Assembly: GCA_934148535.1 (NCBI GenBank) | Contig: CAKPDF010000004.1 | Span: 32,169 to 96,168, forward strand | DNA: 64,000 bases | Source of the DNA: an uncultured Bacilli bacterium | Lineage (GTDB): Bacteria > Bacillota_I > Bacilli_A > RF39 > UBA660 | Direction of reading: 5' to 3' | Part shown: in pieces, positions 1 through 64,000 of the stretch | How the letters are laid out: each line of letters begins with the position of its first letter | Numbering within the stretch: position 1 is the stretch's first letter | Notes under the pieces: model-generated | Seen by the model: only the letters and a program-made list of their open reading frames with translations | What the model was told of the DNA's origin: nothing | The model's database searches: none | Program-made: the position numbers and the translations under genes

Positions 1-1
1 T

Positions 2-1717
2 GTGTTAAACCATAGTTGCGCACATCTTTTAGCTCAAGCAGTAAAACATTTATATCCAAATGCTAAATTTTGGGTAGGTCCAGTTATAGAAGAAGGATTT
101 TATTATGATATTGACCTAGGAGATGAAGTAATAAAAGAAGAAGATTTACCTAAAATAGAAAAAGAAATGAAAAAATGTGCTAAAGACAACAAGAGAATAG
201 TAAGAAAAGAATTATCTAAAGAAGAAGCATTAGAAATGTTTAAAGATGATCCTTACAAAATTGACTTAATAGAAAGAATGAATGATGGAGAAACAATAAC
301 TTGTTATACACAAGGAGATTTTACAGATTTATGTAGAGGTCCACATGTAGAAAGTACAAAATGCATGAAGTATTTTAAATTATTAAAAGTATCTGGTGCA
401 TATTGGAAGGGAGATTCTAATAATAAAGTATTACAAAGAATATATGGAGTATGTTTGCCTACTGAAGAAGAATTAAAAGAACACCTTAATTGGTTAGAAG
501 AAGCAAAAGCAAGAGACCATAAAAAACTAGGAAAAGAATTAGAATTATTTATGATGAGTGAATATGGTCCTGGATTTCCATTCTTTTTAAATAAAGGAAT
601 GATTTTAAGAAATGAACTAGAAAATTATTGGTATAAAGAGCACACAAAAGAAGGATATCAATTTATTAAAACTCCAATAATGTTAAATAAAGAATTGTGG
701 GAATTATCAGGGCATTGGTATAATTATAGAGAAAACATGTACACATCAGAAATAGACGAAAAAGTATATGCAATTAAACCAATGAACTGTCCTGGAGGAA
801 TGCTAGTATATAAAAATTCACTTCATTCTTATAAAGACCTACCATTACGTATAGGAGAATTAGGTCAAGTACATAGACATGAAGCATCAGGTGCATTAAA
901 TGGTTTATTTAGAGTAAGAACATTTACACAAGATGACGCTCATATATTTATGAGACCAGATCAAATAGAAGAAGAAATAATAAGATTAATTAATTTTATT
1001 GATAGAATTTATAAAGTATTTGGATTAACCTATGATATTGAATTATCAACTAGACCAGAAGAAAAATATATAGGCGACCTAGAAGTATGGGATAAGTCAG
1101 AACGTGCCCTAGAAGACGCTTGTAAAAAAGCAGGTCATGACTGCAAGATAAATCCAGGAGATGGAGCATTCTATGGACCTAAACTAGACTTTCACATCAA
1201 AGATTCATTAGGTAGAGTATGGCAATGTGGAACAATACAACTTGATATGAATTTACCAGAAAGATTTGACTTAACATATGTTGATAAGGATGGCTCTAAA
1301 AAAAGACCTGTAATGCTACACAGAGTAATATTTGGTTCAATAGAAAGATTTATAGGAATATTAATTGAACATTATGCAGGTGCGTTCCCTCTTTGGTTAT
1401 CACCAAACCAAGTAAATATAATTCCAGTAAATAATGAATATCATTTAGAATATTGCCAAAAATTAAAACAAAATTTCGAAAAACATAATATAAGAGTTGA
1501 AATAGATGCAAGAGATGAAAAGTTATCATATCGTATGCGTGAATCTCAAACAAAGAAAAATCCATATACATTAATTATTGGAGATAAAGAAAAAGAAACA
1601 AATACAATAAGCTATAGAACTCATGGTAGTAATGATACAACAAATATGGAAGTATTTGAATTTATAGAAAAACTACTTAAAGAAATAGAAGAAAAAACTA
1701 ATACATTAAAGTCATAA
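2..1717 (+). CDS. thrS: Threonyl-tRNA synthetase, C-terminal ~570 aa. The 5' end lies upstream of the window.
   Basis: Class II aaRS motifs (HRHEASGALNGLFRVRTFTQDDAHIF, GDGAFYGPKLDF), ThrRS-type anticodon-binding C-terminus. Reading frame is open to the window edge. Confidence 0.9.
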   Translation: MLNHSCAHLLAQAVKHLYPNAKFWVGPVIEEGFYYDIDLGDEVIKEEDLPKIEKEMKKCAKDNKRIVRKELSKEEALEMFKDDPYKIDLIERMNDGETITCYTQGDFTDLCRGPHVESTKCMKYFKLLKVSGAYWKGDSNNKVLQRIYGVCLPTEEELKEHLNWLEEAKARDHKKLGKELELFMMSEYGPGFPFFLNKGMILRNELENYWYKEHTKEGYQFIKTPIMLNKELWELSGHWYNYRENMYTSEIDEKVYAIKPMNCPGGMLVYKNSLHSYKDLPLRIGELGQVHRHEASGALNGLFRVRTFTQDDAHIFMRPDQIEEEIIRLINFIDRIYKVFGLTYDIELSTRPEEKYIGDLEVWDKSERALEDACKKAGHDCKINPGDGAFYGPKLDFHIKDSLGRVWQCGTIQLDMNLPERFDLTYVDKDGSKKRPVMLHRVIFGSIERFIGILIEHYAGAFPLWLSPNQVNIIPVNNEYHLEYCQKLKQNFEKHNIRVEIDARDEKLSYRMRESQTKKNPYTLIIGDKEKETNTISYRTHGSNDTTNMEVFEFIEKLLKEIEEKTNTLKS

Positions 1718-1745
1718 CAATTAAGTTTATGACTTTTTCTTATCT
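1709..1745 (+). terminator. Rho-independent terminator of thrS
   Basis: 9-bp stem AAGTCATAA/TTATGACTT overlapping the stop codon, followed by TTTTCTTATCTT. Confidence 0.6.
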
Positions 1746-1819
1746 TAAAAATGTAAAATAAAATTTCATATCTATACTTTTTAAAACATATATAGTATAA
1801 TGAAATTGTGGTGATTTAA

Positions 1820-2911
1820 TTGGAAGAGAAGGCATTAGAAATATTAAAAATATTTAATGAGAAAGGTTATTCAGCATACATTGTTGGAGGTTATGTAAGA
1901 GATAAATTACTTGGTACTAAAAGTAATGATATAGATATTTGCACTAGCGCTACTCCAAAAGAAATAAAAGAATTATTTGATACAACTTCTCAAGAACAAT
2001 ATGGATCAATTCCCGTGATTTATAAGAATAATATTTTTGATATTACAACATATAGAAAAGAAATAAAATACGAAAAAAACAGAAAGCCAGTCAAAATAAA
2101 ATACATAAAAAAAATAAAAAAAGATTTATTAAGAAGAGATTTTACAATAAATACTTTATGTATGAATGAATTTGGTGAAGTAGAAGATATTCTAAATATA
2201 AAAGAAGATTTAGATAAAAAAATAATAAAAACAGTAGGAAATCCAAGATATAAAATAAAAGAAGATTCTCTTAGAATTTTAAGAGCAATAAGGTTTTCAA
2301 CTATACTAGACTTTACCATAGAACCAAAAACTAAACATTTCTTAGAAAAATATGGTTATTTATTAAAAAAACTATCATACCAAAGAAAAAAAGAAGAGTT
2401 AAATAAAATATTTTCAAGTGTTAACAAAGAAAAAGGAAGAAAACTATTAATAGAATTAAAACTTGATAAACAACTAGATTTACAATCTTTACAAAATATA
2501 GAATTATGTGATAACTTAATAGGTATTTGGGCTCAATTAGATGTTGATGATATATATCCATTTAATAAATTAGAAAAAGAACAAATGTCAAACATAAGAA
2601 TATTACTTAATACTGATTTATATAATCCATATACATTATATAAATATGACTTATATTTAGTAACAGTAGCAGCGCAAATAAAAAAATTAGATATAACAAA
2701 AATTAATAAAATATATAAAGAATTACCAATATTAAGCAGAAAGGATATAGATATAAAACCTATTGAAATATCTCAAATACTAAACAAAAAACCAGGTAAT
2801 TATTTAAAAGAAATAGTAACTGATTTAGAAGAAAAAATAGTTAGTAAAACTTTAAAGAATAATAAAGAAGACATAGAAAAATACATTATAAAAAAATATA
2901 AGAAGGACTGA
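1820..2911 (+). CDS. cca: CCA-adding tRNA nucleotidyltransferase (poly(A) polymerase head-domain family)
   Basis: N-terminal GYSAYIVGGYVRDKLLG...DIDI nucleotidyltransferase motif. TTG start preceded by GGTGA. Confidence 0.75.
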   Translation: MEEKALEILKIFNEKGYSAYIVGGYVRDKLLGTKSNDIDICTSATPKEIKELFDTTSQEQYGSIPVIYKNNIFDITTYRKEIKYEKNRKPVKIKYIKKIKKDLLRRDFTINTLCMNEFGEVEDILNIKEDLDKKIIKTVGNPRYKIKEDSLRILRAIRFSTILDFTIEPKTKHFLEKYGYLLKKLSYQRKKEELNKIFSSVNKEKGRKLLIELKLDKQLDLQSLQNIELCDNLIGIWAQLDVDDIYPFNKLEKEQMSNIRILLNTDLYNPYTLYKYDLYLVTVAAQIKKLDITKINKIYKELPILSRKDIDIKPIEISQILNKKPGNYLKEIVTDLEEKIVSKTLKNNKEDIEKYIIKKYKKD

Positions 2912-2916
2912 TTCAA

Positions 2917-3321
2917 ATGAAATACATCAAGAAATTTATTTTAATAATTATAGTGTCACTATTAATAATGTGGATTGCACTATTTTATGTAGTTAATGTT
3001 AATAAAAATTATCAATCTAAATTAATAAAAGAAGTAGAAAACAAATATAAAACAGAAGAAAAAATAAAAACTGTTAATAAATATGATAACAACTACATAG
3101 TAACAACCAAAAATAAAGTAATAGTATTAGATTCAAAATATAATAACATCAAAGAAGAAGACCTATCATCACTAGCAGAAAATATCAACGAATATACACT
3201 GATATATAAAAATAATAAATTGATGTATGAAAAGACAATTCTAAAAAAAGATAAAGTAATATATGAATATTATGATGCTTATACGTATGAATATGTAAAT
3301 AATTTAGTATTGGAGGGATAA
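2917..3321 (+). CDS. Hypothetical small membrane-anchored protein
   Basis: N-terminal hydrophobic helix, Lys/Asn-rich remainder. Packed tightly between cca and dnaD. Confidence 0.4.
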   Translation: MKYIKKFILIIIVSLLIMWIALFYVVNVNKNYQSKLIKEVENKYKTEEKIKTVNKYDNNYIVTTKNKVIVLDSKYNNIKEEDLSSLAENINEYTLIYKNNKLMYEKTILKKDKVIYEYYDAYTYEYVNNLVLEG

Positions 3322-3324
3322 TTT

Positions 3325-3981
3325 ATGGAAGAAAAAATAGTTAGTTTACTAGCATCAAAACCATTAATAGTACCAAGAATACTATTCCAAAATTATAAAA
3401 AAATAAATATAACAGAAGAAGAATTAATAATCTTAATATGTTTAATAAATATTGGAGAAAAAATACCATATAATCCAGAAAGTATTTCCAAAGAGTTAGG
3501 TATGGATAAATTTAAATGTATGCAAATGATAAGTTCATTAGAAGAAAAAAATATAATATCAATAAAAGTAGAACCAAATGCAAAAAATGAATTAGAAGAA
3601 TATATATATCTTGATTTAATGTATCAAAAATTATTTAATAAAATAATAGATTCAAATGAACCAAAGGAAAATAAAGAAGAATCAAAAGATATATTTACAG
3701 TATTTGAAACAGAACTAGGAAGAACATTATCAGGAATGGAATGTGAAATAATAAAAGGTTGGTTAAATGATAATATAAGCCCAGAATTATTAAAAGAAGC
3801 ACTAAAAGAAGCTGTTTACAATGATGTAAAAAATCTAAAATATATTGACAGAATAGTTTACAGTTGGAAAGAAAAAGGAATAAAAACAAAAGAAGATGTA
3901 ATGAAAAATAAAATTAATTACAGAAAAGCTCAAAAAAGTAAATCTCCAGTATTTGACTATAACTGGTTAGAAGATGAATAA
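3325..3981 (+). CDS. dnaD: DnaD-domain replication initiation / membrane attachment protein
   Basis: C-terminal DnaD-like domain (ELGRTLSGMECEIIKGWLND...YIDRIVYSWKEKGIKT). Lies immediately upstream of and overlapping nth, as dnaD-nth does in Bacillus subtilis. Confidence 0.7.
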   Translation: MEEKIVSLLASKPLIVPRILFQNYKKINITEEELIILICLINIGEKIPYNPESISKELGMDKFKCMQMISSLEEKNIISIKVEPNAKNELEEYIYLDLMYQKLFNKIIDSNEPKENKEESKDIFTVFETELGRTLSGMECEIIKGWLNDNISPELLKEALKEAVYNDVKNLKYIDRIVYSWKEKGIKTKEDVMKNKINYRKAQKSKSPVFDYNWLEDE

Positions 3982-4627
3982 TATGGATGATATTTTAAAT
4001 TATTTAGAAGAATTATATCCTAACGCCCACTGTGAATTGGAATATAAAAAAGATTATGAATTATTAATAGCAATAGTTTTAAGTGCTCAAACAACTGATA
4101 AAAGAGTAAATAAAGTAACAAAAGTTTTATTTTCAAAATACCCATCTTTAATATCATTAAAAGAAGCAAAATTAGAGAGTATTGAAAATATAATAAAAGA
4201 AATAGGAACTTATAAAAAGAAAAGTGTATTTGTAAAAAATATTGCAACAACCTTAGTAAATGATGGTTATACCAAAGTACCAAATGATAGAAAATACTTA
4301 GAAACATTAAGCGGTGTTGGTAGAAAAACAATAAATGTTTTTTTAGCAGAAATATATAATGTACCATCCATAGCAGTTGACACTCATGTAGAAAGAGTAA
4401 GTAAACGCATAAATTTAGCAAAAGAAGAAGATAATGTATTAACAATAGAGAAAAAACTAATGAAGAAAATTCCAAAAGAAAAATGGATAAAAGCCCATCA
4501 TCAATTAATATTTTTTGGAAGATATCACTGCAAAGCAATAAAACCTGATTGCAGTACTTGTAAGTTATCAAATATATGTAAATATTATAAAAAAGAGGTG
4601 TTAATAAATGGAAAGAAAAAGAATTGA
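3974..4627 (+). CDS. nth: Endonuclease III (DNA glycosylase/AP lyase)
   Basis: HhH-GPD motif (LSGVGRKTINVFL...VDTHVERV) and C-terminal 4Fe-4S Cys cluster C-x6-C-x2-C-x5-C. Strong colinearity with B. subtilis Nth. Confidence 0.9.
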   Translation: MNNMDDILNYLEELYPNAHCELEYKKDYELLIAIVLSAQTTDKRVNKVTKVLFSKYPSLISLKEAKLESIENIIKEIGTYKKKSVFVKNIATTLVNDGYTKVPNDRKYLETLSGVGRKTINVFLAEIYNVPSIAVDTHVERVSKRINLAKEEDNVLTIEKKLMKKIPKEKWIKAHHQLIFFGRYHCKAIKPDCSTCKLSNICKYYKKEVLINGKKKN

Positions 4628-5180
4628 AATAGAAGCAAAATTCCCTTTAAAAAATATGGAATATACTATAAACAAACTAAAGGAAGTTGGAGTACATTCG
4701 GAAAAAAATAAATTTCAAAAAGATATTTATTTCACTCCAGCCCATGAAAATTTTATAGAGAAAACTCCAATTTCTAAATGGTTAAGAGTTAGAGATGATG
4801 GAGAAGAACAAACAATAAATTATAAAAATTGGAGCAATTTAACTGGTAATAATAAAATCACTTGCAAAGAAATTGAAGTTGGTGTAGATGATTATAATGG
4901 AATGTTAGAAATATTAAAAATGTTAGATTTTAAGGAAATAATTGTAGTGGAAAAAATAAGAAATTCATTTGAGTATAATGATATAATATTTTCAATAGAT
5001 ACAATTAAAGATTTAGGTAATTTTATTGAATTAGAATTTAAGACTAACAAATTTGAAACAGAAGAAAAAAGTTTGGAATATATTAAGGATAATTTAAATA
5101 CTCTTAAAATAGAAGTAGGAAATCAAATATTTGCTGGTTATCCTCAACTAGTTATGGAAAATAATAAATTAAATAATTAA
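4608..5180 (+). CDS. CYTH-domain protein (class IV adenylyl cyclase / triphosphate tunnel metalloenzyme family)
   Basis: N-terminal EIEAKF motif typical of CYTH. Size ~190 aa. Confidence 0.55.
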   Translation: MERKRIEIEAKFPLKNMEYTINKLKEVGVHSEKNKFQKDIYFTPAHENFIEKTPISKWLRVRDDGEEQTINYKNWSNLTGNNKITCKEIEVGVDDYNGMLEILKMLDFKEIIVVEKIRNSFEYNDIIFSIDTIKDLGNFIELEFKTNKFETEEKSLEYIKDNLNTLKIEVGNQIFAGYPQLVMENNKLNN

Positions 5181-5255
5181 CCATTTCATATTAATTACTA
5201 TGCTAGTTAATTAACTTGAAAAAGTCTTTTTTTTTAGATATAATACTCTTAGGTC

Positions 5256-6074
5256 GTGATATTTATGAGTAGTATTATAAAAATAGATGGACTAACATAC
5301 AAAATTAAAGAAAAAATTATACTAGAAAATATAAAATTAGATATAGAAAAAAACACTTGGGTATCAATAATAGGCCCAAATGCTAGTGGTAAAACAACCC
5401 TAATAAAAATATTAGCAGGAATACTACCGTATAATGGTTATATAAATATAAATAACTTTGTACTTGATAATCAAAATAAAAAAGAAATAAGAAAATCTAT
5501 AGCAGTAGTATTAGATGATACAGAAAATCAATTAATAAATCAAACAGTATTAGAAGAATTATCATTTGCAATGGAAAATTTGAATTATCCAAAAGTAGAA
5601 ATAGAAGAAAAGATAAAACAAATATCAAAAGAATTTATGATAGAAAACTTATTAAACGAAAAAATACAAAATATAACAAACTCAGAAAAACAATTAGTAA
5701 ATATTGTATCTAACTTAGTAACTAATCCATCTATTTTAGTATTAGACGATGCACTACATCAAATGGAACCAAGTACTAAAGAAATGTTTTTAAATAATTT
5801 AAAAAGATACAAAAAGAAAAACAAACTAACAATTATAATGTCTACTCATAACTTAGAAGAAACATTAATTACGGATAGAGTTATAATAATAGATAACAAA
5901 AAAATAATAGCAGATTCTACACCACTATCTATTTTAAAACAAGAAAAGTTATTATCTTCTGCATCATTAGAGCAGCCATTTATAATTGAACTATCGCAAA
6001 AATTAATGTTATATAATTTAATAAATCACACTTATTTAGATAAAAGAAAGCTAGTAGATGACTTATGGAAATAG
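5256..6074 (+). CDS. ecfA1: ECF transporter ATPase subunit A1. Alternative ATG start at 5265.
   Basis: Walker A IIGPNASGKTTL, ABC signature region. First of two tandem ATPases followed by a T component and truA. Confidence 0.8.
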   Translation: MIFMSSIIKIDGLTYKIKEKIILENIKLDIEKNTWVSIIGPNASGKTTLIKILAGILPYNGYININNFVLDNQNKKEIRKSIAVVLDDTENQLINQTVLEELSFAMENLNYPKVEIEEKIKQISKEFMIENLLNEKIQNITNSEKQLVNIVSNLVTNPSILVLDDALHQMEPSTKEMFLNNLKRYKKKNKLTIIMSTHNLEETLITDRVIIIDNKKIIADSTPLSILKQEKLLSSASLEQPFIIELSQKLMLYNLINHTYLDKRKLVDDLWK

Positions 6075-6883
6075 AATTAAAAAATATAAAATATGAAAAA
6101 AATAATGAATTATTACTAAATAATATAAATATCACATTCCAAAATCAAAAAATAACTTCAATAATAGGTCCCTCTGGTAGTGGGAAATCACTAATAGGAT
6201 ATTTATTAGTAAATTTAATTAAAGAAACTGATGGAATAATAAGAATAGATGGTAAAAGAAATTACGATATTAATAAAATAAAAAAGAGTATTGGTTATGT
6301 ATTTCAACAACCCGAAATTTGTTTTTTTAATAAAACAGTATATGAAGAATTATCCTATAGCATAGAGAATTTTAATTATAAATTAGAAAAAAAAGAAAAA
6401 AGAATAAGTGAATTATTAAAAATAGTAGGTCTTAAAGAGGAAGTACTACCAAAAAGTCCAAATGAATTAAGTAGCGGAGAAAAAGAATTATTAGGTATAG
6501 CTTTATCCTTAACCTTAAATCCTAAAGTAATAATATTAGATGAACCAACAGTATATCTTGACAGTAAAAATAAAAAAAATTTAATAAAACTATTAAAAAA
6601 GTTAAAAAGAGAATATCAAAAAACTATAATAGTAATATCAAATGATATAAATTTTATTTACGAAATATCAGACAATATTGTATTAATAAATAATGGAGAA
6701 GTAAAATTAAGTATAAATTGTAAAGAATTAAATAATTATTACAAAGTTTTAAAAGAAAATAATATGGAAGTACCTCTAATTTTAGAATTTATAAATTTAG
6801 TAAAAGAAGAAAAAAATATAAATCTTAGCAGCACTAATGACATAAATGAACTTATAAAGGAAATATATAGAAATGTTAGATAA
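6065..6883 (+). CDS. ecfA2: ECF transporter ATPase subunit A2
   Basis: Walker A IIGPSGSGKSLI, LSSGEKELL signature, Walker B ILDEPT. Overlaps ecfA1 stop. Confidence 0.8.
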   Translation: MEIELKNIKYEKNNELLLNNINITFQNQKITSIIGPSGSGKSLIGYLLVNLIKETDGIIRIDGKRNYDINKIKKSIGYVFQQPEICFFNKTVYEELSYSIENFNYKLEKKEKRISELLKIVGLKEEVLPKSPNELSSGEKELLGIALSLTLNPKVIILDEPTVYLDSKNKKNLIKLLKKLKREYQKTIIVISNDINFIYEISDNIVLINNGEVKLSINCKELNNYYKVLKENNMEVPLILEFINLVKEEKNINLSSTNDINELIKEIYRNVR

Positions 6884-7610
6884 TAGATACATTTATTTAG
6901 GTGGTTATTACAATGAAGAATCTTATATTCATAAATTTAACCCAAGTATAAAAATAATAATAACATTAGTGCTAATAATTTCTCTAATTATATCAACTAG
7001 TATTTTAGATATAATTATATTAAATTTATTTATATTAGTTGTATTATTCCTTAGTAAAATAAAATTAAAAACATATATAAAGACAATATTAAAATATACA
7101 TTATTATTAATAACAATATTTATAATTTCTTTACTTTTATCAAGAAGTGTATACTTTTCAACATATCTGTTAGTTAAATTTATAGATTTAATATTAATAC
7201 TAAGTATATTAATAAAAACAACAAAACCATTAGAAATAAATATGGGACTATCTTATTTATTAAACACAAAAATAATAAATTTAAAACATTTAATTTTAAA
7301 TATAACACTAATATTAATCGCAATTCCCTTAATAGAAGAAACAAGAAGGGAGATTAATAATAGTATAAATTTAAGGACCATACAACCCAATAAAAAAAAT
7401 ATAATTAATAAAATTAAGCAAAATATTAAAAATATAGAACCAATTTATAGATTAACCAAAAATAAAATAAAGAAAATCTATACAGTAATGGAATTGAAAA
7501 ATTATTCATATTTTGCAAACAGAACAAAAAAACAATATAAAAACAAAACTACAGAGTTTATAACCTTATTATTAAGTATTATAATATTTGTATTAATAAT
7601 TATTTATTAA
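6873..7610 (+). CDS. ecfT: ECF transporter transmembrane (T) component
   Basis: Multi-TM protein. N-terminal SYIHKFNPSIKII resembles the EcfT S-x-LH-x-L-xP-x-K motif. Sits in the conserved ecfA1-ecfA2-ecfT-truA position. Confidence 0.6.
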   Translation: MLDNRYIYLGGYYNEESYIHKFNPSIKIIITLVLIISLIISTSILDIIILNLFILVVLFLSKIKLKTYIKTILKYTLLLITIFIISLLLSRSVYFSTYLLVKFIDLILILSILIKTTKPLEINMGLSYLLNTKIINLKHLILNITLILIAIPLIEETRREINNSINLRTIQPNKKNIINKIKQNIKNIEPIYRLTKNKIKKIYTVMELKNYSYFANRTKKQYKNKTTEFITLLLSIIIFVLIIIY

Positions 7611-7627
7611 GAAAAGAGGAGTTTACT

Positions 7628-8377
7628 ATGAGATATTTTATAACATTTTCCTATGATGGAAGCGATTTTTCAGGATACCAAAAGCAACCAAAAGCAAGAA
7701 CAGTACAAAATGAATTAGAAAAAGTATTAAAACAGATAAATGGAAATAAAGAAGTTGAAGTTCAGGCCTCAGGAAGAACGGATGCAGGAGTTCATGCTAT
7801 GAATCAAAAAGCTCATTTTGATTTAACATCTGAATTAACTTGTGAGAAATTACAAAAAGCAATGAATTCATTATTACCTAGTGACATATATATCAAGAAG
7901 GTAGAAGAAGTAGATGAAAATTTCCATGCAAGATTTAATGCAACAGGGAAAGAATATATCTATAAAATAAATATGGGAGAATATAATCCGTTAGAAAGAA
8001 AATATGTATATCAACACAATAAAAAATTAGATGTATCAGAAATGCAAAGAGCATTAAAGTATGTAGAAGGAACCCATTGCTTTAAATCGTTTACCAAAAT
8101 AGATGATGAAAAAGAAGATAAAGACGGATATGTAAGAACACTATCACAAACAAATATAGAAAGAGACCTAAAAGACGTAAACAAAATAACATTAGTTTTT
8201 ATAGGAACTGGTTTCTTGAGATATATGGTTAGAAATATAGTAGGAACCCTAATAGATATAGGAGAAGGAAAAATAAAAAGTGAAGATATAATAGAAATAT
8301 TAAAACAAGAAGATAGAACTAAAGCAGGTAAAACTGCTAACCCAGAAGGATTATATTTAAAAAATGTATTTTATTAG
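7628..8377 (+). CDS. truA: tRNA pseudouridine(38-40) synthase
   Basis: MRYFITFSYDGSDFSGYQKQP...GRTDAGVHA catalytic Asp motif. Canonical position after the ecf genes. Confidence 0.9.
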   Translation: MRYFITFSYDGSDFSGYQKQPKARTVQNELEKVLKQINGNKEVEVQASGRTDAGVHAMNQKAHFDLTSELTCEKLQKAMNSLLPSDIYIKKVEEVDENFHARFNATGKEYIYKINMGEYNPLERKYVYQHNKKLDVSEMQRALKYVEGTHCFKSFTKIDDEKEDKDGYVRTLSQTNIERDLKDVNKITLVFIGTGFLRYMVRNIVGTLIDIGEGKIKSEDIIEILKQEDRTKAGKTANPEGLYLKNVFY

Positions 8378-8450
8378 TAAAGTGTAATAAAAAAGTAGAC
8401 ACATAATTTTAAAAATGATAAAATTAAAATAAAGAAAGAAGGGGTCATAT

Positions 8451-9848
8451 ATGGCAGAGACTGAAGTGGTTCTAAGAGAAGCCTCAAGTTTAATGAGAAA
8501 AATAGTTGGGTATGAACAAGTATGTGAAAGAAGATTAAGTAATATAAACAATAATTTTGATACAACATCTGATAAAAGAGAAGAAAAATTAGAGACAAGA
8601 AAAGAGCTAAAATATTGGCAAAGCGTTCATCGAAAAATAGAAAGAGTAAGTGAAATTGCAGATATACATTTTGATGGTACAGAAGCAAAAAGACCAGAAT
8701 ATCCTCAAAAAATAGAAGTTTTAAATACTACTAAGATAATGATTTACTTAGAAAAAGCATTTTCTAAAAGTGGTCAAACAATGGATGCAGACCTAAAAAA
8801 ATTGGGAAAGATTATATCAGAAGAAGATAGAAATAGAGAAATGGGCAAAACGAAAAGAAAAATTCAAGATATAGAGCAAAGTAGAGATGAGCTTAAAACT
8901 CAAATGAAAGAACAACCAAGAGCCTTTTTCAAAAAGCCTTTATATTACCAAGAATGTATGGACTATATTGATAATATTTTAAAAGAAGTTCGTATTCCAA
9001 AAAGTACACATAGAGAATTTAATCCAGACGAACCAGTTAATGATGTTTCAACAATAACAGATTATGCAGGATTATTAGAAAGATATCAAACTTTAAAATT
9101 AGCAAATCGTCAATTAGAAGATATTGAATATCCGTTCATAACAAAAAGAATTACAGAATTACAAGATATCCAATATAAAAGGTCAGCAATTTCTATGGTG
9201 AAAATTTATTTAATGGATTTACCATATAAAAGTGATTATCAAGAAACCATCACCGAATTAAGAAATATTGATTTAAAATTAATACATCAACAGCAAAAAA
9301 TATTAGAAGAATTAAAAGAAAAAAGAATTATTACAACAATTACTAAAATAAAAATAGTAATAGATAAAGAAGAAAAAAGATTGAAGGAGAAAAGTGCAAT
9401 TGAACATGCAGTAGCTGACCTAGTAAGAAATTATAGTAAAAGTGCACTTATAAGAGTTCAAAAAGAACATAACCTTACAGATAGCCAATTATCTCAAGTA
9501 GAGTTAGCAGCAACTAGAATTATAAATGGAAAAGCACCACAACAACCAATTATACCAACAATTGCTACTCAACAGCAAGAAGCTAAGGAAGTAGTAAGTC
9601 CATCAATGAGTATTGAAGAAGAAGCTTTACTTAGAGCTAAAAAAAATGGATACATAGAAGTAGATAAAAAATTAAAAAATCTTTCAAAATTAGAAAGACA
9701 AATATTATATTCTTATGTTAGAGAAATTCAAACTGAAAACGAAGAAAAAAAGGAAGCTAGATTTAGCTCTATAAAACAAATATATGATCAAAAAGTGGAA
9801 GAGGAAAGGAAGCAAACTCATTCTTCATCAGTAGGAATGAGAAGATAA
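8451..9848 (+). CDS. Hypothetical 465-aa highly charged coiled-coil protein of unknown function
   Basis: Long ORF with RBS GAAGGGG 6 nt upstream of the ATG. No recognisable catalytic motifs. Confidence 0.5.
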   Translation: MAETEVVLREASSLMRKIVGYEQVCERRLSNINNNFDTTSDKREEKLETRKELKYWQSVHRKIERVSEIADIHFDGTEAKRPEYPQKIEVLNTTKIMIYLEKAFSKSGQTMDADLKKLGKIISEEDRNREMGKTKRKIQDIEQSRDELKTQMKEQPRAFFKKPLYYQECMDYIDNILKEVRIPKSTHREFNPDEPVNDVSTITDYAGLLERYQTLKLANRQLEDIEYPFITKRITELQDIQYKRSAISMVKIYLMDLPYKSDYQETITELRNIDLKLIHQQQKILEELKEKRIITTITKIKIVIDKEEKRLKEKSAIEHAVADLVRNYSKSALIRVQKEHNLTDSQLSQVELAATRIINGKAPQQPIIPTIATQQQEAKEVVSPSMSIEEEALLRAKKNGYIEVDKKLKNLSKLERQILYSYVREIQTENEEKKEARFSSIKQIYDQKVEEERKQTHSSSVGMRR

Positions 9849-9852
9849 ATTT

Positions 9853-10137
9853 ATGGAAGAAATAGATATTATAACTAATAACTTATTAGAAGCATATAAA
9901 GAACTATCGTTAGATAGCAAAAGAAATGAATTTAATAAAGAGATGATAATATTAACAAGCCTAATAAATTCTTTGCTAAGCAATTATACAAATAAAAAAT
10001 TGCATATGCCTAAAAATTATAAAAAAGGAATAGACACAGAACTAACTGAAGATGAAGTATTAACAAACAATTATATAGATTTATTAGAATTAAAAAATAA
10101 TATTTTAACATTAATTACATGTATTAGTAATAAATAA
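9853..10137 (+). CDS. Hypothetical 94-aa protein, probably co-transcribed with the upstream 465-aa ORF
   Basis: Starts 4 nt after the upstream stop. No recognisable motif. Confidence 0.35.
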   Translation: MEEIDIITNNLLEAYKELSLDSKRNEFNKEMIILTSLINSLLSNYTNKKLHMPKNYKKGIDTELTEDEVLTNNYIDLLELKNNILTLITCISNK

Positions 10138-10175
10138 TTACATTATTTTTTATAGCATATAAACTATTTTTATTA

Positions 10176-10232
10176 ATCACCACTTGGATATTTAAAAGCA
10201 CCAAGTGGATAAACAAATACTTGGGTGATTGT
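10176..10232. promoter_or_regulatory. Tandem 13-bp boxes CACCA(C/A)(T/G)TGGATA spaced 21 bp start-to-start, plus a third partial inverted copy. Candidate operator upstream of parC.
   Basis: CACCACTTGGATA at 10178-10190 and CACCAAGTGGATA at 10199-10211. Each has a CCANNTGG dyad core. The reverse complement of 10218-10230 resembles the AATCACC-extended box. Confidence 0.35.
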
Positions 10233-10297
10233 AAACACCTGAGTTTTTTTCTTGTTTTATCCCATAAATTATGATAAGATTATTAAAGGTGATAAAG

Positions 10298-12811
10298 ATG
10301 GAAGACATAATAAAAAGAATTTACGATTATTCACTAGAAGAAATAATGGGAGAAAGATTTGGAAAATATTCTAAATACATAATTCAAGATAGAGCAATCC
10401 CAGACGTAAGAGATGGATTAAAACCAGTACAAAGAAGAATATTATTCTCAATGTATAAAGAAAAAAACACTTATGATAAACCTTACAAGAAAAGTGCCCG
10501 TGCAGTAGGAGATGTTATGGGTAAATACCATCCTCACGGAGATAGCTCAATCTATGACGCAATAGTAAGAATGAGCCAAAGTTGGAAAATGAGAGAACCA
10601 TTTGTAGATATGCAAGGTAATAACGGATCAATAGATGGCGATTCAGCAGCAGCCTCACGTTATACAGAAACAAGATTATCAAAAATAGCAGGAGCAATGT
10701 TAAAAGATATAGACAAAGATACCGTAGTAATGGCACCAAACTATGATGATACTCTTCTAGAACCAACAGTCTTACCAGCAAAATTCCCAAACCTTTTAGT
10801 AAACGGAACAACAGGAATATCTGCAGGATATGCTACAAATATACCACCACATAATTTAGGAGAAGTTATAGATGCAACTATCTATAGAATAGAACATCCA
10901 GATTGTGAATTAGATAAAATAATGAAGTATATCAAAGGTCCAGATTTTCCAACCGGTGCTATCATAGAAGGAATAGATGGAATAAAATCAGCATATAAAA
11001 CCGGAAGAGGAAAAATAATTATCAAATCACGAGCAACAATAGAAAAAAATAAAATAATAATATCAGAAATCCCATATGAAGTAAATAAAGCTCAACTAGT
11101 AAAAAAAATAGATGAAATAAGAATAGATAAAAAAATAGATGGTATATCAGAAGTGAGAGATGAATCAGACAAAACAGGATTACAAATAGCAATAGATTTA
11201 AAAAAAGATGCAGATGCTACCAACATATTAAACTATTTATACAAAAATACTGAATTACAAATATCATATAACTTTAATATGATATCAATAGTAAATAGAA
11301 GACCAATGTTATTAGGAGTTATAGGAATATTAGATGCCTATATAGCCCATCAAAGAGAAGTAGTATTAAAAAGAACAAACTTTGATCTAGAACATGCTAA
11401 AGCAAGATACCACATAGTAGAAGGCTTAATAAAAGCAATATCAGTATTAGATGAAGTAATAAAGATAATTAGAGCAAGTAAGGATAGACAAGATTCAATA
11501 AATAATTTAATAAGTAGATTTGAATTTACCGAAGCCCAAGCAACTGCTATAGTAGACATGAGATTATATAGATTATCAAATACAGACATAGTAGCACTTC
11601 AAGAAGAAAAAGCTAACCTTGAAAAAATAATGGAAGTATTACAAAAAATATTAGAAAGCAAAGCCCAACTAGATAATGTAATAAAAGAAGAATTAAAACA
11701 AGTAAAAAAAGAATACGCAACTCCTAGATTATCAGAAATAAGAGAAGAAATAACAGAAATAAAAATAGATAATACAGTAATGCTACCAAAAGAAGACGTA
11801 GTAGTAGTAGTAACAAAAGAAGGATATGTAAAAAGAGTTTCACTTAGAAGCTATGAAAAATCAAATACTGATGATCTAACATTAAAAGAAAATGACTATG
11901 TAATAGGATTATATAATATGAATACCCTAGATACATTACTAGTATTTACAGATTTAGGAAATTATTTATATATTCCAGTACATGAATTACCTGACTTAAA
12001 ATGGAAAGACTTAGGAAAACATATAAGTAATATAATTAATATAGATTCAGAAGAAGTTGTAATAAATGCAATGCCAGTATATAACTTTGATGACGATATA
12101 TATGTAACATCATTCACTAAAAACGGAATGATAAAAAGAACATGGCTAAAAGAATTTAAAGTTCAAAGATATTCAAAAGCAATAAATATGATGAAATTAA
12201 AACCTGGCGATAAAGTAGTAGATGTATCTTGTAGTAAAGAAAAAAATATTTTAATAGCAACAACCAAAGGTTATGGTCTATGGTATGACGTAGAAGAAGT
12301 ATCACCAGTAGGAATTAAAGCAGCAGGAGTAAAATCAATAAACTTAAAAGATGATACAGTAGTAAGTGGAATTTTATTTAATGCAAACACTGAATATCTA
12401 TCAATAATAATGGATAAAGGAACTGCTAAAAGATTAAAATTATCTGAAATAGATAAATCATCAAGAGCAAATAGAGGATTACTACTAATGAAAGAAATAA
12501 AAAGTAATCCTAGTAAAATAATTAAAGTATATGCTTTACCAACAAAAAACGAAATAGTAGTAACAACTAAAAATTATGAAAAAGAATTAAAATTAAGTGA
12601 AATCCCAATAATGGATAGATATAGTAATGGTTCTTATATAGTTAAAGATAAAATAATTGACACTCATGAGTTGACTAAATTAACATCAAAAGAAGACTTG
12701 GAAAAAGAAGTAGAAGTAGAACCAGTAGTAGAAAAGCATCAAGAATCATTAAAAGAAATAGATGATAGAATGATGACAATAGATGATTTATTAAAAAATA
12801 TGGAAAATTAA
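10298..12811 (+). CDS. parC: DNA topoisomerase IV subunit A (GyrA/ParC family). The ORF track start at 10271 is probably an N-terminal over-extension.
   Basis: Near-colinear with B. subtilis ParC from [30 protein letters not shown] through the catalytic Tyr region and C-terminal domain. No GyrA-box QRRGGKG seen. RBS AAAGGTGA before the ATG at 10298. Confidence 0.8.
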   Translation: [837 protein letters not shown]

Positions 12812-12818
12812 AAATCAA

Positions 12819-12853
12819 GGATGTTTATAGCGTATTATAAACATTCTTTTTTA
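12819..12853 (+). terminator. Rho-independent terminator of parC
   Basis: Stem ATGTTTATA / TATAAACAT with loop GCGTAT, then TCTTTTTT. Confidence 0.65.
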
Positions 12854-12881
12854 AATAAAAATGTAAACAATATGTCAAGAT

Positions 12882-12910
12882 ATTGAGACAAATAATAAAA
12901 TATAGTATAA
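12882..12910 (+). promoter_or_regulatory. Sigma-A-type promoter for murF
   Basis: TTGAGA (12882-12887), 17-nt spacer, TATAAT (12905-12910). Confidence 0.55.
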
Positions 12911-12935
12911 TTTAAACAAAGAAAAGAGTGATAGA

Positions 12936-14309
12936 ATGCATAATATTTATGTAAAAGACTTATTAAAAATATGTAAATCAGAATTAATATCAGGTAATCC
13001 TGATATGATACTAGAGAATTTTTCCAAAGATACAAGGACAATAAAAGAAAATGATATATATATAGCTTTATCTGGAGAAAAAGTAGATGGTAACATTTAT
13101 GCAGAAGATGCTTTAAAAAAAGGAGCATCATGTTGCATACTAGATAATTTAGACTATATAGATACCCAAAAATATAAAGATAAAACAATAATTAAAGTAG
13201 ATAATACAATAGAATGCTTGCAAGAGTTAGCAAAATTAAAAAGAAGTAAGTACAATATTCCTGTAATAGCAGTTACTGGAAGTGTAGGAAAAACAAGCAC
13301 TAAAGACATAATAGCAGAAGTAGTAAAAGGAAAGTATAATACATTAAAAACAGAAGGCAATTTAAATAACCATATAGGATTACCCCTAACAATATTAAGA
13401 CTAAAAGACGAAGAAGCACTTGTAGTGGAAATGGGAATGAATCATAAAAATGAAATAAGTGTTCTTACTAAAATAGCAAAGCCAACAATTTCAGTAATTA
13501 CAAATATAGGCACAGCTCATATAGGAAATTTAGGATCAAGAGAAAATATATTAAAAGCAAAATTAGAAATATTAGAAGGAATGGAAAAACATTCAACATT
13601 AATAATAAATAATGATAATGACCTATTACATAAAGAATTACCAAAATTAGAAAAAGATTATAATGTAATAACCATAGGAATAAATAACAATTCAACATAC
13701 CTTGCTAAAAATATTAAAGAATATCCATTTAATAGTAAATTTCAAATTGAAAATAATGACATAGAAATCAATGTTGGTGGATTACCTTTTATATATAATA
13801 GCCTAATAGCATATGCCATTGGAAAGTGTTTAAATATTGATACTGATAAAATAAAAGATGCAATATATAATTTTAAACTATCTCCTCATCGCCAAGAATT
13901 AATAATAAATAAAACTGGTACTACCATTATAGATGATACTTATAATGCTAACATAGACTCAATGTTGACAGCAATAAAAATATTAGGTCAAGTAAAAAAT
14001 AAACGAAAAATAGCCTTATTAGCAGATATGCTAGAACTAGGAGATTATGAAGAAAAATTACATAGAAAAGTAGGAAAAGCAGTAACTGATAATAATATTG
14101 ATATATTAATAACAGTAGGTCCTCTTGCAAATAAATACATAAAAGCAGAAGCAATAAAAAACAACATGGATGAACACTGTATTTACAGCTTCAATAGTGC
14201 TAATGATTCAGTAGATTTTTTAAATAAACTATTAAAAAGTAATGATATAATCCTACTTAAAGGATCAAACTCTATGCATCTAACAAATATCGTAGAAAAA
14301 ATAAAATAA
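12936..14309 (+). CDS. murF: UDP-N-acetylmuramoyl-tripeptide--D-alanyl-D-alanine ligase
   Basis: Mur ligase ATP-binding motif VTGSVGKTSTKD. Central and C-terminal Mur ligase domains. Confidence 0.9.
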   Translation: MHNIYVKDLLKICKSELISGNPDMILENFSKDTRTIKENDIYIALSGEKVDGNIYAEDALKKGASCCILDNLDYIDTQKYKDKTIIKVDNTIECLQELAKLKRSKYNIPVIAVTGSVGKTSTKDIIAEVVKGKYNTLKTEGNLNNHIGLPLTILRLKDEEALVVEMGMNHKNEISVLTKIAKPTISVITNIGTAHIGNLGSRENILKAKLEILEGMEKHSTLIINNDNDLLHKELPKLEKDYNVITIGINNNSTYLAKNIKEYPFNSKFQIENNDIEINVGGLPFIYNSLIAYAIGKCLNIDTDKIKDAIYNFKLSPHRQELIINKTGTTIIDDTYNANIDSMLTAIKILGQVKNKRKIALLADMLELGDYEEKLHRKVGKAVTDNNIDILITVGPLANKYIKAEAIKNNMDEHCIYSFNSANDSVDFLNKLLKSNDIILLKGSNSMHLTNIVEKIK

Positions 14310-14338
14310 AGAGTGTAAACAATTCGCTCTTTTTTTGT
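14310..14338 (+). terminator. Rho-independent terminator of murF
   Basis: AGAGTG...CGCTCT stem (one G-U pair) followed by TTTTTTT. Confidence 0.6.
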
Positions 14339-14387
14339 CTATCTTAAAAATATTATGTTATAATAAAAATAGATTGGTGGTAATAGT

Positions 14388-15698
14388 ATGTTTAAACTAA
14401 AAAAGAATTCATCAGAAGAAAAAATAAAAAAATCCAAAGAAATAATTAAAGAGGAAAAAAGAAAAATTAAAGAAGAAAAGAAAAAAATAAAAAGCCACAC
14501 TAAAAAAAAGCCAAAAAAGCACATTGAAAAAGAAATATATACAAGTAAAGAAGTGGCAATTTCAATAGTAATATCGATGATACTAGGTGCTGTGATTTGT
14601 ATCAGTGCAGTATTATTAACGTTAAAACTAAATCACGTCTTAGACTCTTATAAAGATTTAAGTAAGTTAATAGAAACATATAAAACTATAACAAATAATT
14701 ATTATGGTGATATAGATAAAAAAGAATTAATAGATACCGCTACAAATGCAATGATGGAATCAGTTGGAGATAACTTTACAACTTATAGTAATTCTGAAAA
14801 AACAGAAAGCTTTCTAGAAGATGTAGAAGGTAGCTATGAAGGAATAGGATGCACAGTAACTACAACAGAAGAAGGCAAAATAAAAGTAGTAAGTATGTTT
14901 GATGATAGTCCCGCTAAAAAAGCAGGACTAAAAGAAAATGATATTATTTTGGCAATAGATGGAACAGATTACCAAGATAAGACCAGTAATGATGTAGCAG
15001 AATATGTAAAAAATAGTAAAAATAAAACCATAACTCTAAAAATAAAAAGAAATGACAAAGAAAAAGCAATTAAAATAACAAGAACAAAAATAGATATACC
15101 AGTAGTATCAAGCAATTTATATGAACAAGATAATCATAAAATCGGATATATATCAATATCAATTTTTTCTAAAACAGCAACCGAACAATTTAAAAATCAA
15201 CTAGAAAAACTAGAAAAAGAAAATATTGAAGGACTAGTAATAGATGTAAGAAATGATGGAGGAGGTTACCTATCATCAGTTACAGAAATCTCTAATATGT
15301 TTTTAGCCAAAGGAAAAGTAATATATAAATTAGAAAGTGAAAAAGAAAAAGAAGTAATAAAAGACAAAACTAAAGAAAAAAGAACCTATCCAATAGCAAT
15401 ATTAATAAATGAGGATAGTGCTTCTGCTTCTGAAATATTAGCATCCGCTATAAAAGAAAGTTACAATGGATTAGTAGTAGGAGTAAATTCTTACGGAAAA
15501 GGTACTGTTCAACAAACAAAACAACTAAAAGACGGGAGTATGATAAAATATACAACGCAAAAATGGTTAACACCAAATGGTAATTGGATAAATGAAACAG
15601 GTGTAGAACCAACAAATAAAATTGAGTTAGATACTAACGGAGAAAATGATAATCAATTGCAAGAAGCAATAAAACTAGTAGTTAAAAAATTAAACTAA
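14388..15698 (+). CDS. ctpA: Carboxyl-terminal processing protease (S41 family) with a Lys-rich N-terminus and a TM anchor
   Basis: PDZ segment (PAKKAGLKENDIILAIDG), S41 catalytic Ser context SASASEILA, and conserved Lys in LKYTTQKW. Confidence 0.8.
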   Translation: MFKLKKNSSEEKIKKSKEIIKEEKRKIKEEKKKIKSHTKKKPKKHIEKEIYTSKEVAISIVISMILGAVICISAVLLTLKLNHVLDSYKDLSKLIETYKTITNNYYGDIDKKELIDTATNAMMESVGDNFTTYSNSEKTESFLEDVEGSYEGIGCTVTTTEEGKIKVVSMFDDSPAKKAGLKENDIILAIDGTDYQDKTSNDVAEYVKNSKNKTITLKIKRNDKEKAIKITRTKIDIPVVSSNLYEQDNHKIGYISISIFSKTATEQFKNQLEKLEKENIEGLVIDVRNDGGGYLSSVTEISNMFLAKGKVIYKLESEKEKEVIKDKTKEKRTYPIAILINEDSASASEILASAIKESYNGLVVGVNSYGKGTVQQTKQLKDGSMIKYTTQKWLTPNGNWINETGVEPTNKIELDTNGENDNQLQEAIKLVVKKLN

Positions 15699-15819
15699 AG
15701 CAAAAATAAATAATCAGTCAAGGTAGAAAAAGTATCGTTTCCGACAAAATAAGACAATCCAATACATGATTATGATAGAATTTAGAAGTGCCATGCTAAA
15801 AAAGAAGGAGTGATATAGC

Positions 15820-16542
15820 ATGCTAAGATATATTATTTGTGAAGACAACTCAAACTTTCTTCAAAAAATTTCAGAAGTTGTCCATAAAACAATGATGAGT
15901 TATCAAATAAATTATAAAGTAAATAAATTTACTGGATTCAATAATGAATTAGAAGAACTTATAAAAGATAAAAATGATCACAAAGTTTATATACTTGATG
16001 TAGAAATTCCAGAAGTATCAGGATTAGAAATAGCATCAATGATTAGAACTAGAGATTCAGCAAGTACTATAATATTTTTAACTTCATATCCAGAGTATAA
16101 AAATGATGTGTTTTATTCAAGATTATTAGCATTAGACTACATTCAAAAAGGAGCGCTGTGGGTAGATAGACTAAGTGACACATTGCAATATGTGTTAAAA
16201 AGAATCGAAAAAGATAAATCTCTATCATTTAAGTACAATGGTAATGAGTATAGAGTAGAGTTAGGTGAAATAAATTATATTGAAAAAGTACAAGAGCATA
16301 AAAAGTGTAACATTCATACAAGAGACGGTAAAGTTTATCAAGTATCAACAACATTAAAAGAATTAGAAAAAGAGTTAGGCCCATTCTTTTATCAATGTCA
16401 TAAATCAGTTATAGTAAATATAAATAATATAAAACATATTGATTATCCTAATAACGCTATCACATTCAAAAATAATTCTAGAGAATATCTAATATCAAAT
16501 AGAAATAAGAAAGGATTGAAAGAATATGTTAAAAATCATTGA
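15820..16542 (+). CDS. agrA: LytTR-family response regulator (AgrA-like)
   Basis: N-terminal receiver domain (acidic pocket ...YILDVEIPEVSGLE), C-terminal LytTR DNA-binding domain. Translationally overlaps the downstream AgrC-like kinase. Confidence 0.8.
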   Translation: MLRYIICEDNSNFLQKISEVVHKTMMSYQINYKVNKFTGFNNELEELIKDKNDHKVYILDVEIPEVSGLEIASMIRTRDSASTIIFLTSYPEYKNDVFYSRLLALDYIQKGALWVDRLSDTLQYVLKRIEKDKSLSFKYNGNEYRVELGEINYIEKVQEHKKCNIHTRDGKVYQVSTTLKELEKELGPFFYQCHKSVIVNINNIKHIDYPNNAITFKNNSREYLISNRNKKGLKEYVKNH

Positions 16543-17815
16543 TTCATACTTTGGAATATTAATAATGATGTTTGGAATTATATGTTTTGCAAAGATAATA
16601 CTAAATGAGAAAATTAAAGTTTCAAAAATAAAGTTATCATTAGTAATACTAATTAGTTCTGTAGCCTATACTTTATTAACTTTGTACGCTGATGGTGTAG
16701 AGAAAACATTAATCATAGTTTTATTGAACATCATTACATTTATGTATCTATTTGAGATTGATTATTCAACATCAATAACACTAACATTATTATATATTAC
16801 ATTATTACTTATTCCAGAAATACTAGTACTCATCATACTTGAAATAGGAGTGAACATTCCAAAAACATTATTTTGTGGTGGAATAATTGGTAATACAATA
16901 ATATATATATTATTCTTACCCTTAGTTTATATTGCAAGAAAACAATTGAATAAATTTGTTAATTATAAAATAAATAAAAATGCAAAAATATTAATTTTTT
17001 CAATCTTAACTTTTGTATGTATTAGTGTAGTTTTTTATAATGCATTTATTAATATTAACCCTGGTATCAATTTAATAGTAAGTATATTCATGATAATAGT
17101 TTTTATATGCATTTTGTTAAATTTAATGAAAGAAATGATAAATAACAGCAAATTAATAAGAAAATATGAACAAATTTTAGAATTTATGACCACATATGAA
17201 GATGAAGTAGAAAAACAAAGAGTTCTAAGACATGAGACTAAAAATGCATTTTTAAGTATTAAAGCTCAATTAACAGATAAAACAGAAACTCAAGAGATAA
17301 TTAATTATATAGATAGTATTCTTGAAGATGATGTTAAAATTAAAAATGAAGAATATGCAAAATTTAAATATTTACCTGCTAATGGAATAAAAGGTCTATG
17401 TTATTATAAAATTCAAGAAGCAGAAAATAGAAATATTAAAGTTTCAATAAATATTTCATCAAGAATAAAAAAATCCAGTTTATCTAAGCTATCAGTAAAA
17501 GAAATAAAAGAGTTGGGTAAAATATTAGGTGTTTATCTAGATAATGCAATTGAGGCAAGTGTAAAATCTGAAGATAAAAAACTAGGATTTGAAGCATATT
17601 TAATAGATAACAAAGTAAAAATAATAATTTCAAATACATATAAAGGTGAACTTTCAAAAGAAAAAATTGGAAATGAAATATATTCAACAAAAGGTAAAAA
17701 TAGAGGGCATGGATTATTATTGGTAAAAGAAATAGTAAGTAATAATAAAATGTTTAATATTGATACTGAAATAACAGATAGTTTATATATACAAAGTTTA
17801 ACAATAGAAAAATAG
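16526..17815 (+). CDS. agrC: AgrC-like (HPK10 family) membrane sensor histidine kinase
   Basis: About 6 N-terminal TM helices, H-box RHETKNAF, C-terminal GHKL ATPase G-box KGKNRGHGLLLVKEIV. Confidence 0.8.
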   Translation: MLKIIDSYFGILIMMFGIICFAKIILNEKIKVSKIKLSLVILISSVAYTLLTLYADGVEKTLIIVLLNIITFMYLFEIDYSTSITLTLLYITLLLIPEILVLIILEIGVNIPKTLFCGGIIGNTIIYILFLPLVYIARKQLNKFVNYKINKNAKILIFSILTFVCISVVFYNAFININPGINLIVSIFMIIVFICILLNLMKEMINNSKLIRKYEQILEFMTTYEDEVEKQRVLRHETKNAFLSIKAQLTDKTETQEIINYIDSILEDDVKIKNEEYAKFKYLPANGIKGLCYYKIQEAENRNIKVSINISSRIKKSSLSKLSVKEIKELGKILGVYLDNAIEASVKSEDKKLGFEAYLIDNKVKIIISNTYKGELSKEKIGNEIYSTKGKNRGHGLLLVKEIVSNNKMFNIDTEITDSLYIQSLTIEK

Positions 17816-18035
17816 TATATTTAATTTAGGAGTTTAATAATATAATATTAATATATTGAAAATATAAGAGAATAAAAAATCAAGGATAATGTTTTTAATT
17901 TAATTTAAAGCCTTGTTTTTTTATTATGCGTTATGATTAATGTATAATGAATTAGAAAAATATGCATACCTAAATAACATTATCATAAACACATTTAGAA
18001 AAATTTGTTATGGTAATTATATTTTTTGTAATAAT

Positions 18036-18070
18036 ATATATAAAAACAAGGCCTATTTTTATTGCCTTGT
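18036..18070 (-). terminator. Rho-independent terminator of agrB-agrD (minus strand)
   Basis: On the minus strand: stem ACAAGGC / GCCTTGT with an 11-nt loop, then TTTTTATATA. Lies immediately 3' of the agrD stop. Confidence 0.65.
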
Positions 18071-18086
18071 CCTTAAAGTCTATTAA

Positions 18087-18209
18087 TTATTTTTCTATTA
18101 AACTTTTTGGCATTCTAGGTTCATCAACTATCCAAATAAAGCATCCTTGTGTACCTGCACTAGCAGCAGCACCTCCTATTTTTGCTAAAATATCAGCAAT
18201 AAATTTCAT
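18087..18209 (-). CDS. agrD: AgrD autoinducing-peptide precursor, 40 aa. Not in the ORF track because it is under the 60-aa cutoff.
   Basis: Minus-strand ATG at 18209 with RBS AGGAAGGAGAG 7 nt upstream. Translation is MKFIADILAKIGGAAASAGTQGCFIWIVDEPRMPKSLIEK. It has an amphipathic leader, a single Cys followed by hydrophobic residues, then a DEP...PK acidic/Pro tail like staphylococcal AgrD (YSTCDFIMDEVEVPKEL). Lies 40 bp downstream of agrB. Confidence 0.8.
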   Translation of the reverse strand: MKFIADILAKIGGAAASAGTQGCFIWIVDEPRMPKSLIEK

Positions 18210-18249
18210 ATTATATCTCTCCTTCCTATTCTATATATGTTTAAATAAA

Positions 18250-18855
18250 TTAAACACCGCAATTATATTTTTTGTAGTTATCATATGGCAAGCTAAATAT
18301 CTTATAAACAAACGGATGAATCATTAATATGGCTTCCACTAAACCACATAACAAATATCCACTGACAATATTATCTTTAAAATAAATAATTAATATTAAA
18401 TAAATTATGCCCTTTATACAACTTTTAATTTTAAGAATCCTTCTCTTTTTTGCATTAATAAGAGGCCTTTTAACTGTGTCAGCAGGAGCATACTTTAAAA
18501 GTAAAATGATTGATATCGTACATAGTACTATTTTTATCACTAATGGGATTGTAGCAATGTATTTACTCAAATAAACCCCACCGATAAATAAAGTAATTGA
18601 TGAAATCAAACAATAAATACTTTTACTAGCATGAAGTCCATATGCTGTCGATCTAATCAAATTATAACATAGTAGCAACAGCACTACTTCTTTTAAGATT
18701 CCTAGCAAATATGCAAGACCAAATATTACAATTAATTTTGTCACGGTCAAATACAAAGTTTCAAGTCCATAAGAGATTTCTTCTAATCTTATATCATCAA
18801 AATCATAGTTAGAAGCAATGATATTAACTGAATAATTTAAAAATTTTTTTTTCAT
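18250..18855 (-). CDS. agrB: AgrB accessory gene regulator B (AgrD-processing membrane peptidase), 201 aa. True start 18855, not 18915.
   Basis: Membrane protein with the AgrB catalytic region IRSTAYGLHASKSIYCLISS (R...G.HA...C..S) and APADTVKRP motif. RBS AAGGAGAGAGAA immediately upstream of the ATG at 18855. The 20-codon extension in the ORF track has no RBS. Confidence 0.85.
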   Translation of the reverse strand: MKKKFLNYSVNIIASNYDFDDIRLEEISYGLETLYLTVTKLIVIFGLAYLLGILKEVVLLLLCYNLIRSTAYGLHASKSIYCLISSITLFIGGVYLSKYIATIPLVIKIVLCTISIILLLKYAPADTVKRPLINAKKRRILKIKSCIKGIIYLILIIYFKDNIVSGYLLCGLVEAILMIHPFVYKIFSLPYDNYKKYNCGV

Positions 18856-18873
18856 TTCTCTCTCCTTGTCATA

Positions 18874-18905
18874 ATTATAAGTCATAACATTACTGATGAA
18901 ACTTA
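18874..18905 (-). promoter_or_regulatory. Candidate agrBD promoter
   Basis: On the minus strand, TATAAT (complement of 18874-18879) about 20 nt upstream of the RBS. The -35 is weak (TTTCAT-like). Confidence 0.35.
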
Positions 18906-19196
18906 AAGAAATCAATAAACAAAAAGTAATTTATAACAATAAAAACATAAACACTTAATTAATAAAAATATCTAAAATAACGGAAAAAAAGAAAAAAAAT
19001 TAGTTCTTAAATTAAAGTAAGATGTAGCAAACAAAAAATGATAACTATATGTATACAACATTTCATTTAAAGAATAAAAATATTTATAATATAAAAAATG
19101 AAAGAACTAAAATATATTGTTGTAATTAATTATATAAAGTTCACTTTTCATAAAAAGAAAAAAGTGATATAATATTATCACCAAGAGGAGGTTTTT

Positions 19197-19961
19197 ATGA
19201 AATTACAAATTAAAAATTTAACAGTAGAAGTAGAAGAAAAAATAGTATTAAAAGATTTTAACCTAGAAATAAAAGAAGGAGAAATTCACACTATAATGGG
19301 ACCAAACGGTGTAGGTAAATCTACATTATCACGTGTAATAATGGGAGATCCTAATTATAAAGTTTTAAATGGCGATATATTATTTGAAGGAAAAAGCATA
19401 ATAAATTTAAAAACCGATGAAAGAAGCAGATTAGGAATATTTTTAGCAATGCAAAATCCAACCGAAATAGAAGGAGTAAGCAATCAAGACTTTTTAAGGA
19501 CAGCAATATCTGCTAAAAAACAAGAAAGAATAGGTCTATATGAATTTATAATAAAATGTGAAAAATGTACTGAAGAACTAAAGATGAATAAAGATTTAAT
19601 TCACAGATCATTAAACGTTGGATTTTCAGGAGGAGAAAAAAAGAAAAATGAAGTTCTTCAAATTAAATTATTAAATCCATCATTTATAATATTAGATGAA
19701 TTAGATTCTGGATTAGATGTAGACAGTTTAAAAATAGTTTGTAAGAACTTGAAAGAATATTTGAAAGAAAATCCAGAAACATCTGTAATAATAATAACCC
19801 ACTATAATATGATATTAAATTACTTAACACCTGATTATGTCCATATATTAAGTAATCACAAAATAGTTAAAACAGGAAATTATGATTTAGCAAAGGATAT
19901 TGAAAAAAATGGTTATAATAAATATATAAATGTCATAAACGAGGAAAATAAAGATGAATAG
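19197..19961 (+). CDS. sufC: Fe-S cluster assembly ATPase SufC
   Basis: Walker A MGPNGVGKSTL, ABC signature FSGGEKKKNE, Walker B ILDELDSGLD. Preceded by an extended -10 TGATATAAT. Confidence 0.9.
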   Translation: MKLQIKNLTVEVEEKIVLKDFNLEIKEGEIHTIMGPNGVGKSTLSRVIMGDPNYKVLNGDILFEGKSIINLKTDERSRLGIFLAMQNPTEIEGVSNQDFLRTAISAKKQERIGLYEFIIKCEKCTEELKMNKDLIHRSLNVGFSGGEKKKNEVLQIKLLNPSFIILDELDSGLDVDSLKIVCKNLKEYLKENPETSVIIITHYNMILNYLTPDYVHILSNHKIVKTGNYDLAKDIEKNGYNKYINVINEENKDE

Positions 19962-20715
19962 AATACTAGTAGAAAAAGATAAAATAAAAAACTATAAAGA
20001 CTCCAATGTTGAAATATTAAATGACACTATATTTTTTAAAAAATCAGGAGAGTATACAATAGAGTACATTGATTGTAAAAATGTAACACTTAATATTAAT
20101 GTAGATGAAAATGTGATGATTAAAATCTTCGAATATGCAGATAGTCAATCATTAAATATAAATAATATATACAATCAAAATAAATATAGTAACCTATTAT
20201 TATTTAAGTTTTATAATAACAAAGAAGTAAAAGAAGAAATAACATTTAACTTAAATGGTGAATATTCAAAAGTAGATTATCATTTTTCAAATATTTGTAG
20301 CAATTTAGAACAATATCATATTGTAATTAATCATAATGCATCAAATACAGAAAGCTTAATAAATAACAAATCAATAACCATAGAGGAATCTGATTTATCA
20401 TTCACAATAGATAGTGTTCTACCAAAAGGTAATAAGGAATGTAATTTAGACCAACAAACTAGAATAATAACACTAGATGATAGTAATGCTAAAATAGAAC
20501 CAAATATGTTTATAGAAGAAAATGATGTATCAGCAAAACATGGATCAGTTATTGGTAAATTTAGAGAAGAAGAGTTATTTTATCTTTTAGCAAGAGGAAT
20601 TCCAGAACAAGAAGCAATAAAGTTATTAATAAAAGGATATATATTTTCTAATTTATTAGTAGATTTAGATAAAAGAGCAAAAATATTTAATATAATTAAT
20701 GAAAAATGGAGGTGA
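19954..20715 (+). CDS. sufD: SufD-like Fe-S assembly protein (SufB/SufD C-terminal domain; N-terminally shorter than Bacillus SufD)
   Basis: C-terminal SufBD domain (HGSVIGKFREEELFYLLARGIPEQEAIKLLIKGYI). Overlaps the sufC stop. Confidence 0.7.
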   Translation: MNRILVEKDKIKNYKDSNVEILNDTIFFKKSGEYTIEYIDCKNVTLNINVDENVMIKIFEYADSQSLNINNIYNQNKYSNLLLFKFYNNKEVKEEITFNLNGEYSKVDYHFSNICSNLEQYHIVINHNASNTESLINNKSITIEESDLSFTIDSVLPKGNKECNLDQQTRIITLDDSNAKIEPNMFIEENDVSAKHGSVIGKFREEELFYLLARGIPEQEAIKLLIKGYIFSNLLVDLDKRAKIFNIINEKWR

Positions 20716-20719
20716 AAAA

Positions 20720-21919
20720 ATGAATAGAGAAGACTTTCCAATGTTAAATAAAAATGAAGTAATATATTTTGACAATGGAGCCACAACCTTAAAACCTCAA
20801 CCAGTAATAGATGCTGTTGTAGATTACTATACAAATTATACAGCTAATGCCCATAGAGGAGATTACAAAAATAGTTTAAAAGTTGATGACAATTATGAAG
20901 GAGTAAGAAAAAAAGTAAAAGAATTCATAAATGCCAAAGAAACAAGTGAAATTGCTTTTACCTCAGGAACAACTGACAGCATGAATTTAATAGCATTTGG
21001 TTATTTCAAAAACATCTTACAAAAAGATGACGAAGTGCTAATAACAGAAAGTGAACACGCATCAAATATCTTGCCTTGGTTTATCCTAGCAAAAGAAATT
21101 GGAATAAAAGTAAAATATATACCACTTAGCAAAAAAAATGAAGTAATAATTGAAAATGTAGAAAAAGCAATTACTCCCAAAACAAAAGTAATATCTTTAG
21201 CACAAATTACAAATGTAATAGGAGATATAAGACCAATACAAGAAATATCATCTATAGCACATAAAAAAAATATTTATGTAGTAGTTGATGCTGCTCAAAG
21301 TATAGCCCATACTAAAGTAGATGTGCAAAAGTTAGATATTGATTTTCTAGCATTCTCAGCTCACAAAATATATGGCCCAACTGGAGTTGGCGTAATTTAT
21401 GGAAAATTTAATTTTTTAGATAAGTTAATTCCAAGAAATTATGGTGGTGGAATGAATGCAACATTTACAACAGATGGATATTTAGAATTAAGAGAAATAC
21501 CAGTAAGACTAGAAGCAGGCACTCCAAATATAGCAGGTGTAATAGGATTAGGAGCAGCAATCGACTATGTAAATAATATTGGTATTGATAATATCAAAGA
21601 GTATGAACATATGTTAAAAAGATATTTAGTATCAAAACTAAAACAATTAGATTTTATAGAAATATATAATGAATTTAATTCTGGTAGCATTGTAGCATTT
21701 AATATAAAAAATGTTTTTAGCCAAGATACAGCAGTTTATTTAGACAAATATAATATTTGTGTAAGAGCAGGTAATCATTGCGCTAAAATATTAAATAACG
21801 TATTTAATGTAAACAATACCTGCAGAATAAGTTTAAGTTTTTATAACACTAAAGAAGAAATTGATAAACTAATAGAAGTATTGAAAAATAGTGGAAATAT
21901 TTGGAATGAAATATTATAA
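20720..21919 (+). CDS. sufS: Cysteine desulfurase SufS. The ORF track start at 20699 is probably an over-extension.
   Basis: PLP-lysine motif SAHKIYGPTGVGVIYGK and catalytic Cys in NHCAKIL. RBS GGAGGTGA before the ATG at 20720. Confidence 0.85.
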   Translation: MNREDFPMLNKNEVIYFDNGATTLKPQPVIDAVVDYYTNYTANAHRGDYKNSLKVDDNYEGVRKKVKEFINAKETSEIAFTSGTTDSMNLIAFGYFKNILQKDDEVLITESEHASNILPWFILAKEIGIKVKYIPLSKKNEVIIENVEKAITPKTKVISLAQITNVIGDIRPIQEISSIAHKKNIYVVVDAAQSIAHTKVDVQKLDIDFLAFSAHKIYGPTGVGVIYGKFNFLDKLIPRNYGGGMNATFTTDGYLELREIPVRLEAGTPNIAGVIGLGAAIDYVNNIGIDNIKEYEHMLKRYLVSKLKQLDFIEIYNEFNSGSIVAFNIKNVFSQDTAVYLDKYNICVRAGNHCAKILNNVFNVNNTCRISLSFYNTKEEIDKLIEVLKNSGNIWNEIL

Positions 21920-21931
21920 GAAGGTGTAAAT

Positions 21932-22366
21932 ATGGATAGCAATTTAAAAAGAAGCATAATATTAGATAATTATCAAAATCCAGTAAATAGAAGAAAAGAA
22001 GATAATAATCCTAGCTATGAAAAATTAAATACAAGAAACGTATCTTGTATTGATAATATAGATTTATACATAAAAATAAAGGATAATATTATAGAAGATA
22101 TATCATTTGATGGAGAAGCGTGCGCAATAAGTATATCCTCAACATCTATTATGACAAATATTTTAAAGGGCAAGAAAGTAGAAGATGCAATAAAAATAAT
22201 AGAAGAATATGAAAAAATGATAGATGAAAAAGAATATGACAAAGATTTAATAAAAGAAGCAATAGTATATGAAGATATTTCTAAACAACCAGCAAGAATT
22301 AAGTGCGCCACACTCACATGGAATGGACTATATAAAAAGTTAAAAGAAATAGAAGAAAAAAAATAA
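21932..22366 (+). CDS. sufU: SufU/IscU-like Fe-S scaffold/sulfurtransferase
   Basis: NifU-like N-terminal domain with conserved Cys residues (CID..., GEACAISISS..., KCATLTW). Confidence 0.8.
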   Translation: MDSNLKRSIILDNYQNPVNRRKEDNNPSYEKLNTRNVSCIDNIDLYIKIKDNIIEDISFDGEACAISISSTSIMTNILKGKKVEDAIKIIEEYEKMIDEKEYDKDLIKEAIVYEDISKQPARIKCATLTWNGLYKKLKEIEEKK

Positions 22367-22407
22367 TCTTCTATTTTTAATTTTATCTAAAAAAAAGCAA
22401 AAATATA

Positions 22408-22416
22408 TGTTATAAT
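22408..22416 (+). promoter_or_regulatory. Extended -10 promoter element for the HipA-like gene
   Basis: TGTTATAAT (TGnTATAAT) 20 nt upstream of the RBS GGAAGTGA. Confidence 0.4.
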
Positions 22417-22436
22417 TATAATAGGAAGTGATCTAA

Positions 22437-23654
22437 ATGAATATAGAATCATTAATTAAAGAAATAGCAAATAATTATAATCTAACTAAAGAAGAAGAAA
22501 CTAAAATGTTAGAAATGTATAAAAATGATACAAGAAATCAAGTATCATTAGAAGTAGAACTAAATTCCTTAGCAGATTATTATAATTGGCAAAACAAAGT
22601 AGCAACAGCAATTAAAAATGCTCCACCACTACAACAAAACCAAAACTATTATATAAGAACATATGATGATAAAAGTAATATAATTCTTCAAGGAGTAAAT
22701 ATAGAAAAAATATCAGATACTGCCAGTGGTATTAATCAAGTAGAAAAAGTATTAATTGATAATAAGTATAGAGCATATAAAAAAGTAGATAGAGTTGATG
22801 TAGCTGATAATGACATGGAAATAGCAATTTGTCAAATAGGAAATTTATTAAATGTAAGTGGTGCCGAAGAATATACTGTATATAATTCTAATAAAGAAAA
22901 AGATTCTATAATAAGTAGAAGTGTAGCAGATTCAGAGTACGAAGAATTCTATGATTTTACAAGTTTGTACATTAAAGTAGATAAATATATAAAAGAAGGA
23001 AAAATAAAAAATTCTAAAGTATCTGAATATAGTGATTTCAAATTTAATAATAGCAAAGAAGATTATATAAAAGTGATAGAAAAAAGTATACAAATAATAA
23101 GATCATTACCAATGATAAGTCAAAAAGATATAAGAAGTATAAAAGCATCATATTTTGACATGATTATATTTGGTTATATTACAAATCAAGTAGACAGAAA
23201 TCTAAATAATTATGGGCTAATATGCAATAAAAAGACAAAAGAATATAGATTTGCTCCATTATTTGATAATAGCATTATATTGTTACCAAATCTAGAAGAA
23301 AATCAATGTAGTTTTAATGGATACATATGCAATAGAAATAAATTAATAGATTGTTTATTTGAAAATTATTATGAAGATATAAAAGAAAAAGTAACATATA
23401 TAATAAATAATAAAACAAGACTAATTCAGATAATCGATATAATAGCCAAACAAAATCTTGACATAAAAAGTTACAATCTATTAATGGAAAAAATAATAAA
23501 AAACATTTCTTACATAGAAGAAAAATATCTAGAAAAAAATAATATTATAGCACCAGAAAATGCTGGTTATGTTAATATATTAAATATGTTTATAATCTTA
23601 ACCTTAATAGCAACCATATCGATATCAATAGCATGTTTCTTATTAAGAAGGTAA
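22437..23654 (+). CDS. HipA-like Ser/Thr kinase-domain protein with a C-terminal transmembrane helix
   Basis: Segment FDMIIFGYITNQVDRNLNNYGLICNKKTKEYRFAPLFDNS matches the HipA_C core (G-N-x-D-x-H-L-K-N-F-S-L... L-A-P-x-Y-D). The last ~25 residues are hydrophobic. Confidence 0.5.
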   Translation: MNIESLIKEIANNYNLTKEEETKMLEMYKNDTRNQVSLEVELNSLADYYNWQNKVATAIKNAPPLQQNQNYYIRTYDDKSNIILQGVNIEKISDTASGINQVEKVLIDNKYRAYKKVDRVDVADNDMEIAICQIGNLLNVSGAEEYTVYNSNKEKDSIISRSVADSEYEEFYDFTSLYIKVDKYIKEGKIKNSKVSEYSDFKFNNSKEDYIKVIEKSIQIIRSLPMISQKDIRSIKASYFDMIIFGYITNQVDRNLNNYGLICNKKTKEYRFAPLFDNSIILLPNLEENQCSFNGYICNRNKLIDCLFENYYEDIKEKVTYIINNKTRLIQIIDIIAKQNLDIKSYNLLMEKIIKNISYIEEKYLEKNNIIAPENAGYVNILNMFIILTLIATISISIACFLLRR

Positions 23655-23659
23655 AAGAA

Positions 23660-23700
23660 AAGAATTTATAGTTATTTATATAAATTCTCTTTTTTTTTCT
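23660..23700 (+). terminator. Rho-independent terminator of the HipA-like gene
   Basis: 10-bp stem AGAATTTATA / TATAAATTCT, then CTTTTTTTTT. Confidence 0.7.
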
Positions 23701-23739
23701 AAAAATTTAGTTTATAATAATAAAGAAAAAGGTGATCTT

Positions 23740-25050
23740 ATGAAATTAACAGAACAGGTAGTAAAAGAAATATCAAATATAAAACAAGAACCAAAATGGA
23801 TGACAGATTTTAGAGTAAACTCATATAAATCATTCATTAAACATAAAGAGCCAAATTTTGGACCAAAGTTAAATATAGATTATGACAGTATAACATACTA
23901 CAAAAAAAGAGAGCAAGAGTTAACAAATAATTGGAATAACGTAAATTGTAAGGTAAGAGATTTATTTGATGACTTAGGTGTAATAAAAGCAGAAAAAAAT
24001 TATTTAGATGGAATAGGAGCTCAATATGATAGTGAAGTAATATATCACAATATGATAAAAGAATTAGAAGAAAAAAATGTAATATTTATGGATACTGATT
24101 CCGCATTAAAATACCATGAAAACATATTTAAAAAATACTTTAATAAACTTGTAAAATACGATGAAAATAAATTTACAGCTTTAAATGGAGCCGTTTGGAG
24201 TGGGGGTACATTTATATATATTCCACCCCATACCAAACTAGATAGACCATTACAAAGTTATTTTAGGATAAATAGCAAAAATATGGGCCAGTTTGAAAGA
24301 ACATTAATAATAGTAGATGACGATAGTGAACTTCATTACATAGAAGGATGTACTGCCCCAACATATACGGAAGATGCATTGCATGCTGCAGTAGTAGAAA
24401 TATATGTAGGCAAAAATTCTAAATGTCGATACACAACAATCCAAAATTGGTCAAGTGATGTATACAATCTAGTTACTAAAAGAGCAATAGTAGAAGAAAA
24501 TGGACTAATGGAATGGATAGACGGAAATGTAGGAGCAAAAAACAATATGAAATATCCAGCCTGCATATTAAAAGGAAAATATGCAAGAGGAAGTTGTATA
24601 ACAGTAGCCTCAGCATCAGCAGGTCAAATTCAAGATACAGGAGCAAAAATGATTCATTTAGCCCCATATACAAAAAGTAACATTGTTTCTAAATCTATAG
24701 CATCTAATGGAGGAAATGCAACCTACAGAGGACTAGTTAAAATAGCAAAAGAGGCCCATCATTCAAGCGCAAGTGTAAAATGTGATACAATAATACTAGA
24801 TGAAAAATCAAAAAGTGATACAGTACCAACAAATATAGTAAATAATAAAACATCATTTTTAGAACATGAAGCTACAGTATCTAAAATAAGTGAAGATAAA
24901 TTATTCTATTTAACAAGCAGAGGAATAGATGAAGATACAGCCAAAGAATTAATAATCTTAGGATTTGTTAATGAATTTAGAGAAGAACTGCCTATGGAAT
25001 ATGCTGTAGAATTAAATAGATTATTATCTTTAAATATAAATTCAGACTAA
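23740..25050 (+). CDS. sufB: Fe-S cluster assembly protein SufB
   Basis: SufB-type C-terminal domain (MIHLAPYTKSN..., ...EDKLFYLTSRGIDEDTAKELIILGF). Length 436 aa. Confidence 0.85.
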   Translation: MKLTEQVVKEISNIKQEPKWMTDFRVNSYKSFIKHKEPNFGPKLNIDYDSITYYKKREQELTNNWNNVNCKVRDLFDDLGVIKAEKNYLDGIGAQYDSEVIYHNMIKELEEKNVIFMDTDSALKYHENIFKKYFNKLVKYDENKFTALNGAVWSGGTFIYIPPHTKLDRPLQSYFRINSKNMGQFERTLIIVDDDSELHYIEGCTAPTYTEDALHAAVVEIYVGKNSKCRYTTIQNWSSDVYNLVTKRAIVEENGLMEWIDGNVGAKNNMKYPACILKGKYARGSCITVASASAGQIQDTGAKMIHLAPYTKSNIVSKSIASNGGNATYRGLVKIAKEAHHSSASVKCDTIILDEKSKSDTVPTNIVNNKTSFLEHEATVSKISEDKLFYLTSRGIDEDTAKELIILGFVNEFREELPMEYAVELNRLLSLNINSD

Positions 25051-25051
25051 A

Positions 25052-25078
25052 ATTGCAAAAAAAAATGCAATTTTTTTA
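25052..25078 (+). terminator. Rho-independent terminator of sufB
   Basis: ATTGCA-A9-TGCAAT hairpin followed by TTTTTTT. Confidence 0.65.
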
Positions 25079-25272
25079 ATTTATATAAATTTAAAATATT
25101 TGAGCAAAATAATCACTTAAAATTTTAAAAACCTTAGATAGAATTTTAAAATTATGATATACCTCATATTAAATATTAGAAAAACTAATAATAGTTACTA
25201 ACGGAAATTAAAAAACAGCAATTTGCAATAAGAAAAGTTATTTGTTATATTGAACATGAAGGAGGGATAATA

Positions 25273-25644
25273 ATGTTGAATCAAGTAGTTTTAGTAGGTA
25301 GATTAGTAAAAAATCCAGAACTACAAGTAACTGATAATGGTAAAAAAGTTACAACAATAACTTTAGCAGTACCAAGAGGCTACAAAAATATTAATGGAGA
25401 ATATGATACAGATTTCTTGGATTGTACATTATGGACAAATGTTGCTGAAAATACGACAGAATACTGTAAAAGTGGAGACATGATTGGTGTAAAAGGCCGT
25501 ATTCAAACTAGAGTTATAGAAACAGAAGATGGAAAAAGAAAAAAGACAGAAATAGTAGCAGACAAAATTAGCTTTTTAGCATCTTCACCTAACAATTCAA
25601 AAAAAGAAAAAACTATAGAAAAACCAAAAGCAAAAGAAAAATAA
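25273..25644 (+). CDS. ssb: Single-stranded DNA-binding protein (OB fold; lacks the acidic DDDIPF tail)
   Basis: MLNQVVLVGRLVKNPELQ...TTITLAV...DCTLWTNVAEN...GDMIGVKGRIQTR canonical SSB OB fold. C-terminus ends KPKAKEK. Confidence 0.8.
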   Translation: MLNQVVLVGRLVKNPELQVTDNGKKVTTITLAVPRGYKNINGEYDTDFLDCTLWTNVAENTTEYCKSGDMIGVKGRIQTRVIETEDGKRKKTEIVADKISFLASSPNNSKKEKTIEKPKAKEK

Positions 25645-25661
25645 AATCTTTTGCTTTTTTT
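25630..25661 (+). terminator. Rho-independent terminator of ssb
   Basis: GCAAAAG...CTTTTGC stem overlapping the stop, then TTTTTTT. Confidence 0.6.
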
Positions 25662-25823
25662 AATATAAAAAAAGTTAAAAATTTGCAAAAAAACATTGCA
25701 AAAAAAATAAAAGTATGGCATACTATTACTTGTTAGTTTAATATTAATTAAATTTCTATGTTTTCTAAGCAAGAATTAATATTAACTTTAGTGATAATCA
25801 ATTTTTTGAAAGAGGGATTTTAG

Positions 25824-26177
25824 ATGTTAGTTGGAAAAAGAATTAAAGACATGAGATTAGAAAAAGGCATGTCACAACAAGAATTAGGAGATTTAATAGG
25901 AGTAACAAAAGTATCTATATGCGGATATGAAAATGGAACAAGAACGCCAAGCCTAGAAACATTTGGTATTTTGGCAGATATATTTGAAACAACTACAGAT
26001 TACTTATTAGGAAGAGAAGTACCTATCGTAAATGAAGAAGCAAACGAATACATAGGTTCAATATCTAAAGACGATATAGAGATAATTCAAGAATTAAGAC
26101 ATTATCCAAATTTATATGCAAAACTAGTTAAAGATGTTAAAAGATACGTTAGTTTAATCAATAAGAAAATGAGATAG
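25824..26177 (+). CDS. XRE-family helix-turn-helix transcriptional regulator
   Basis: HTH_3 motif MSQQELGDLIGVTKVSICGYENGTRTPSLETFGILADIFETTTDYLLG. Confidence 0.8.
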   Translation: MLVGKRIKDMRLEKGMSQQELGDLIGVTKVSICGYENGTRTPSLETFGILADIFETTTDYLLGREVPIVNEEANEYIGSISKDDIEIIQELRHYPNLYAKLVKDVKRYVSLINKKMR

Positions 26178-26207
26178 TAAGTAGAAAAAACTACTTACTT
26201 TTATTAT
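26175..26207 (+). terminator. Rho-independent terminator of the XRE gene
   Basis: GTAAGTAG-A6-CTACTTAC hairpin followed by TTTTATT. Confidence 0.65.
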
Positions 26208-26249
26208 TATATGGTATAATAAGTTTAACGAAAGGAAATGATAATTATG

Positions 26250-27629
26250 GACATTAAAGAATTATATCAGAAAGATTATATAGAAAAAGAAGTAACAGTA
26301 CAAGGATGGATAAGAAATCATAGAAAGCAATCCCATTATGGATTTATAGATTTATCAGATGGAACTTGTTTTAAACACTTGCAAATAGTATATGATGATA
26401 GTTTATCTAACTTTGAAGAAATAGCAAAATTAAAAATAGGAAGTGCAATTACAGCAACAGGAATATTAAAAAAATCTCCTAAAGATAATCAAAACTTTGA
26501 GCTAACATTAGAAAAATTCAAATTAGAAGGAGATTGCCCTGATGAGTATCCAATTCAACCTAAAAGGCATACTAGAGAGTTTTTAAGAGAACAAGCATAT
26601 TTAAGACCAAGAACTAACTTATTTCAAGCAGTATTCAGAATTAGAAGTATGACTGCATTTGCAATACACAAGTACTTTCAAGACAATGGTTATGTATATG
26701 TAACTACCCCAATAATTACTTGCGCTGACTGTGAAGGATCTGGGGAAATGTTTAACATAACAAAATTTGACTTAGATAAACTTCCAAAAGACAAAGATGG
26801 AAAAGTAGACTTTAAAGAAGATTTATTTGGAAAACCAGCCTTTGTAACAGGAACAGGACAATTACATGGTGAAACATTTGCTATGGCATATAAAAAAATA
26901 TACACATTTGGTCCAACCTTTAGAACAGAAGAATCAAATACTAAAACTCATGCTAATGAATTTTGGATGATAGAACCAGAAATAGCATTTTATGACTTAG
27001 AAGATTTAATGAACATGGAAGAAGATATGCTAAAATATATAGTAAAATATATTTTAGATAATTGTAAAGATGAAATAGATTTCTTAAATAATTTTGTAGA
27101 AAAAGGATTAAAAGAAAAATTAACAAAATTAATAAATAGTAAATTTGTAAAAATAACTCATAAAGAAGCAGTTGACTTACTAATGAATGCTAATGTTAAA
27201 TGGGAATTTACTCCAGATTATGAAAGTGATATTGCCAAAGAACATGAAAAATATATAACTGAATATTATAATTCTCCAGTGTTTATAACTAATTGGCCAA
27301 AAGATATAAAATCATTTTATATGAAACAAAATGATGATGGTAAAACTGTAGCAGCAGTAGATCTAGAAGTACCAGGAGTAGGAGAATTAATGGGTGGTTC
27401 TCAAAGAGAAGATGATTATGAAAAACTAATTACTAGAATGAAAGAGTTAAATATGAGTAAAACTACAATGGAAGAATTGTATTGGTATCTAAATCTAAGA
27501 AGATACGGAGGATGTTATCACTCAGGATTTGGCTTAGGCTTTGAAAGATTATTGATGTATTTAACAGGAATAGAAAATATAAGAGACGTAATCCCATATC
27601 CAAGAACACCTAATAGTTGTAACTTTTAA
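26250..27629 (+). CDS. asnS: Asparaginyl-tRNA synthetase. The start at 26238 in the ORF track is probably an over-extension.
   Basis: N-terminal OB anticodon-binding domain. Class II motifs (FRTEESNTKTHANEFWMIEPE, GGSQREDDYEKL, GFGLGFERLLMYLTG). Extended -10 TGGTATAAT upstream. Confidence 0.9.
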   Translation, partial: DIKELYQKDYIEKEVTVQGWIRNHRKQSHYGFIDLSDGTCFKHLQIVYDDSLSNFEEIAKLKIGSAITATGILKKSPKDNQNFELTLEKFKLEGDCPDEYPIQPKRHTREFLREQAYLRPRTNLFQAVFRIRSMTAFAIHKYFQDNGYVYVTTPIITCADCEGSGEMFNITKFDLDKLPKDKDGKVDFKEDLFGKPAFVTGTGQLHGETFAMAYKKIYTFGPTFRTEESNTKTHANEFWMIEPEIAFYDLEDLMNMEEDMLKYIVKYILDNCKDEIDFLNNFVEKGLKEKLTKLINSKFVKITHKEAVDLLMNANVKWEFTPDYESDIAKEHEKYITEYYNSPVFITNWPKDIKSFYMKQNDDGKTVAAVDLEVPGVGELMGGSQREDDYEKLITRMKELNMSKTTMEELYWYLNLRRYGGCYHSGFGLGFERLLMYLTGIENIRDVIPYPRTPNSCNF

Positions 27630-27704
27630 AAATAAAAAAATGTAAAATATTTCCATCTTTAATTATATTTTTATTGGATATATTAAAAATGATAGGAGGG
27701 AAAT

Positions 27705-28286
27705 ATGAAAAAGATAATATTATGTTTAGGTATAATGTTTCTCATTAGTGGATGCAATGGTGCTACTAATAGAATGAAATGTAATTCCACTACAACAACT
27801 GCAGGACTAACTACCGATACAACATATGAAATTGATTATAAAGACAAAGATGTAAAATATGTAAAAATAACATATAAATATAATCAAGAAAATGCAAATG
27901 TTTCTACTACAGATGGAGTAGGAACAGGAACAGATGGAACTACAAGAGACAGAGAATCTAATACAACAAGTACTACACCTGATAAAAATGACGTAGTAGG
28001 AGGAGCTGTAGGTTCAACTGTAGACGAAGGAATAGATGCAGTAACAGATACAATATTAGATATAGCAGGCATTAAAACCAGACAAGAACAACTATTACAA
28101 GGTTACAATAATATTACTGGATTTTCATACGATATAAAGGATAAAGATAATGACAATGAATATACAGTAATATATAAAATAGACCTTACAAAAATAAATG
28201 ATACAGACTTAGCAAGATTTAATATTGATAGAAATATAGATACCTTAAAAACAACTTATGAAAATCAAGGATATACCTGTAAATAA
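27705..28286 (+). CDS. Putative lipoprotein, Thr/Gly/Asp-rich
   Basis: Signal peptide with lipobox LISGC (MKKIILCLGIMFLISGCNG). Confidence 0.5.
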   Translation: MKKIILCLGIMFLISGCNGATNRMKCNSTTTTAGLTTDTTYEIDYKDKDVKYVKITYKYNQENANVSTTDGVGTGTDGTTRDRESNTTSTTPDKNDVVGGAVGSTVDEGIDAVTDTILDIAGIKTRQEQLLQGYNNITGFSYDIKDKDNDNEYTVIYKIDLTKINDTDLARFNIDRNIDTLKTTYENQGYTCK

Positions 28287-28318
28287 AAAAGCACTTCCTA
28301 AAGAAATGCTTTTTTGTT
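28285..28318. terminator. Bidirectional rho-independent terminator between the lipoprotein gene (+) and the PBP gene (-)
   Basis: AAAAGCACTTC...GAAATGCTTTT stem flanked by A-run and T-run on either side. Confidence 0.55.
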
Positions 28319-28324
28319 TATCTC

Positions 28325-31113
28325 TTATTGAATAGTGACTGTTCTCTCTATTTTATATGCTTTGCCTTCATAAGTTGCTATATAAGTAATAGTATGAGTT
28401 CCAGATTCAGAAATTTCATTGATTTTTCTAGTAATGTCACTAATAGAACTAACAATGTTGTCATCTACCTTATATGAAAATGTACATTCACTAGTAATAT
28501 CTTTACCATCTTTAGAAACTTTAACACCACTATCATTATAATTACCTTTTTGAATAGTTAAAGCACTATTACCATTAAGTCTAATAGAAACATCAGTAGT
28601 ACTAGAACCGTTATTACCACCATTAGAACCACCACTAGCAACAACTTTAGTAGATACACCATCACTAGCATTAGCAGTAAAGTTTTTATATTGTGCCTTT
28701 ACAATAACAGTAAGATTACCACCACTACTAGGCTTAAATGTATAAGAATTAGTATTAGTAAATCCAACTTGTGTAGTATTTCCAGAACTATCTTTTACAT
28801 AAATTCCATAGCCAAATCCACCTAAAGTATTTTGATTATAACTAAGTCGTTCAGATAAGAAATTCGAAGTACCATTACCAAATACTTTCTGACTAAAGTA
28901 TTCTTTCAAATAATCTTCCTTAACAACATCAGGCTTATTCTCAGTCCAAGTAACAGTAACACTATTACCACTTGTTGTAACCTTTAATCCAGTAACATCA
29001 CCTAATTTTGAAAATCTACTAGAAACCTCAGTAGGTTGAGCTCCCTTTATAAAATACTCAGTACGAATTAAATCAGAAGGAGTATAATCACTAGGAAGTT
29101 GAGCAGGCCAAGTACCAAATTCCACTTGAGAAGCAACAACAGAACTAGGAGCCTTAAATTCATCTTTACAAACTGGAATATACTTCATAATAGCTCTCAT
29201 CAATTGATCCTTTGGTGTACCAACAGTACTATAATGTTCACTAGATATCTCGTCATATCCATACCATAAAGCAAATGAATACTCAGGAGTATAACCAACA
29301 GACCATAAATCATTAACAGCACTACCAGGTAATCCATATTTTTGTAAAACTGTATCAGGATAATTTGAAGTACCAGTTTTAACAGCAACAGTGCCAGCAT
29401 ATCCATTAGTACCACCACTAAATCCATTAGTAGCAGCATAATGTAAAACATTAGTCATTAAATATGCAGTAGAGTCTTTCATAACTTGTTTTCTCTCAGA
29501 AGTCATATCTTTTTCCTCTCCAGTCTCACGATAAACAATCTTAGAAACTGTATAAGGTTCAGCATAATAACCACCATTAGCAAATGCAGCATAAGCACCA
29601 GCCATCTGTAAAGTAGTAACACCCTTATCAAGACCACCTATAGCATAAGACTCATAAGCAGTATCTTTTAAATTAATTCCAAGACTTTGAACGAATTTAA
29701 CAACATTTTTTGCACCAACCTGTTGAAAAGCCTTAACGGCAGGAACATTTCTAGAAACAGCGACAGCCTGTTTTAATGTTATAAGCCCTTGATAGCCACC
29801 ATCCCAGTTATTAACATTAATACCACCAGTATAACTCCAAGCCTCATCATTAAATAATTCATAAGTAGAAAAATTATTATATTCAAATCCAGGTCCATAT
29901 GCAAATATTGGTTTAGCCGTAGAACCAGGTTGTCTATAAGTTTGTGTAGCATAGTTTAATGTACGAGCACCCTTTCTATTTCTACCCCCACCAATAGCAG
30001 CTATAGCGCCTGTTTTAACATCAACAACAGTAACACCAGCTTGAACATAATCATCCTTCCAAGTATAATCATCAGTATTACCACTCATAATATTACTAAT
30101 ACCATCTTGAATACTAGTCTTCATATTAGTATATATTTTCATAGGTACATTGTAAGGACTCTCACCAGTCTTTTCTTCAACCTCATCAATTACAGTATCA
30201 ATATAACTTTGATACTTAGAATCACTATTAGATTCTCCAACTAACAAACTCTCTATACTAATACTATTAGCAATATCAGCTTCTTCCTGAGTTATATATC
30301 CATGTCTAACCATAAGTTTTAACACAGTACTTCTTCTCTTAGTAGCACCTTCAGGATTTCTATAAGGATTGTAACCATTAGGAGCTTGGAAAAGTCCTGC
30401 AATCATAGAAGCTTCTGCCAAATTCAAATCAGAAACTGACTTTCCAAAGTAATACTTACTAGCTTCCTCAACACCATAACAGCCGCCACCCAAAGCACTA
30501 TCGTTAACATAATATTCTATAATTTCCTCTTTAGTATATTTTTTTTCCATAAAGAACACTGCCAAGTATACATCTCTAAACTTACGAATAATACCCTGAA
30601 TACCAGATCTCTCAGTAGAAGTTAAATTATTTTTAACAACTTGCATAGTCAAAGTAGAAGCACCACCAGCACTACTATTACCTAGTACCTGTAAGAAAGC
30701 AGCTTTAGTAAATCTAGCAACATCAACACCATTGTGTTGGAAGAACCTAGAATCCTCAGTTGCAATTAATGCATCTACGAAAACATCAGGAAGTTTATCA
30801 TAAGTAACTGACTCACGATTTTCCATACCCAAAGTAGCATACTCATTCCCATCAGAATCATAAATTATAGACCTATCTTTATTAGCAAGAGCATTAGGAT
30901 CAAATTCACCAGTAGTAACAACTATATAAAGAAAGAAACTAAATACTGCTAAAATACAAGCAATAAAACCAATAATACATACAGTAAGTAATATCTTCCA
31001 CCATTTTCTTCTTTCTTTTTTACCCTTAGATTTTTTCTTACCCTTAACTACGACATCTTTTTCTTTAGGAACTTGCGTTTTCTTTTTTTTCTTTTTACCT
31101 TTAATTTTCATTA
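28325..31113 (-). CDS. ponA: Class A penicillin-binding protein (transglycosylase + transpeptidase) with a long Ser/Thr/Gly-rich beta-type C-terminal extension
   Basis: GT51 motif EDSRFFQHNGVD, transpeptidase SxxK (QPGSTAKP). N-terminal Lys-rich cytoplasmic tail plus a TM helix. Start at 31113 overlaps the recU stop. Confidence 0.85.
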
Positions 31114-31616
31114 TCACCAACGTCCTTATCTTTAATATAATTATCAATTATGCCAATGTAATCAAGCCTAGGATTATATTTTAATCCCACTTCAAAACCA
31201 ACACTCTCAAAATAGTCCAAAGGAATAGATTTTCTTATATTATTATCCACAAATTCCATTAAATCTTCACCCATTAATACGAAATTACGACTTAACTTAG
31301 AAAATCTAACAACTAAAAAAGCAATTCCACCATAATAAATAACATTTCTAATATGCTTCATCTGATGAACATGAATATTAGAAAGAGGAAAACTAGTCTT
31401 AGAAGCAGTTTCCTTAGCATCAAATTCAATGTATTTTCCCTTATAAATTCCATTGTAATCCAAAGTAGAAGGTTCATCAAAGTATGCCTCTTCAATCTTG
31501 TTCTGTGGATATTTAACCTTTACAACCTTTATCGGAGTAGGCTTCTTATATATCAAAGCAATATTATGATTTCTATAATAAATATTAGTTTGATTTATAT
31601 CATCCTCTAAAATCAT
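31101..31616 (-). CDS. recU: Holliday junction resolvase RecU
   Basis: RecU-family size and motifs. Conserved recU-ponA adjacency with overlapping stop/start, as in Bacillus. Confidence 0.75.
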   Translation of the reverse strand: MILEDDINQTNIYYRNHNIALIYKKPTPIKVVKVKYPQNKIEEAYFDEPSTLDYNGIYKGKYIEFDAKETASKTSFPLSNIHVHQMKHIRNVIYYGGIAFLVVRFSKLSRNFVLMGEDLMEFVDNNIRKSIPLDYFESVGFEVGLKYNPRLDYIGIIDNYIKDKDVGDNEN

Positions 31617-31809
31617 TCCCCTATTAGCATAACTAAAATCTTTAAAACTAATATTTACCCCATAACATCACCTACAACCTAATTATACTATAAAAACTAT
31701 GTATTTACTAGAAATTTAACAAATTTATTTGACATAAATAATAAGAAAATGTAAAGTGTAAAGTAGAGCGTAAACTACTAATAAAACCAATATAATTACA
31801 TAATATATA

Positions 31810-32511
31810 ATGATTAATATGAAAAAAATAATTAACTTAACAACATATTTATTTATAATAATTGTAATTGCTTTTATAGCGGCATATTTTCTTGCCAAAA
31901 ACTATAGTAATAAAATATCAAAAGCTCTATATTCATATTCAGAATCTGAATCAAAAAAAATAATTACCGAGATTATAAATTTATCTCTAACAGAAGAATT
32001 AGAAAATGATGATTATAATACTACACTATATAATATAGTAAAAAACGATAAAGATGAAATACAATTAATAGATTTTAATACTACAAAAGTAAACAAAATA
32101 CTATCAAATCTCACTAATAATATAGAAAATAAAATTAAAAATATGGAAAGTAGTCAAATATTAGAAGAAGATGAAATAATGAGTGTCCATAATGGACTTA
32201 TCTTTAATATGCCTATAGGAGCAGTTACAGGAAATGTATTTTTATCTAATATAGGTACTAAAATTCCAGTAAAAATCTCACTAATGGGCAGTGTAATAAG
32301 TAAAATGGATACTAGTATAACAGAATATGGATTAAATAATGCTTTAATAAAAATAGGAATACTAGTAACAGTAAACACTAAAACTACAGCCCCCTTTACC
32401 TCAAAAGAGTTTACAGTAACTAATACTATACCTATCTCAATAAAAGTAATCCAAGGAAGTGTACCAGAATATTATTTAAACAGTTTAAATGATAATAAAA
32501 ATAATAATTAG
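31810..32511 (+). CDS. YunB-like sporulation protein (signal-anchored)
   Basis: N-terminal TM helix. C-terminal region NMPIGAVTGNVFLSNIGTKIPVKI resembles the YunB family core. Confidence 0.45.
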   Translation: MINMKKIINLTTYLFIIIVIAFIAAYFLAKNYSNKISKALYSYSESESKKIITEIINLSLTEELENDDYNTTLYNIVKNDKDEIQLIDFNTTKVNKILSNLTNNIENKIKNMESSQILEEDEIMSVHNGLIFNMPIGAVTGNVFLSNIGTKIPVKISLMGSVISKMDTSITEYGLNNALIKIGILVTVNTKTTAPFTSKEFTVTNTIPISIKVIQGSVPEYYLNSLNDNKNNN

Positions 32512-32680
32512 ATAGTTACAATACATAAATATTTTTCCTTAAATACCACTATTTATCTTTTTTTTAACAATCTTTAATTGACTATCATACCCTAAATCAA
32601 AATAAATTAACTAATAATTTAACCTTAGCACCTTATCTATCTTATATGCTATAATTAATATGCAAAGGTGGTTATATAAA

Positions 32681-35600
32681 ATGGATATACAATTAGAAAA
32701 ATTATTAAAAAGAATTAACTTGGAAAATATATATTTAGATAATTTTAATAATGCCAAAATAGAAAAAGTAGTTATAGATAAACATACCAATTATTTTACC
32801 TTTTTCCTAAAATTAGATAACATTTTACCATATAAAGTATATTCATCTCTAGAAGAAAAATTAACAAGTGCTGTACACGATAAAATAAAAATAGAAATTA
32901 AATCAGACACAACAGATTACAGTAAAATAAATGAATATTGGTACCCATTAATAGAGAAAATTTCTCTCGGTAGTACTAGATATAATAGCCTTAAAGATAG
33001 AAAATTAGAAACAAATAATGTTGAAGTAATATTAACAGTATATAATAAAATAGAAGAACTTAATATGGAAAATATTGAACAAAAATTAATAAAAAGATTT
33101 AAACAATATGGTTTTAATAATATAGATTTTAAAATAAATTTAACAAAAGTAGAAGATAACGAATTACTAAAAAAAATAGAAGAAGAAAAAAATGTACCAA
33201 CTAATTTAACATATACTAAAAAAGTGGAGCCAAAAGAAATAGTACAAGAAGAAAAGAAGCCTTACTTCAAACCAAAAAAGTCAAGTGAAATAACCAAGAT
33301 AAAAGATGTAATCTATGAAGTAGAAAATATAAATATAGAAGCTAAAATATTTAATATAGATATATATGAAGCAAAAAGTGGATATAAAATAATAACTTTA
33401 AAAGTAACAGATGGAACAGATAGTATGTATGCAAAATTATTCACTAAAGATGATGACGAATTTGTAAGAATTAAAGATTTATTAAAAAATGGTTCTTGGT
33501 ATCAATTTTATGGAAAAGTAAGCATGGATAAATACGCTAACGAATTAGTATTCATGACTAGATATAAAGATATAACCAAAGTAGAAGGCGTATCTGATAC
33601 AGAAAGAATGGATAATGCTGAATATAAAAGAGTAGAATTACACGCCCATACAATGATGAGCCAGATGGATGGAGTAATAGATGAAGTAAAACTAGTAAAA
33701 ACAGCAATGAAGTGGGGACATAGTGCTATAGCAATAACAGATCACGATGGCTGTCAAGCATTTCCTCACGTCTTCAACGAAGTAACAAGTTATAACAAAA
33801 AATTAGAAGCCCCATATAAAGATAAAATAAAAGAATTAGAAGCCAAATTAGAAGAAAATAAAGAAAATGCAGAATTATCAGAGACATTAACAAAAGAATT
33901 AGAAGAAACAAAAGAAAACTTAAAAAATTCAAAAAGATTTAAAGCTTTATACGGAACAGAATTAGAAATGAGCGATGATAATTTAGATGTAGTAGTAAAC
34001 CCAACAGAAGATGACCTTCAAAGTGCTACATATGTAATATTTGATACCGAAACAACAGGATTTAACCCAGGATTAAACGACCAAATGATAGAAATAGGTG
34101 CCGTAAAAATGAAAAATGGTGCAGTACTAGAAAATTTTGATGAATTAATTAATCCCGGAGTATTAATTGATAGCGAAATAACAAATCTAACAGGAATTAC
34201 CAATGCGATGGTAAAAAATTGTCCTAACGAAGAAGAAGTAACAAAAAAATTCAAAGAATGGATTGGAGATTTACCATTAGTAGCACACAATGCAAAATTT
34301 GATAAAAATATGTTAGAAATGGCATATCATAAATATAACCTAGGCCCATTAAAAAATACTATACTAGACACATTGCAAATATCAAGATTAATAAATAAAG
34401 ACTTAAAAAGACATAACTTAACAGCCCTAACTAAAAACTATGGTATAACATTTGAAGAAAATGATGGAACAGATACCACTAAACATCATCATAGAGCAGA
34501 CTATGATGCCGAATTTACTGGATATGTATTTTTCAAAATGTTAGCTCAATTAGATAAAACAGATATAAAAACATTTAAAGATTTAGCTAACTTACCAACT
34601 GAATTAGAAACAAACATGTATAATAGAGAAGTACACATAAATATGATAGCAAGAAATAGAAATGGTCTAAAAAATATGTTTAAAATAATTAGTTATGCAA
34701 GTACAAAATATTTAGTAAAATCAGCAAGAATTCCTAAACATATAGTAAGAAGTCTAAAAGAAGATATCTTATTAGGTAGTGGTTGCTATAACGGTGAAAT
34801 CTTTCAAACAGCCCTAACAAGATGTGATGATGATTTAAAAAAAGTAATGGAGTTTTATGACTATATAGAAGTACAACCACCATCAAATTATGAATTTTTA
34901 GTAGCAAGACATGATATAAATAGTAAAGAAGAAATATTGTTTGCTCTTAACAAAATAATAAGATGTGCCAAAGAAATGAATAAAATAATAGTAGCAACAT
35001 CAGATGCCCATACCTTAAACAAAGAAGATAAAATATATAGAGAAATAATAGTAAATCAAAATGTTCCCGGAAAAGGAAGACATCCACTATCAAGATATCT
35101 TAACCTAGAAGGTTATATGACAATACCAGATCAATATCTAAGAACAACAGATGAAATGTTAGAAGAATTTAATTTTTTGCCAGATGACTTAGCAAAAGAA
35201 ATAGTAATAACAAATACTAATAAAATTCCAGAACTATGTGAAATAATAGAAGTAATTATAGACACAGGTGGAAGACCATTTGCACCTAAAATAGAAAACT
35301 CAGAACAGACAGTAAAAGATTTAGTATATGGAAAAGCAAAAAGTTGGTATGGTGATCCATTACCCCAAAATATTGAAGAAAGAATAGAACAAGAACTAAA
35401 AGGAATATTAGGAGGACACTTTGATGTAATATATCTAATAGCCCAAAAACTAGTAAAACACTCAAACGATGAAGGATTTATAGTAGGATCACGTGGTAGT
35501 GTAGGTTCATCATTTGTAGCAACTATGATGGGGATAACAGAAGTAAATCCTCTACCAGCACATTATAGATGCCCTAATTGTAAATATAGTATATTTGAAA

Positions 35601-37189
35601 GTGATGAAGGAAATTCTCTAGGAGCAACATATTCTTCTGGTTTCGATTTACCAGATAAGATGTGCCCTAAATGCGGTACCAGAATGACAAAAGATGGACA
35701 AGATATGCCATTTGCTACCTTCTTAGGATTCAATGCCGATAAAGTACCAGATATAGATTTAAACTTCTCAGATTTAAACCAAGCCTCAGCCCATAACTAT
35801 ACAAAAGTATTGTTTGGAGAAGACAACGTATATAGAGCAGGAACAATTGGAACTGTAGCAGAAAAAACAGCATTTGGATATGTAAAAGGATTTTGTGAAG
35901 ATAGAAATATAACTATGCGTAGTGCTGAGATAGAAAGAATAGCAGAAGGCTGTACCGGAGTAAAAAGAACAACTGGACAACATCCTGGAGGAATAGTTGT
36001 AATACCAGGATATATGGACGTATTTGATTTTACACCATTCCAATATCCAGCAGACGATCCAACATCTGCTTGGAGAACAACCCACTTTGATTACCACGCT
36101 ATAGATCAAGATGTATTAAAACTAGATATTTTAGGTCACACAGATCCAACACAACTAAGAATGATTCAAGAATTAACAGGTGATGATATAACTCAAGTAC
36201 CACTAGATGACAAAGAAACAATGGCAATATTCTTATCCCCTGAACCACTTGGGGTAACTAAAGAACAAATAATGAATGAAACAGGTACTTTAGGAATTCC
36301 TGAATTTGGAACTCCATTTACAATAAGTATGTTAGTAGATACAAAACCAAAAACATTTGCCGAATTAATAAAAATATCAGGATTATCACACGGAACAGAT
36401 GTATGGTTAGGAAATGCTCAAGAATTAATAAGAAGTAAAACTGTAGAGTTTAAAGATGTAATAGGCTGTCGTGATGATATAATGGTATACTTAATGTATA
36501 ATGGACTAGAGCCATTAAAAGCCTTCAAAATAATGGAATTCGTTCGTAAAGGAAAAGCAACAAAAGATCCAGAAACTTGGAAAAAACATGTAGAAACAAT
36601 GAAACAAGCAGGAATAGAAGATTGGTTTATTGAATCTTGTCATAAAATAAAATACATGTTCCCTAAAGCCCATGCCGCAGCATATGTAATAAGTGCCTTT
36701 CGTATAGCATACTATAAAGTGCATTTTCCAGCAATTTATTATTGCACATACTTCTCAACTAGATTTGATGACTTTGACATAAATGTAATGATAAAAGGGT
36801 ATAATTCAATAAAAAATAAAATAATAGAAATAAATAATAAAGGCTATGACGCTACTAATAAAGAATCAAGCGTATTAGAAACATTAAAACTAGCATTAGA
36901 AGCAACAGCAAGAGGAATAACATTTGGTAATTTAGATTTAATGAAAAGTGATGCTAAAAACTTTATTATAGATGAAGATGGAACCACCCTAATACCACCA
37001 TTCAGAAGCATAGATGGACTAGGTGGAGTAGTCGCAGATAATATTTGCCAAGAAGCTAAAAAGAAACCATTTATATCTATAGAAGAATTCCAAAAAAGAT
37101 GTAAAGTATCAACAACACTTGTTGATAAAATGAAAGCCATGAACTTATTTGGTGACCTACCAGAAACAAGTCAATTAAGCTTATTTTAA
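32681..37189 (+). CDS. polC: DNA polymerase III alpha subunit, PolC type (Gram-positive replicative polymerase with intrinsic 3'-5' exonuclease)
   Basis: OB domain, PHP domain, DEDDh exonuclease (VIFDTETTGFNP...), Zn finger CPNCKY...CPKCG, polymerase core. 1.5-kb-class size. RBS AAGGTGG before the ATG at 32681. Confidence 0.95.
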   Translation: MDIQLEKLLKRINLENIYLDNFNNAKIEKVVIDKHTNYFTFFLKLDNILPYKVYSSLEEKLTSAVHDKIKIEIKSDTTDYSKINEYWYPLIEKISLGSTRYNSLKDRKLETNNVEVILTVYNKIEELNMENIEQKLIKRFKQYGFNNIDFKINLTKVEDNELLKKIEEEKNVPTNLTYTKKVEPKEIVQEEKKPYFKPKKSSEITKIKDVIYEVENINIEAKIFNIDIYEAKSGYKIITLKVTDGTDSMYAKLFTKDDDEFVRIKDLLKNGSWYQFYGKVSMDKYANELVFMTRYKDITKVEGVSDTERMDNAEYKRVELHAHTMMSQMDGVIDEVKLVKTAMKWGHSAIAITDHDGCQAFPHVFNEVTSYNKKLEAPYKDKIKELEAKLEENKENAELSETLTKELEETKENLKNSKRFKALYGTELEMSDDNLDVVVNPTEDDLQSATYVIFDTETTGFNPGLNDQMIEIGAVKMKNGAVLENFDELINPGVLIDSEITNLTGITNAMVKNCPNEEEVTKKFKEWIGDLPLVAHNAKFDKNMLEMAYHKYNLGPLKNTILDTLQISRLINKDLKRHNLTALTKNYGITFEENDGTDTTKHHHRADYDAEFTGYVFFKMLAQLDKTDIKTFKDLANLPTELETNMYNREVHINMIARNRNGLKNMFKIISYASTKYLVKSARIPKHIVRSLKEDILLGSGCYNGEIFQTALTRCDDDLKKVMEFYDYIEVQPPSNYEFLVARHDINSKEEILFALNKIIRCAKEMNKIIVATSDAHTLNKEDKIYREIIVNQNVPGKGRHPLSRYLNLEGYMTIPDQYLRTTDEMLEEFNFLPDDLAKEIVITNTNKIPELCEIIEVIIDTGGRPFAPKIENSEQTVKDLVYGKAKSWYGDPLPQNIEERIEQELKGILGGHFDVIYLIAQKLVKHSNDEGFIVGSRGSVGSSFVATMMGITEVNPLPAHYRCPNCKYSIFESDEGNSLGATYSSGFDLPDKMCPKCGTRMTKDGQDMPFATFLGFNADKVPDIDLNFSDLNQASAHNYTKVLFGEDNVYRAGTIGTVAEKTAFGYVKGFCEDRNITMRSAEIERIAEGCTGVKRTTGQHPGGIVVIPGYMDVFDFTPFQYPADDPTSAWRTTHFDYHAIDQDVLKLDILGHTDPTQLRMIQELTGDDITQVPLDDKETMAIFLSPEPLGVTKEQIMNETGTLGIPEFGTPFTISMLVDTKPKTFAELIKISGLSHGTDVWLGNAQELIRSKTVEFKDVIGCRDDIMVYLMYNGLEPLKAFKIMEFVRKGKATKDPETWKKHVETMKQAGIEDWFIESCHKIKYMFPKAHAAAYVISAFRIAYYKVHFPAIYYCTYFSTRFDDFDINVMIKGYNSIKNKIIEINNKGYDATNKESSVLETLKLALEATARGITFGNLDLMKSDAKNFIIDEDGTTLIPPFRSIDGLGGVVADNICQEAKKKPFISIEEFQKRCKVSTTLVDKMKAMNLFGDLPETSQLSLF

Positions 37190-37197
37190 TAATTATA

Positions 37198-37243
37198 AAA
37201 GTTACTTAAATATAATTTTGAGTAACTTTCTTTATCTTTTTTA
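37198..37243 (+). terminator. Rho-independent terminator of polC
   Basis: AAAGTTACT...AGTAACTTT 9-bp stem, then CTTTATCTTTTTT. Confidence 0.6.
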
Positions 37244-37326
37244 AGAAATTAAAAGGGTTTTTGCTTATTTGCGTAGAATAATAATATTAGAAGGGTAATA
37301 ATCCCTTTTAGAAAGTAGGAGTATTT

Positions 37327-38301
37327 ATGAAGCAAATAACAAAAGAATATTTAGAAAAATTAGACAAAGAAATAATAGAAGATGAAGAGTTAGAATTTAT
37401 TCCTCTAACCTTTGATTATGCTCTTAAGAGTATTGCTGCTAAAAATCAAAAGATATTTAGAAAGTTTATAATTCAAACAACACACTTAGAAAATATTACA
37501 GATAATGATAAAATGTCATTTTTAGATAAGGAATTAATTAAAAGTACTGCTAAAGAACAAGCAAGAGAAGTTGATTTTTATTTAAAGATAGGTAATGATA
37601 TATTAATTGATGTAGAAATGAATAGAAAAGGATATAAGTATGTTAAAGAAAGGAATGCTATTTATATTGCTAAATTAATAACATTAAAATTAGAGGTTAA
37701 TACTAGTTATCAAGAAATGAAAAAGAAAGAGTTTTATCAGGTAAACATAAATGGAAACGAAAGTAAAGATGATATATTACCAGAAAGAGAAATGGAATTA
37801 CGTTATTTAGATAATAATGAAGCATCATTTCCTAACTTTAGAATTCTATTAAAAAATCTTGATAGATACAGAAAACTTTGGTATAATAAATCCAGAAAGT
37901 TCAAGTATGATGAAGTATTTTTAGTGGCATTAACATCAAAAAGTTATGTAGAATTATATGAAATATTAAAAACTATTCTATCAGATGATGAACTAAATGA
38001 ATTTATATGGAGTGTGATTGGAATGAGAGAAGACAGATTTATATTACACGAATGGCAGAAAGAAAAATTTGATAAATTGATTGCAGAGAATATGAAAGAA
38101 GATGCAATAAAAGAAGGTCTAGAGCAAGGTTTAGAGCAAGGCCTAGAGCAAGGAATAGAAAAAGGAATAGAACAAGGTAAAGAAGAAAATAAAATAGAAA
38201 TGATTAAATCTATGTTAGAAAATGACATTGATATAGAAAAAATTTCAAAAATAAGTGGTAAATCGATAGAAGAAATAGAAAAAATAGCAAAATTTAACTA
38301 G
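37327..38301 (+). CDS. Rpn-family recombination-promoting nuclease / putative transposase (Transposase_31, PD-(D/E)XK)
   Basis: N-terminal PD-(D/E)XK-like region (DFYLKIGNDILIDVEMNRK). C-terminal EGLEQGLEQGLEQGIEKGIEQG repeats and the ...ISGKSIEEIEKI tail are typical of YhgA/Rpn-like proteins. Confidence 0.6.
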   Translation: MKQITKEYLEKLDKEIIEDEELEFIPLTFDYALKSIAAKNQKIFRKFIIQTTHLENITDNDKMSFLDKELIKSTAKEQAREVDFYLKIGNDILIDVEMNRKGYKYVKERNAIYIAKLITLKLEVNTSYQEMKKKEFYQVNINGNESKDDILPEREMELRYLDNNEASFPNFRILLKNLDRYRKLWYNKSRKFKYDEVFLVALTSKSYVELYEILKTILSDDELNEFIWSVIGMREDRFILHEWQKEKFDKLIAENMKEDAIKEGLEQGLEQGLEQGIEKGIEQGKEENKIEMIKSMLENDIDIEKISKISGKSIEEIEKIAKFN

Positions 38302-38352
38302 TATTTAATACTAAATTAAAATATTAATTAGATTACTAGTAATTCAACAAGG

Positions 38353-38382
38353 GATAGAAATAAACTTCTATCTTCTTTTTCT
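38353..38382 (+). terminator. Rho-independent terminator of the Rpn gene
   Basis: GATAGAA-ATAAAC-TTCTATC hairpin, then TTCTTTTT. Confidence 0.55.
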
Positions 38383-38505
38383 TATATTAAACAATAAAAA
38401 TAAACAAAAAACATTGATAATATTGTCAAAATATTATATACTTATTTATATAAAAGGCATTATAGTCTCTATATATAATATATAAATAAAAAGGAGTTGT
38501 CTCTT

Positions 38506-39258
38506 ATGAAAGAAACAAGAATTATGAAAGTATTTGAACAGTATATTAAAAAATTCAATATGAATAAAAATAATACTAAATGTGTATATTTTCATTGCAT
38601 AAAAGTAATGGATTTATGTAAAAACATTGCAAGTGTATTAGGAATATTCTCTAAAGAAGAAATAATAGTCTGTGAATTAATAGGCCTATTCCATGATATA
38701 TCTTTATTTGAAAATAAAGATAATGGATACACATTACTACCTAAAGAAGACACATCTAAAAGAAGTATAGAAATATTATTTGGTGAAGACGGACTAATGA
38801 GAAAAATAACAGAAGATACTACTTATGACGAAATAATAAAAATAGCAATATACTGCCAAAATAAAAATGGATTACCAAGTAAATTAAATGATAAAATGTT
38901 ACACTATTGCAAAGTATTAAAAGATGCTCACACCCTAGATACATTCAGAATAGTATTAAATTATCCATGCATAGATATGCATATAGATAACTATCCAAGC
39001 AATAATATATATGAAAATTTCAAACACTTTCAAGTAATGAGACCAACATATGAAGATAATGATGCCGATGCAATAATAATAGTATTATCACAAGTATTTG
39101 CAATAAATTATTTATACAGTTATTCATTATTAAATGAAGAACAATTTGTAAATAAAGTAACTGAATCACTAATATTTAAAGATAAAAATATAATGAAATT
39201 CTTTAAACAAATAAATATGGTACTAAATAATTATATAACAAGAAAGATAGGTGGATAA
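38506..39258 (+). CDS. HD-domain phosphohydrolase family protein
   Basis: H...HD motifs (FHCIKV..., ...[10 protein letters not shown]). RBS AAGGAG 9 nt upstream of the ATG at 38506. Stop is 1 nt before the valS start. Confidence 0.55.
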
Positions 39259-39259
39259 A

Positions 39260-41806
39260 ATGCTTGATAAAAAATACAACCATATAGAAGTAGAAAAAGA
39301 TAAATATAACTTATGGAAAGAAAAACAATATTTTAAATCTGGGGATTTAAATAAAGCCCCATTTTGTATAGTTATTCCTCCTCCAAATGTAACAGGTAAA
39401 TTGCACATAGGACATGCCTGGGATACAACAATACAAGATATAATAATAAGATTTAAAAGAATGCAAGGATATGACACATTATGGTTACCAGGTATGGACC
39501 ATGCAGCTATAGCAACAGAAGTAAAAGTAATAAATAAACTAAAAGAAAATGGAATAGATAAATATGAACTAGGAAGAGAAAAATTTCTAGAAGAATGCTG
39601 GAAATGGAAAAATGAACATTCAGATTTAATACATGATCAATGGGCTAAATTAGGATTATCAGTAGATTATTCAAAAGAAAGATTTACTCTTGACGCCGGT
39701 TTAAACAAAGCTGTAACTAAAGTTTTTGTAGATTATTACAATAAAGGATTGATTTATAGAGGAGAAAAAATAATAAATTGGGACCCAAAGAATCAAACTG
39801 CATTATCAAATGAAGAAGTAATTTACAAAGACGTAGAAGGAGCCTTTTATCACATTAAATATTATTTAGAAAATAGTGATAAATATTTAGAAGTTGCAAC
39901 AACAAGACCAGAAACAATGTTTGGTGATACCGCTGTAGCAGTAAATCCTGATGATGAAAGATATAAAGATTTAATAGGAAAGAATGTAATATTGCCATTA
40001 GTAGAAAGAAAAATACCAATAATTGCAGATATTCATGCCGACCCAGAATTTGGAACAGGTGTAGTTAAAATAACTCCAGCCCACGATCCAAATGACTTTG
40101 AAGTAGGAAATAGACATAACTTAGAAAGAATAATAGTAATGAATCCAGATGGAACAATGAATGAAAACGCTGGAGTATATAAAGGACTTGACAGATTTGA
40201 ATGCAGAAAACAAGTAGTAGAAGACCTAGAAAAACAAGGATATTTAATCAATATTGAGAAAATAACTCACTCAGTAGGACACTCAGAAAGAACCGGAGTA
40301 ATGGTAGAACCATATCTATCAAAACAATGGTTTGTAAAAATGAGACCACTAGCAGATGCTGTTTTAAATAATCAAAAAAATAAAGACACAAAAGTAAATT
40401 TCGTTCCAGAAAGATATGAAAAAACAATGAACCATTGGATGGAAATAACATATGATTGGTGCATATCAAGACAACTATGGTGGGGACACAGAATACCAGC
40501 TTGGTACAAAGGTGATGAAATTTATGTAGGCATGGAAGCTCCAACTGAACCAGGTTGGGTACAAGATCCAGATGTTTTAGATACTTGGTTTTCATCAGCA
40601 TTATGGCCATTCAGTACACTAGGTTGGCCAGAAGAAACCGAAGACTTAAAAAGGTACTATCCAAACAATGCCCTAGTAACTGGATATGATATAATACCAT
40701 TCTGGGTAAACAGAATGACCTTCCAAGGATTAGAATTATTAGGTCAAAGACCATTTAAAGATTGTATAATTCATGGCTTAATAAGAGATAAAGAAGGAAG
40801 AAAAATGAGTAAATCCCTAGGAAATGGAGTAGACCCCATGGAAGTAATTAATACTTATGGAGCAGACTCATTAAGATACTTCTTAACCACAAATACCGCA
40901 TCAGGAATGGATTTAAGATATGATGAAGAAAAAGTAAAATCTACTTGGAATTTTATAAATAAATTATGGAATGCATCTAGATATACATTAATGACATTAG
41001 AAGATTTTAAATCTGAAGATTATACCCTAGATAACTTAGCAAAAGAAGATAAATGGATATTAACAAAATTAAACAAAACAATTAATGATGTCACAAAATC
41101 AATGGAAAAATATGATTTCAATATTGTAGGTAATACATTATATTCATTTATTTGGAATGATTTCTGTGACAAATATATTGAATTATCAAAATTTAGTAAA
41201 AATAATCAAACAAAAAGTGTTTTATTAAAAGTACTAACAGACATATTAAAAATGATGCATCCATTCATGCCGTATGTAACAGAAGAAATATATACAAAAC
41301 TACCAATAAAAGATGCAGAATCAATAATGATATCTCGTTATCCTCTATATAATAAAGATCAAGTATACATAAATGATGAAAAAGAAATAGATGATATATT
41401 AGAATTTATTACCTTATTTAGAAATAAGAAAAAAGAACTAAATATACCATCTACATATAAAGTAAAAATAGATATAAAATCTAAAGAATTAAAAGAATTA
41501 GTAATAAATATATTAAAATTAAAAGATAAAGAATTACCTTTCACTAACAATGAATTTATAGAAAAGATAGAAAAAAATAATTATAAAATAGAAATAGAAT
41601 TTGATAATAGTAAAAATAAAGAAGAAGAACGCTCAAACCTAGAACACGAAAAAGAAAAATTACTTAATTCTATAGAAAGAAGAAAAAAATTATTATCAAA
41701 TCAAAACTATGTTTCTAAAGCCCCTGCTAATATTGTAGAAAATGAAAGGTTAGCCTTAGAAAAAGAAGAAAAAGCTCTTGATTTAATCTTAGAAAAATTA
41801 AAATAA
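39260..41806 (+). CDS. valS: Valyl-tRNA synthetase
   Basis: HIGH motif [20 protein letters not shown] motif KMSKSLGN, C-terminal coiled coil. RBS AGGTGG before the ATG at 39260. Confidence 0.9.
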
Positions 41807-41898
41807 GATACAATTAAGAAACGCAAAAATATATCCCAATAAAAATAAATACTTTAATATTAATACTTATTAATAAACGAAAAGGAGTGAATTAAATT

Positions 41899-42369
41899 AT
41901 GAATTATTGTCCAAAATGTGGAAATAAAGTTGATGAAAATATTACATATTGCCCAAATTGTGGAGCTAGATTAGAAGAAGGAAATACTACAATTATAAAT
42001 AACTATTATAATAATGTTCCCCCAATAGAAGAAAGAAATATTGCTATGGTAATAATATTATCTCTTATTACTTGTGGTATATATGGAATATATTGGTTTG
42101 TAAAAATGACAGATGAAGCAAAACAATTATCTTCTTCAGATAATGCTGGCGGTGGATTAGCATTTGTATATACTTTAATAACTTGTGGAATATATACAAT
42201 TTATTGGAATTACAAAATGGGTAAAAACATGTATGAAGCAGGTCAAAAATATGAAATAAACATCGAAGATAATTCAGTAATATATTTAGTTTTATCATTA
42301 TTTGGATTAGGAATTGTAAGCGAATGTTTAATGCAGAATGATTTAAATAAATTTGCCAATGTTAGATAG
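41899..42369 (+). CDS. Zinc-ribbon domain membrane protein
   Basis: CPKCG...CPNCG zinc ribbon followed by two TM helices. Confidence 0.5.
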   Translation: MNYCPKCGNKVDENITYCPNCGARLEEGNTTIINNYYNNVPPIEERNIAMVIILSLITCGIYGIYWFVKMTDEAKQLSSSDNAGGGLAFVYTLITCGIYTIYWNYKMGKNMYEAGQKYEINIEDNSVIYLVLSLFGLGIVSECLMQNDLNKFANVR

Positions 42370-42760
42370 TAAAAGAATAAGAAAATTAATATTATCTTTA
42401 TTAATTATAATAATAATGTTAATTTTCTTTCTTTATTTAAACAAAAATTATGGATTTTACATTCCTTGCTTATTTCATAAACTAACTAATTTATATTGCC
42501 CTGGATGTGGAATAACAAGATGTATTGTATCTTTATTAAAAGGAAATATATCTGAAGCATTTAAATATAATCAACTTGCTTTTATCCTATTACCATTCTT
42601 AACAGTATACTTTATCTATAAAATATATCTTTATTTAACTAATAGTCAAGATAAAATTATTAAAAAAATTCCAAATATTATCTGGATCATTTTACTAATA
42701 ATAACAATACTATTTGGAATATTAAGAAATATCAAATATTTTACATTTTTAAGACCATAA
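42353..42760 (+). CDS. DUF2752-family membrane protein
   Basis: CPGCGITRCI motif typical of DUF2752. Overlaps the upstream stop. Confidence 0.5.
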   Translation: MPMLDSKRIRKLILSLLIIIIMLIFFLYLNKNYGFYIPCLFHKLTNLYCPGCGITRCIVSLLKGNISEAFKYNQLAFILLPFLTVYFIYKIYLYLTNSQDKIIKKIPNIIWIILLIITILFGILRNIKYFTFLRP

Positions 42761-42815
42761 GAATATATAACATAATATTCTTATTTTTTTGCATAATAAT
42801 AAAGAGGTGAAATTG

Positions 42816-43523
42816 ATGGATACAGTACCAAATATAATATTTAGAACAATTTTAGTATTAGTATTTTTATTTATATTAACAAAAATAATGGGAAAAAAAC
42901 AAGTATCCCAATTGAATATCTTTGATTATGCAATAGGAATAACAATGGGCTCAATAGCAGCAGATATATCACTAGATATAGAAAAAAATATGATAGGTGG
43001 ATTAATATCATTAGGAATATATGGCTTATCAGAAGTATTTATTTCTATATTAACCCTAAAAAGCATAACAGCAAGAAAAATATTTACTGGAACACCAAGA
43101 ACATTAATAGAAAATAATAAAATACTATATAAAAATATGAAAAAAGAAAAAATAGATATCAATGATTTGCAAGAAGAAGCAAGACAACAAGGATATTTTA
43201 ATCTAGAAGATATAAACTATGCAATATTAGAAACAAATGGAAAAATAAGCTTTTTACCCAAAACAGAAAAGACACCACCTACCAAAAAAGAACTAAATGT
43301 AAATTATAATCAAGAATCATTAGTAGCAAATATAATTATAGACAGTAAATTACTAGAAAATAATCTAAAAAATATGAATAAAGATATAAAATGGTTAAAT
43401 CAACAATTAAAAATAAAAGGATACAAAGATTATTCAAAGATTCTTTTAGCGACTCTAGATAATAACGAAAAAATAGTAGTATACGAAAAAAATAACAAAA
43501 AAGATAAGCAAATCCTAGAATAA
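42816..43523 (+). CDS. YetF/DUF421-family membrane protein
   Basis: N-terminal TM helices plus the conserved QLNIFDYAIGITMGSIAA segment of DUF421. RBS AGAGGTGA before the ATG at 42816. Confidence 0.5.
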   Translation: MDTVPNIIFRTILVLVFLFILTKIMGKKQVSQLNIFDYAIGITMGSIAADISLDIEKNMIGGLISLGIYGLSEVFISILTLKSITARKIFTGTPRTLIENNKILYKNMKKEKIDINDLQEEARQQGYFNLEDINYAILETNGKISFLPKTEKTPPTKKELNVNYNQESLVANIIIDSKLLENNLKNMNKDIKWLNQQLKIKGYKDYSKILLATLDNNEKIVVYEKNNKKDKQILE

Positions 43524-43659
43524 AATTATTATAATTTAAAAGAACTAATTTGCTAATTAATATTGAGTTTTTATAATATTTAATATAAAATTAAACTAGA
43601 ATTAAAATTTTAACAGATTAAAATTAGTAAAGCAGCAAATATAGAAGGAGTATAGAAGT

Positions 43660-44241
43660 ATGAAAGAAAATTTTGATAATCTATTAAAAAAATTAAAAAA
43701 ATGTGAAATCTGCAAAGAAAAATTTGGCTTTCAACCACATCCTATATTTTTAGGAAATATTAATTCAAAAATAGTTCAAATTAGTCAAGCACCATCCGCT
43801 ACAGTTCATAAAACTTTAAAGCCATTTACAGATCAAAGTGGTAAAAGGTTAAAATATGAATGGTATATGATAGATGATAAAACTTTTTATAATCCAAATA
43901 ATTTTTATATAGCAGCTCTTTCTCATTGTTATCCAGGAAAAGATAAAAATGGTAACGATAAAACTCCACCCAAAAATTGTTACGAAACCTGGATAAAAAA
44001 AGAATTAGAATATATAAACAATAAACTATATATAATAATAGGAGCAAAATCCGCAAAAACATTTTTTCCTAATGAAAATTTTAACAAATTAGTCTTTAAA
44101 AATAATTACATCAACGGAAAGCCAGCAATTGTCTTACCACATCCATCACCTTTAAATATAAAATGGTTTAAAGATCACCCAGAATTTATGCAAAAAAGAA
44201 TAATGGAAGTAAGAAAAATAATAAATGAAACATTAAATTAA
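43660..44241 (+). CDS. Uracil-DNA glycosylase superfamily protein
   Basis: C-terminal HPSPLN motif (LPHPSPLNIKW) characteristic of UDG families 4-6. N-terminal Cys pair. Confidence 0.5.
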   Translation: MKENFDNLLKKLKKCEICKEKFGFQPHPIFLGNINSKIVQISQAPSATVHKTLKPFTDQSGKRLKYEWYMIDDKTFYNPNNFYIAALSHCYPGKDKNGNDKTPPKNCYETWIKKELEYINNKLYIIIGAKSAKTFFPNENFNKLVFKNNYINGKPAIVLPHPSPLNIKWFKDHPEFMQKRIMEVRKIINETLN

Positions 44242-44309
44242 AAAATACATAATAATAATTATAATTTATATTTTTCACCATTATTTCATATATTTATTTA
44301 GGTGATATA

Positions 44310-44969
44310 ATGAAAAAATACAAATCACTATTACTAGTAATAACTTTAATATCAATATTTACCTTATCAAAAACAAATGCCATAATAAATGATTATTCAT
44401 TACTAGGAAAAACAATCTACTTAGACGCAGGACACGGAGGTAAGGATTCGGGTGCTATATCTAGAGATATAATAGAAAAAGACTTAAATTTACAACTATC
44501 AAAATTATTAGAAAAATATCTCACTGAAAAAGGAGCATATGTATTACAAACAAGAGATGGAGATTACGATCTATCATCATCTACAATAAATAGAAAAAGA
44601 AATGATTTATACAATAGAGCAAAAATAATAAATGACTCAAAATCAGATTTATATATATCGATTCATTTAAATTCATCAACGGTTTCAACCTGGAAAGGTA
44701 TTCAAGTATTTTACACTAAAACAAATAAAGAAAATAAGTTATTAGCAAATACCATAACAGAAAATTTAAAAGAAAATATTAAAAATGTAAAAGACATAAA
44801 AGAAGAAAATAATTACTATATGTATCCAAAAATAAAAATACCAGGAGTATTAATAGAAGCAGGATTTATCTCAAATCCAAGTGATAATTATCTATTAAGA
44901 AAAAAAGAATATCAAGAAAAGTTATTAAAAGATATTGTAAAAGGAATAGAAGAATATTTTAATGAATAA
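44310..44969 (+). CDS. N-acetylmuramoyl-L-alanine amidase (Amidase_3; CwlD-like)
   Basis: Signal anchor, Zn-ligand motifs IYLDAGHGGKDSGA and YISIHLNS, C-terminal VLIEAGFISNPSD. Confidence 0.8.
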   Translation: MKKYKSLLLVITLISIFTLSKTNAIINDYSLLGKTIYLDAGHGGKDSGAISRDIIEKDLNLQLSKLLEKYLTEKGAYVLQTRDGDYDLSSSTINRKRNDLYNRAKIINDSKSDLYISIHLNSSTVSTWKGIQVFYTKTNKENKLLANTITENLKENIKNVKDIKEENNYYMYPKIKIPGVLIEAGFISNPSDNYLLRKKEYQEKLLKDIVKGIEEYFNE

Positions 44970-45006
44970 GAAATAATTTCTAAGTCAGATTTTATTTCTT
45001 TTTTAA
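44969..45006 (+). terminator. Rho-independent terminator of the amidase gene
   Basis: AGAAATAA...TTATTTCT stem, then TTTTTAAAT. Confidence 0.5.
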
Positions 45007-45196
45007 ATAATGTTAAATTCATAATGAAAGAATGTTTGTAAAAAGAGTAATTATATAGTGTAGAAAACAAGTTGATTATAATTCAAGATGCATCCAGTAT
45101 TTCAATATTAAAATGTATGTAAAAAAACATATTCTTTCTTAAAAATTATAATATTACATATAATTAATAATGTTTATTTGCATCAGACATATTATC

Positions 45197-45229
45197 AATT
45201 GCATCATTTTGCACTATAATGATGCAATT
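45197..45229. repeat. Perfect 12-bp inverted repeat AATTGCATCATT-N9-AATGATGCAATT
   Basis: Seen directly in the sequence. The loop contains TATAAT. An A-run follows on the + strand. Confidence 0.7.
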
Positions 45230-45235
45230 AAAAAA

Positions 45236-45302
45236 ATTATTGTTAAAAATATTGTAAAAGGGATAGAAAATTATTTCAATAATAAAAAAATTATAGTATA
45301 AT
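45236..45302 (+). pseudogene. Degenerate duplicate of the 3' end of the Amidase_3 gene (remnant)
   Basis: ATTATTGTTAAAAATATTGTAAAAGGGATAGAAAATTATTTCAATAATAA versus the gene end (44921-44969) GTTATTAAAAGATATTGTAAAAGGAATAGAAGAATATTTTAATGAATAA. Encodes IVKNIVKGIENYFNN versus LLKDIVKGIEEYFNE. Confidence 0.45.
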
Positions 45303-45317
45303 TATAATAGCAGGTGA

Positions 45318-45680
45318 ATGTCTATGGAAAAAGTATACTTAAAATATGATGATGTAAGACCATATGTAGAATGTGACTATGGACCAGTTTGGGAAATGCT
45401 ATATCTAGGTCCATTCTACCCATTAAGAAAAAAAGATACAAAATTCTTCATATTAATATTATTATTACAAATAGCGATATCTACAATAATGCTTATAATA
45501 TTACCCCCACCAGCAAGCATCGTAACTTGCCTAATAATGATATTCTTAATAAATCTATTATTTTCTCTTAATTATAACATGATAATAATAGAATATCTTT
45601 TAAAAGAAGGATACTATCCAATGGACTATAAATCATCAGATAAATTAATAAAAAAAGGAATATACTTCAAATTACAATAG
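45318..45680 (+). CDS. Hypothetical small membrane protein
   Basis: Two hydrophobic helices. RBS GCAGGTGAA upstream. Confidence 0.35.
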   Translation: MSMEKVYLKYDDVRPYVECDYGPVWEMLYLGPFYPLRKKDTKFFILILLLQIAISTIMLIILPPPASIVTCLIMIFLINLLFSLNYNMIIIEYLLKEGYYPMDYKSSDKLIKKGIYFKLQ

Positions 45681-45696
45681 TATATTCTTTTCTTTT

Positions 45697-46683
45697 TTAA
45701 AATTCAAAATATTTAAGTTCTAACTTACTACCACAATCAAGCCCAGTTAAATAAGATAAATTCTTAAATATAACATTTAACTTTCTTTCATTAATATTAC
45801 CACTACTAAGCATTCTATCAACTTCTTCTATAGCGTACTCACACTTATCTATAGCCATATTATATAAATCAAAGAATGAATATGTATATGATATCTTTTT
45901 ATCACAAGGATGAAACCATTTATCATGATCTAAATTTAAATACATCTTCTTTTTCTCATAATCACCCCTATAACTAAAAGATTTAATCTTAGTAATCCAC
46001 TTAGGAGTAAAACTATCAATAAAACTATAAAATTTCTTTTTTATTCCAAAATAATCATAACTAATAATCCTAAAAAACAATCTCATATCATTAATAGATT
46101 TTAAATATACCTTCCACATATCATCATTATCATAAAAAATAGAATAAGTATAATTAATACATTTCTTAAGTTCACTATCCATACCATTAACATTCAAAAA
46201 CATCTTATGTATCTTATACTTACAAGGATTAATCTTTTCTCTATCATGTATCATATATCTATCAACAAAAAACTCCATATCAAAATGTAGAGCATTATAT
46301 TTATAACTACTAACATCCTTAGAATTAAATTTACCAGTCTTATAAAAAATAAAAGGATGACACATAGAATCTAAAAAGTAATGGCACATATATCCATATA
46401 AAAAACTAACTACAGAAGATTTATCATATAAATTATTATCATTTATATAATAAATAAGCCTCTTAAAAAAGCACCTAGTATCTTTAGTATGTACTGTACT
46501 ACCCAAATCAAAAATCTTTTTAGCCTCTTTCCCTATAAAATTATTATAAAAATATAAAACATCAGGTCCTTGACAAAACATCTTATATAACTCTATATCT
46601 TCACAAAATCTATATTTAATTTTAGAATTTAATTTATTATATACATCCATCCCAAAATAAGTATGCGTAACTGAACTAGGCAT
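45697..46683 (-). CDS. Zinc-dependent phospholipase C-like protein. No signal peptide.
   Basis: N-terminal VTHTYFG and HYFLDSMCHPF (H..LD...HP.H), resembling the Zn-ligand motifs of the Zn-PLC/P1-nuclease fold. Confidence 0.4.
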   Translation of the reverse strand: MPSSVTHTYFGMDVYNKLNSKIKYRFCEDIELYKMFCQGPDVLYFYNNFIGKEAKKIFDLGSTVHTKDTRCFFKRLIYYINDNNLYDKSSVVSFLYGYMCHYFLDSMCHPFIFYKTGKFNSKDVSSYKYNALHFDMEFFVDRYMIHDREKINPCKYKIHKMFLNVNGMDSELKKCINYTYSIFYDNDDMWKVYLKSINDMRLFFRIISYDYFGIKKKFYSFIDSFTPKWITKIKSFSYRGDYEKKKMYLNLDHDKWFHPCDKKISYTYSFFDLYNMAIDKCEYAIEEVDRMLSSGNINERKLNVIFKNLSYLTGLDCGSKLELKYFEF

Positions 46684-46796
46684 ATAACCACTCCAATCAT
46701 CAACTAATTATATCATAAAATAATCTACAATATTCCAAAAATAATATCAATTTTATAATGTTTATGATATAATGTAAAAAGTAGGGTGATACACGA

Positions 46797-47723
46797 ATGG
46801 AAAAGAATTTTAAAACAATAGATGAACAATTAGAAATATTAAAAACAAAAGGATTAATTATAGAAGATGAAGAAGAAACCAAAGAAATATTATTAAGAGA
46901 AAATTACTTCTTCATAAATGGATATAGAATATTACTAATGAATTCCTATAGCGACAAAACCTTTGTACCAGGAGCAACATTTAGAGAACTATACTCAATA
47001 TTCTTATTTGATAGATATTTTAGAAATATATTATTCAAAAATATGATGATAATAGAAAATCAATTAAAATCAGTAATATCATACCAATTATCCAAAAAAT
47101 ATGGTTATCATGACAAAGACTATCTAAATCCCAAAAACTTCACACAAGATAAAACAAAATCAAGAAGAGTAAGAGATTTAATAGAAAAAATGAAAAGACA
47201 AGTAAGAGTAAACGGTGCTCATCATATGGCTACAATGCACTATATGAATAACTATGGTTATATACCGTTATGGGTATTAGTAAAAGTACTATCATTTGGA
47301 ATAGTCTGTGAATTATATACAATATTAAAACCAGAAGATCAATTAGCAGTAGCAGATATCTTTAATACAACACCAGAGTACTTAGAAAATTTCTTACCAA
47401 TATTAGCAAATTACCGTAACCTATGTGCCCATGAAGATGTAGTATATGAACATCGCACTGAAAAAACAATATTTAACACTATTTATCATGAAAAATTAGA
47501 AATACCAAGAATGGACGATGAATATATCTACGGAAAAGATGACATTTTAGCACTCCTAATAATATTAAAATATTTACTAAGAAAAGAAGATTTCAGGTTA
47601 TTAATGAAAGAAATAGAATATGAAATAGAAAAATTAGACGGAAGAATAGACTCAATTCCAATAGAAAAAATAATGGATAGAATGGGACTACCTTCTAATT
47701 ACATGGATTTAATAGAATTATAA
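46797..47723 (+). CDS. Abi family abortive-infection protein (Abi_2; AbiD/AbiF-like)
   Basis: Hallmark N-terminus KTIDEQLEILKTKGLIIEDEEETKEILLRENYFFINGYRILL and central ...LCAHEDVVYEHR. Confidence 0.75.
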   Translation: MEKNFKTIDEQLEILKTKGLIIEDEEETKEILLRENYFFINGYRILLMNSYSDKTFVPGATFRELYSIFLFDRYFRNILFKNMMIIENQLKSVISYQLSKKYGYHDKDYLNPKNFTQDKTKSRRVRDLIEKMKRQVRVNGAHHMATMHYMNNYGYIPLWVLVKVLSFGIVCELYTILKPEDQLAVADIFNTTPEYLENFLPILANYRNLCAHEDVVYEHRTEKTIFNTIYHEKLEIPRMDDEYIYGKDDILALLIILKYLLRKEDFRLLMKEIEYEIEKLDGRIDSIPIEKIMDRMGLPSNYMDLIEL

Positions 47724-47745
47724 AAAAGTAGAAAAGAGGTATGTA

Positions 47746-48840
47746 ATGAAGAAAAATAATATTATAACAATCATAATAGTATCAATATTATTATCATTTC
47801 TTTGTGGGTTTATCGGATCGTATATTGTAATAAATAATACCACCATAGGCCAAAATGTAATTAAAAATATAACAAAATCAAACTATACTGACAACTCTAT
47901 AGCAGATGCCGTTGATAAAATATATGACGCTACAGTAGTAGTAGAAGGATATAAAGAAAATACTCTAGTATCAACAGGAACAGGATTTGCCTATAAAAAG
48001 GAAAATGATACAGCATTTATAATGACAAATAATCATGTAGTAAATGACTGTGATTCCGTAAAACTAATATTATCAGATAATACTGAAATAGATGCTAGTA
48101 TAAAAGGAAAAGAAACATATTCAGATATAGCAGTACTTACAACAGATGCAAGTAAAATAAAGAAAATTGCTACTCTTGGTAGTACCGAAAAAATCTCTTC
48201 AGGAGACACAGTATTCACAATAGGTTCTCCCCAAGGAGCAGAATTCTTTGGAACAGTAACAAAAGGAGTACTATCATCAAAAGACAGACTAGTAGCAGTA
48301 AGTTATTCTAATCAAGTATCAGATTACTATATGAAAGTATTACAAACAGATGCCGCAATAAATCCTGGTAACAGTGGTGGTCCTATCTGTAATATAAATG
48401 GAGAAGTAATAGGTATAACAAATATGAAACTAGTAGATAATTCAGTAGAAGGAATGGGATTTGCTATCCCTATTGAAGATGCCATATATTATGCTAATAT
48501 ATTAGAAGAAAATGGTAAATTATCTAGACCATATGTAGGTATAAGTATGATAGATATAACTGATGAATATACACTGTATCAATATAAAGTCCAAGTACCT
48601 TCAAATATTACTAAAGGAATAGTAGTATTAGAAGTACAAGACCCGTCTCCCGCTAAAACATCAGGATTAAAAAAAGGAGATATAATAACTTCTATAGCAG
48701 GAAATAATATAACCTCAGTAGCAGATTTTAGATATGAATTATATAAGCATCAAATAGGAGAAGAAATAGAAATAAAATTTATAAGAAATAATAAAGAAAA
48801 GAAAACAACAATAAAATTAGAAGAAAATAAAGACTCTTAA
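47746..48840 (+). CDS. htrA: HtrA/DegP-family serine protease (trypsin-like domain + PDZ) with an N-terminal TM anchor
   Basis: Catalytic triad context (TNNHVV, ...SDIAVL, NPGNSGGP). C-terminal PDZ (...GLKKGDIITSIAG). Confidence 0.85.
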   Translation: MKKNNIITIIIVSILLSFLCGFIGSYIVINNTTIGQNVIKNITKSNYTDNSIADAVDKIYDATVVVEGYKENTLVSTGTGFAYKKENDTAFIMTNNHVVNDCDSVKLILSDNTEIDASIKGKETYSDIAVLTTDASKIKKIATLGSTEKISSGDTVFTIGSPQGAEFFGTVTKGVLSSKDRLVAVSYSNQVSDYYMKVLQTDAAINPGNSGGPICNINGEVIGITNMKLVDNSVEGMGFAIPIEDAIYYANILEENGKLSRPYVGISMIDITDEYTLYQYKVQVPSNITKGIVVLEVQDPSPAKTSGLKKGDIITSIAGNNITSVADFRYELYKHQIGEEIEIKFIRNNKEKKTTIKLEENKDS

Positions 48841-48931
48841 TGAGCCTTTTTAATTGTACAATACGTCATATATGTAAATAATACTAAAGTATAAATTTAA
48901 ACTATTGCTATATATTATCTATTATAATTAA

Positions 48932-49465
48932 TTATTTTTTAATATCTATACCATATCCATTATGTAATGTATCATAAAATATATAATTATGAAAAGGACG
49001 ATAAGTTAAAATAATAAATATAACATATCCCCAAATTAAGAAAATAATAGAAATACTATTCCATATATTTAAATCTTTATATTTCATAATATTATAAGAA
49101 ATTAAAGAAATAATTCCATAAACTATAAGCATTAGCATAATAGAAATAATTAAGTTTTCTCCCATAAAGTTATAAATAGGTAAATAAATAATTAAATAAA
49201 TAATAATAGAACTAAAACAAGATATAAATAGACTTAAAGAAAAATTATTATATTTTATTCTATTTATCTTTAATAGAAAATATTTAATAACACTACCCAA
49301 TATAATAGAAGTATACAATATTTTCATATGTTCCCAAATACTTTCATTAACAGGACAAAAGAAAGATACAAAAGTATAAGGAAAAAAGTCATACATAAAG
49401 TGAATTAAAAAAGAAATAATAAATATGCTTATTGTAGTAATACCCTCAATTTTTTTTAAATTCAT
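48932..49465 (-). CDS. Hypothetical polytopic membrane protein
   Basis: 5-6 predicted TM helices. No motif recognised. Confidence 0.4.
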   Translation of the reverse strand: MNLKKIEGITTISIFIISFLIHFMYDFFPYTFVSFFCPVNESIWEHMKILYTSIILGSVIKYFLLKINRIKYNNFSLSLFISCFSSIIIYLIIYLPIYNFMGENLIISIMLMLIVYGIISLISYNIMKYKDLNIWNSISIIFLIWGYVIFIILTYRPFHNYIFYDTLHNGYGIDIKK

Positions 49466-49604
49466 GTTTCCTCCTAATAAATAATACCAAATAAAAATAG
49501 AAATAGACCAAAATAAATTTTAATTATTTGTTAATTATTCCTTGTAGTAATTTAGAAACTATGATATAATCAATTTAGAATAAAGGATACTAGGAGGAAT
49601 AAAA

Positions 49605-49889
49605 ATGGGGACTAGAAAAATGATAAATCTAATAAATGAATTAGGAGAAATAAACAGAATAGAGTTATTATGCGCTTTTGAAGTAGAAGAACTTAATAAT
49701 AAATATATAATATATACCAAAAATGAAAAAACAGAAGAAGGACATTGTATAATATATTCTGGTAAATTAATAGAAAAAGATAAAGAACAACAATTAGTAA
49801 ATATAGAAGATGGAAGAGAATGGGAAGAATTAAAAAATATTATGAAACAAATGACAAAATATAGTTTAGAAGGTGATGTAAATGAATAA
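49605..49889 (+). CDS. DUF1292-family small acidic protein
   Basis: Pattern ...EINRIELLCAFEVEELNNKYIIYT...GHCIIYSGKLIE...LVNIEDGREWEELKNIM matches the DUF1292 consensus. Confidence 0.45.
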   Translation: MGTRKMINLINELGEINRIELLCAFEVEELNNKYIIYTKNEKTEEGHCIIYSGKLIEKDKEQQLVNIEDGREWEELKNIMKQMTKYSLEGDVNE

Positions 49890-50598
49890 TCAAAGTATAT
49901 CAAAAGCATTAGATATGCCTGCTAACTTATTCTCTAATTTAGGTGGAAAAAGTTTTGCTACAAAAATTAATGAACCACAAAGTACTAGTAATATAGTTAA
50001 AACTAATAATGAATTAGCAGAAGATATGAAAGAATATTATCAAAGCGGTGATATAAAACTAAATAAATTATCAAACCAAAAACAATATAGAAATAGATTA
50101 AATAAAATGTATGAAAGTTTAAAAGGATTGTCCCCAATTGATAGTGAAGTAAAAGATACATTATTTACAAGTAACTATATAGAAAAAGGAATAGTAATTA
50201 AACCAACAATAGAAGAAATGAAACAATTCTGGACTGAATATCGCCTAATGAATAATGAAAAAACTAAAGAACAAAGAAGATATAATAATCCAACATCTCT
50301 ATATACAAATAAAGAATCAGATGAATTTGATGTATTATTTGATAAATTAACTAATAAAGTAACAGAAATAAATGAATATATAGATGAATTAAAAGAATTA
50401 AAAGCTAGTGTTGATAAAAAAGAAAAAGAAGTAGCGCAAAATCAAGAAAAATTAGAAATAGATAGACAAACGTTCTTAAACTATAAACAAGAAGAAGAAG
50501 AAAAAATAAGAAAACAAAAAGAAAATCTAAAAAATAATTTCAATAAATTACAAAATATAATAGATAGTTTAGATACAAAATTAAATGAAGTAGAGTAA
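49882..50598 (+). CDS. Hypothetical coiled-coil protein
   Basis: Overlaps the upstream stop. C-terminal half is strongly heptad/charged. Confidence 0.4.
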   Translation: MNNQSISKALDMPANLFSNLGGKSFATKINEPQSTSNIVKTNNELAEDMKEYYQSGDIKLNKLSNQKQYRNRLNKMYESLKGLSPIDSEVKDTLFTSNYIEKGIVIKPTIEEMKQFWTEYRLMNNEKTKEQRRYNNPTSLYTNKESDEFDVLFDKLTNKVTEINEYIDELKELKASVDKKEKEVAQNQEKLEIDRQTFLNYKQEEEEKIRKQKENLKNNFNKLQNIIDSLDTKLNEVE

Positions 50599-50774
50599 TA
50601 CTTCTTTTTTTATAAAATTATAAAAAATAAAGTAAAGTTAGGTACTACTAATAATTTTATTAAAATATAAAATAAATGTCTGAAATTAAAAGAAGAAATT
50701 TCCTAAGAAGTTTCTCCTTTTATAAATAATATTTTCATAATTAGTATAAATAATTAAATAAAAGTAGAGTAGGT

Positions 50775-50807
50775 ATAAAACAAAAAAGAACTTGATTTCA
50801 AGTTCTT
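50775..50807 (-). terminator. Rho-independent terminator of the Val-Thr-Tyr-Gln-Lys tRNA operon (minus strand)
   Basis: On the minus strand: AAGAACTTGA-AA-TCAAGTTCTT hairpin followed by TTTTTTGTTTT. Confidence 0.65.
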
Positions 50808-50819
50808 TTAAATTCATAA

Positions 50820-50895
50820 TGGTGTCCCGTATGAGATTTGAACTCATGACCCTTTGATTAAAAGTCAAATGCTCTACCGGCTGAGCTAACGGAAC
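50820..50895 (-). tRNA. tRNA-Lys (anticodon TTT), CCA encoded
   Basis: Hand-folded cloverleaf. Anticodon loop CTTTTAA. 7-bp acceptor stem. Terminal CCA encoded. Confidence 0.85.
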
Positions 50896-50902
50896 ATAGA
50901 TA

Positions 50903-50977
50903 TGGTTGCCTCGGCTAGACTCGAACTAGCGAATGCCACAGTCAAAGTGTGGTGCCTTACCGCTTGGCTACGAGGCA
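50903..50977 (-). tRNA. tRNA-Gln (anticodon TTG), CCA encoded
   Basis: Anticodon loop CTTTGAC. T-arm GCTAG-TTCGAGT-CTAGC. Acceptor TGCCTCG/CGAGGCA. Confidence 0.8.
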
Positions 50978-50999
50978 ATTACCGTTGGAACAAATAAAG

Positions 51000-51083
51000 T
51001 GGTGGAAGGAGATGGATTCGAACCATCGAACCCGAAGGAACAGATTTACAGTCTGCCGCGTTTAGCCACTTCGCTACCCTTCC
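51000..51083 (-). tRNA. tRNA-Tyr (anticodon GTA), long variable arm, CCA encoded
   Basis: Anticodon loop CTGTAAA. 84-85 nt with an extra arm, as for bacterial tRNA-Tyr. Confidence 0.8.
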
Positions 51084-51090
51084 AAAAAAA

Positions 51091-51167
<77 letters not shown>

Positions 51168-51173
51168 AAAAAA

Positions 51174-51250
51174 TGGTGGGCGATATAGGACTCGAACCTA
51201 TGACCCCTTGCTTGTAAGGCAAGTGCTCTAACCAACTGAGCTAATCGCCC
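51174..51250 (-). tRNA. tRNA-Val (anticodon TAC), CCA encoded
   Basis: Anticodon stem-loop CTTGC-CTTACAA-GCAAG. Acceptor GGGCGAT/ATCGCCC. Confidence 0.85.
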
Positions 51251-51270
51251 ATAACCCGTTGACAGTTAAT

Positions 51271-51300
51271 AATATACCATTTTATACTATAATTTGTCAA
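51271..51300 (-). promoter_or_regulatory. Sigma-A-type promoter of the tRNA operon
   Basis: On the minus strand: TTGACA (complement of 51295-51300), 18-nt spacer ending in TG, then TATATT (complement of 51271-51276). About 20 nt upstream of tRNA-Val. Confidence 0.6.
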
Positions 51301-51327
51301 TAGTTTTTTTAAGAATTTTTAAATTTT

Positions 51328-51687
51328 TTAAATTTTATCAGTAATTTCCTTTATTTTAGCATTTATCCATTTCTCTAAATTCTCTTGCAAAGGCAAAAAA
51401 CCATTTTTAGTTTCAGCCATTCTCTTAATCCTAGAACCATCATTTTTATAATCTATATCTTTTATACTAAGTTTAACATGTTTGTTTTCATCATTAACTT
51501 CTACAACCTCAGCATAAATATCTTCGCCAACAGATAAATAATCAGAAATATTTTTTACAAATCCATAAGAAATTTCTGAAATATGAATTAATCCCTCGTA
51601 TTCTGAATTGATATCTGCAAAAGCACCATAGTTTTGAACTCCAGTAATAGTAACTTTAACTATATCTTTTTCTTTAAGTTTATTCAA
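51328..51687 (-). CDS. S1 RNA-binding domain protein (YugI/general stress protein 13-like)
   Basis: S1 domain KVTITGVQNYGAFADI...GLIHISEISYGFVKNISDYLSVGEDIYAEVVEVN. Confidence 0.75.
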   Translation of the reverse strand: MNKLKEKDIVKVTITGVQNYGAFADINSEYEGLIHISEISYGFVKNISDYLSVGEDIYAEVVEVNDENKHVKLSIKDIDYKNDGSRIKRMAETKNGFLPLQENLEKWINAKIKEITDKI

Positions 51688-51792
51688 AAGTAATCACCAC
51701 CAATACACACATTATAGCACTTTTTACCCATATTTCAAAGTTTTTATTGTATTTTTAGAGAAAAACCACTATAATTATATTGGTGATTGCAA

Positions 51793-52032
51793 ATGAAAGA
51801 AAAAAAAGACATAGAGAAAAGAATAATTGAAGTATTAGATAAAGTAAGACCATATTTACAAAATGATGGTGGAAATGTAACGTACAAAAGATATGAAGAT
51901 GGAGTAGTATATGTAAAACTAGAAGGAGCATGCTCTAACTGTCCAATGGCAATAATGACTCTAGAAGATGGCATAGAAAATGCTCTAACAACAGAAATAC
52001 CAGAAGTAGTAAAAGTTGTAAATGAAGATTAA
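51793..52032 (+). CDS. NifU-like (Nfu C-terminal domain) Fe-S cluster protein
   Basis: ...RPYLQNDGGNV...CSNCP... CxxC motif of the Nfu/NifU C-terminal domain. RBS TGGTGA before the ATG at 51793. Confidence 0.7.
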   Translation: MKEKKDIEKRIIEVLDKVRPYLQNDGGNVTYKRYEDGVVYVKLEGACSNCPMAIMTLEDGIENALTTEIPEVVKVVNED

Positions 52033-52048
52033 TTAATGAGGCAAGACC

Positions 52049-52975
52049 TCATTTTTTTTTATTACAAAACCATAAGTTTGTATTAATATCATAAAATTTT
52101 TTAAAATATAAGAATACATCATTTAAATATTTCTCATATTCTACACACCTTGAAGTTATCTTTAAAATACAAGATTCATCTCTTTTACCATTAATAATAT
52201 CATCAATAATATCAAAATAGAAACTAGGATAAATAACTCTAGAAATAATTAAACAAACACCATAATAAGAAAAATAATTATATTTAAAATATTCATCTAA
52301 CTCCTCAAAAATATTAAAATTATCATTCCAAAAAGAAACCTTTATATATTCACTAATATCTCTAGACTTATGATCAATAATAATATTTAAGGGATCATAT
52401 AACTCATAAATAGAATAATTGCTATTAATAATATCATGAGAAATAACCCCAATATCATTATCGGACATTCTATTATTTTTAATACTCATATTAAGATAGC
52501 TAATTGCATTTTCAGCCATTCCTACAAAATAATTAAAACTATCTACAATTAATTGATATTTCTTATAATTCTGCTCCATAAAGTATTCCAAATAATCAAT
52601 CTTAGAACTCCATAAATAAGCCCAATTACCTCTCATCAATTTATCATCATAATTGCATCTGTAAGAAGATAAATAATTAATTTCAGATAAAGTTATACGT
52701 TTATTAATATTAATAACAACCTTAATTAAAATATATGGTAACTTATTGACGATAGTAACAACATTATTATTTCTATTATCAATAATCTCATTAACTAAAA
52801 TATTATTATTAATCATATTCTTATTAAGCTCCATTATAGCAAATCTATCTTCATATTTTCTATTATATAATTTAAAATAATATAACTCATTATCAACATA
52901 AAAATAATAATAATCAAACATCTTATAAATATTATCAGGATTTAAATTATAATAATAATTAATAGTGCTTTTCAT
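52049..52975 (-). CDS. CotS/aminoglycoside-phosphotransferase-like protein (possible spore coat protein)
   Basis: Tyr/Asn-rich 308-aa protein with APH-like segments (VISHDIINSN..., IIDHKSRDISEYI). Tentative. Confidence 0.35.
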   Translation of the reverse strand: MKSTINYYYNLNPDNIYKMFDYYYFYVDNELYYFKLYNRKYEDRFAIMELNKNMINNNILVNEIIDNRNNNVVTIVNKLPYILIKVVININKRITLSEINYLSSYRCNYDDKLMRGNWAYLWSSKIDYLEYFMEQNYKKYQLIVDSFNYFVGMAENAISYLNMSIKNNRMSDNDIGVISHDIINSNYSIYELYDPLNIIIDHKSRDISEYIKVSFWNDNFNIFEELDEYFKYNYFSYYGVCLIISRVIYPSFYFDIIDDIINGKRDESCILKITSRCVEYEKYLNDVFLYFKKFYDINTNLWFCNKKK

Positions 52976-53058
52976 ATAATCCCCTCTACCTAATTTTATT
53001 ACTTATATTTTAATTTATTAAAAATAATGATATACTTAAAACAAGGAAGTGAGAAAAT

Positions 53059-54258
53059 ATGGAATATCTTATAACAGACTTAAATCATTTAGGACAAGGA
53101 ATTACTAGAATAGATAATAAAATAACCTTTGTTTCCAAAACAGTAAGTGGGGACATTATAAATTTAGAAATAACAAAATCACATAAAAATTACAATGAAG
53201 CAAAATTATTAAAAATAGTCAAACCATCTCCTGATAGAATAGAGTATAAATGTCCATATTATAATAAATGTGGAGGCTGTAATATAGCAAATTTAGAATA
53301 TACTAATCAATTAAAATATAAAAAAGAAAAAGTAATAAATATCTTTAAAAAATATAATAAAATAGATATAAATCCAACAATCATTGCATCAGATGAAATT
53401 CTCCATTATAGAAATAAAATAACATTACAATATAATGAAAAATTAGGATTATATGAAGAAAAAACTCATAATATAATTGAAATTCAAGAATGTCTTTTAA
53501 TGCCACAAAAAGTAAATGATATTATAAAATTATTAAATAAATATAATTACAATACATCACTACAAAAAATAGTTATTAGAATAATTAATAATCAAGTAAT
53601 GATAAATATCATCGCTAAAGATATTCCTAAGTCTTTAATAGAAATATTAAAAAATCTTGATGTATCAGTATATCATAATTCAAAATATATAAGTGGTAAT
53701 AAAGTATTAATAGAAACATTGAATAACTATAAATTTTCTATCTTACCAGATTCATTCTTTCAAATAAATAAAAAACAAACAATAAATTTATATAATCAAA
53801 TAGTAGAATATGCAAATCCCCAAAAAGAAGATAAAGTATTAGATTTATATTGTGGAGTAGGAACAATAGGTATATACTTATCAAAATATTGTAAAGAAGT
53901 ATTAGGAATAGAAATAAATAAAAGTTCTATAGAAAATGCAAATATCAATAAAAAATTAAATAATGTAGAAAATATATCATTTATAGAAGCAGATGTATCT
54001 AAAGTATTAAGTATTAAATATAAAGCAGATATAATAATAGTAGACCCACCAAGAAGTGGACTTGATAAAAATACTATAGAAACTTTAATAAAAATAAATC
54101 CTAAAAAGATAGTGTATGTATCATGTGACCCAATAACATTATCAAGAGATATAAATCTATTAAAAAATAATTATATATTAAAAGATATAAAATTATATGA
54201 TATGTTTCCAGAAACTTATCATGTGGAGAGTGTATGTGTGTTAGAAAGAAGGAGATAA
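53059..54258 (+). CDS. rlmD: 23S rRNA (uracil-C5)-methyltransferase, RumA/RlmD family (TRAM + 4Fe-4S + SAM MTase)
   Basis: Cys cluster CPYYNKCGGCN, SAM motif LDLYCGVGTIG, DPPRSG motif, catalytic Cys in VYVSCDP. Confidence 0.85.
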   Translation: MEYLITDLNHLGQGITRIDNKITFVSKTVSGDIINLEITKSHKNYNEAKLLKIVKPSPDRIEYKCPYYNKCGGCNIANLEYTNQLKYKKEKVINIFKKYNKIDINPTIIASDEILHYRNKITLQYNEKLGLYEEKTHNIIEIQECLLMPQKVNDIIKLLNKYNYNTSLQKIVIRIINNQVMINIIAKDIPKSLIEILKNLDVSVYHNSKYISGNKVLIETLNNYKFSILPDSFFQINKKQTINLYNQIVEYANPQKEDKVLDLYCGVGTIGIYLSKYCKEVLGIEINKSSIENANINKKLNNVENISFIEADVSKVLSIKYKADIIIVDPPRSGLDKNTIETLIKINPKKIVYVSCDPITLSRDINLLKNNYILKDIKLYDMFPETYHVESVCVLERRR

Positions 54259-54582
54259 TAAAAGAATATATATAATAATTTTGAACTTGATAAAAATTCA
54301 ACTGCCGAGAAATTCTCGATAGTTCAAACAGAAGGGAATAGAAATGTTAAATATTGAATTTTACAATCTAGATGTAATAATATCAGTTAGATATAAAGTA
54401 AATCTAATAAGAGCTACACAATTTAGATGATAGGCTATAAAAGTGTTTTAAAAATATTTACTATTCAAGGTAACACTTTAAATAAAGAATAAAGCAAGAT
54501 AAATTATATAAATCAGATTTTGATTTATTATTAGAAGAAAACATTAAAGAGTAATTTCAGAAAAGATTGGAGTTGAAAAAGT

Positions 54583-55323
54583 ATGGAAACATTTGAAATA
54601 GTATTTGGCCATTCTTGTTACTGTACTATGAAAAAAAGTAATCTTAATAATAATATTTTAATATTTAATGCAATATTTAATGTAGGTGATTTATCGAATA
54701 TAAAAAATTACAAAATTAAAATACCTGATGAATTATATTTTGAAGAAAAGAATGTTAATTTCAAAAATGAGTATAACATTATTGTAGATAATATAAAGTC
54801 AAAAAATAAAATAAGAGTATGGACAGGAAGGAAAGATATTTATTCATATTTAATAATGTTGTATGTATGTAGTATTATAAAAAAATATAATTATGAACTT
54901 TATGTTTTATATTGCGATGAATATAATAAAGATTATCCATCTCCTAGAGTGATGGATGAAAAAGAACTTGAATCTCTAACAAGATTAGAACATAAATTAA
55001 CAAATAAAGAAATAGAAGAAAATGTAAAAACCTGGAATGAATTAGTTAACAAAAACTCTGATTTAAGAATAATCAATAATGATAGTGTGAAATCTGTTTC
55101 ATTTGATTTTTATGATGATTATATTTTAAAAAAATTAAAATCAATTGGTAAAATTAAAATCAGCAAATTGGTAGGAATAATAATGCAAGACATATATTTA
55201 ATTGATAACATGATTATTTATTTAATAAACAGGTTAATAAAGAGTAAAAAGATAAAAATAACATTAGTTAATAATGATAAATACCCAGAAAATTTAATAG
55301 AAATAAATGACGAAAAAGTTTAG
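54583..55323 (+). CDS. DUF1835(/DUF3658)-family protein
   Basis: N-terminal FEIVFGHS... resembles the DUF1835 HIVFGxS start. Confidence 0.4.
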   Translation: METFEIVFGHSCYCTMKKSNLNNNILIFNAIFNVGDLSNIKNYKIKIPDELYFEEKNVNFKNEYNIIVDNIKSKNKIRVWTGRKDIYSYLIMLYVCSIIKKYNYELYVLYCDEYNKDYPSPRVMDEKELESLTRLEHKLTNKEIEENVKTWNELVNKNSDLRIINNDSVKSVSFDFYDDYILKKLKSIGKIKISKLVGIIMQDIYLIDNMIIYLINRLIKSKKIKITLVNNDKYPENLIEINDEKV

Positions 55324-55460
55324 ATATTAACTTTTCATATAAACAAAACAATGGTTATTAAACATATCAAAAATAATGTTCAGAATTAAAGTTTAACTAG
55401 TAAATAATTTCTTACTAGTTCAAAAGAAAAGTTATTATAAGTTTTAGGAGAAAAATAATT

Positions 55461-55958
55461 ATGAAAAAATCAAAACAAATATTAAAAACAATAGTTAAAA
55501 TATCATTAGCATTATATATATTATTAATTACATGGATAATAGTATTCAAATTTAGAATAGATATTACAAGTTTAAAATATATTCGTTCCATTAATTTAAT
55601 ACCATTTAAAACAAATGGCGCAATTAATGGAATGAAAGAAACACTTGTTAATTTAATTTTATTTATTCCATTTGGAATGTACTTAGAATATCTATTAAAG
55701 ATAAAAAAATTAAACATAATAATAATTATATTAACTTCTTTTTGTTATGAAATTATGCAATATATTTTTCATATTGGAGTATCAGATATAACAGATATAA
55801 TTATGAATACACTAGGTGGTATCATTGGAATATTATTAATTTATATGTATTTTTATTTAATTAACAAAATTAAAAATAATAAAATATACAAAAACTTATT
55901 AGAAATATTATTAATAATTATTCCAACATTAATACTTGCAATGCTATTTCTAATTTAA
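55461..55958 (+). CDS. VanZ-like family membrane protein
   Basis: 4 TM helices with NLIPFKT..., FIPFGMYLEY and NTLGGIIGIL segments typical of VanZ-like proteins. Confidence 0.55.
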   Translation: MKKSKQILKTIVKISLALYILLITWIIVFKFRIDITSLKYIRSINLIPFKTNGAINGMKETLVNLILFIPFGMYLEYLLKIKKLNIIIIILTSFCYEIMQYIFHIGVSDITDIIMNTLGGIIGILLIYMYFYLINKIKNNKIYKNLLEILLIIIPTLILAMLFLI

Positions 55959-56056
55959 TAAAGTTAAAAATAATATAAATTTTAAAACTCTAGAAATATT
56001 TCCTGTTAAATTTTATTATTAAGTAGGATAATGGAATACGAAAAGGAGAGATTTTT

Positions 56057-56767
56057 ATGAATCAAGAAAAAATTGGAAAATTTATTTTAGAATGCAGAAA
56101 AAACAAAAAGTTAACTCAATCTGAATTAGCAGAAAAATTAGGAGTTACTGATAAATCAATTAGTAATTGGGAAAACGGAAGAAATATGCCAGATTTATCA
56201 TTGTTTAAACCATTATGTGAAATATTAGATATTTCGATTAATGATTTAATAAGTGGTGAGAAAATATCAGAAGATAAATATCAAGAAAAACTAGAAGAAA
56301 ATATTATTAGTACTATTGATTATACAAACAAAAAAGTATTAGAAAAAAATAATATAATCAATATTATCTTTATTTCTTTTGGAATAATTTTAGCAATATC
56401 AGCAATGACTATATTCCCAAGTGAAAGCAGTTGGGGAAGTATTTATTCTATATTTGGAGTATTATTATCACTAATTGGTGTTTTAAGATTTACAAAAAAG
56501 TTAAATTATTACAAAATATTATTGATTAATTTAGGATATTTTATTATATTTATTATAGTGCTACTAATTATTGATTATCTAAGTGTAATTAATATTAAAC
56601 AAGCACCAAGATTTTCCATTTATAAAATATCATCTGAAAATGCAATTTATTATGATACATTATTTTATGATGTCGTTAGATGTAATAAAGATACTAAAGA
56701 CAAATATTATAAAATCATCAAAAATCAAAACTATGATAAACAGAATATTCAGAAATATTGTAAATAG
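56057..56767 (+). CDS. XRE-family HTH regulator fused to C-terminal transmembrane segments (membrane-anchored regulator)
   Basis: HTH_3 LTQSELAEKLGVTDKSISNWENGRNMPDLSLFKPLCEILDISINDLISG, followed by ~3 TM helices. Confidence 0.7.
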   Translation: MNQEKIGKFILECRKNKKLTQSELAEKLGVTDKSISNWENGRNMPDLSLFKPLCEILDISINDLISGEKISEDKYQEKLEENIISTIDYTNKKVLEKNNIINIIFISFGIILAISAMTIFPSESSWGSIYSIFGVLLSLIGVLRFTKKLNYYKILLINLGYFIIFIIVLLIIDYLSVINIKQAPRFSIYKISSENAIYYDTLFYDVVRCNKDTKDKYYKIIKNQNYDKQNIQKYCK

Positions 56768-56785
56768 TTATATTTTAGAATAAAA

Positions 56786-57190
56786 GTGAGGTTATATATG
56801 AAAAAGAAATTGTTGTTAATAACTATATCAATATCATTAATACTATTAATATTAATAGTAATAATAAGAAACATTCCATTAGGTTACACACTAGAAAGTA
56901 CAATATATGAAAAAGAAATTAGTAGCCAAACAATAATATTAGGAATACCTAAATTATCATTTCATAAAAATATTGATCACTATAACTTCTCGTATAAAAA
57001 TATAAGAGGAAAGAAAGTTATAACAAAAGAAATAAATGACTTTTTAAAAACATTACAACCAATAGAATGTAAAAATAATACATATTACTATAATGCAAAA
57101 GAAAGTTATACAATAACTAAATATCAAGTAGAAAATCATTATTTTTATACTACAATTTATTATCAAGTAAAAGAAGGAAGATATTGTTAA
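56786..57190 (+). CDS. Hypothetical signal-anchored protein
   Basis: N-terminal hydrophobic segment. No motif recognised. Confidence 0.35.
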   Translation: MRLYMKKKLLLITISISLILLILIVIIRNIPLGYTLESTIYEKEISSQTIILGIPKLSFHKNIDHYNFSYKNIRGKKVITKEINDFLKTLQPIECKNNTYYYNAKESYTITKYQVENHYFYTTIYYQVKEGRYC

Positions 57191-57225
57191 GTTTAATAAT
57201 CGTAAAAATTAGGAAGTGTGTTTAA

Positions 57226-57966
57226 ATGAATTTTGAAAATAATTTAATACTTAAGAAGATAATATTAGATAGAGAAAGAATTAAGGATTTTTCTAAATAT
57301 CCATTTAATATTGAAGTAGTAAAAAATTTTAAAGAACTAAACATTACCTCACCAGTTACATTCCTTGTAGGTGAAAATGGTATAGGTAAATCAACTTTCA
57401 TTGAAGCAATAGCGGTTTCACTTGGATTACCACCTGAAGGAGGTACCCAAAACTTTAGATACACAACTAATAATACAACTTCGAATCTATCTAGTTATTT
57501 AAAAGTGTGTACCACTAAAGTACCAGAAACAAAATTCTTTTTAAGAGCAGAAACATTCTATAATTTTTCTACTGAAGTTCAAAGATTAGCAGAAGAAGAT
57601 GATTATTATGAACTTTACAATTCATATGGTGGTAATCTCCACAATTGTTCTCATGGAGAATCATTCTTACAATTAGTAAAAAATAGATTTAGTAAAAATG
57701 GATTATACATCCTAGATGAGCCAGAAGCAGCATTATCTCCTCAAAGACAATTATCATTATTATGCCTTATAAATGAATTAGTTAATGATGGAAGTCAATT
57801 CATAATTGCAACTCATTCCCCAATTTTAATAAGTTATCGTAATGGCAAAATATTAGATTTAAATAACAACTTTGAAGAAATAAATTACAAAGAAACAGAA
57901 ACATATAAAATATACAAAATGTATTTAGATAATGCTGAAAATATGCAACATAGATTATTTGATTAA
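57226..57966 (+). CDS. Stand-alone AAA_21/ABC-type ATPase (SMC-like P-loop NTPase)
   Basis: Walker A FLVGENGIGKST, Q-loop, Walker B LYILDEPEAALSP, H-loop IIATHSP. 246 aa with no transporter partner. Confidence 0.7.
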   Translation: MNFENNLILKKIILDRERIKDFSKYPFNIEVVKNFKELNITSPVTFLVGENGIGKSTFIEAIAVSLGLPPEGGTQNFRYTTNNTTSNLSSYLKVCTTKVPETKFFLRAETFYNFSTEVQRLAEEDDYYELYNSYGGNLHNCSHGESFLQLVKNRFSKNGLYILDEPEAALSPQRQLSLLCLINELVNDGSQFIIATHSPILISYRNGKILDLNNNFEEINYKETETYKIYKMYLDNAENMQHRLFD

Positions 57967-57999
57967 TGATTATAAAAAGAAGTAAGAAGGAAGTAGATC

Positions 58000-58635
58000 A
58001 TGAAGAAGTATCAAGAATATTTAAATAAAGATTATAAATTTGATAAAATAACATTTATAGGTATAATTGCTCTCTTAGTAGTAATAACAGGAATGTTTGG
58101 ATTTATCTATGAATACATATTTTATTATTTCAATGGAGGCATGAAACAATTATTTTGGAGAGGAGGTAACTTTTTTCCTTGGATAAATATTTATGCCACC
58201 GGTTCATTAATGATATTCTATTTTACATATAGATATAGAAAAAAACCATTAAAAGTATTTTTAATAAGTACTATCTCTACAGGCATATTAGAATATATAT
58301 CAGGACTAGGAATGTATATAATAGGAAATGGCAAAAGATGTTGGGATTATAATAAAGAAATATTAAATTTTGGAAATATAAATGGATTTGTTTGTCTAAG
58401 AAGTGTTCTTTTCTTTGGATTATCAAGTCTGTTATTAATATATGTAATAATTCCTCTATGTTTTTATTTAGCAAAAAAGTTAGATAAAAAAGTATTTTTA
58501 ACAATTAGCCTAACTCTATGTACTCTTATTTTAATAGATGAATTCTATAATCTCTTATTTGCAAGAATATTTCATTTAAAAAGAGCATATGATGTCTATA
58601 AAACATTTGGAGTACAATATGTAAAATTTAAATAA
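58000..58635 (+). CDS. Hypothetical polytopic membrane protein
   Basis: Predicted TM helices. No motif recognised. Confidence 0.4.
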   Translation: MKKYQEYLNKDYKFDKITFIGIIALLVVITGMFGFIYEYIFYYFNGGMKQLFWRGGNFFPWINIYATGSLMIFYFTYRYRKKPLKVFLISTISTGILEYISGLGMYIIGNGKRCWDYNKEILNFGNINGFVCLRSVLFFGLSSLLLIYVIIPLCFYLAKKLDKKVFLTISLTLCTLILIDEFYNLLFARIFHLKRAYDVYKTFGVQYVKFK

Positions 58636-58649
58636 AGGAGAGTATTTAT

Positions 58650-59156
58650 ATGGAATATGAAAAATTAATAAAAGAAAGATTTTCAAACAGATCATTTTCA
58701 GATGAATTACTAGAAAATGATAAACTAACTAAAATATTATATGCAGGTTCTCTTGCACCTACTGCTAAAAATAGACAACCCCAAAAAATATATGTAGTCA
58801 AAAGCACTGAAGGCTTACAAAAAATAGATGAAATAACAAAATGTAGATATAATGCTAAAACAGTACTAATAGTAGCAAGTGATAAAAATATTGCTTGGAA
58901 TAATAATAATTATTCAACCTATGAAATGGATGCAACAATAGTAGCAACCCATATGATGTTAGAAGCAACAAATTTAAACGTAGATAATATCTGGATAGAA
59001 ATGTTTGATAAAAATAAACTAAAAGAAATATTCAAACTAGAAGATAATATTGAACCAATATGTCTAATGCCATTAGGCTATAGAAAAGAAGATTCTAAAC
59101 CAAGCCCACTTCATAGCATAAGAAAACCACTTAAAGAAACAGTAAAGTATCTGTAA
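58650..59156 (+). CDS. Nitroreductase-family protein
   Basis: N-terminal RFSNRSF...LYAGSLAPTAKNRQP nitroreductase FMN-binding signature. Confidence 0.75.
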   Translation: MEYEKLIKERFSNRSFSDELLENDKLTKILYAGSLAPTAKNRQPQKIYVVKSTEGLQKIDEITKCRYNAKTVLIVASDKNIAWNNNNYSTYEMDATIVATHMMLEATNLNVDNIWIEMFDKNKLKEIFKLEDNIEPICLMPLGYRKEDSKPSPLHSIRKPLKETVKYL

Positions 59157-59188
59157 AATGTATTGTAAACTAAAAAGGAGAATGTAAA

Positions 59189-60223
59189 ATGAATGTAAGA
59201 AGTATATTGAATGAACTTGATATATTATCAGCGTTATCAAATAATGAAAAATATTTATTTGAAGAAATACCAGAACTAAAGATAATGAAAAAATTTGATC
59301 AAAAACACCCTCATCACCATCTAGACCTATGGGAACATACTAAATTAGCATTATCTATTTCCCCTAATGATGAAATAATAAGAATGGCATTACTACTACA
59401 CGATATAGGAAAACCACATGTATATAAAGAAATAGATGGAATAAGACATTATCAAAATCATGCCAAAGTATCTTCTGATATATCTTATCAAATCTTAAAA
59501 AGACTAAACTTTAATGAAGATGAAATAAAACTAATAACATTCCTAATATTATTCCATGATACCAAAATAACAGAAGAAAATATAAAAGAAAATTATAATT
59601 TATATTATCTATTATATAAAGTACAGTATTGTGATGCCTTAGCACATAATCCAAATTATTTAGAAAAAAGAATTAAATACCTAGAAGATTTAAAAAAATT
59701 ATTTGAAACTTATTCCAATAATATTCAAATGGATAACCTAACAATGATAGCGGCAATAGGACTTAATAATGAATTAGGAAAAAATAATAGCCTTATCTGG
59801 CATCTAAAAGGAGATTTACAATTCTTTAAACAACAAACAATGGGTAAAAAAATAATAATGGGCTATAATACATTTGTTTCCTTACCACAACCATTAAAAG
59901 GAAGAGAACATTTAGTCTTAACTCATAAACAAATAGACCTAGGTAGTGATATAAAAGTATATCATTCCAAACAAGAATTATTAAAATCCCTAAAAGATTT
60001 AAAAGAACAACTATTTATAATTGGAGGAGCCTCTATTTATAAAGAATTCATGCCAAATGCAACTAAATTATTACTAACAGAAATAGAACAAGAAGACATA
60101 GAAGCAGATGCTTACTTCCCAACCTTTAATAAAGAACAATGGGAAAGAGAAACTCTTGAAAGAAAAGAAGATAAAGGTATAAAATATAGCCATGTATTAT
60201 ACAAAAGAAAGGTGAATTTATAA
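59189..60223 (+). CDS. folA: Two-domain protein: N-terminal HD-domain hydrolase fused in frame to C-terminal dihydrofolate reductase
   Basis: Residues ~1-180: H..LD.WEHT...LLLHDIGKP HD motif. Residues ~185-344: canonical DHFR (MIAAIGLNNELGKNNSLIWHLKGDLQFFKQQTMGKKIIMGYNTF...FIIGGASIYKEF). No stop codon or internal RBS between the two halves. Confidence 0.7.
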   Translation: MNVRSILNELDILSALSNNEKYLFEEIPELKIMKKFDQKHPHHHLDLWEHTKLALSISPNDEIIRMALLLHDIGKPHVYKEIDGIRHYQNHAKVSSDISYQILKRLNFNEDEIKLITFLILFHDTKITEENIKENYNLYYLLYKVQYCDALAHNPNYLEKRIKYLEDLKKLFETYSNNIQMDNLTMIAAIGLNNELGKNNSLIWHLKGDLQFFKQQTMGKKIIMGYNTFVSLPQPLKGREHLVLTHKQIDLGSDIKVYHSKQELLKSLKDLKEQLFIIGGASIYKEFMPNATKLLLTEIEQEDIEADAYFPTFNKEQWERETLERKEDKGIKYSHVLYKRKVNL

Positions 60224-60498
60224 TGAACAAAAAAATTGAATATATCCCAATAGGAGTATGCTCTAGAAAAATAGTAGCAGAAGTAGATAATAATAATAAC
60301 ATAACAAAAATAGAATTTACAGGCGGTTGTCCTGGAAACACAAATGCAGTAGCAAGATTATGTATAGGTAGAAACATAGATGAAATAATAAATCTATTAA
60401 AAGGCACACCATGTGGAATAAAAGAAACATCATGCCCAGACCAACTATCTATAGCGCTTACAAAATTAAAAGAAAAAAGTTTAATCACAAACAAATAA
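60223..60498 (+). CDS. TSCPD-domain small protein (four-Cys)
   Basis: Literal TSCPD motif (KETSCPDQLS) and GGCPGNTNAVARL. ATG overlaps the upstream TAA by 1 nt. Confidence 0.6.
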   Translation: MNKKIEYIPIGVCSRKIVAEVDNNNNITKIEFTGGCPGNTNAVARLCIGRNIDEIINLLKGTPCGIKETSCPDQLSIALTKLKEKSLITNK

Positions 60499-60529
60499 AG
60501 TACCACAAAATATATGGTACTTTTTATTA
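60497..60529. terminator. Bidirectional rho-independent terminator
   Basis: AGTACCA-N10-TGGTACT hairpin with TTTTTATT on + and an equivalent T-run on the minus side. Serves the TSCPD gene (+) and the yjcZ-like gene (-). Confidence 0.65.
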
Positions 60530-60546
60530 TCTCAAAATTATCTCAC

Positions 60547-60708
60547 TTAATTGCAACAACCATGTCTATTACCATTATTACCCCAGAATAATACAAAGAA
60601 AATAATTAAAACAACAATAATTATCCAAAGCCAATTTCCACCAAATCCATCATTATAACCATATCCACCGTATCCATATCCATAAGATGGATAACCATAT
60701 CCGTACAT
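60547..60708 (-). CDS. YjcZ-like tiny Gly/Tyr-rich sporulation-family protein, 53 aa. Not in the ORF track.
   Basis: Minus-strand ORF MYGYGYPSYGYGYGGYGYNDGFGGNWLWIIIVVLIIFFVLFWGNNGNRHGCCN with RBS AAAGGAG 9 nt upstream. GY repeats plus a single TM helix, as in the Bacillus/Clostridium YjcZ tiny-TM family. Confidence 0.5.
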   Translation of the reverse strand: MYGYGYPSYGYGYGGYGYNDGFGGNWLWIIIVVLIIFFVLFWGNNGNRHGCCN

Positions 60709-60844
60709 ATTATCATACTCCTTTCAATATATTATATCTTAGTCATATATAAACAATTATAACGGATACCTAAAAAGTAAAAAAACGTGTGACTTTTATT
60801 AGTATTTATGATATACTTATAAAAGTAAAGTAGCAGGTGATACA

Positions 60845-61156
60845 ATGGATATAATTTTAATAATTTTAGTAATAGCTTTAATAATAGTAGGAATATTTTT
60901 TAAAGATTTTAAAAGTGTAGTATATTTCCTAGGAATAATAGATATATTTTTTAGATTACTCCATAAATTAATAGAGTTAATTAATGTCAAACAAATAACA
61001 TCATTTGTTAATACTTATATACCATCATCATTAGAAATGATAATAAATAACTATTCCAGTGGAATATTAAATACAGTATTAATATGGGTATTATTTTTAG
61101 TATATATATACTTTGAAATATATCTGATAAAATATTGGATAAAGAAAAAGAAGTAG
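60845..61156 (+). CDS. Hypothetical small membrane protein
   Basis: Two hydrophobic helices. RBS AGCAGGTGA upstream. Confidence 0.3.
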   Translation: MDIILIILVIALIIVGIFFKDFKSVVYFLGIIDIFFRLLHKLIELINVKQITSFVNTYIPSSLEMIINNYSSGILNTVLIWVLFLVYIYFEIYLIKYWIKKKK

Positions 61157-61165
61157 GTAGTAAAA

Positions 61166-61681
61166 GTGGAATTAATAGTAAAAATAATATATTATCTAGC
61201 ATCAATACTATCAATCTTTTTATTTGTAATAAGTGTTCAACATAAAGAAAAGAAACATATACTATTAACTCAAGCATTTGCCACAATGTGCTATTTCATA
61301 ACATATCTAATAGTAGGAGCATACAGTGGATGTGCTGTAGAATTAATCGAACAAACAAAAGATTTTGTCTTTTATTCATATGAAAATAAAAATAAAAAAA
61401 TTCCATTAATATTATTAATAGTATTTGCATCCCTTTTAGTTTTAGTATCGATAGTAACATTTAATGGATTATATTCTCTAATTCCATTATTAATAAATTT
61501 AGCATACTTTATTTCTTCATATTTTAAAAATCCAAAACATATAAGAGTAGTAATGCTAATATGTGGTTTCATCTGGGCATACTATAACTTTAAAGTAGGA
61601 GCATATGTAATAATAATAGGTAATATATTAGAAATAATATCTGCATTCATCTCGTTAATAAGATATAAAGAAGAAAAATAA
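61166..61681 (+). CDS. YgjV-like inner membrane protein
   Basis: SVQHKEKKHILLTQAFATMCYFITYLIVGAYSG segment resembles the YgjV family consensus. 5-6 TM helices. Confidence 0.4.
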   Translation: MELIVKIIYYLASILSIFLFVISVQHKEKKHILLTQAFATMCYFITYLIVGAYSGCAVELIEQTKDFVFYSYENKNKKIPLILLIVFASLLVLVSIVTFNGLYSLIPLLINLAYFISSYFKNPKHIRVVMLICGFIWAYYNFKVGAYVIIIGNILEIISAFISLIRYKEEK

Positions 61682-61787
61682 AAGTATCGACCAGTGCTTA
61701 TATATAGCTCGGTCGTTTTTCTTTACTAAAATTAATTAATCGTATTAAAAAAATATTTAAGTAAATATTAATAAAGGTGATTACAAT

Positions 61788-62714
61788 ATGAAAGTAAAAT
61801 TAGGATATGTTGCAATAAGTAAAACAATAGAATTAACAGCAAGTACTAATTACACATATACACAATATCAAAAAAATAAAGACTTAAAATTATTAGATAA
61901 AGTAATAATATCTAACTTAGAATCATTAAAAGAAATAATTAAGTATAATATTGCAAACGATATTAAATTTTATAGAATATCCTCTAAAATAATTCCCTTA
62001 GCAACCAAAGATGATGTAAAATTTGATTATATTAATAAATATAAAAATTATTATCAACAAATATCAAAATTAATTAAAGAAAGTAATATGAGAGTAGATT
62101 TTCATGCAGATCAATACACAGTATTAAACAGTACTAAAAAAGAAGTAGTAGAAAACACCATAAAAACATTACAATATCACTATAACTTATTAGAATCATT
62201 AGACATATTAGATAAAGTAGTAGTATTACATGTAGGTAGTAATGTATTAGGTAAGAAAAATTCTAAAACAAGATTTATAAATAACTTTAAAAAATTACCA
62301 CAACATCTTCAAAATTTAATAGTAATAGAAAATGATGATAAAATATTTAATATAGAAGATGTAATAGAAATATCAAATGAAATAAATACTCCTATAGTAT
62401 TAGATTATCATCATCACTTATGTAATAAAAGTAGTAATATAGATTACCCTAAAATATTTAAAAGTTGGAAATCACAAACACCTAAAATGCATTTTTCATC
62501 TTCCAAAAACAAAAGAGAATTTAGAGCACATAATGATTATATAAATAGTAATGATTTTATAGATTTTTTAGAAAATATAAAAATATATAATCAAGATATA
62601 GATATTATGTTAGAAGCAAAAACCAAAGATGAAGCCTTATTTAGATTAGTAAGAGAACTAAAATATAAAACTAGCTATAAATTTATCAACGATACGACAT
62701 TTATAGTAGAGTAG
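61788..62714 (+). CDS. uvsE: UV damage endonuclease (UvsE/UVDE)
   Basis: Colinear with B. subtilis UvsE: MKVKLGYVAIS..., ...VVLHVGSN..., ...LIVIENDDKIF..., VLDYHHHLCN. Confidence 0.85.
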   Translation: MKVKLGYVAISKTIELTASTNYTYTQYQKNKDLKLLDKVIISNLESLKEIIKYNIANDIKFYRISSKIIPLATKDDVKFDYINKYKNYYQQISKLIKESNMRVDFHADQYTVLNSTKKEVVENTIKTLQYHYNLLESLDILDKVVVLHVGSNVLGKKNSKTRFINNFKKLPQHLQNLIVIENDDKIFNIEDVIEISNEINTPIVLDYHHHLCNKSSNIDYPKIFKSWKSQTPKMHFSSSKNKREFRAHNDYINSNDFIDFLENIKIYNQDIDIMLEAKTKDEALFRLVRELKYKTSYKFINDTTFIVE

Positions 62715-62720
62715 TAGAAT

Positions 62721-62750
62721 AACTAAGATTTATTTCTTAGTTATTTTATT
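62721..62750 (+). terminator. Rho-independent terminator of uvsE
   Basis: AACTAAG...CTTAGTT stem, then ATTTTATT. Confidence 0.5.
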
Positions 62751-62778
62751 ACAAAAAAAATCACCTAAACATAGGTGA
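62751..62778 (-). terminator. Rho-independent terminator of the Leu-Ser-fMet-Asp-Phe tRNA operon (minus strand)
   Basis: On the minus strand: TCACCTA-TGTT-TAGGTGA hairpin followed by TTTTTTTTGT. Confidence 0.65.
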
Positions 62779-62795
62779 CTTCATTATTTCCATCA

Positions 62796-62871
<76 letters not shown>

Positions 62872-62875
62872 ATAA

Positions 62876-62952
62876 TGGCGGTTCGTACGGGATTTGAACC
62901 CGTGATCTTCTGCGTGACAGGCAGACGTCATAGGCCTCTAGACTAACGAACC
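62876..62952 (-). tRNA. tRNA-Asp (anticodon GTC), CCA encoded
   Basis: Anticodon stem-loop TCTGC-CTGTCAC-GCAGA. Confidence 0.85.
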
Positions 62953-62954
62953 AT

Positions 62955-63031
<77 letters not shown>

Positions 63032-63040
63032 ATAAATTAG

Positions 63041-63133
63041 TGGCGGAGAAAAAGGGATTCGAACCCCTGCGCCGCTCTCGCGACCTCCCGGTTTTCAAGA
63101 CCGGTCCCTTCAACCAGACTTGGGTATTTCTCC
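63041..63133 (-). tRNA. tRNA-Ser (anticodon TGA), long variable arm, CCA encoded
   Basis: About 93 nt. Anticodon stem-loop CCGGT-CTTGAAA-ACCGG. Extra arm GGGAGGTCGCGAGAGCGGCGCAGG. Confidence 0.8.
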
Positions 63134-63138
63134 AAAGA

Positions 63139-63227
63139 TGGTGCCTAAGGTCGGACTTGAACCGACACGAGGGTTGAATCTCGCAGGATTTTAAGTCCTG
63201 TGCGTCTACCTATTCCGCCACTCAGGC
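63139..63227 (-). tRNA. tRNA-Leu (anticodon TAA), long variable arm, CCA encoded
   Basis: About 89 nt. Anticodon stem-loop CAGGA-CTTAAAA-TCCTG. Confidence 0.8.
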
Positions 63228-63265
63228 ATCGATATATTAACGCTATTATCCGCGTTGACTAGTTA

Positions 63266-63294
63266 ATTATATAACACTTTTTTTTATTTGACAA
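63266..63294 (-). promoter_or_regulatory. Sigma-A-type promoter of the second tRNA operon
   Basis: On the minus strand: TTGTCA (complement of 63289-63294), 17-nt spacer, TATAAT (complement of 63266-63271). About 38 nt upstream of tRNA-Leu. Confidence 0.55.
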
Positions 63295-63383
63295 CCATTT
63301 TTTGAAAAAAAATTAAAAAAAGTATAAAAATTTAACAAAAAGTGAATTAAAAACAAAAAATAAAAGAAGATAAAATAAATAAA

Positions 63384-63411
63384 TTGACAAAAATTTTATT
63401 TAGTATATAAT
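63384..63411 (+). promoter_or_regulatory. Sigma-A-type promoter of the downstream gene
   Basis: TTGACA (63384-63389), 16-nt spacer, TATAAT (63406-63411). RBS AGAGGTGG and ATG at 63433 follow. Confidence 0.55.
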
Positions 63412-63432
63412 TAAAATAAGAGGTGGTAAGAC

Positions 63433-64000
63433 ATGATAGAGTACGCAAATGAAAGAGTAACCAAAAGTTTAAAACAGTATGACATGCTACTAAAAAGTTT
63501 AAAATATATACCAAGTAATGAAGAAAAAACTGCAATATATTACCAAATGACAAAAATAACAGAGCAGATTCTTGCACTTACTAATGAAGTATATGAAAGA
63601 CAATATAATAAATTACTTGCAAAGAAAACATTTTTAATGGCAGAAGAAAAAAATAAATTATTAGAAATAATTAGTTTAATTAACGAAAGAAAGGCTTATA
63701 TTACAAATCAAATATCAAGTAATAAAGAAATAACTGCCTTTGATATAACTTTTCCTGAAATATTAGGAGAAGAAGAGTTAGAAAATTATAAAAAGAAAGT
63801 AAAAGTTATCGAAAAATATAATAGTAATATAAAGCAACATTCAACTTTAGTAGAAGAAATACAGGATTTAAATAGTAAAATAGAGCGTGCTAAAACAAAA
63901 ATAGAAAATAACAAATACTTAAATGTACAACTAGAAAATAAAATGAAAAAGATATTAGCTAGTGCTTTTGAAAAGCTAAATCTAGAAGAATTAAAAGAAA
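63433..64000 (+). CDS. Hypothetical coiled-coil protein, N-terminal ~189 aa. Continues beyond the window.
   Basis: Open frame from the ATG at 63433 to the window end with strong RBS and promoter. Absent from the ORF track because no stop falls within the window. Confidence 0.5.
   Translation, partial: MIEYANERVTKSLKQYDMLLKSLKYIPSNEEKTAIYYQMTKITEQILALTNEVYERQYNKLLAKKTFLMAEEKNKLLEIISLINERKAYITNQISSNKEITAFDITFPEILGEEELENYKKKVKVIEKYNSNIKQHSTLVEEIQDLNSKIERAKTKIENNKYLNVQLENKMKKILASAFEKLNLEELKE

Follow-up and report, generated by a model that had tools for sequence, protein, structure and literature searches.

The interval between truA and parC in an uncultured Bacilli bacterium holds two adjacent open reading frames, here called A and B, and raises the question of whether these are genes at all, how they came to lie there and what their products may do. 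We analysed them within a 64-kb window, the whole stretch of DNA under study (Table 1). The preliminary description had placed two open reading frames, 4 nt apart and headed by a properly spaced ribosome-binding site (RBS), in the truA-parC interval, and both the coordinates and the spacing were borne out, the four nucleotides between the A stop and the B start being ATTT. Because B starts 4 nt past the stop of A, translational coupling of the two is likely. The intact pair was found on approximately 80-100 independent metagenome contigs, with carrier samples in the Hadza and MERR22 cohorts, and none of the 20 carrier contigs examined contained a frameshift or stop codon in either gene. A and B are real genes and not chance open reading frames, since they are intact on many contigs, have a diverged homologous pair, evolve with dN/dS below 1, and retain their promoter and RBS.

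Table 1. Coordinates of the features at the truA-parC locus (positions in the 64-kb window)
Feature	Position	Strand	Description
truA (left flank)	7628-8377	+	PF01416; last gene of the ecfA1-ecfA2-ecfT-truA operon
Inserted segment	8378-10141	+	~1.76 kb; limits set against same-species empty alleles
Cassette promoter, predicted	8396-8424	+	sigma-70-type; -35 TAGACA, 17-nt spacer, extended -10 TGATAAAAT
Shine-Dalgarno sequence of gene A	8439-8444	+	AAGGGG, 6 nt before the ATG; read from the sequence
Gene A	8451-9848	+	465 aa, ATG start, 54.8 kDa, pI 8.9, all-alpha
Gene B	9853-10137	+	94 aa, ATG start, 11 kDa, pI 4.9, predicted three-helix
Resident hairpin	10180-10208	+	CCACTTGG/CCAAGTGG; outside the insert
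Resident intrinsic terminator, predicted	10219-10244 (stem)	+	followed by a T-run; terminator scan; hairpin and terminator together 10180-10251
Resident parC promoter, predicted	10252-10297	+	including RBS AAAGGTGAT; -35 TTGTTT 10252-10257; extended -10 TGATAAGAT 10272-10280
parC (right flank)	10298-12811	+	Gram-positive-type, 837 aa; TIGR01061, 1041 bits

The origin of the pair was addressed by comparison with alleles lacking it. In the empty allele L095, which encodes an identical TruA protein, the aligned segments correspond to 5192-8376 (99.0% identity) and 10142-15140 (98.5%) and have no sequence between them. L012, the empty allele of a more divergent strain, matches the window over 7141-8376 and 10144-16495, its flanks being 93-97% identical; the truA-parC gap in both is only ~130 bp. 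At the junctions no more than 3 bp of the empty site was replaced and no duplication was seen, and the truA stop codon is TAG in filled and TAA in empty alleles. The insertion point, in one species, lies past the truA stop codon and ahead of the truA terminator. The block occurs on 20 of the 23 contigs with an identical TruA protein and is missing from the other 3; most strains of this uncultured low-G+C human-gut Bacilli species have it, and some lack it. To judge by the names of related MAGs, the species belongs to an RF39-like group. In the two empty alleles as well as in the outgroups L015 and L026, truA adjoins parC, and this arrangement in the outgroups identifies the empty state as ancestral. 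The continuation from truA into rplM-rpsI that had initially been expected is not the ancestral one in this clade, where the neighbour of truA is parC in all four of these loci. Conserved synteny of the pair among relatives, raised earlier as a point to check, was not found either: the pair is absent from the loci of all 79 other species compared (0/79). The block is therefore dispensable, being missing from same-species strains as well as from these 79 related species, and the pair is not housekeeping.

The truA-parC spacer of some relatives holds other cargo, a 422-aa ORF in L018 and ORFs of 633 and 657 aa in L041 and L043, which have only weak matches to surface-type domains. Searching the six-frame ORFs of 80 related loci with hmmsearch gave no homologue of A or B, so the ORFs upstream of parC in relatives were rejected as remote homologues. 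A marginal match (E=0.01) at 21602-21925 of L090 was likewise discarded, as this membrane protein, encoded in a region resembling a conjugative element, has nothing but an 'LLELKNxI' motif in common. We also rejected a transposable element, IS or MITE: no transposase domain was detected in the cassette with Pfam, and a repeat scan of the insert found no end-to-end inverted or direct repeat and no target-site duplication. A 7+6-nt likeness of the truA 3' end to that of B (ATGTATT..TAGTAA), noticed by eye, is indistinguishable from chance in DNA of 25% G+C.

Horizontal acquisition had previously been proposed from a slightly raised G+C content and the occurrence of CGT and CGA arginine codons. 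The proposal stands, but not on that basis. With GC3 values of 0.131 (A) and 0.137 (B), the pair falls inside the 0.09-0.18 of 21 other genes, and parC uses two CGT and one CGA arginine codons, the same as A; because GC3 and codon use are indistinguishable from those of host core genes, the argument from composition fails. The block was horizontally acquired, as follows from the alleles without it, both within the species and in the outgroups. The 20 carrier contigs segregate at 4 sites in 1756 bp of the block and at 122 sites in 7014 bp of flanking DNA, a ~7.6-fold lower diversity (binomial p=3e-8) that is partly biased by the retrieval of loci through exact matches to three variants of A or to TruA. 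Identity among all cluster members is 99% or more. There are 5-10 haplotypes per flanking gene versus 1-3 in the block, and its occurrence on several flank haplotypes is better explained by spread through recombination than by clonal hitch-hiking. The cassette looks young and recently acquired.

The cassette is a minimal self-contained accessory unit, consisting of a promoter, gene A and gene B. The predicted promoter scores 10/12 in a consensus scan, with the TG present; the scan is not evidence alone, since such sites are no more frequent than in shuffled sequence. Promoter and RBS are nevertheless conserved between the two lineages known for the pair. The second lineage is represented by L011, a 2.1-kb contig from run SRR30535861 with the single other pair known, which follows an nth-like C-terminus. 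Its -35, TG and -10 elements are conserved (AAGTAGAC ... AAAAATGnTAnAAT), a AAGGAAAGAGG motif occupies the position equivalent to the Shine-Dalgarno sequence of gene A, the genes are separated by 2 nt instead of 4 nt, and the pair has its own terminator-like hairpin and T-run. A distant relative of the cassette lies at a different chromosomal site in another organism.

A structured, repeat-containing region had been described downstream of the pair. It is resident and not part of the block: the sequence 10180-10251, which folds at -25.8 kcal/mol (z=-2.7), also occurs in the empty alleles L012 and L095, and comprises the predicted truA terminator, with the parC promoter behind it. The hairpins were considered as a riboswitch or attenuator of the block and rejected, since they have no Rfam match, are found in empty alleles and have the parC promoter downstream of them. 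As read from the sequence, the resident truA terminator would now end the cassette transcript. The motif 'TATGnTAnnAT ... GGTGAT' precedes parC in ~40 related species, irrespective of the upstream gene. The start of parC at 10271 was corrected to 10298: gene callers give 837 aa on all contigs, the RBS is conserved, and the TIGR01061 match begins at residue 17 of the 846-aa ORF. As described before, parC stands without parE here, for none of the ORFs in the 64-kb window has the size of ParE; the lack of an adjacent parE is common to the whole sub-clade, and parE and parC are adjacent only in more distant relatives. Gene A was considered as a degenerate ParE and rejected, as it lacks GHKL ATPase, DNA_gyraseB and Toprim domains, whereas a comparable scan of a true ParE (L066, 7670-9571) gave 2.9e-61 for PF00204. 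The neighbours also include murF, the window contains the sporulation gene YunB, and YqfD lies upstream of parC in relatives.

A and B belong to no described family, by sequence or by predicted fold, in agreement with the preliminary description. Scans of both proteins and their homologues against Pfam, NCBIfam, PHROGs and PADLOC returned noise only: no Pfam family matched A or B at E<=1, all PHROGs matches for the pair had E>0.1, and no family of known anti-phage defence in PADLOC-DB v2 matched A, B or their homologues P0019 and P0017 at E<=1. A sequence-profile search of the PDB with A and B gave nothing, nor did scans of IMG/VR and JGI metagenome contigs with the A and B alignments, and tblastn with A, B and P0019 found no match in 50,697 phage records and 72,556 plasmids. 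A word-indexed search of 5.8 billion proteins recovered same-species copies, P0017 for B and nothing else, and in an exhaustive phmmer search of 1.8 billion representative proteins P0019 was the only match to A beyond its own species. P0019 is 32% identical to A (E=1e-41), and P0017 is 69% identical to B (E=1e-30). Foldseek searches against the PDB and BFVD (viral folds) found no match with E<0.1 for A or B. The weak matches of A are to generic long-helix proteins, including Rad50 (7zr1_C, the best, E=0.15), MukB, phage SMC-like proteins and BAR domains, all with E>0.1 and TM<0.2. For B, weak matches include the FliS export chaperone (E>1) and several MIT-domain folds (all E>1.5, probability <=0.25, on a model with pLDDT 64); in the comparison with PspA/ESCRT-III, where a large protein of PspA_IM30/Snf7 fold goes with a small three-helix MIT bundle, A gave no Pfam match. 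The lack of fold matches is weak evidence because the AlphaFold2 models, computed from two-sequence alignments, are of modest confidence (pLDDT 69 and pTM 0.39 for A; pLDDT 64 and pTM 0.46 for B). That A and B are real genes, that they entered as a recent accessory insertion and that they form an orphan family is, as a joint statement, one that we hold with high confidence.

Both proteins are all-helical and lack signal peptides and transmembrane segments. Protein A has 35% charged residues, no hydrophobic segment and conserved islands at residues 160-182, 259-313 and 388-433. It had been described as largely coiled-coil, which overstates the case: the AlphaFold2 model comprises 13 separate short-to-medium helices, and only ~13% of residues fall in strong-heptad windows by a crude test. 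The three helices of B are predicted in a helix/loop/helix arrangement. There are no internal repeats in A and no similarity between A and B. Between the two lineages, with dS about 1, the dN/dS ratio of A is 0.64, against 0.18 in B; A is fast-evolving, and B is conserved under clear purifying selection.

What might such a pair do? The explanation we prefer, with low confidence, is that A and B constitute a conflict module, for phage defence, abortive infection or addiction, on the grounds of presence/absence variation, asymmetric dN/dS, opposite pI (8.9/4.9) and close spacing. Against it stand the absence of detectable enzymatic, nucleic-acid-binding or toxin domains in A or B, the lack of any PADLOC match, the absence of defence, prophage or mobility genes near the pair in a window of core chromosome, and the size of A, as an all-helical protein of 465 aa is atypical for a toxin. 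The mechanism would begin with the recent arrival of the cassette from a donor of similar composition, and spread among strains would have occurred through homologous recombination of its flanks. Transcription may start at the cassette's own extended -10 promoter and also read through from the ecf-truA operon. The translationally coupled products would act as a complex of the basic 55-kDa A and the acidic 11-kDa B, perhaps in contact through the best-conserved C-terminal helices of A (residues 388-433), with A as a rapidly diversifying sensor or effector and B as a conserved partner or neutraliser. The more specific proposal, that A and B are founders of an undescribed two-protein conflict system lacking any recognisable enzymatic domain and now in a gene-specific sweep by recombination through one human-gut species of RF39-like Bacilli, is more doubtful.

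Known systems resemble the cassette only in part. Small two-gene defence or Abi cassettes of low-G+C Firmicutes, for example lactococcal Abi, often encode orphan proteins, vary between strains and lack mobility genes. They share with A and B an AT-rich two-gene unit, an own promoter and tight spacing, but A and B have no similarity to any PADLOC model and are chromosomal, flanked by core genes, with neither a plasmid nor a defence island as their setting. Type II toxin-antitoxin loci are similarly bicistronic, probably coupled, composed of a basic large and an acidic small partner and found at different sites in different genomes, whereas A matches neither a known toxin fold nor any Pfam or NCBIfam family, B has no recognisable DNA-binding antitoxin domain, and an all-alpha toxin of 465 aa would be without precedent; a test for such systems gave nothing above noise in Pfam and NCBIfam, and the PDB profile search was empty. 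Type VII pairs (LXG/Lap, WXG100) also place a helical hairpin of ~100 aa beside a larger helical protein, both lacking signal peptides. A and B, however, have no Pfam match at E<=1 to LXG, WXG100, DUF3130 or DUF3958 and no C-terminal toxin domain; the specific test for WXG100 (PF06013) and LXG (PF04740) found neither a match nor a W-x-G, the loop of B being LHMPKNYKKGID, with NYRKGID in P0017, and no EssC/FtsK-type secretion ATPase occurred among the ORFs scanned in the window. With SMC, Rad50 and MukB, A shares long helices, but TM is about 0.1, A has no ATPase heads and no SMC_N or AAA match in Pfam, and strong heptads are confined to the small fraction of residues given above; the Rad50/MukB fold match reflects helices in general and does not indicate homology. 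Selfish gene cassettes in operons without mobility genes have been described for restriction-modification units. The clean insertion between stop codon and terminator, with neither transposase nor repeats, and the different locus in another genome are alike, and the methyltransferase or nuclease domains of such units are lacking in A and B.

Other explanations account for parts of the same evidence. A and B might form an accessory scaffold in the cytoplasm that serves the cell cycle, the handling of the chromosome or sporulation, with A as helical scaffold and B as small adaptor, working with topoisomerase IV, MurF or in spore formation. The all-alpha, highly charged and basic nature of A, the neighbouring parC and murF, the sporulation genes carried (YunB in the window, YqfD upstream of parC in relatives) and the weak matches to Rad50, MukB and BAR domains agree with such a role. 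We consider it unlikely, however, since the block is missing in same-species strains and 79 related species and hence dispensable, the pair in L011 stands behind an nth-like gene, with a terminator-like hairpin of its own, the fold matches all have E>0.1 and TM<0.2, and A has no ATPase head or Walker motif as read by eye. Equally unlikely in our judgement is that the pair is a neutral or decaying hitch-hiker of no current benefit, acquired a single time and made frequent by drift within a successful strain background. This would suit the complete lack of homologues beyond one singleton contig among 1.8 billion representatives, the lack of detectable domains, a composition identical to that of the host and the near-neutral evolution of A (dN/dS 0.64 at dS about 1). 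Yet B is under clear purifying selection (dN/dS 0.18), the ORFs, promoter, RBS and tight spacing have all been kept across a dS of about 1, the 20 carrier contigs show 0 frameshifts or stops, and the block is found together with several different haplotypes of its flanks (5-10 for each flanking gene versus 1-3 in the block).

We regard as quite improbable that A is a secreted or surface effector without signal peptide and B its small helical chaperone or export partner, as in type VII or flagellar-type pairs. In its favour, neither of the two all-helical proteins has a signal peptide or a transmembrane segment, evolution is fast in the large partner and slow in the small one, the same spacer in relatives holds ORFs with weak surface-type domain matches, and the weak fold matches of B include FliS; moreover, a helix-loop-helix of ~94 aa is the general shape of WXG100 or Lap proteins. 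Those fold matches have E>1, however, no Pfam model matches at E<=1, LXG, WXG100 and Lap-type models included, B lacks the W-x-G motif, its loop reading NYKKGID, and no secretion-system genes were found among the ORFs scanned in the 64-kb window. Least probable is derivation of the pair from a prophage, plasmid or integrative element, whether as a remnant or as a moron. Such a source could explain why the cassette is small and AT-rich, brings its own promoter into a core operon and varies in presence between strains, but neither A, B nor P0019 has a tblastn match in the 50,697 phage records or 72,556 plasmids, PHROG and IMG/VR searches were empty, BFVD folds all had E>0.1, and integrase, attachment-site repeats and an adjacent tRNA are lacking.

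Should the pair be neutral, it would simply join the very many orphan accessory genes of gut metagenomes and matter little beyond this locus. The locus is also a clean natural experiment, with filled and empty alleles on near-identical backgrounds, in an order that has no cultured members and whose accessory biology is almost unknown. The diversity trough points to a gene-specific sweep, recent and spanning human populations of several continents. If A and B are a working conflict or fitness module, they would add a domain-less, all-helical pair to the defence and addiction systems.

The coordinates and basic description of genes A and B between truA and parC, including their gap and Shine-Dalgarno sequence, proved right. 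About 80-100 independent contigs from human-gut metagenomes carry the pair unbroken; they come from several cohorts, the Hadza among them. A second, diverged pair occurs on the Logan contig L011, where A' (P0019, 483 aa) shares 32% identity with A (E=1e-41) and B' (P0017, 95 aa) shares 69% identity with B. Between the window lineage and L011, dS is about 1; B has a dN/dS of 0.18 and A one of 0.64. Both versions are preceded by a conserved promoter, with -35 box TAGACA/TAGACT and extended -10 box TGnTAnAAT, and by a conserved ribosome-binding site, and the A-B gap is 2-4 nt in both lineages. The intact copies, the diverged pair, the dN/dS ratios, and the conserved regulatory elements and spacing together identify A and B as real genes. 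The L011 pair is preceded by the end of a short ORF resembling the Nth C terminus (50% identity to the window's Nth over 18 aa, E=0.001) and followed by its own hairpin and T-run, a putative terminator, placing it at a different locus.

Features of the 64-kb window (G+C about 25%)
Feature	Position (nt)	Strand	Remark
Strain-variable islet	3974-5256		nth to ecfA1
CYTH-domain gene	4608-5180		only gene of the islet in the window
ecfA1-ecfA2-ecfT-truA operon			upstream of A/B
Shine-Dalgarno AAGGGG	6 nt 5' of first ATG (gene A)	+	from sequence
Gene A	8451-9848	+	465-aa ORF
Gene B	9853-10137	+	94-aa ORF, 4 nt from A
Two consecutive hairpins	10180-10251		before parC; also in alleles without the block
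parC, Gram-positive-type			downstream of A/B; TIGR01061 match, 1041 bits
murF, then CtpA-like protease			3' of parC
agr-like quorum-sensing locus	15820-18915
LytTR response regulator	15820-16542		agr-like locus
GHKL histidine kinase	16526-17815		agr-like locus
AgrB	18250-18915	opposite	agr-like locus
YunB	31810-32511		sporulation gene in these small-genome uncultured Bacilli
PD-(D/E)XK transposase-family ORF	37327-38301		324 aa, between polC and valS

A ParC-based scan with one genome per species gave 80 loci from uncultured Bacilli, which we take to be the RF39 group; their records are labelled Tenericutes, Mollicutes, Bacillales UBA660, and Clostridium sp. CAG:914. Public labels of related MAG contigs (L012, L016, L021, L025, and others) conflict (Oribacterium sp., Muribaculaceae, Tenericutes, Clostridiales, Bacilli) and are therefore unreliable. 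The preliminary description had proposed looking for the pair in conserved synteny across relatives; among these loci, only same-species contigs and L011 carry it. In L012, an empty allele from the same species (ecfT-truA-parC; ParC identity 98%), the truA-parC spacer is about 130 bp long. L095, another empty allele of this species, has a TruA protein of the very same sequence as the window's and aligns to window positions 5192-8376 (99.0%) and 10142-15140 (98.5%) with no sequence between. The block is present in 20 of the 23 contigs with the exact TruA and absent from 3. Since truA adjoins parC also in the outgroups L015 and L026, the sequence comparison identifies the empty state as ancestral and 8378-10141 as an insertion. 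Given the same adjacency in L012, L095, and both outgroups, the continuation from truA into rplM-rpsI that was expected from Firmicutes does not apply to this clade.

The truA-parC spacer is a variable spot. In L018 and L041/L043 it is occupied by unrelated ORFs whose only domain matches are weak and of surface type, and the upstream neighbour of parC varies widely in the clade (YqfD, LRR/DUF285 proteins, unknowns). YqfD, like YunB a sporulation gene, lies directly 5' of parC in L013 (7147-8343), where L014, L016, L017, L019, and L021 have ORFs of similar size (394-410 aa), noted by size and place. No ParE-sized ORF was found in the 64-kb window, whose large ORFs are thrS, class A PBP, polC, valS, and parC. 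Because parE is directly 5' of parC only in more distant relatives (L066: PF00204, 2.9e-61), the missing parE is a sub-clade trait unlinked to the block. Between a parE-sized ORF and parC, the more distant relatives have an unknown ORF of 129-144 aa, as at 9588-9992 in L066 (this copy has no Pfam family), with equivalents in L057-L059, L074, L076, L083, L085, and L087. A second strain-variable islet, between nth and ecfA1 (L093, L095, L098-L101), contains in other same-species strains a Cu-oxidase_4 (YfiH-like) gene, then either Peptidase_S51 or an unknown of 229 aa, and then CYTH; in L095, nth is fused to Cu-oxidase_4 (479 aa) and CYTH is missing.

The insert extends from 0-3 nt past the truA stop codon to 4 nt past that of B; filled alleles end truA with TAG, empty ones with TAA. 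The empty junction reads TTATTAATA followed by TTATTTTTTATAGC; in the filled allele, TTATTAGTA is followed by AAGTG on the left and AATAATTACA by TTATTTTTTATAGC on the right. Neither terminal inverted repeats nor a target duplication, transposase, integrase, or nearby tRNA was found at the insert. The final codons of truA (ATGTATTTTATTAGTAA, 8359-8380) resemble those of B (ATGTATTAGTAATAAATAA, 10117-10137), which could be insertion microhomology or chance in 25% G+C DNA. Inserted into a core operon, the block is self-contained as a promoter-A-B unit but lacks a terminator and uses the resident hairpin and terminator. These hairpins had no Rfam match; their layout is attenuator-like, since CCAAGT, the 3' arm of the first, could alternatively pair with ACTTGG, the 5' arm of the terminator stem. 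As they also occur without the block, and the parC promoter and ribosome-binding site beyond the terminator are conserved in about 40 relatives, the structured, repeat-containing region earlier noted after the pair is resident DNA. These data place the parC start at ATG 10298; the AAAGGTGAT in front of it recurs in about 40 related species, and gene callers give an 837-aa product. The longest-ORF start, ATG 10271, sits within parC's own extended -10 box.

Horizontal acquisition had been suggested from higher G+C and CGT/CGA arginine codons. This reason fails, because GC3 (0.131 in A, 0.137 in B) lies within that of 21 other genes (0.09-0.18), codon log-likelihood does not depart from the range of the core genes, and the rare arginine codons of A are those of parC; either the donor was compositionally similar or the cue was noise. 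The claim itself stands on the empty alleles, the ancestral empty state, and low block diversity. In the 20 contigs that carry the block, 4 of its 1756 bp are segregating sites, as against 122 of 7014 bp in seven flanking segments, where such sites are about 7.6-fold denser (binomial p=3e-8); the sample is biased to similar blocks, its loci having been retrieved through exact matches to TruA or to one of three A variants. There are 1-3 haplotypes in the block versus 5-10 per flanking gene, and every member of the A cluster is at least 99% identical. This pattern fits recent acquisition, probably followed by recombination-driven spread over strain backgrounds.

Protein A (54.8 kDa, pI 8.9, 35% charged residues) contains neither a hydrophobic segment nor internal repeats, and it is not similar to B. 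AlphaFold2 with a two-sequence alignment predicts an all-alpha fold of 13 helices, each of 10-45 residues (mean pLDDT 69, pTM 0.39). The protein had been described as largely coiled-coil; the helical part of this holds, but a crude heptad test marked only about 13% of its residues. Identity to P0019 is patchy (48% at 160-182, 45% at 259-313, 59% at 388-433, and 4-30% elsewhere). Protein B (11 kDa, pI 4.9) has predicted helices 3-16, 20-46, and 66-92 arranged around a conserved loop, and its last 8 residues are unlike those of P0017. About 9 kb 3' of parC, L090 has a stretch resembling a conjugative element (17500-22520; by eye a sortase-like protein, SSB, and a surface protein), and a membrane protein there has the motif LLELKNxI in common with B, probably by chance.

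Pfam, NCBIfam, PHROGs, PADLOC, and PDB profiles gave no match for the pair, and JGI metagenome contigs and IMG/VR gave no homologue. Foldseek against PDB and BFVD returned only generic long-helix proteins (Rad50, BAR domains, alpha-pore-forming toxins, tape-measure proteins; best E=0.12-0.15, TM about 0.1). The pair is thus undescribed and without a known domain family, as first proposed. Phage and plasmid records likewise held no homologue, and a phage or plasmid remnant is very improbable. The opposite charges and tight gene spacing suggest that A and B would be co-translated and form a complex, most likely through A residues 388-457, its best-conserved and best-predicted region; a leaderless secreted effector with its chaperone seems quite improbable.

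The alignments establish that the block is accessory within the species and that A and B evolve at asymmetric rates. Nothing else comes as close to its feature combination as defence or addiction cassettes do. Mobility without mobility genes, strain variability, the diversity trough, and a fast large with a conserved small subunit lead us to predict, tentatively, such a module. A dispensable cytoplasmic scaffold serving the cell cycle or sporulation is unlikely, and so, to the same degree, is neutral orphan DNA. Gut metagenomes contain many orphan accessory cassettes, which makes A/B of modest interest; the clean filled/empty polymorphism and apparent sweep make this a tractable locus for testing new conflict systems in uncultured Bacilli.

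Follow-up and report, generated by a model that had tools for sequence, protein, structure and literature searches.

The locus studied here raises the question of whether a reading frame of only 40 codons, located next to an AgrB-family gene, encodes the precursor of an autoinducing peptide (AIP) and, if so, which peptide would be made from it. It lies in a stretch of 64,000 nucleotides (the window) from an uncultured Bacilli bacterium (assembly GCA_934148535.1, contig CAKPDF010000004.1, positions 32,169 to 96,168), to which all coordinates refer. A first-pass annotation, made without database searches, had proposed this frame as an agrD gene that completes an agr-type quorum-sensing locus. 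The features of the locus are collected in Table 1.

Table 1. Predicted features of the agr-type locus, with window coordinates and the evidence for each.
Feature	Position	Strand	Evidence
agrA-like gene, response regulator (240 aa) with Asp60 receiver and LytTR domain	15820..16542	+	Pfam, NCBIfam AgrA
Hypervariable island 1, sensor-coding part of the kinase gene	16510..17210	+	55-87% nucleotide identity to allele L046
agrC-like gene, sensor histidine kinase (429 aa)	16526..17815	+	Pfam HATPase_c_5, NCBIfam AgrC model
Hypervariable island 2, convergent intergenic region and core-coding 3' half of agrD	17810..18150	.	67-86% nucleotide identity to allele L046
Terminator-like hairpin and U-tract, predicted end of the agrBD transcript	18041..18075	-	RNA folding
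agrD, AIP precursor (40 aa)	18087..18209	-	Translation, HMMs, related loci, public calls
agrD ribosome binding site (RBS) AGGAAGGAGAG	18217..18227	-	Read from sequence; AAGGAG core 9 nt 5' of ATG
agrB, membrane peptidase/cyclase (201 aa) with His75 and Cys82	18250..18855	-	Pfam AgrB
agrB RBS AAGGAG	18862..18867	-	Sequence; 6 nt before ATG
Candidate degenerate LytTR/AgrA operator region 5' of agrB (low confidence)	18920..18965	-	Position-conserved units in relatives

Two convergent units with four agr-like genes

The locus consists of agrB and agrD on the minus strand, which converge on an agrA-like/agrC-like pair on the plus strand. AgrB matches its Pfam model PF04647 over nearly the full length (E=4.6e-34, 117.8 bits versus a cut-off of 23; residues 9-178 correspond to model positions 4-181 of 185) and contains several hydrophobic segments, as in a polytopic membrane protein. 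It also contains RSTAYGLHASKSIYCLISS and YAPADTVKRP, so both motifs named in the first-pass annotation are present, the dot-spacing given there for the first one being only approximate. No variation was seen among 32 relatives in His75, Cys82 or the APADT motif. His75 and Cys82 are located 7 residues apart and align with H77 and C84 of Staphylococcus aureus AgrB. A PDB sequence search with AgrB retrieved no solved AgrB structure, only chance matches to ribosomal protein eL6. The long agrB frame begins with a TTG at 18915, but the RBS spacing indicates the ATG at 18855, as had been proposed: the resulting 201-aa protein is found verbatim in public gene calls, from which the 221-aa form is absent (some JGI calls give 211 aa).

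The kinase encodes a polytopic sensor (approximately residues 1-205, with six to seven hydrophobic segments within residues 1-201), a His236 in the motif RHETKN and a C-terminal GHKL domain (Pfam HATPase_c_5, E=1.4e-11). The NCBIfam AgrC model aligns over its full length (residues 18-424, E=1.8e-21), with a score far under the equivalog cut-off, as would be anticipated for a distantly related kinase. The regulator contains a Response_reg domain (E=1.3e-9) and a LytTR domain (E=3.1e-20) according to Pfam and matches the NCBIfam AgrA model (E=8.9e-21); its gene and the kinase gene share 17 nt. The convergent kinase/regulator pair was found in 28 of 30 related loci, the other two being cut off by contig ends. 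The agr locus is flanked by ctpB-like/murF and suf genes. Sporulation genes (YunB, CtpB-like) were observed within the window.

The agrD frame extends from an ATG at 18209 to a stop codon at 18089-18087 and encodes MKFIADILAKIGGAAASAGTQGCFIWIVDEPRMPKSLIEK. It follows the agrB stop codon (18252-18250) on the same strand after exactly 40 nt; the proposed coordinates, strong RBS and gap are thus verified. The three-part architecture that had been described is also visible, with an amphipathic leader (residues 1-22, MKFIADILAKIG), Cys23 followed by a variable core (residues 24-28, FIWIV) and a charged, Pro-containing follower (residues 29-40, DEPRMPKSLIEK). A search with both Pfam families had been suggested as a check. 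It is clear for AgrB, whereas the window AgrD scores below the curated cut-off, both with Pfam PF05931 (18.1 bits versus 22.7; E=0.0027) and with NCBIfam TIGR04223 (17.7 bits versus 19; E=0.0031). Over the subfamily, 34 of 35 peptides are recognized by TIGR04223 at E<=1 (best 2.2e-7) and 19 of 35 by Pfam AgrD (best 1.8e-4).

Scores of this kind from a single sequence, and the ease with which short frames arise by chance, would be compatible with a chance frame or an untranslated spacer, leaving an orphan agrB beside an unrelated two-component system. We consider this extremely improbable. All 30 related loci (AgrB 29-67% identical) contain a frame of 38-54 aa directly 3' of agrB with a common leader/Cys-x5/DEPxMPxSL layout, and the frame is intact in every sampled allele. 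Leader and follower are kept at the protein level although the DNA diverges, and across 35 AgrD relatives the Cys, E30, P31 and P34 are (nearly) invariant while the five residues after the Cys are variable. The strong RBS lies at the correct spacing, and the core co-varies with the sensor of the adjacent kinase (see below). A competing plus-strand frame (18010-18327), which the first-pass annotation had regarded as spurious, is present but has no Pfam match and is interrupted by stops in the same-species alleles L046, L037, L038 and L043, all of which have an intact agrD; it is therefore considered spurious here as well.

The gene had also been described as hidden, which holds for an open reading frame list with a 60-aa cut-off but not for public data, where the exact 40-aa product is already called on 72 contigs and an allele at least 90% identical bears the name ‘cyclic lactone autoinducer peptide.’ A search of 1.84 billion representatives with the single AgrD sequence gave 32 matches, about 25 of which are AgrD-like peptides of 38-64 aa with the same Cys-x5-DEP geometry as in the window. 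The other seven are long repetitive proteins resembling the Ala/Gly-rich leader and were discarded as low-complexity matches. No further AgrD-like peptide emerged from a six-frame motif search of the window, and the follower motif (EPKMPKSL/DEPKMP) was not found in any paper by full-text search.

As judged from sequence, the 40-codon frame is thus a genuine AgrD signal-peptide precursor, and the products of all four genes are members of the AgrB, AgrD, AgrC and AgrA families or very similar to them. A clade of gut Firmicute metagenome-assembled genomes has kept both the small frame and the arrangement of the four genes in convergent units. Given the family models, the gene context and the conservation of catalytic residues and across species, we put the probability of a complete agr-type peptide quorum-sensing module, organized as a minus-strand agrB-agrD operon and a plus-strand agrA-like/agrC-like operon that converge, at about 90%. 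It is an ordinary agr-type system of a kind already annotated automatically, in a very AT-rich uncultured gut Firmicute.

The transcription signals of the agrBD unit are partly recognizable. A TATAAT box upstream of agrB (18879-18874) is conserved in same-species alleles. A promoter-like site at 18291-18262 might give rise to a transcript of agrD alone. At the other end, where a terminator had been placed at 18036-18070, a hairpin (ACAAGGC/GCCUUGU) with a U-tract folds at about 18075-18041 (dG -15.5 kcal/mol, z = -4.2; none of 200 shuffled sequences was as stable). A consensus terminator scan found none, as the 11-nt loop exceeds its 8-nt loop limit. An operator is less apparent. In 11 of 16 related loci, GTTA[AT] units are found at -108 and -97 relative to the ATG of agrB (background 0.015 per position), while the window has just GTTTA at -97 and GTTAT at -82, degenerate versus the relatives; allele L040 contains GGTTTAC three times upstream of agrB, with spacings of 21 and 19 nt. 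An exact-seed search revealed no direct repeats in the promoter regions of agrB and agrA. Imperfect 10-mer repeats with 19-23-nt spacing are absent upstream of agrB in the window, the same search over 28 loci giving 15 pairs versus 9.6 in shuffles. The 11-nt-spaced motif of the relatives (GTTWW-N6-GTTWA) has 0 matches in the window versus 4.3 expected by chance, and therefore no AgrA operator can be named there. An Rfam scan of the whole window gave tRNAs only, and neither RNAIII nor another regulatory RNA was among the matches; clostridial and listerial agr systems likewise lack RNAIII (PMC12312760).

The predicted mature signal

By analogy with established agr biochemistry, the amphipathic leader would bring the 40-aa AgrD to the membrane, AgrB would cut off the 12-residue follower DEPRMPKSLIEK by means of His75 and Cys82, and Cys23 would form a thiolactone with the C-terminus exposed by this cut. 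The leader would then be removed by another protease, followed by release of the cyclic peptide. This peptide is predicted to bind the polytopic sensor of the kinase, with phosphate passing to His236 and then to Asp60 of the LytTR regulator, which in its phosphorylated form would activate the agr promoter and target promoters.

The size of the ring depends on where the follower begins. A ring of C-F-I-W-I with a short exocyclic tail such as T-Q-G had been predicted, but this is probably not the best guess. Five residues, not four, separate the Cys from the DEP follower, and this geometry (Cys, five residues, [D/Y]EP[K/R]MP) is identical in the AgrD of Clostridium acetobutylicum (CVLVTL-YEPKMP). 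The AIP of that species is given as [CVLVTL] (PMC12312760), and its active synthetic form is the six-membered, tail-less R6T0 (PMC10301443). By this likeness a six-membered CFIWIV is likelier than CFIWI with TQG, and the product is probably a six-membered, tail-less ring C-F-I-W-I-V with an [M+H]+ of 762.40.

A five-membered thiolactone C-F-I-W-I with a short tail (e.g., TQG), made by the same locus and mechanism but with Val28 in the follower, seems rather unlikely by comparison. Its calculated [M+H]+ would be 663.3323 without a tail and 720.3538, 848.4124 or 949.4600 with G, QG or TQG before the ring, while TQG-CFIWIV would give 1048.5284. Five-membered rings are by far the commonest AIP type (PMC12312760, Table 1), and positions +3 and +4 are always bulky and hydrophobic in the subfamily, like the final pair of ring residues in known AIPs. 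Within the species the Ile at +4 is even invariant, and the Ala, Ser or Cys sometimes found at +5 in the subfamily would suit such a ring. However, +5 is as variable within the species as +1 to +3 and thus resembles the other specificity positions, whereas the GTQG before the Cys does not vary within the species, in contrast to staphylococcal AIPs, whose exocyclic tails are variable. In S. aureus ([CSSLF], follower DEPKVP) and Listeria ([CFMFV], follower YEP), as in C. acetobutylicum, the ring ends right before a [D/Y]E(P) follower, a rule that gives six members here.

For the favored six-membered ring, the N-terminal cut matters as well. The T-x-G/A directly before the Cys is conserved across the subfamily and fits a cleavage site with small residues at -3/-1. 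If the leader is cut right before Cys23, as this conservation suggests, the Cys amine would be free, and an S->N acyl shift could convert the thiolactone into a head-to-tail cyclopeptide of equal mass. The Trp in the ring, which had been considered unfamiliar, has precedents in characterized AIPs of Clostridium perfringens ([CLWFT]), Clostridioides difficile (ANST[CPWII]) and Lactiplantibacillus plantarum ([CVGIW]) (PMC12312760), and Trp is frequent in the AgrD cores of the window's own subfamily.

Alleles within the species

Contigs of the same species, among them contigs from Hadza gut samples, encode flanking proteins that are 96-100% identical, yet they contain at least 13 different core hexapeptides (distinct cores counted among peptides at least 75% identical to the window AgrD). 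The kinase sensors are 98-100% identical between loci with the same core and 40-51% identical between those with different cores, except for two pairs (93% for CFVLIC versus CFMLIC; 69% for CYVLII versus CYVFIV). The AgrD core and the kinase sensor thus co-vary as discrete alleles within one species. Outside the sensor, the kinase half shows 94-98% identity within a single backbone; for AgrB, four of the five pherotypes that were compared share 94-98%. Divergence from the same-species allele L046 is limited to the two islands of Table 1, the flanks outside them showing 98-100% nucleotide identity, and the intergenic region between the convergent units varies from 139 to 290 nt across alleles. 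On the sequence evidence, this pattern is a pherotype polymorphism like that of S. aureus and, unlike the type of locus, it is new here.

Antagonistic traits typically show allelic diversity of this extreme kind, and the AgrBD product might mainly serve as an interference or antimicrobial peptide (a RiPP) against competitors, with the core diversity reflecting an arms race with targets. Non-cognate AIPs are indeed known to inhibit other AgrC variants competitively (PMC12312760), and synthetic gut AIPs inhibited pathogen biofilms (PMC11953309). Nevertheless, we regard this role as improbable: 28 of the 30 loci have a cognate kinase/regulator pair in physical linkage, and its sensor co-varies one-to-one with the core, which together form a signature of self-recognition, and the agr locus contains no immunity or export genes.

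With signaling as the preferred role, we tentatively propose, at slightly less than even odds, that this human-gut Firmicute (about 24% GC) has an exceptionally broad repertoire of agr pherotypes, in which every one of the 13 or more core hexapeptides has its own kinase sensor allele, and that diversifying or balancing selection preserves these pherotypes. Recombination would shuffle them, as suggested by a flank phylogeny that disagrees with the agr backbone, and the six-membered, tail-less and possibly homodetic signals would serve strain-level kin discrimination.

Since AIP clusters have already been mined from human-microbiome genomes by large surveys (PMC11953309), one more agr module is not news. 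What is added is a corrected product prediction, CFIWIV as a six-membered ring without a tail, for which exact masses can be sought, and a natural experiment, in which the AIP core and the receptor sensor are almost all that separates near-identical strains of one uncultured gut species. The specificity rules of six-membered AIPs thereby become testable with synthetic peptides and chimeric kinases. The alleles suggest strain-level signaling dialects in gut commensals, beyond staphylococci; if true, kin discrimination by AIP dialect could be read straight from metagenomes.

Comparison with known agr systems

The agr system of C. acetobutylicum shares with the window separate agrBD and agrCA transcription units, the lack of RNAIII and a Firmicute background with sporulation genes, as well as the precursor geometry (CVLVTL-YEPKMPEEL versus CFIWIV-DEPRMPKSL in the window), in which the Cys and five residues are followed by [D/Y]EP[K/R]MPxxL. 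The window differs in that its units are convergent instead of co-oriented, no homolog of the LanM-like CA_C0082 adjoins the locus, and the AgrD leader is much shorter (22 versus approximately 36 residues). In addition, the window species has many alleles, and its product is only predicted.

The AIPs of C. perfringens, C. difficile and L. plantarum (LamD) are likewise AgrD-derived macrocycles with a Trp and a hydrophobic core, but they have five-membered rings and different followers (HQPEEP in C. perfringens). C. perfringens moreover lacks the linked agrCA that is present at the window locus. The cAIP of Ruminiclostridium cellulolyticum is a homodetic cyclopeptide formed via an S->N acyl shift; the predicted tail-less thiolactone of the window, with a free Cys amine, could rearrange likewise, although the sequences are unrelated apart from family membership.

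S. aureus agrBDCA (groups I-IV) shares all four protein families, the AgrB His/Cys pair 7 residues apart, and the three-part AgrD layout with an acidic, Pro-containing follower. In both species the AgrC sensor varies together with the AIP core amid nearly identical flanking genes. S. aureus, however, has a single operon with a divergent RNAIII, neither of which is found in the window, and five-membered rings with variable tails of two to four residues. Its hypervariable block forms one uninterrupted stretch that takes in part of AgrB, whereas the window species has two separate islands, and its four groups compare with at least 13 cores in the window species.

The agr locus and its surroundings

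The precursor gene agrD encodes a 40-aa product, MKFIADILAKIGGAAASAGTQGCFIWIVDEPRMPKSLIEK, on the minus strand. The 40-codon frame, its ribosome binding site (AGGAAGGAGAG) and a spacer of exactly 40 nt to the agrB stop codon (TAA, 18252-18250) are all found in the sequence as the first-pass annotation described them. That annotation also took the plus-strand ORF overlying agrD (18010-18327) to be spurious, and this ORF indeed has no Pfam match; stop codons break it in four alleles from the same species, all of which keep the agrD frame intact. Its description of agrD as hidden applies only to an ORF track with a 60-aa cutoff: the exact 40-aa AgrD is among the gene calls of 72 public contigs from human gut metagenomes, e.g., the Hadza cohort, and is listed for 86 blocks of the collection. 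In its 90% cluster, one member bears the name ‘cyclic lactone autoinducer peptide,’ with neighbours named AgrB and AgrA. The window encodes no further AgrD-like peptide.

Features of the agr locus and the wider window
Feature	Position	Strand	Characteristics
Highly charged protein, 465 aa	8451-9848	plus	upstream of gyrA/parC-like gene; no Pfam match
CtpB-like S41 protease	14388-15698	plus	PDZ, Peptidase_S41, CtpB_N-like; directly upstream of agrA-like gene
AgrA-like regulator, 240 aa	15820-16542	plus	receiver and LytTR; AgrA model E=8.9e-21; Asp60
Island 1	16510-17210		sensor-coding; 55-87% nucleotide identity to L046
AgrC-like kinase, 429 aa	16526-17815	plus	HATPase_c_5 GHKL domain; His236
Island 2	17810-18210		intergenic region and agrD core; 67-86% nucleotide identity to L046
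Terminator-like hairpin	within folded 18095-18020	minus	7-bp G+C-containing stem ACAAGGC/GCCUUGU, A-U pairs, then U-tract
agrD	18209-18087	minus	40 aa (translation)
agrD Shine-Dalgarno	18227-18217	minus	AAGGAG core 9 nt 5' of ATG
Sigma-70-like match	18291-18262	minus	TTGCCA-18-TATAAT, 11/12
405-aa protein	22437-23654	plus	C-terminal hydrophobic segment; between sufU and sufB; no Pfam match
YunB sporulation protein	31810-32511	plus
tRNA cluster, 5 genes	50823-51250	minus
tRNA cluster, 5 genes	62799-63227	minus

The agrB frame is open from a TTG at 18915, but its start is better placed at ATG 18855, as previously suggested: this codon has an AAGGAG 6 nt upstream, and the resulting 201-aa protein is present verbatim among public gene calls while the 221-aa product is absent. 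The family search proposed earlier identifies it as AgrB (Pfam PF04647, 117.8 bits, E=4.6e-34). In an alignment with 31 relatives, to which S. aureus AgrB was added, His75, Cys82 and the APADT motif are invariant, and the His/Cys pair aligns, with the same 7-residue spacing, with the catalytic pair of S. aureus. The regulator and kinase genes overlap and converge on agrD. The kinase has 6-7 N-terminal hydrophobic segments and aligns with the AgrC model along its entire length (E=1.8e-21).

A consensus terminator scan with a loop limit of 8 nt reported none 3' of agrD; RNA folding yields a hairpin of -15.5 kcal/mol there (z = -4.2; 0/200 shuffles equally stable). Of the sigma-70-like matches in the region, the best one lies inside the agrB 3' end, just upstream of agrD, and might promote transcription of agrD alone; overall, shuffled sequences contain at least as many promoter-like matches. 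The kinase-agrD intergenic region (17816-18086) also holds a 48-aa plus-strand ORF of low-complexity composition (17940-18086), and a weak hairpin with U7 follows the kinase gene (~17879-17925).

No convincing LytTR operator was identified in the window, and autoinduction of the locus is therefore inferred from what is known of the family. Eleven of 16 related loci (L001, L003, L007, L009, L010, L012-L016, L022) carry the element TGTAAACG-N7-T[AT]GTTAT-N5-[AT]GTTAA, at a conserved position ~122-92 nt 5' of the agrB start, with a strong enrichment of GTTA[AT] at -108 and -97. The AGTTAA core of this element is similar to the S. aureus AgrA box, with a spacing of 11 nt versus 21 nt in S. aureus. 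The same-species allele L040 has three GGTTTAC copies spaced by 21 and 19 nt, and the window copy of the element (~18920-18965, minus strand) is degenerate.

The CtpB-like/agrA-like synteny is kept in ~17 related loci. Between 12000 and 24000, G+C is 21-28%, GC skew is strongly positive and nearly all genes lie on the plus strand, agrBD being among the few minus-strand units. The Rfam scan of the window found tRNAs only, with neither rRNA nor RNAIII or another regulatory RNA. The organism, which encodes YunB, is probably a spore-former; agr controls sporulation in several clostridia.

AgrD family membership

The main reading of the first-pass annotation, an AgrD precursor completing an agr-type locus, is supported by the family HMMs, AgrB, the convergent kinase/regulator pair and all 30 related loci. 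The window AgrD alone matches Pfam AgrD (18.1 bits, E=0.0027) and TIGR04223 (17.7 bits, E=0.0031), as anticipated, but both scores fall just under the curated cut-offs (22.7 and 19, respectively). Membership is secure at the subfamily level, since TIGR04223 matches 34/35 subfamily peptides (best E 2.2e-7), with the window allele itself sub-threshold. The locus works like, and belongs to, the agr family.

Searching species-representative genomes with AgrB gave 30 loci (29-67% identical), all from gut or rumen MAGs titled Erysipelotrichaceae, Bacilli, Clostridia etc. Each has a 38-54-aa ORF directly after agrB with one shared layout: a leader, usually G-T-Q-G-C, five variable hydrophobic residues (with Cys, the core), and the follower DEPKMPKSLIEK or a close variant. 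Pro34 never varies, and conservation is at least 90% for Cys23, Glu30 and Pro31. The convergent kinase/regulator pair is present in 28 loci; the other two end at contig ends. A peptide search of 1.84 billion representatives added ~25 clusters of 38-64 aa, all nucleophile-x5-DEP. AIP clusters of human-microbiome genomes have already been mined at scale (PMC11953309); our literature search found no paper on the AgrD follower motif, nor on agr in Erysipelotrichaceae.

Some subfamily AgrDs lack the Cys. Thr replaces it in L025:5654-5770 (...STFTWFWFSDEP), whose AgrB keeps the His/Cys pair, and in peptide P0068 (GTQATFIWITDEP); P0058 has Ser (GTQASWFWFVDEP) and P0062 Gly. The Ser/Thr variants could be lactone-forming AIPs, although a Thr nucleophile would be unusual. 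The most distant loci (L027:5607-5771, L028:5709-5828, L030:4895-5014) have another follower, HQPKMPASLIKKD, preceded by Cys and six residues (CIIWGMF, CFFSGLI and CVLLGIW, respectively); their rings would be seven-membered if cut directly before HQP.

Predicted signal peptide

Five residues separate Cys from the DEP follower. In the precursors of S. aureus and Listeria, no residue separates the ring from the [D/Y]E(P) follower. Exactly the geometry of the window's C-FIWIV-DEPRMPKSL is seen in the precursor of C. acetobutylicum, ...GKCVLVTLYEPKMPEELL (PMC10301443 Fig. S1); its AIP is [CVLVTL] (PMC12312760), and the synthetic six-membered tail-less R6T0 is active (PMC10301443). Among same-species AgrDs, position +5 from Cys varies (V/I/C/M) as +1 to +3 do, and the residues before Cys are invariant. 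Across the subfamily, T-x-(G/A) directly before Cys is conserved, which is compatible with a leader cut right at Cys. Because of this spacing, the variable +5 and the conserved T-x-(G/A), we predict a six-membered tail-less CFIWIV ([M+H]+ 762.40), with a probability of about 0.6. The five-membered ring C-F-I-W-I with a TQG tail, proposed at first, is less likely. Nor is a Trp-containing ring unfamiliar, as had been stated: [CLWFT] of C. perfringens, ANST[CPWII] of C. difficile and [CVGIW] of L. plantarum are characterised (2025 primer, PMC12312760), and Trp is frequent in subfamily cores. Tail-less thiolactones whose Cys amine is free are able to form homodetic cyclopeptides by rearrangement (PMC8251862), and the predicted CFIWIV, if its Cys amine is free, could do the same.

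Proposed allelic pherotypes and known agr systems

The 90% cluster of AgrD and its nearest neighbours contain 13 cores (CFIWIV, CWIWIV, CFLWIV, CFMLIC, CFVLIC, CWLLIV, CWLLIM, CWILII, CYVLII, CYVFIV, CYILIM, CYFLII, CLFLIM) within an almost invariant leader and follower. Contigs were compared for five of these alleles; all lie between the same ctpB-like/murF and suf genes, with flanking proteins 96-100% identical to the window's. Kinase sensor domains are 98-100% identical between loci with the same core, 93% for CFVLIC versus CFMLIC, 69% for CYVLII versus CYVFIV and 40-51% for all other pairs, whereas the catalytic half is 94-98% identical within the backbone of the window, L034, L046, L040 and L041. 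Nucleotide identity to L046 is 98-100% outside the two islands, and the kinase-agrD intergenic region is hypervariable in sequence and length (139-290 nt among same-species alleles). A second, deeper backbone of the same species (L037, L038, L043, compared with window 15700-19150) differs from the first in the catalytic half (74% identical), AgrB (74%) and the regulator (70%), with flanking proteins 96-99% identical to the window's. Flank relatedness disagrees with the agr backbone, as L040 and L041 group with L037/L038/L043 and not with the window, which implies either recombination or long-lived polymorphism at the locus. These putative pherotypes go beyond the first-pass annotation.

Co-varying core and sensor between near-identical flanks is the pattern that defines the S. 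aureus agr specificity groups (PMC12312760), and S. aureus is the closest characterised relative in population structure. There are three differences from S. aureus: the convergent layout divides the variable block into two parts, AgrB varies little within one backbone, and alleles are more numerous. As regards the geometry of the precursor and the split of the operon, the closest characterised relative is C. acetobutylicum.

Follow-up and report, generated by a model that had tools for sequence, protein, structure and literature searches.

A predicted tail-anchored HipA-superfamily protein with pseudokinase-like features encoded directly upstream of sufB in uncultured gut Bacilli

Gene X lies between sufU and sufB in the window (the whole stretch of 64,000 nucleotides that was analysed), and its product belongs to a sizeable unannotated branch of the HipA superfamily. 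On balance, sequence comparisons and a structural model favor the interpretation that X is a tail-anchored, pseudokinase-like protein maintained under purifying selection, with no role as a toxin or as part of the Suf machinery. The HipA family is known mainly for persistence toxins (HipA, HipT) and secreted effectors (CtkA). Anchored members that lack catalytic conservation yet are under purifying selection would mark a radiation of pseudokinases inside this toxin family, and such a radiation would represent a non-toxin use of the HipA fold. In addition, the Firmicutes-type sufCDSUB operon appears here as the independent units sufCDSU, X, and sufB, a division that bears on how suf regulation is inferred in these uncultured gut Bacilli.

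Gene organization and transcription signals

A 405-residue gene between sufU and sufB, with an extended -10 promoter of its own, a strong terminator, and an apparent separate promoter for sufB, was described in the first-pass annotation of this DNA, and each of these features is recovered here (Table 1). From N- to C-terminus the encoded protein consists of three helices (residues 1-60), a domain with a HipA/HipT/CtkA-like kinase fold (about 65-370), a linker containing a conserved NAGYVN motif, and a transmembrane helix (about 381-403). The promoter TGTTATAAT is part of a block, ATGnTATA(A/C)TnAnAATAGGA, that is invariant 5' of every orthologue in clades A and B, whichever gene lies upstream. 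The Shine-Dalgarno region that follows reads AATAGGA(A/T)GTGAT in clade A and AATAGGATAGTGAT in clade B. The terminator hairpin folds with a minimum free energy of -12.4 kcal/mol (z -3.0) and is kept in relatives, including a counterpart at locus L028 (z -4.2) with a compensatory change from A-U to G-C. This terminator was overlooked by a consensus terminator scanner because its stem has just two G-C pairs, and a generic promoter scan is uninformative in DNA of 22-25% GC (63 sites versus 56.5 expected); the promoter and terminator of X were judged instead by folding and by conservation across species. At the site of the sufB -10 element, clade B carries TGGTACAAT or TGATACAAT, which have the form TGnTACAAT.

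On the 5' side, the hairpin spanning the sufU stop codon (dG -10.3 kcal/mol, z -2.6) is likely a weak terminator or attenuator that ends the sufCDSU unit; equivalents consisting of a hairpin and T-run precede the X promoter at loci L001, L003, L006, and L039. Judged by its extended -10 element, strong Shine-Dalgarno sequence, and intrinsic terminator, gene X is predicted to be a transcription unit of its own. A search of Rfam gives no match in the spacer of relatives and tRNAs alone in the window.

Table 1. Features of gene X and its surroundings, in coordinates of the window
Feature	Position	Strand	Remarks
sufC-sufD-sufS-sufU block	19197..22366	+	unit separate from X and sufB
sufU, 5' neighbor of gene X	21932-22366		NifU_N E=9e-18
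Hairpin over sufU stop codon	22349..22378	+	stem 22349-22356/22367-22374, then U-rich tract
X promoter, extended -10 TGTTATAAT	22408..22416	+	TATAAT at 22411-22416
X Shine-Dalgarno AGGAAGTGATC	22423..22433	+	strong
Gene X open reading frame	22437..23654	+	405 aa, ATG start
P-loop-like segment S97-K104 (SGINQVEK)	22725..22748	+	compare HipA SVAGAQEK, HipT SVQGVQKK
Catalytic loop D253-R254-N255-L256-N257-N258	23193..23210	+	aligns with HipA D309-G-H311-A-K-N314, CtkA D155-R-H-N-G-N160
Mg-binding Asp motif A273-P-L-F-D277-N278	23256..23273	+	aligns with HipA D332, CtkA D179
C-terminal hydrophobic tail-anchor helix	23577..23645	+	KD19 = 2.68; 2 residues short of C-terminus
X intrinsic terminator	23661..23698	+	10-bp stem 23661-23670/23679-23688, 8-nt loop, T9 23690-23698
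sufB -10 and Shine-Dalgarno	23713..23737	+	TATAAT 23713-23718; Shine-Dalgarno AGGTGATC 23730-23737
sufB, conserved 3' neighbor of gene X	23740..25050	+	SUFBD_core E=7e-80
XRE gene	25824-26177		2.2 kb 3' of X, past sufB and ssb; clade A only

Fold, homology, and membrane anchor

X is predicted to have a HipA/CtkA-type kinase fold. When the AF2 model (pLDDT 83.6, pTM 0.80) is compared with the PDB in Foldseek, the best match is CtkA (E 2e-6, TM 0.65 over the target), followed by HipT (7vkc/7wcf, E 1-3e-4), of which 7VKC is the Legionella protein. CtkA and HipT are both matched with probability 1.00 and HipA entries 3dnv, 3tpv, and 2wiu with probabilities of 0.97-1.00, and matches extend to PI3K, PI4KII-alpha, choline kinase, and aminoglycoside kinases. 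CtkA is also the sole significant PDB match by sequence, with a phmmer E-value of 4e-4 across the catalytic core. Over a 54-residue core X is 43% identical to a protein of C. butyricum that passes HipA_C with a score of 36.2 bits, and the A1 family profile matches four proteins (P0134, P0156, P0168, and P0171) at E-values of 5e-11 to 2e-7, all of which pass the HipA_C gathering score. An hhalign comparison of the X family alignment with the single E. coli HipA sequence is weak (E 0.12), with the expected motifs aligned. A Pfam scan of X itself returns no match even at E<=1, including HipA_C (PF07804) and couple_hipA (PF13657), NCBIfam likewise gives no match, a scan of PHROGs returns nothing useful, and the close paralogues of X score 17-27 bits on HipA_C, below the cut-off of 30.5. 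By these comparisons the homology of X to HipA_C is to be regarded as remote and transitive. The earlier assignment of X to the HipA-family kinases thus stands as far as the fold and the profile link to HipA_C proteins are concerned, whereas a Pfam match of X itself to HipA_C or couple_hipA is not obtained. The core motifs on which that assignment relied, GYITNQVDRNLNNYGLI and RFAPLFDNS, do align with the catalytic loop and the Mg-binding Asp of HipA, CtkA, and the C. butyricum HipA_C protein.

The N-terminus is modeled as three helices without the beta-rich N-subdomain of HipA. At the opposite end, the proposed C-terminal transmembrane helix (residues 379-404 in the model) is present in all full-length orthologues except P0014, a 505-residue, aberrant fusion-like sequence. 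In the wider family, which comprises 346 representatives by profile search at E<=1e-3, a C-terminal anchor is found in 64 of the 131 listed representatives having at least 270 residues. Those of the listed matches that were examined derive from assemblies and MAGs of uncultured metagenomes, predominantly gut samples. Within the HipA_C superfamily, X may be placed in a deeply diverged and uncurated branch that occurs in uncultured gut Bacilli of low GC content, and its cytoplasmic HipA/HipT/CtkA-fold domain would sit between three helices and a single C-terminal transmembrane helix, leaving almost nothing extracellular. The curated libraries and literature searched yielded no matching tail-anchored HipA-like protein or HipA pseudokinase.

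Catalytic residues

Equivalences between residues of X and those of known kinases are taken from sequence alignments, which are uncertain for the most remote members. The X allele in the window has D253, N258, D277, K116, E128, and the P-loop-like segment; the catalytic-loop His alone is missing, its place being taken by Asn255, in agreement with the replacement suggested in the first-pass annotation. The presence of each canonical residue but His in this allele is a counterpoint to a pseudokinase assignment.

Across the 32 orthologues, which are not phylogenetically independent, the His position is occupied by Asn or another residue in every case and by His in none, position 253 is D in 11, E in 14, H in 5, and N in 2, position 277 is D in 23 and E in 9, and position 258 is N in 17, D in 14, and S in 1. 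The orthologue at locus L039, with N253 and E277, is intact and in full synteny, and its promoter and terminator are conserved. Other tail-anchored relatives have D253 in 15 of 33 cases, and soluble relatives have D253 in 63, N258 in 61, and D277 in 61 of 66 (92-95%), counts that likewise come from sequences lacking phylogenetic independence. The P-loop segment is deleted from all clade B orthologues. In clade A this segment, TASGINQVEK, resembles S-x-x-G-x-Q-x-K with a one-residue insertion, and the model has pLDDT below 50 at residues 97-99.

Several observations run counter to simple decay of the site. In clade B, E253, D258, and D277 are invariant within the clade and could make an alternative acidic metal site. 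With K116, E128, and R254 invariant or nearly so, the protein may still bind nucleotides and perhaps carry out chemistry. Where soluble relatives have Asn, Thr, or Ser at the His position, the other catalytic residues are strongly conserved, suggesting that the His-less branch can be enzymatically active.

For HipT, toxicity requires K61, K85, H199, N202, and D219, and H199A is catalytically inactive, whereas the P-loop Ser mutants S57A and S57D remained toxic (PMC9325769). The function that selection preserves in the membrane-anchored branch of X is probably not canonical phosphotransfer, since the orthologues tolerate H, N, or E at position 253, E277, D258, and deletion of the P-loop, and since the His is universally missing. 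X is more likely a pseudokinase that binds a nucleotide or other ligand, or that serves as a scaffold on the cytoplasmic side of the membrane. The window allele may have weak or atypical kinase activity because D253, N258, D277, K116, E128, and the P-loop are retained.

Synteny, selection, and inheritance

X is vertically inherited and keeps a constant chromosomal location, immediately before sufB. The X-sufB adjacency is seen in clade A and at most clade B loci and is shared with relatives whose X is ∼40% identical, and it persists while the genes on both sides change. The gene 5' of X is sufU here and uvrD/pcrA, a Band_7 gene, or an IS remnant in relatives, uvrD/pcrA taking the place of sufU where X is ∼40% identical; the gene 3' of sufB also differs among loci. 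The ssb and agr genes are likewise conserved near X-sufB, and sufB itself has 80-87% amino acid identity across the clades. X is present without sufB at 4 of 15 genome loci (L010, L011, L017, and L018), and at L017 a 433-residue reading frame of unassigned function lies between X and ssb. Paralogues of X occur in the housekeeping contexts truB-rpsO-pnp and rplQ-ecfA, and soluble relatives are fused to or located beside alpha/beta hydrolases.

The first-pass annotation regarded X as an insertion into sufCDSUB. X does lie between sufU and sufB, and the sufU/X junction is variable, but a recent insertion into an intact operon is not supported. The X-sufB adjacency is old because it is shared with the ∼40% identical X behind uvrD/pcrA, and the suf cluster is apparently split in the whole group because sufCDSU stands alone, without X, at a different locus in related genomes. 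The position of X between sufU and sufB would then reflect lineage history, in which an X-sufB(-ssb) block is common to both clades and, in this clade, lies just past sufCDSU across a rearrangement-prone junction. The comparison of suf operon structure in relatives, proposed earlier as a check, thus identifies X as a conserved old neighbor of sufB; no Suf-related domain was found, and neither Pfam nor NCBIfam reveals homology of X to a Suf protein or domain.

Compared with a relative 87% identical, X has a dN/dS of 0.083, indicating purifying selection and supporting X as a genuine gene. Its evolution outpaces that of its flanks (dN 0.066 and dS 0.79, versus dN 0.007 and dS 0.29 for sufB). An origin from a mobile element is rejected because X and its flanks have the same GC content, a scan of viral contigs finds no relatives, and tblastn against phages and plasmids matches only the 50-residue catalytic core of ordinary HipA-domain proteins.

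As the first-pass annotation stated, X has no HipB-like helix-turn-helix partner: its flanking genes are sufU (NifU_N) and sufB, and neither HipB nor HipS adjoins X among the window genes or at the loci of relatives. The XRE gene downstream was considered as a displaced HipB and rejected, as sufB and ssb intervene and it is absent from clade B loci. A two-gene module with a shared partner was also rejected in the wider family, where upstream reading frames of 197, 210, and 260 residues are mutually unrelated and one is TruB.

Alternative explanations

That X is an active membrane-tethered HipA/CtkA-type Ser/Thr kinase, acting on cytoplasmic or membrane-proximal proteins and in line with the first-pass annotation, is considered unlikely, although this explanation deserves some weight. 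Fold and core clearly resemble those of HipA, the window allele keeps D253, N258, D277, K116, E128, and SGINQVEK, and Asn may stand in for His because the His-less soluble relatives conserve D, N, and D at frequencies above 92%. However, the corresponding His is essential in HipT (PMC9325769), intact and syntenic orthologues have H, N, or E at the catalytic Asp as well as E277, clade B is without the P-loop, and no HipB, HipS, or other antitoxin adjoins the gene. In its extreme form this explanation makes X an orphan toxin targeting aminoacyl-tRNA synthetases, a role raised in the first-pass annotation that now appears improbable given these same losses and the vertical inheritance of X; partnerless inheritance of this kind under strong purifying selection is atypical for a toxin. 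A related suggestion, in which X uses a HipA/PI3-4K-like fold at the membrane surface as a kinase of lipids or small molecules, or as another nucleotide-dependent enzyme, carries a low probability. The tail anchor would set the active site at the membrane, the Foldseek matches extend to the PI3K, PI4KII-alpha, choline, and aminoglycoside kinases named above, Pfam gives a weak PI3_PI4_kinase match for one relative, and the alpha/beta hydrolases fused to or beside soluble relatives hint at small-molecule chemistry. Nevertheless, the TM scores to lipid kinases are low (0.17-0.38), reflecting a generic kinase fold, and conserved phosphotransfer of whatever kind is made less likely by the loss of the catalytic Asp and P-loop.

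A role in Fe-S assembly, such as regulating or assisting SufB or sufB expression from the membrane, would account for the location of X just ahead of sufB both in clade A and at most clade B loci despite ∼40% identity, and for an adjacency that outlasts changes 5' of X (sufU, IS remnant, Band_7 gene, or uvrD/pcrA) and 3' of sufB. This role is nonetheless doubtful: a terminator separates X from sufB, which has its own promoter, 4 of 15 loci hold X without sufB, paralogues occupy non-suf contexts (truB-rpsO-pnp and rplQ-ecfA), and X contains no Suf-related domain. The adjacency can be plain inherited synteny because ssb and the agr genes are also conserved nearby. A bolder combination, to which a similarly small chance is given, is that the HipA fold has been domesticated as a housekeeping tail-anchored pseudokinase, an ATP- or ligand-sensing membrane scaffold whose pairing with sufB is a real functional coupling. 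If so, X would be the first HipA-lineage protein with a physiological non-toxin role and would reveal an accessory or regulatory level of SUF not known before, such as membrane-linked control of Fe-S assembly. It is very improbable that X serves, as a one-gene system, in phage defence or abortive infection. This idea draws on a weak PADLOC match (PDC-M03A, E 0.0078) and on the faster evolution of X relative to its flanks, but the match is below significance with the kinase fold behind it, X occupies a fixed core-genome site amid housekeeping genes and not a defence island, phage and plasmid homologues are limited to the catalytic core, and dN/dS is 0.08.

Comparison with known systems

CtkA of Helicobacter pylori (JHP0940, PDB 3akj/3akk) resembles X in having a compact HipA_C-only core without the N-terminal subdomain of HipA, and both proteins contain a D-R-x-x-x-N...AP(I/L)FD core, with an identity of only 15-18%. 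CtkA is soluble and has the His (DRHNGN), whereas X has Asn, a C-terminal transmembrane anchor, and an additional N-terminal three-helix region. CtkA is a secreted Ser/Thr kinase encoded on a conjugative element; in contrast, X is a core chromosomal gene whose catalytic residues vary among orthologues.

HipT of the HipBST systems (Legionella Lpg2370, PDB 7vkc/7wcf, and E. coli O127), the second-best structural match, consists of the C-terminal kinase core of HipA (∼300 residues) with a single-Gly P-loop, S-V-Q-G-V-Q-K-K, compared with S-G-I-N-Q-V-E-K in clade A of X. HipS and HipB are encoded directly upstream of HipT, whereas X is partnerless and without the His, and among X orthologues the Asp/Asn/Asp positions vary and the P-loop is sometimes missing. 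Relative to E. coli HipA (hipBA), D253, N258, and D277 of X correspond to D309, N314, and D332, and H311 is replaced by Asn; X has neither the N-terminal HipA subdomain nor an overlapping hipB, and it has a transmembrane anchor. A general parallel to the favored pseudokinase-like assignment is found in bacterial and eukaryotic pseudokinases, in which, as in X, the fold is under purifying selection while residues of the catalytic loop, the Mg site, and the Gly-rich or P-loop are relaxed, and in which the equivalents of the beta3-Lys and alphaC-Glu (K116 and E128 in X) are kept.

Fold and family of X

X, the HipA-like protein encoded between sufU and sufB (residue numbers refer to it), is a bona fide, if distant, member of the HipA_C superfamily and has the compact form of CtkA and HipT, as shown by its fold matches, its HipA_C-passing relatives, and the core identity of a C. 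butyricum protein. The first-pass annotation had described a HipA-like core and named HipA_C as a check. No Pfam or NCBIfam model matched X itself, and a phmmer search of PDB sequences gave a sole match, H. pylori CtkA (E 4e-4, residues 233–292). The core was borne out by fold and relatives. An AlphaFold2 model derived from an alignment of 18 sequences has good confidence (pLDDT 83.6, pTM 0.80) and comprises three N-terminal helices (3–60), a beta-rich lobe (71–173), a helical lobe (174–367), a low-confidence linker, and a terminal helix (379–404); unlike HipA, X lacks the HipA N-terminal subdomain. Foldseek comparison with the PDB ranks CtkA highest (E 2e-6, TM 0.63–0.65 on target), followed by the Legionella HipT Lpg2370 (7wcf/7vkc), then by E. 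coli and Shewanella HipA (probability 0.97–1.00), with generic kinase folds, e.g., APH, PI3K, and CotH, at lower ranks. Among 1.84 billion representatives, a profile search recovered 346 relatives at E ≤ 1e-3, and the classical DRHxxN motif is present in more distant ones. The Pfam HipA_C gathering score is passed by four of nine relatives scanned (P0134, P0156, P0168, P0171), and over the core X shares 43% identity with a C. butyricum protein that is annotated as a "HipA domain-containing protein" and scores 36.2 bits against HipA_C.

Fold and superfamily are already known; what is new is a tail-anchored, chromosomally fixed branch that is decaying catalytically. This branch is absent from the curated libraries (Pfam, NCBIfam) and from the literature searched, its sources offer no name beyond "hypothetical protein", and it provides a useful lead for HipA-kinase and pseudokinase research.

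Active site and membrane anchor

Sequence alignment equates X residues D253, N255, N258, and D277 with D309, H311, N314, and D332 of HipA and with D155, H157, N160, and D179 of CtkA, and the alignments to HipA, CtkA, and the C. butyricum protein are mutually consistent at these positions. The catalytic-loop His, whose replacement had been noticed at the outset, is Asn in X and is His in none of 32 orthologues. In the toxin kinase HipT this His contacts the gamma-phosphate; H199A abolishes both catalysis and toxicity, and so does mutation of either of two Lys residues, of the Asn, or of the Asp (PMC9325769). Among the same 32 orthologues the catalytic Asp position is D in 11, E in 14, H in five, and N in two; position 258 is N in 17, D in 14, and S in one; and the Mg-Asp position 277 is D in 23 and E in nine. 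The P-loop-like SGINQVEK is found in clade A, the orthologues nearest the window allele, and is removed by a six-residue deletion in every copy of clade B, the ∼40% identical orthologues. K116, E128, and R254 are invariant or nearly so, and one orthologue carrying N253 and E277 (L039) is intact, with conserved promoter and terminator and full synteny.

A terminal hydrophobic helix of ∼20 residues, which follows a conserved NAGY(V/I)N motif and lies 2–6 residues from the C-terminus, is present in every full-length orthologue except P0014, a 505-aa fusion-like sequence covering just 80% of X; the C-terminal transmembrane helix of the first-pass annotation thus stands. Since X has neither a signal peptide nor an extracytoplasmic domain, its kinase-like domain should face the cytoplasm, as in a tail-anchored protein and not a receptor kinase. 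A terminal hydrophobic segment also occurs in 64 of the 131 wider-family representatives that are 270 aa or longer. Soluble representatives (n = 66) retain D253 in 63, N258 in 61, D277 in 61, and K116 in 61, whereas among 33 other tail-anchored ones D253 survives in just 15, N258 in 16, and D277 in 20; loss of catalytic conservation therefore accompanies the anchor, the counts being phylogenetically non-independent and the alignment of the remotest members uncertain.

Soluble relatives with intact catalytic residues are linked to alpha/beta-hydrolases, by fusion (P0062) or adjacency (L035 5131–6987, where both genes lie 3′ of four radical-SAM/SPASM genes). They may form a separate, enzymatically active subfamily for small-molecule or peptide modification.

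Transcription units

Features of the window and of related loci
Feature	Locus	Positions	Strand	Remarks
LytTR response regulator (agr locus)	window	15820–16542
HATPase_c_5 histidine kinase (agr locus)	window	16526–17815
AgrD-like peptide (agr locus)	window	18087–18209	−	40 aa, ...GTQGCFIWIVDEPRMP...
AgrB (agr locus)	window	18250–18915	−
sufC	window	19197–19961	+	ORF call; Pfam ABC_tran
sufD, short	window	19954–20715	+	253 aa; Pfam SUFBD_core only
sufS	window	20699–21919	+	Pfam Aminotran_5, E 3e-133
sufU	window	21932–22366	+	Pfam NifU_N
Promoter element of X	window	22408–22416	+	TGTTATAAT; precedes SD of X
SD of X	window	22423–22433	+	AGGAAGTGATC; complementary to 16S 3′ end
X	window	22437–23654	+	ORF call; 405 codons, ATG start
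Terminator hairpin of X	window	23661–23688	+	10-bp stem, 8-nt loop, then nine Ts; after stop codon
sufB	window	23740–25050	+	Pfam SufBD_N plus SUFBD_core
Stand-alone ssb	window	25273–25644		123 aa
XRE/HTH_3 regulator	window	25824–26177		117 aa
sufU–X junction insert	L028	9037–10000
sufU–X junction insert	L029	2427–2885
sufU–X junction insert	L039	7448–9246
sufU–X junction insert	L001	6755–7924
Stand-alone sufCDSU	L038	4264–7441
Stand-alone sufCDSU	L040	4170–7435

The first-pass annotation proved right in nearly every detail of the locus, including separate promoters for X and sufB and a terminator after X. In this 21–30% GC region a consensus scanner is uninformative: it reported 63 promoter-like sites where 56.5 were expected, and it overlooked the X hairpin because just two of the pairs in the stem are G-C. 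The hairpin has a folding energy of −12.4 kcal/mol (z = −3.0 against shuffles). The signals of X are real, as their conservation demonstrates: the block ATGnTATA(A/C)TnAnAATAGGA lies directly 5′ of the start codon in relatives 87–88%, 73%, 65%, and ∼41% identical in X, among which the DNA farther 5′ and the upstream gene are unrelated. Clade A keeps the downstream hairpin, in which a compensatory change (A-U to G-C) separates the window from the relative L028; in clade B, L006 has another hairpin with a T-run (z −1.9) and L003 just a weak, non-significant A/U stem. All relatives compared have their own −10 and SD at sufB, and the upstream unit ends in a hairpin (−10.3 kcal/mol, z −2.6) that overlaps the stop codon of sufU. 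Together, these signals point to a local organisation of three units: sufCDSU, X, and sufB. The short SufD recurs in all relatives examined.

Gene order and selection

The family comes from metagenome assemblies and MAGs, mostly gut, labeled Bacilli, Erysipelotrichaceae, or Firmicutes. A 2.9-kb contig (L009, CAVJSY010000167.1) with X 88% and sufB 98% identical is binned as Oribacterium sp. (Lachnospiraceae), which looks like a binning error because all other assignments are Bacilli. Clade A loci (X 65–96% identical) have the order ctpB, agr locus, sufCDSU, (variable), X, sufB, ssb, XRE, asnS, and clade B loci (∼38–43%) uvrD/pcrA, X, sufB, ssb, ctpB, agr locus, with no sufCDSU within 8 kb. SufB is ∼83% identical between the clades and X only ∼40%. 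Related Bacilli MAG contigs, not necessarily from the genomes of the clade B loci, carry sufCDSU as a four-gene cluster without sufB (SufU 65–67% identical), adjoining gapA and sigma-factor-like genes (sigma-70 region 2/4 matches) and followed, directly in L038, by an integrase/Mob_Pre/Fic mobile element or, in L040, by unrelated surface-protein genes.

X does lie between sufU and sufB, as first described, but its insertion inside sufCDSUB would be ancient at best, because the X-sufB pair predates the clade A/clade B split and suf genes occupy separate units throughout the group; either order, sufCDSU-X-sufB or dispersed, could be ancestral. The split units advise caution in annotating suf operons in gut Bacilli.

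In relatives, the junction between sufU and X is a hot spot for insertions. The gap is 70 bp in the window and ∼965 bp in L028–L031, where a decayed IS4-like transposase fragment has the Y-2-R-3-E-6-K signature (YSRWNIENCGFRILK motif; DDE_Tnp_1 E 0.0086, under threshold); L001/L002 hold a Band_7/Zn-ribbon gene and L039 that gene plus a 177-aa gene.

Relative to L028, X has dN 0.066, dS 0.79, and dN/dS 0.083, the last of which indicates purifying selection, and X is a functional gene. It evolves faster than its neighbours (sufB: dN 0.007, dS 0.29), and its GC equals that of the flanks. Along the locus dS is uneven (ssb 0.73; sufCDSU, sufB, the HTH gene, and asnS 0.12–0.38), which could reflect a looser constraint on codon usage or recombination that exchanges alleles.

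Possible functions of X

Under the best-supported mechanism, somewhat favoured overall, X would be a pseudokinase-like protein with a tail anchor, conserved for a binding or scaffolding role at the membrane. A toxin kinase is unlikely, since X lacks an antitoxin and the essential His, varies at the Asp and in the P-loop, and is inherited vertically under purifying selection. With several active-site positions variable and K116, E128, and R254 maintained, activity as an atypical kinase is a minor possibility.

A role linked to Suf is improbable: although the X-sufB pairing spans both clades, X is intact without adjoining sufB in four of 15 genome loci (L010, L011, L017, L018; in L017 a 433-aa ORF separates X from ssb). 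Wider-family members lie among housekeeping genes (truB, X′, His_Phos_1, rpsO, pnp; rplQ ... X″, ecfA), and no shared partner gene was found in the neighbourhoods examined. Phosphorylation of a lipid or small molecule, with the anchor at the membrane and the catalytic residues variable, is similarly doubtful. No relatives occur in viral contigs, matches in phage and plasmid collections cover nothing beyond a 50-aa catalytic core in ordinary HipA-domain proteins, and a defence factor is very improbable.

Neighbouring genes

The agr-type quorum-sensing locus just 5′ of sufC (15820–18915) is complete. Its predicted autoinducer core differs (CYVLI in L028, CFIWI in the window), which suggests agr specificity groups. 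The ssb product, a conserved downstream partner of the X-sufB block with dS as high as that of X, resembles competence-type SsbB, and its tail is rich in Lys and Glu and ends in KEK, where housekeeping SSB has the acidic DDD(I/L)PF tip. The XRE/HTH_3 gene was rejected as a HipB because it is not adjacent to X; it is confined to clade A loci, and its product is 100% identical to the L028 copy, whereas neighbouring proteins differ by 2–15%. Two clusters of five tRNA genes each lie at 50823–51250 and 62799–63227 (minus strand; Rfam RF00005, 56–78 bits).

What the first reader, a model, noticed from the sequence alone, without database searches (positions are those of the whole stretch)
59189..60529. 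In-frame HD-domain/dihydrofolate-reductase fusion followed by an overlapping TSCPD gene
A single 344-codon ORF encodes an HD phosphohydrolase domain (HDIGKP motif; similar to the HD domain of CCA-adding enzymes) fused without stop or internal RBS to a canonical DHFR (IAAIGLNNELGKNNSLIWHL..., ...IIGGASIYKEF). I am not aware of HD-DHFR fusions. A nucleotide or folate-intermediate phosphatase coupled to DHFR would be a new arrangement. The next gene overlaps by 1 nt and encodes a four-Cys TSCPD-domain protein. That domain is otherwise found on ribonucleotide reductases, which suggests a folate/nucleotide-metabolism operon.
Basis: partly seen in the sequence, partly recalled or inferred. Interest (0 to 1): 0.6.

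Follow-up and report, generated by a model that had tools for sequence, protein, structure and literature searches.

The report
Rare conserved HD phosphoesterase–DHFR fusion protein
An uncultured, very AT-rich gut bacterium really does encode one protein that joins a metal-dependent phosphoesterase (the type found on tRNA CCA-adding enzymes) to an ordinary dihydrofolate reductase; this domain combination is rare but conserved, its purpose is unknown, and the small four-cysteine gene after it looks like a positional neighbour, not a folate partner.

Summary
ORF 59189-60223 (+) encodes 344 aa with a Pfam HD domain (aa 52-128, above cut-off) and a full DHFR_1 domain (aa 184-339, 155 bits). A TIGR03905/TSCPD four-Cys gene (60223-60498) overlaps it by 1 nt and ends at a hairpin.

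It is not a sequencing error. The identical protein is on at least 23 contigs, and relatives at 44-58% identity keep the same junction and both sets of catalytic residues.

The architecture is very rare: 8 clusters among 5.8 billion proteins, one 50%-identity representative among 1.84 billion, and 1 of 185,579 species genomes.

The HD half is a CCA-adding-enzyme-type HD (PDB 3WFO, TM 0.70) with an H..HD..H..H..D motif. Its roughly 160 stand-alone relatives never sit near DHFR, 5-FCL, folE/P/K/B or thyA. They fuse instead to RNA-repair and nucleotide modules.

TSCPD follows other genes outside the fusion clade.

Best reading: a single-origin, vertically kept bifunctional protein, housekeeping FolA plus a nucleotide/RNA-end phosphoesterase, linked in expression rather than in chemistry. 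A second fusion of the same HD family to 5-formyl-THF cyclo-ligase keeps a folate link possible.

Verdict: new variant of a known kind, of moderate interest.

The parts
59175..59180 (+). Shine-Dalgarno-like AAGGAG, 8 nt before the ATG of the fusion gene
   Evidence: read directly from the sequence
59189..60223 (+). HD-DHFR fusion gene, 344 codons plus TAA
   Evidence: ORF list. Pfam HD and DHFR_1 both above cut-off. Identical product on at least 23 contigs. Full-length homologues P0001-P0008 and P0170.
59189..59716 (+). N-terminal all-helical HD domain (aa 1-176) of the CCA-adding-enzyme type. Candidate metal ligands are H50, H71-D72 (in HDIGKP, 59399-59416), H91, H123(-D124) and D149.
   Evidence: TIGR02692 tRNA_CCA_actino E 3.6e-9 and HDIG TIGR00277. 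PDB 3WFO/3WFP A-adding enzyme, E 1.5e-10 with the family profile. AF2 model pLDDT 95.9 with best Foldseek hit 3WFO, TMq 0.70. These residues are invariant in 62 and in 45 sequences. The H..HD..H..H..D motif is described as diagnostic of dinuclear sites in PMC8177086.
59717..59737 (+). Short junction (aa 177-183) between the last HD helix (159-176) and the first DHFR strand (181-190). It has no stop codon and no internal RBS.
   Evidence: secondary structure of the full-length model; junction conserved in the alignment of 9 fusions; sequence
59738..60220 (+). C-terminal FolA-type dihydrofolate reductase domain (aa 184-344)
   Evidence: DHFR_1 155 bits, profile 2-158/159. End-to-end alignment to solved DHFRs 3TQ8 and 4OR7, with the equivalents of E. 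coli W22, D27, F31, T35, T46, R57, G95-G96, Y100, T113 and D122 conserved (residue roles from textbook knowledge of E. coli FolA). These residues are invariant among the fusions.
60209..60214 (+). AAGGTG Shine-Dalgarno-like site for the TSCPD gene, inside the 3' end of the fusion gene
   Evidence: read directly from the sequence
60223..60498 (+). TIGR03905-family TSCPD four-Cys protein (91 aa). Its start overlaps the fusion's stop by 1 nt, so it is probably translationally coupled.
   Evidence: Pfam TSCPD 80 bits and TIGR03905 89.8 bits. C13, C36, C64 and C71 invariant. Found directly after the fusion in L001-L005, L011, L096 and L097.
60497..60523 (.). Hairpin (11 bp stem) with T-runs on both sides, between the TSCPD gene and the convergent 53-aa ORF. 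It is a probable bidirectional terminator that ends the transcription unit.
   Evidence: terminator scan; sequence
57226..59156 (+). Three tightly spaced same-strand upstream genes: AAA_15/ABC-like ATPase 57226-57966, CmpB-family membrane protein 58000-58635 and nitroreductase-family protein 58650-59156. Gaps are 33, 14 and 32 nt. They may be co-transcribed, but only in this species.
   Evidence: Pfam. Same order in L001-L004. Different upstream genes in the 52%-identity relative L005.

Best explanation
The gene is a genuine gene fusion. It most likely arose once in an uncultured lineage of AT-rich, spore-forming gut Bacillota and has been inherited vertically since.

The C-terminal half is the cell's FolA-type dihydrofolate reductase (NADPH + dihydrofolate -> tetrahydrofolate). 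This is inferred from a complete set of catalytic and cofactor-binding residues.

The N-terminal half is a stand-alone version of the HD domain that sits on class II CCA-adding enzymes. It probably has a two-metal site. It most likely keeps the job of its many unfused relatives: hydrolysing 2',3'-cyclic-phosphate, 2'-phosphate or 3'-phosphate esters on nucleotides or RNA/tRNA 3' ends. That substrate assignment is inferred by analogy with the E. coli CCA enzyme's HD domain.

The fusion therefore gives obligatory co-expression of two housekeeping activities. It does not create a channelled folate pathway. The TSCPD gene is translationally coupled to the fusion simply because the fusion landed in the slot upstream of it.

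Shown: the architecture, its conservation, its rarity, fold assignment and residue conservation. Inferred: both enzymatic activities, the HD substrate class and the lack of chemical coupling.
For: - Real and conserved. The identical protein is on at least 23 contigs, and its cluster has 61 members on more than 100 contigs. Nine full-length homologues at 44-58% identity per domain share the same short junction. Five loci have no internal stops. Overall dN/dS is 0.15-0.34.
- Single origin. The DHFR domains of all fusions form one clade among 90 DHFRs. Both clades share the downstream TSCPD gene and the wider YutH / tRNA-U5-methyltransferase / UvdE synteny.
- DHFR is canonical.
- The HD is of the CCA-enzyme type. 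All family-invariant residues are kept in the fused copies. The E. coli CCA HD domain removes 2',3'-cyclic phosphate from tRNA ends (PMC6961547, citing Yakunin 2004).
- The family's other partners point to RNA repair and nucleotide metabolism. Fusions: HAD_SAK_2 (RNA-repair HAD), P-loop kinase-like, Panacea and tandem HD. Neighbours: NUDIX, ADP-ribosylglycohydrolase, type I phosphodiesterase, nucleoside phosphorylase and a second HDIG protein.
- No general genomic link to folate genes. Of about 158 stand-alone HD loci, none has DHFR, TSCPD or a separate 5-FCL gene within 5-6 kb. None has FolE, FolP, FolK, FolB or ThyA.
- Full-length AF2 gives two confident domains but pTM of only 0.65, so no confidently fixed interface.
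- The window has no THF or ZTP riboswitch.
Against: - The same HD family is independently fused, also through its C-terminus, to another folate enzyme, 5-formyl-THF cyclo-ligase, and that fusion is conserved to 69% identity.
- The fusion has survived divergence to about 50% identity with a very short linker (about 4-7 residues). This may reflect selection for physical coupling.
- DHFR's other natural fusions (thymidylate synthase from general knowledge; dCMP deaminase and thymidylate kinase) are all functionally coupled.
- No activity has been measured for any member of this HD family.
- Only 64 kb of the genome was available, so its folate and CCA-enzyme gene content is unknown.
Confidence: 0.5

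Rival explanations
1. The HD half is a (deoxy)nucleotide phosphohydrolase in the thymidylate cycle, for example supplying dUMP or clearing dUTP or other dNTPs/dNMPs. The protein would then be a functional analogue of DHFR-TS, dCMP-deaminase-DHFR or DHFR-thymidylate-kinase fusions.
For: - Other natural DHFR fusions seen here are to dCMP deaminase (P0273) and thymidylate kinase (P0229).
- A stand-alone close DHFR sits next to a dCMP/cytidine deaminase gene.
- HD enzymes include dNTP and dNMP hydrolases (table in PMC8177086).
- Neighbours of stand-alone HDs are nucleotide-catabolic genes.
Against: - The HD is closest to the CCA-enzyme HD. It gives no detectable sequence match to YfbR, YpgQ, SAMHD1 or EF1143-type nucleotide hydrolases in the PDB.
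- No thyA lies near any HD locus or in the window.
- It does not explain the 5-FCL fusion.
Confidence: 0.2
2. The HD half acts on a phosphorylated pterin of the folate pathway. It would be a FolQ2-like dihydroneopterin-triphosphate pyrophosphatase, or an MptB-like hydrolase of dihydroneopterin 2',3'-cyclic phosphate, fused to the last enzyme of the pathway.
For: - de Crecy-Lagard et al. 2007 (PMC1971073) proposed HDIG-superfamily 'FolQ2' genes (e.g. CPE1020 of C. perfringens) as the missing DHNTP pyrophosphatase. These genes lie in folate clusters that can include dhfr and fhs.
- This domain matches the HDIG model TIGR00277, though below its cut-off (25.9 vs 27.6 bits).
- Fusions to two folate enzymes, DHFR and 5-FCL.
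- Archaeal MptB is an HD cyclic phosphodiesterase acting on a neopterin cyclic phosphate (my own knowledge, not checked here).
Against: - No FolE, FolP, FolK or FolB lies next to any of about 160 loci of this HD family or in the 64-kb window. The seeds were validated by Pfam.
- The family is spread mainly through small-genome uncultured gut Bacilli ('Mycoplasma sp. CAG', Tenericutes and Erysipelotrichaceae MAGs). Such organisms usually salvage folate (general knowledge).
- DHFR and 5-FCL are salvage and recycling enzymes, not pterin-branch enzymes.
Confidence: 0.1
3. The HD half works on the 2'-phosphate of NADP(H) or a 2'-phospho-ADP-ribose derivative, tuning or cleaning the cofactor that DHFR uses.
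For: - The E. coli CCA HD domain is reported to have 2'-nucleotidase activity (title of Yakunin et al. 2004, cited in PMC6961547).
- ADP-ribosylglycohydrolase and NUDIX genes lie directly next to some stand-alone HDs.
Against: - It is purely analogical.
- 5-FCL does not use NADPH.
- Destroying NADP(H) next to an NADPH-dependent enzyme has no obvious benefit.
- Those neighbours occur in only 4 of 79 loci each.
Confidence: 0.05
4. The HD half is catalytically silent here and serves only as a structural, oligomerisation or regulatory appendage of DHFR.
For: Within-species comparison shows few synonymous and several non-synonymous changes in the HD half, but the counts are tiny.
Against: All candidate metal ligands and 29 family-invariant residues are retained in every fusion across about 50% divergence.
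Confidence: 0.05
5. Artefact: an assembly chimera or a missed frameshift/stop joins two separate genes.
For: None found.
Against: The same 344-aa product is on at least 23 contigs from independent assemblies and samples. Further copies occur in a GenBank MAG (L011) and another metagenome (L097). The architecture and junction are conserved in relatives at about 50% identity.
Confidence: 0.01

Closest known systems
FolA-type dihydrofolate reductase (Pfam DHFR_1; e.g. E. coli FolA, Coxiella burnetii DHFR PDB 3TQ8)
   Same: The C-terminal 161 aa align end to end with solved bacterial DHFRs, and the catalytic Asp, the GG motif and other key residues are conserved.
   Different: It carries a 180-aa N-terminal HD domain. 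NCBIfam scores stay below every equivalog or exception cut-off, so it cannot be assigned to a named Dfr type.
Natural bifunctional DHFRs: DHFR-thymidylate synthase of protozoa and plants (general knowledge); dCMP deaminase-DHFR (P0273) and DHFR-thymidylate kinase (P0229) seen here
   Same: DHFR is covalently joined to a second enzyme in one polypeptide.
   Different: The partner here is not a known thymidylate-cycle enzyme but a CCA-type HD phosphoesterase, and it is N-terminal.
HD domain of class II CCA-/A-adding enzymes (E. coli Cca; Aquifex aeolicus A-adding enzyme, PDB 3WFO-3WFS)
   Same: It is the best sequence, profile and fold match. The PEL...HxxD..HT...HDIGKP...H...H motif order is the same.
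   Different: There is no nucleotidyltransferase head domain, so it cannot add CCA. It is a free-standing or fused HD module.
FolQ2, the predicted HDIG-superfamily DHNTP pyrophosphatase (CPE1020 of C. perfringens; PMC1971073)
   Same: An HD/HDIG-type phosphohydrolase genetically tied to folate genes including dhfr.
   Different: FolQ2 is defined by clustering with folE-folP-folBK. This family shows no such clustering. Homology to CPE1020 was not tested, and FolQ2 itself is still only a prediction.
'Swiss army knife' RNA-repair proteins and Pnkp-like end-healing enzymes
   Same: The same HD family is fused to HAD_SAK_2 and to P-loop kinase-like domains. This is the combination expected of RNA end-healing modules.
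   Different: The window protein has neither a kinase, HAD or ligase module nor a neighbouring ligase.
TIGR03905 family TSCPD four-Cys proteins
   Same: The downstream gene scores above the family cut-off and has the four invariant Cys and the TSCPDQL motif.
   Different: Nothing distinguishes it from other members. The family is uncharacterised: only one relevant paper mentions TSCPD and no solved structure matches by sequence.

Membership tests
DHFR_1 / FolA dihydrofolate reductase | Full-length match to the family profile above the curated cut-off | tested here: met
   PF00186 155.4 bits vs cut-off 25, profile 2-158/159
DHFR_1 / FolA dihydrofolate reductase | Catalytic acid (E. coli D27) plus folate- and NADPH-binding residues (W22, F31, T46, R57, G95-G96, Y100, T113) | tested here: met
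   Residue-by-residue alignment to 4OR7 and 3TQ8. Invariant in 9 fusions. Residue roles come from established knowledge of E. coli FolA.
DHFR_1 / FolA dihydrofolate reductase | NADPH-dependent reduction of dihydrofolate | not testable with these tools
   needs an enzyme assay or folA complementation
HD metal-dependent phosphohydrolase superfamily | Profile match above cut-off and the H...HD...D metal-ligand motif | tested here: met
   PF01966 32.2-34.2 bits vs cut-off 22. H50, H71-D72 and D149 invariant.
HD metal-dependent phosphohydrolase superfamily | All-helical HD fold | tested here: met
   AF2 model pLDDT 95.9, pTM 0.91. Top Foldseek hits are HD-containing proteins: 3WFO TMq 0.70 and 2PQ7.
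Dinuclear HD subgroup (H..HD..H..H..D) | Two additional conserved His that bind the second metal | tested here: inconclusive
   H91 and H123 are invariant and in the right order, and the motif rule is from PMC8177086. Their geometry in the model and the metal content were not examined.
Class II CCA-adding enzyme (tRNA nucleotidyltransferase) | HD domain of the Cca type | tested here: met
   TIGR02692 positions 238-342, E 3.6e-9. PRK10885 positions 206-323. PDB A-adding enzyme E 1.5e-10.
Class II CCA-adding enzyme (tRNA nucleotidyltransferase) | N-terminal Pol-beta nucleotidyltransferase head domain; whole-protein score above the equivalog cut-off | tested here: not met
   The protein starts at the HD region. 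TIGR02692 scores 35.8 bits vs cut-off 438.8, and no PolyA_pol domain was found. It is not a CCA-adding enzyme.
FolQ2 (predicted HDIG DHNTP pyrophosphatase) | Clustering with pterin-branch folate genes (folE, folP, folB, folK) | tested here: not met
   No tblastn hit of Pfam-validated FolE, FolP, FolK or FolB seeds in the window or in 176 loci (1.6 Mb)
FolQ2 (predicted HDIG DHNTP pyrophosphatase) | Sequence homology to CPE1020 at subfamily level | not tested
   The CPE1020 sequence was not obtainable with the tools; the supplement gives only gene numbers
TIGR03905 TSCPD four-Cys family (downstream gene) | Score above the family cut-off and four invariant cysteines | tested here: met
   89.8 bits vs cut-off 67.7. 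C13, C36, C64 and C71 invariant in 17 sequences.
   Outside the clade TSCPD follows Metallophos_2, a 475-aa unknown or TGT. The closest stand-alone DHFR (P0044) has no TSCPD neighbour. The upstream genes are an ATPase, CmpB and a nitroreductase.

The most novel reading that the evidence does not exclude
The CCA-type stand-alone HD family, widespread in uncultured gut Bacilli and entirely uncharacterised, has a role tied to folate cofactors. Its two independent C-terminal fusions, to DHFR and to 5-formyl-THF cyclo-ligase, would be Rosetta-stone evidence for an unrecognised phosphoesterase step. That step could be damage control or salvage of a phosphorylated pterin or nucleotide-linked intermediate, or a non-Nudix DHNTP pyrophosphatase.
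Probability: 0.12. Interest if true: 0.65.

Novelty: new variant of a known kind. Interest (0 to 1): 0.36.

Why it matters
DHFR is one of the best-studied enzymes and drug targets, and its natural fusions so far join it to thymidylate-cycle enzymes. A conserved fusion to a CCA-enzyme-type HD phosphoesterase is a new architecture. Together with the HD-5-FCL fusion, it gives a concrete and cheap experimental handle on a large, uncharacterised HD family of gut Bacillota. If the HD half proves to act on a folate-pathway or thymidylate-cycle substrate, it would fill or reshape a known gap, since the DHNTP pyrophosphatase is still unassigned in many bacteria. If it acts on RNA or nucleotide cyclic phosphates, as I expect, the fusion is a curiosity of genome compaction. 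It would mainly warn annotators not to read pathway meaning into every fusion or neighbour.

Tried and rejected
- **Sequencing or assembly error.** Rejected.
- **TSCPD as a DHFR partner.** I examined its homologues and four contexts outside the clade. The link is positional only.
- **Conserved neighbours of stand-alone HDs.** I clustered 710 neighbouring ORFs from 79 loci. The best recurrent neighbour, an ABC ATPase, occurs in only 11 of 79 loci, and there is no folate gene.
- **tblastn searches.** Only the fusions themselves hit.
- **HD-domain NJ tree.** The fusions split into two clades with stand-alone sequences (P0010/P0011) as sisters of the window clade. I do not read this as two origins. 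The DHFR tree is monophyletic, the junction, TSCPD and synteny are shared, and the deep HD nodes are star-like. The C-terminal tail of P0010 is not a DHFR remnant (local score 27).
- **Full-length AF2.** It gave no confident inter-domain geometry (pTM 0.65). An alignment that included stand-alone DHFRs misaligned them (A3) and was discarded.
- **Two context look-ups** with large window proteins found no exact record, so window 1-49 kb was not annotated.
- **Literature.** No paper describes an HD-DHFR fusion, and TSCPD is essentially unstudied.
- **Domain-level dN/dS** within the species rests on too few substitutions to be informative.
Full report

Yes. The ORF list gives a single 344-codon ATG-initiated frame at 59189..60223 (+). 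It is followed by a 91-codon frame at 60223..60498 whose ATG shares its A with the TAA stop. AAGGAG lies 8 nt before the first ATG, and AAGGTG lies 8 nt before the second. No Shine-Dalgarno-like run precedes the internal Met181 or Met186.

Pfam places an HD domain at aa 52-128 (32 bits, cut-off 22) and a complete DHFR_1 domain at aa 184-339 (155 bits). The second gene is TSCPD/TIGR03905, scoring above both cut-offs. A hairpin at 60497-60523 separates it from a convergent small ORF. The window is 25% GC, so a 344-codon open frame is not a chance feature.

**2. Is it an error?**

No. The identical protein is called on at least 23 contigs from independent metagenome assemblies, up to 135 kb long. 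Its 90% cluster has 61 members on more than 100 contigs. It recurs in a GenBank MAG contig (L011) and in another metagenome (L097).

Eight 90%-identity clusters (P0001-P0008) carry both Pfam domains over the full length. Aligned, they share the same short junction and are 44-53% (HD) and 53-58% (DHFR) identical to the window protein. No locus has an internal stop, and overall dN/dS among close strains is 0.15-0.34.

**3. How rare is it, and how did it arise?**

A profile of the nine fusions was searched against 1.84 billion 50%-identity representatives. It returned exactly one full-length representative (P0170); every other hit covered only one half. Among one genome for each of 185,579 species, only one contig carries the fusion. 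That contig is 3.7 kb, is labelled Oribacterium and is probably mis-binned.

The evidence favours one origin followed by vertical descent:
- The DHFR halves of all fusions form one clade among 90 DHFRs.
- Every fusion locus with enough flank has the TSCPD gene directly downstream.
- The window species and the 52%-identity relative L005 share YutH, a tRNA-U5-methyltransferase and UvdE nearby.

The HD-domain NJ tree splits the fusions into two groups with unfused sisters. I attribute this to poor deep resolution, or possibly to a secondary fission.

**4. What are the two halves?**

*DHFR half.* It aligns end to end with solved bacterial DHFRs. The equivalents of E. coli W22, D27, F31, T35, T46, R57, G95-G96, Y100, T113 and D122 are conserved, and they are invariant among the fusions.

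*N-terminal half.* Taken alone, it matches the HD region of CCA tRNA nucleotidyltransferases (TIGR02692, E 3.6e-9; PRK10885) and the HDIG model. In the PDB its only significant sequence relatives are the Aquifex A-adding enzyme entries 3WFO-3WFS. An AlphaFold model built on 62 homologues is very confident (pLDDT 95.9). Its best structural matches are the same entries (TMq 0.70).

H50, H71-D72, H91, H123-D124 and D149 are invariant. This is the H..HD..H..H..D pattern that a review of the superfamily gives as diagnostic of two-metal sites (PMC8177086). The E. coli CCA enzyme's HD domain removes 2',3'-cyclic phosphate from tRNA ends and has 2'-nucleotidase and phosphatase activities (PMC6961547, citing Yakunin 2004).

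There is no nucleotidyltransferase head domain, so the protein is not a CCA-adding enzyme.

**5. What does the rest of the HD family tell us?**

Most relatives are unfused proteins of about 190 aa from uncultured gut Bacilli, with some from Clostridia.

Across 79 genome loci and 79 metagenome loci with an unfused HD, none has a DHFR, a TSCPD or a separate 5-FCL gene within 5-6 kb. None has FolE, FolP, FolK, FolB or ThyA either.

Neighbourhoods are heterogeneous. The commonest neighbour is an ABC ATPase in 11 of 79 loci. Smaller recurrent sets are NUDIX, ADP-ribosylglycohydrolase, type I phosphodiesterase, nucleoside phosphorylase, endonuclease IV-like and a second HDIG protein. Two loci lie in cell-division and cell-wall clusters.

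The domain is a promiscuous fusion module. Its partners are:
- HAD_SAK_2, the RNA-repair 'Swiss army knife' HAD domain;
- P-loop kinase-like domains;
- Panacea;
- a weak receiver (response-regulator) domain;
- tandem HD-HD;
- several unknown N-terminal domains;
- C-terminally, 5-formyl-THF cyclo-ligase, a fusion conserved to 69% identity.

**6. The TSCPD gene**

It is a typical TIGR03905 member with four invariant Cys. It has no solved relative by sequence and essentially no literature.

Its closest homologues (66-78% identity) are those next to the other fusions. The next closest (58-66%) occupy a syntenic slot (epimerase ... TSCPD ... HSP20 ... XFP) but follow a Metallophos_2 phosphoesterase or a 475-aa unknown. 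Another follows TGT. The nearest unfused DHFR (P0044) lies in a ybeY-dgkA-DHFR-deaminase-era operon with no TSCPD.

The DHFR-TSCPD pairing is therefore lineage-specific and positional. It is not evidence for a folate or nucleotide operon. The three genes upstream (ATPase, CmpB, nitroreductase) are specific to this species.

**7. Mechanism**

The best-supported reading is a bifunctional polypeptide. The FolA half reduces dihydrofolate. The HD half keeps the family's generic phosphoesterase job on nucleotide or RNA 2',3'-cyclic-, 2'- or 3'-phosphates. The fusion enforces co-expression and does not provide substrate channelling. The full-length model has two confident domains but pTM of only 0.65, so no confident interface.

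I give this about 0.5. The main reason for doubt is the second folate-enzyme fusion (5-FCL), together with the published proposal that HDIG 'FolQ2' genes in folate clusters encode the missing DHNTP pyrophosphatase (PMC1971073).

The rivals are:
- a thymidylate-cycle nucleotide hydrolase (0.2);
- a pterin phosphohydrolase (0.1);
- an NADP(H) 2'-phosphatase (0.05);
- a silent structural domain (0.05);
- an artefact (0.01).

**8. Novelty and score**

No paper in the searched library describes an HD-DHFR fusion. Both domains belong to well-known families, and the likely chemistry of each is conventional. This makes it a new variant (architecture) of a known kind.

Interest is moderate at 0.36. The fusion is real, rare and conserved, and it offers an easy experimental entry into an uncharacterised HD family. 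The evidence gathered here argues against the more exciting folate-pathway interpretation and against the operon idea.

Noticed in passing
P0096, P0184; L010:2460-3563; L108 and L111 (HD at 5001-~5510, 5-FCL to ~6100): The same CCA-type HD family is fused C-terminally to a 5-formyltetrahydrofolate cyclo-ligase domain (PF01812, 140 bits). The fusion is conserved, with FCL domains 69-89% identical. It is a second, independent folate-enzyme fusion.
   Followed up: partly
P0115, P0018, L059:5527-6021; L008:6596-7054, L009:3572-3991, L029:6557-6976, L046:3594-3869: An unknown domain of about 150 aa with no Pfam match is either fused N-terminally to the HD or encoded as a separate gene immediately after the stand-alone HD. 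This is a Rosetta-stone pair of unknown function.
   Followed up: partly
P0174, P0183 (HAD_SAK_2-HD); P0083, P0181 (P-loop-HD); P0020 (Panacea-HD); P0012, P0171 (HD-HD): The HD family is fused to RNA-repair-type HAD domains, P-loop kinase-like domains, the Panacea antitoxin-associated domain, and itself in tandem. These partners suggest an RNA end-healing or conflict-system role.
   Followed up: partly
P0273 (316 aa), P0229 (391 aa): Two other natural DHFR fusions turned up in the representative search: dCMP/cytidine deaminase-DHFR and DHFR-thymidylate kinase.
   Followed up: no
P0044 (239 aa), P0057 (196 aa); L091:6001-6720: The closest unfused DHFRs carry Cys-rich C-terminal tails (e.g. ...SYGECCKYDGS..., ...SYDSCCISDHS...) with no domain match. 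P0044 lies in a ybeY-dgkA-DHFR-deaminase-era-recO operon.
   Followed up: no
window 60547-60708 (-): A 53-aa ORF has a Gly/Tyr-repeat N-terminus (MYGYGYPSYGYGYGGYGY...), a hydrophobic segment and a C-terminal CC. It is called as a gene in L001-L004 and is convergent with the TSCPD gene, sharing the hairpin 60497-60523. From memory it resembles small YjcZ-like sporulation peptides; this was not tested.
   Followed up: no
L094:4475-5255, L095:810-1590, L177:4558-6252, L092:3880-5255: Outside the fusion clade the TSCPD gene is also tightly coupled (overlap or 1-15 nt gap) to whatever gene lies upstream: a Metallophos_2 phosphoesterase, a 475-aa unknown or tRNA-guanine transglycosylase. Two of four upstream partners, counting HD-DHFR, are metal-dependent phosphoesterases. 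No explanation.
   Followed up: partly
window 57226-59156 (+): An AAA_15/AAA_21 (AbiEii-like/ABC-like) ATPase, a CmpB-family membrane protein and a small nitroreductase-family protein sit head-to-tail directly upstream of the fusion, with gaps of 14-33 nt. They may be co-transcribed in this species only.
   Followed up: partly
window 50823-51250 (-) and 62799-63227 (-): Two clusters of five tRNA genes each. No riboswitch (THF, ZTP or other) or any other Rfam family was found anywhere in the 64 kb.
   Followed up: no
L011 (CAVJSY010000123.1): The only species-representative genome carrying the fusion is a 3.7-kb contig in a MAG labelled Oribacterium sp. All related sequences come from Bacilli-type MAGs, so the contig is probably mis-binned.
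   Followed up: no
window 61788-62714 (+); L001, L005: A UvdE UV-damage endonuclease gene, a YutH spore-coat homologue and a tRNA U5-methyltransferase are syntenic with the fusion in both fusion clades. This indicates a spore-forming host lineage.
   Followed up: no
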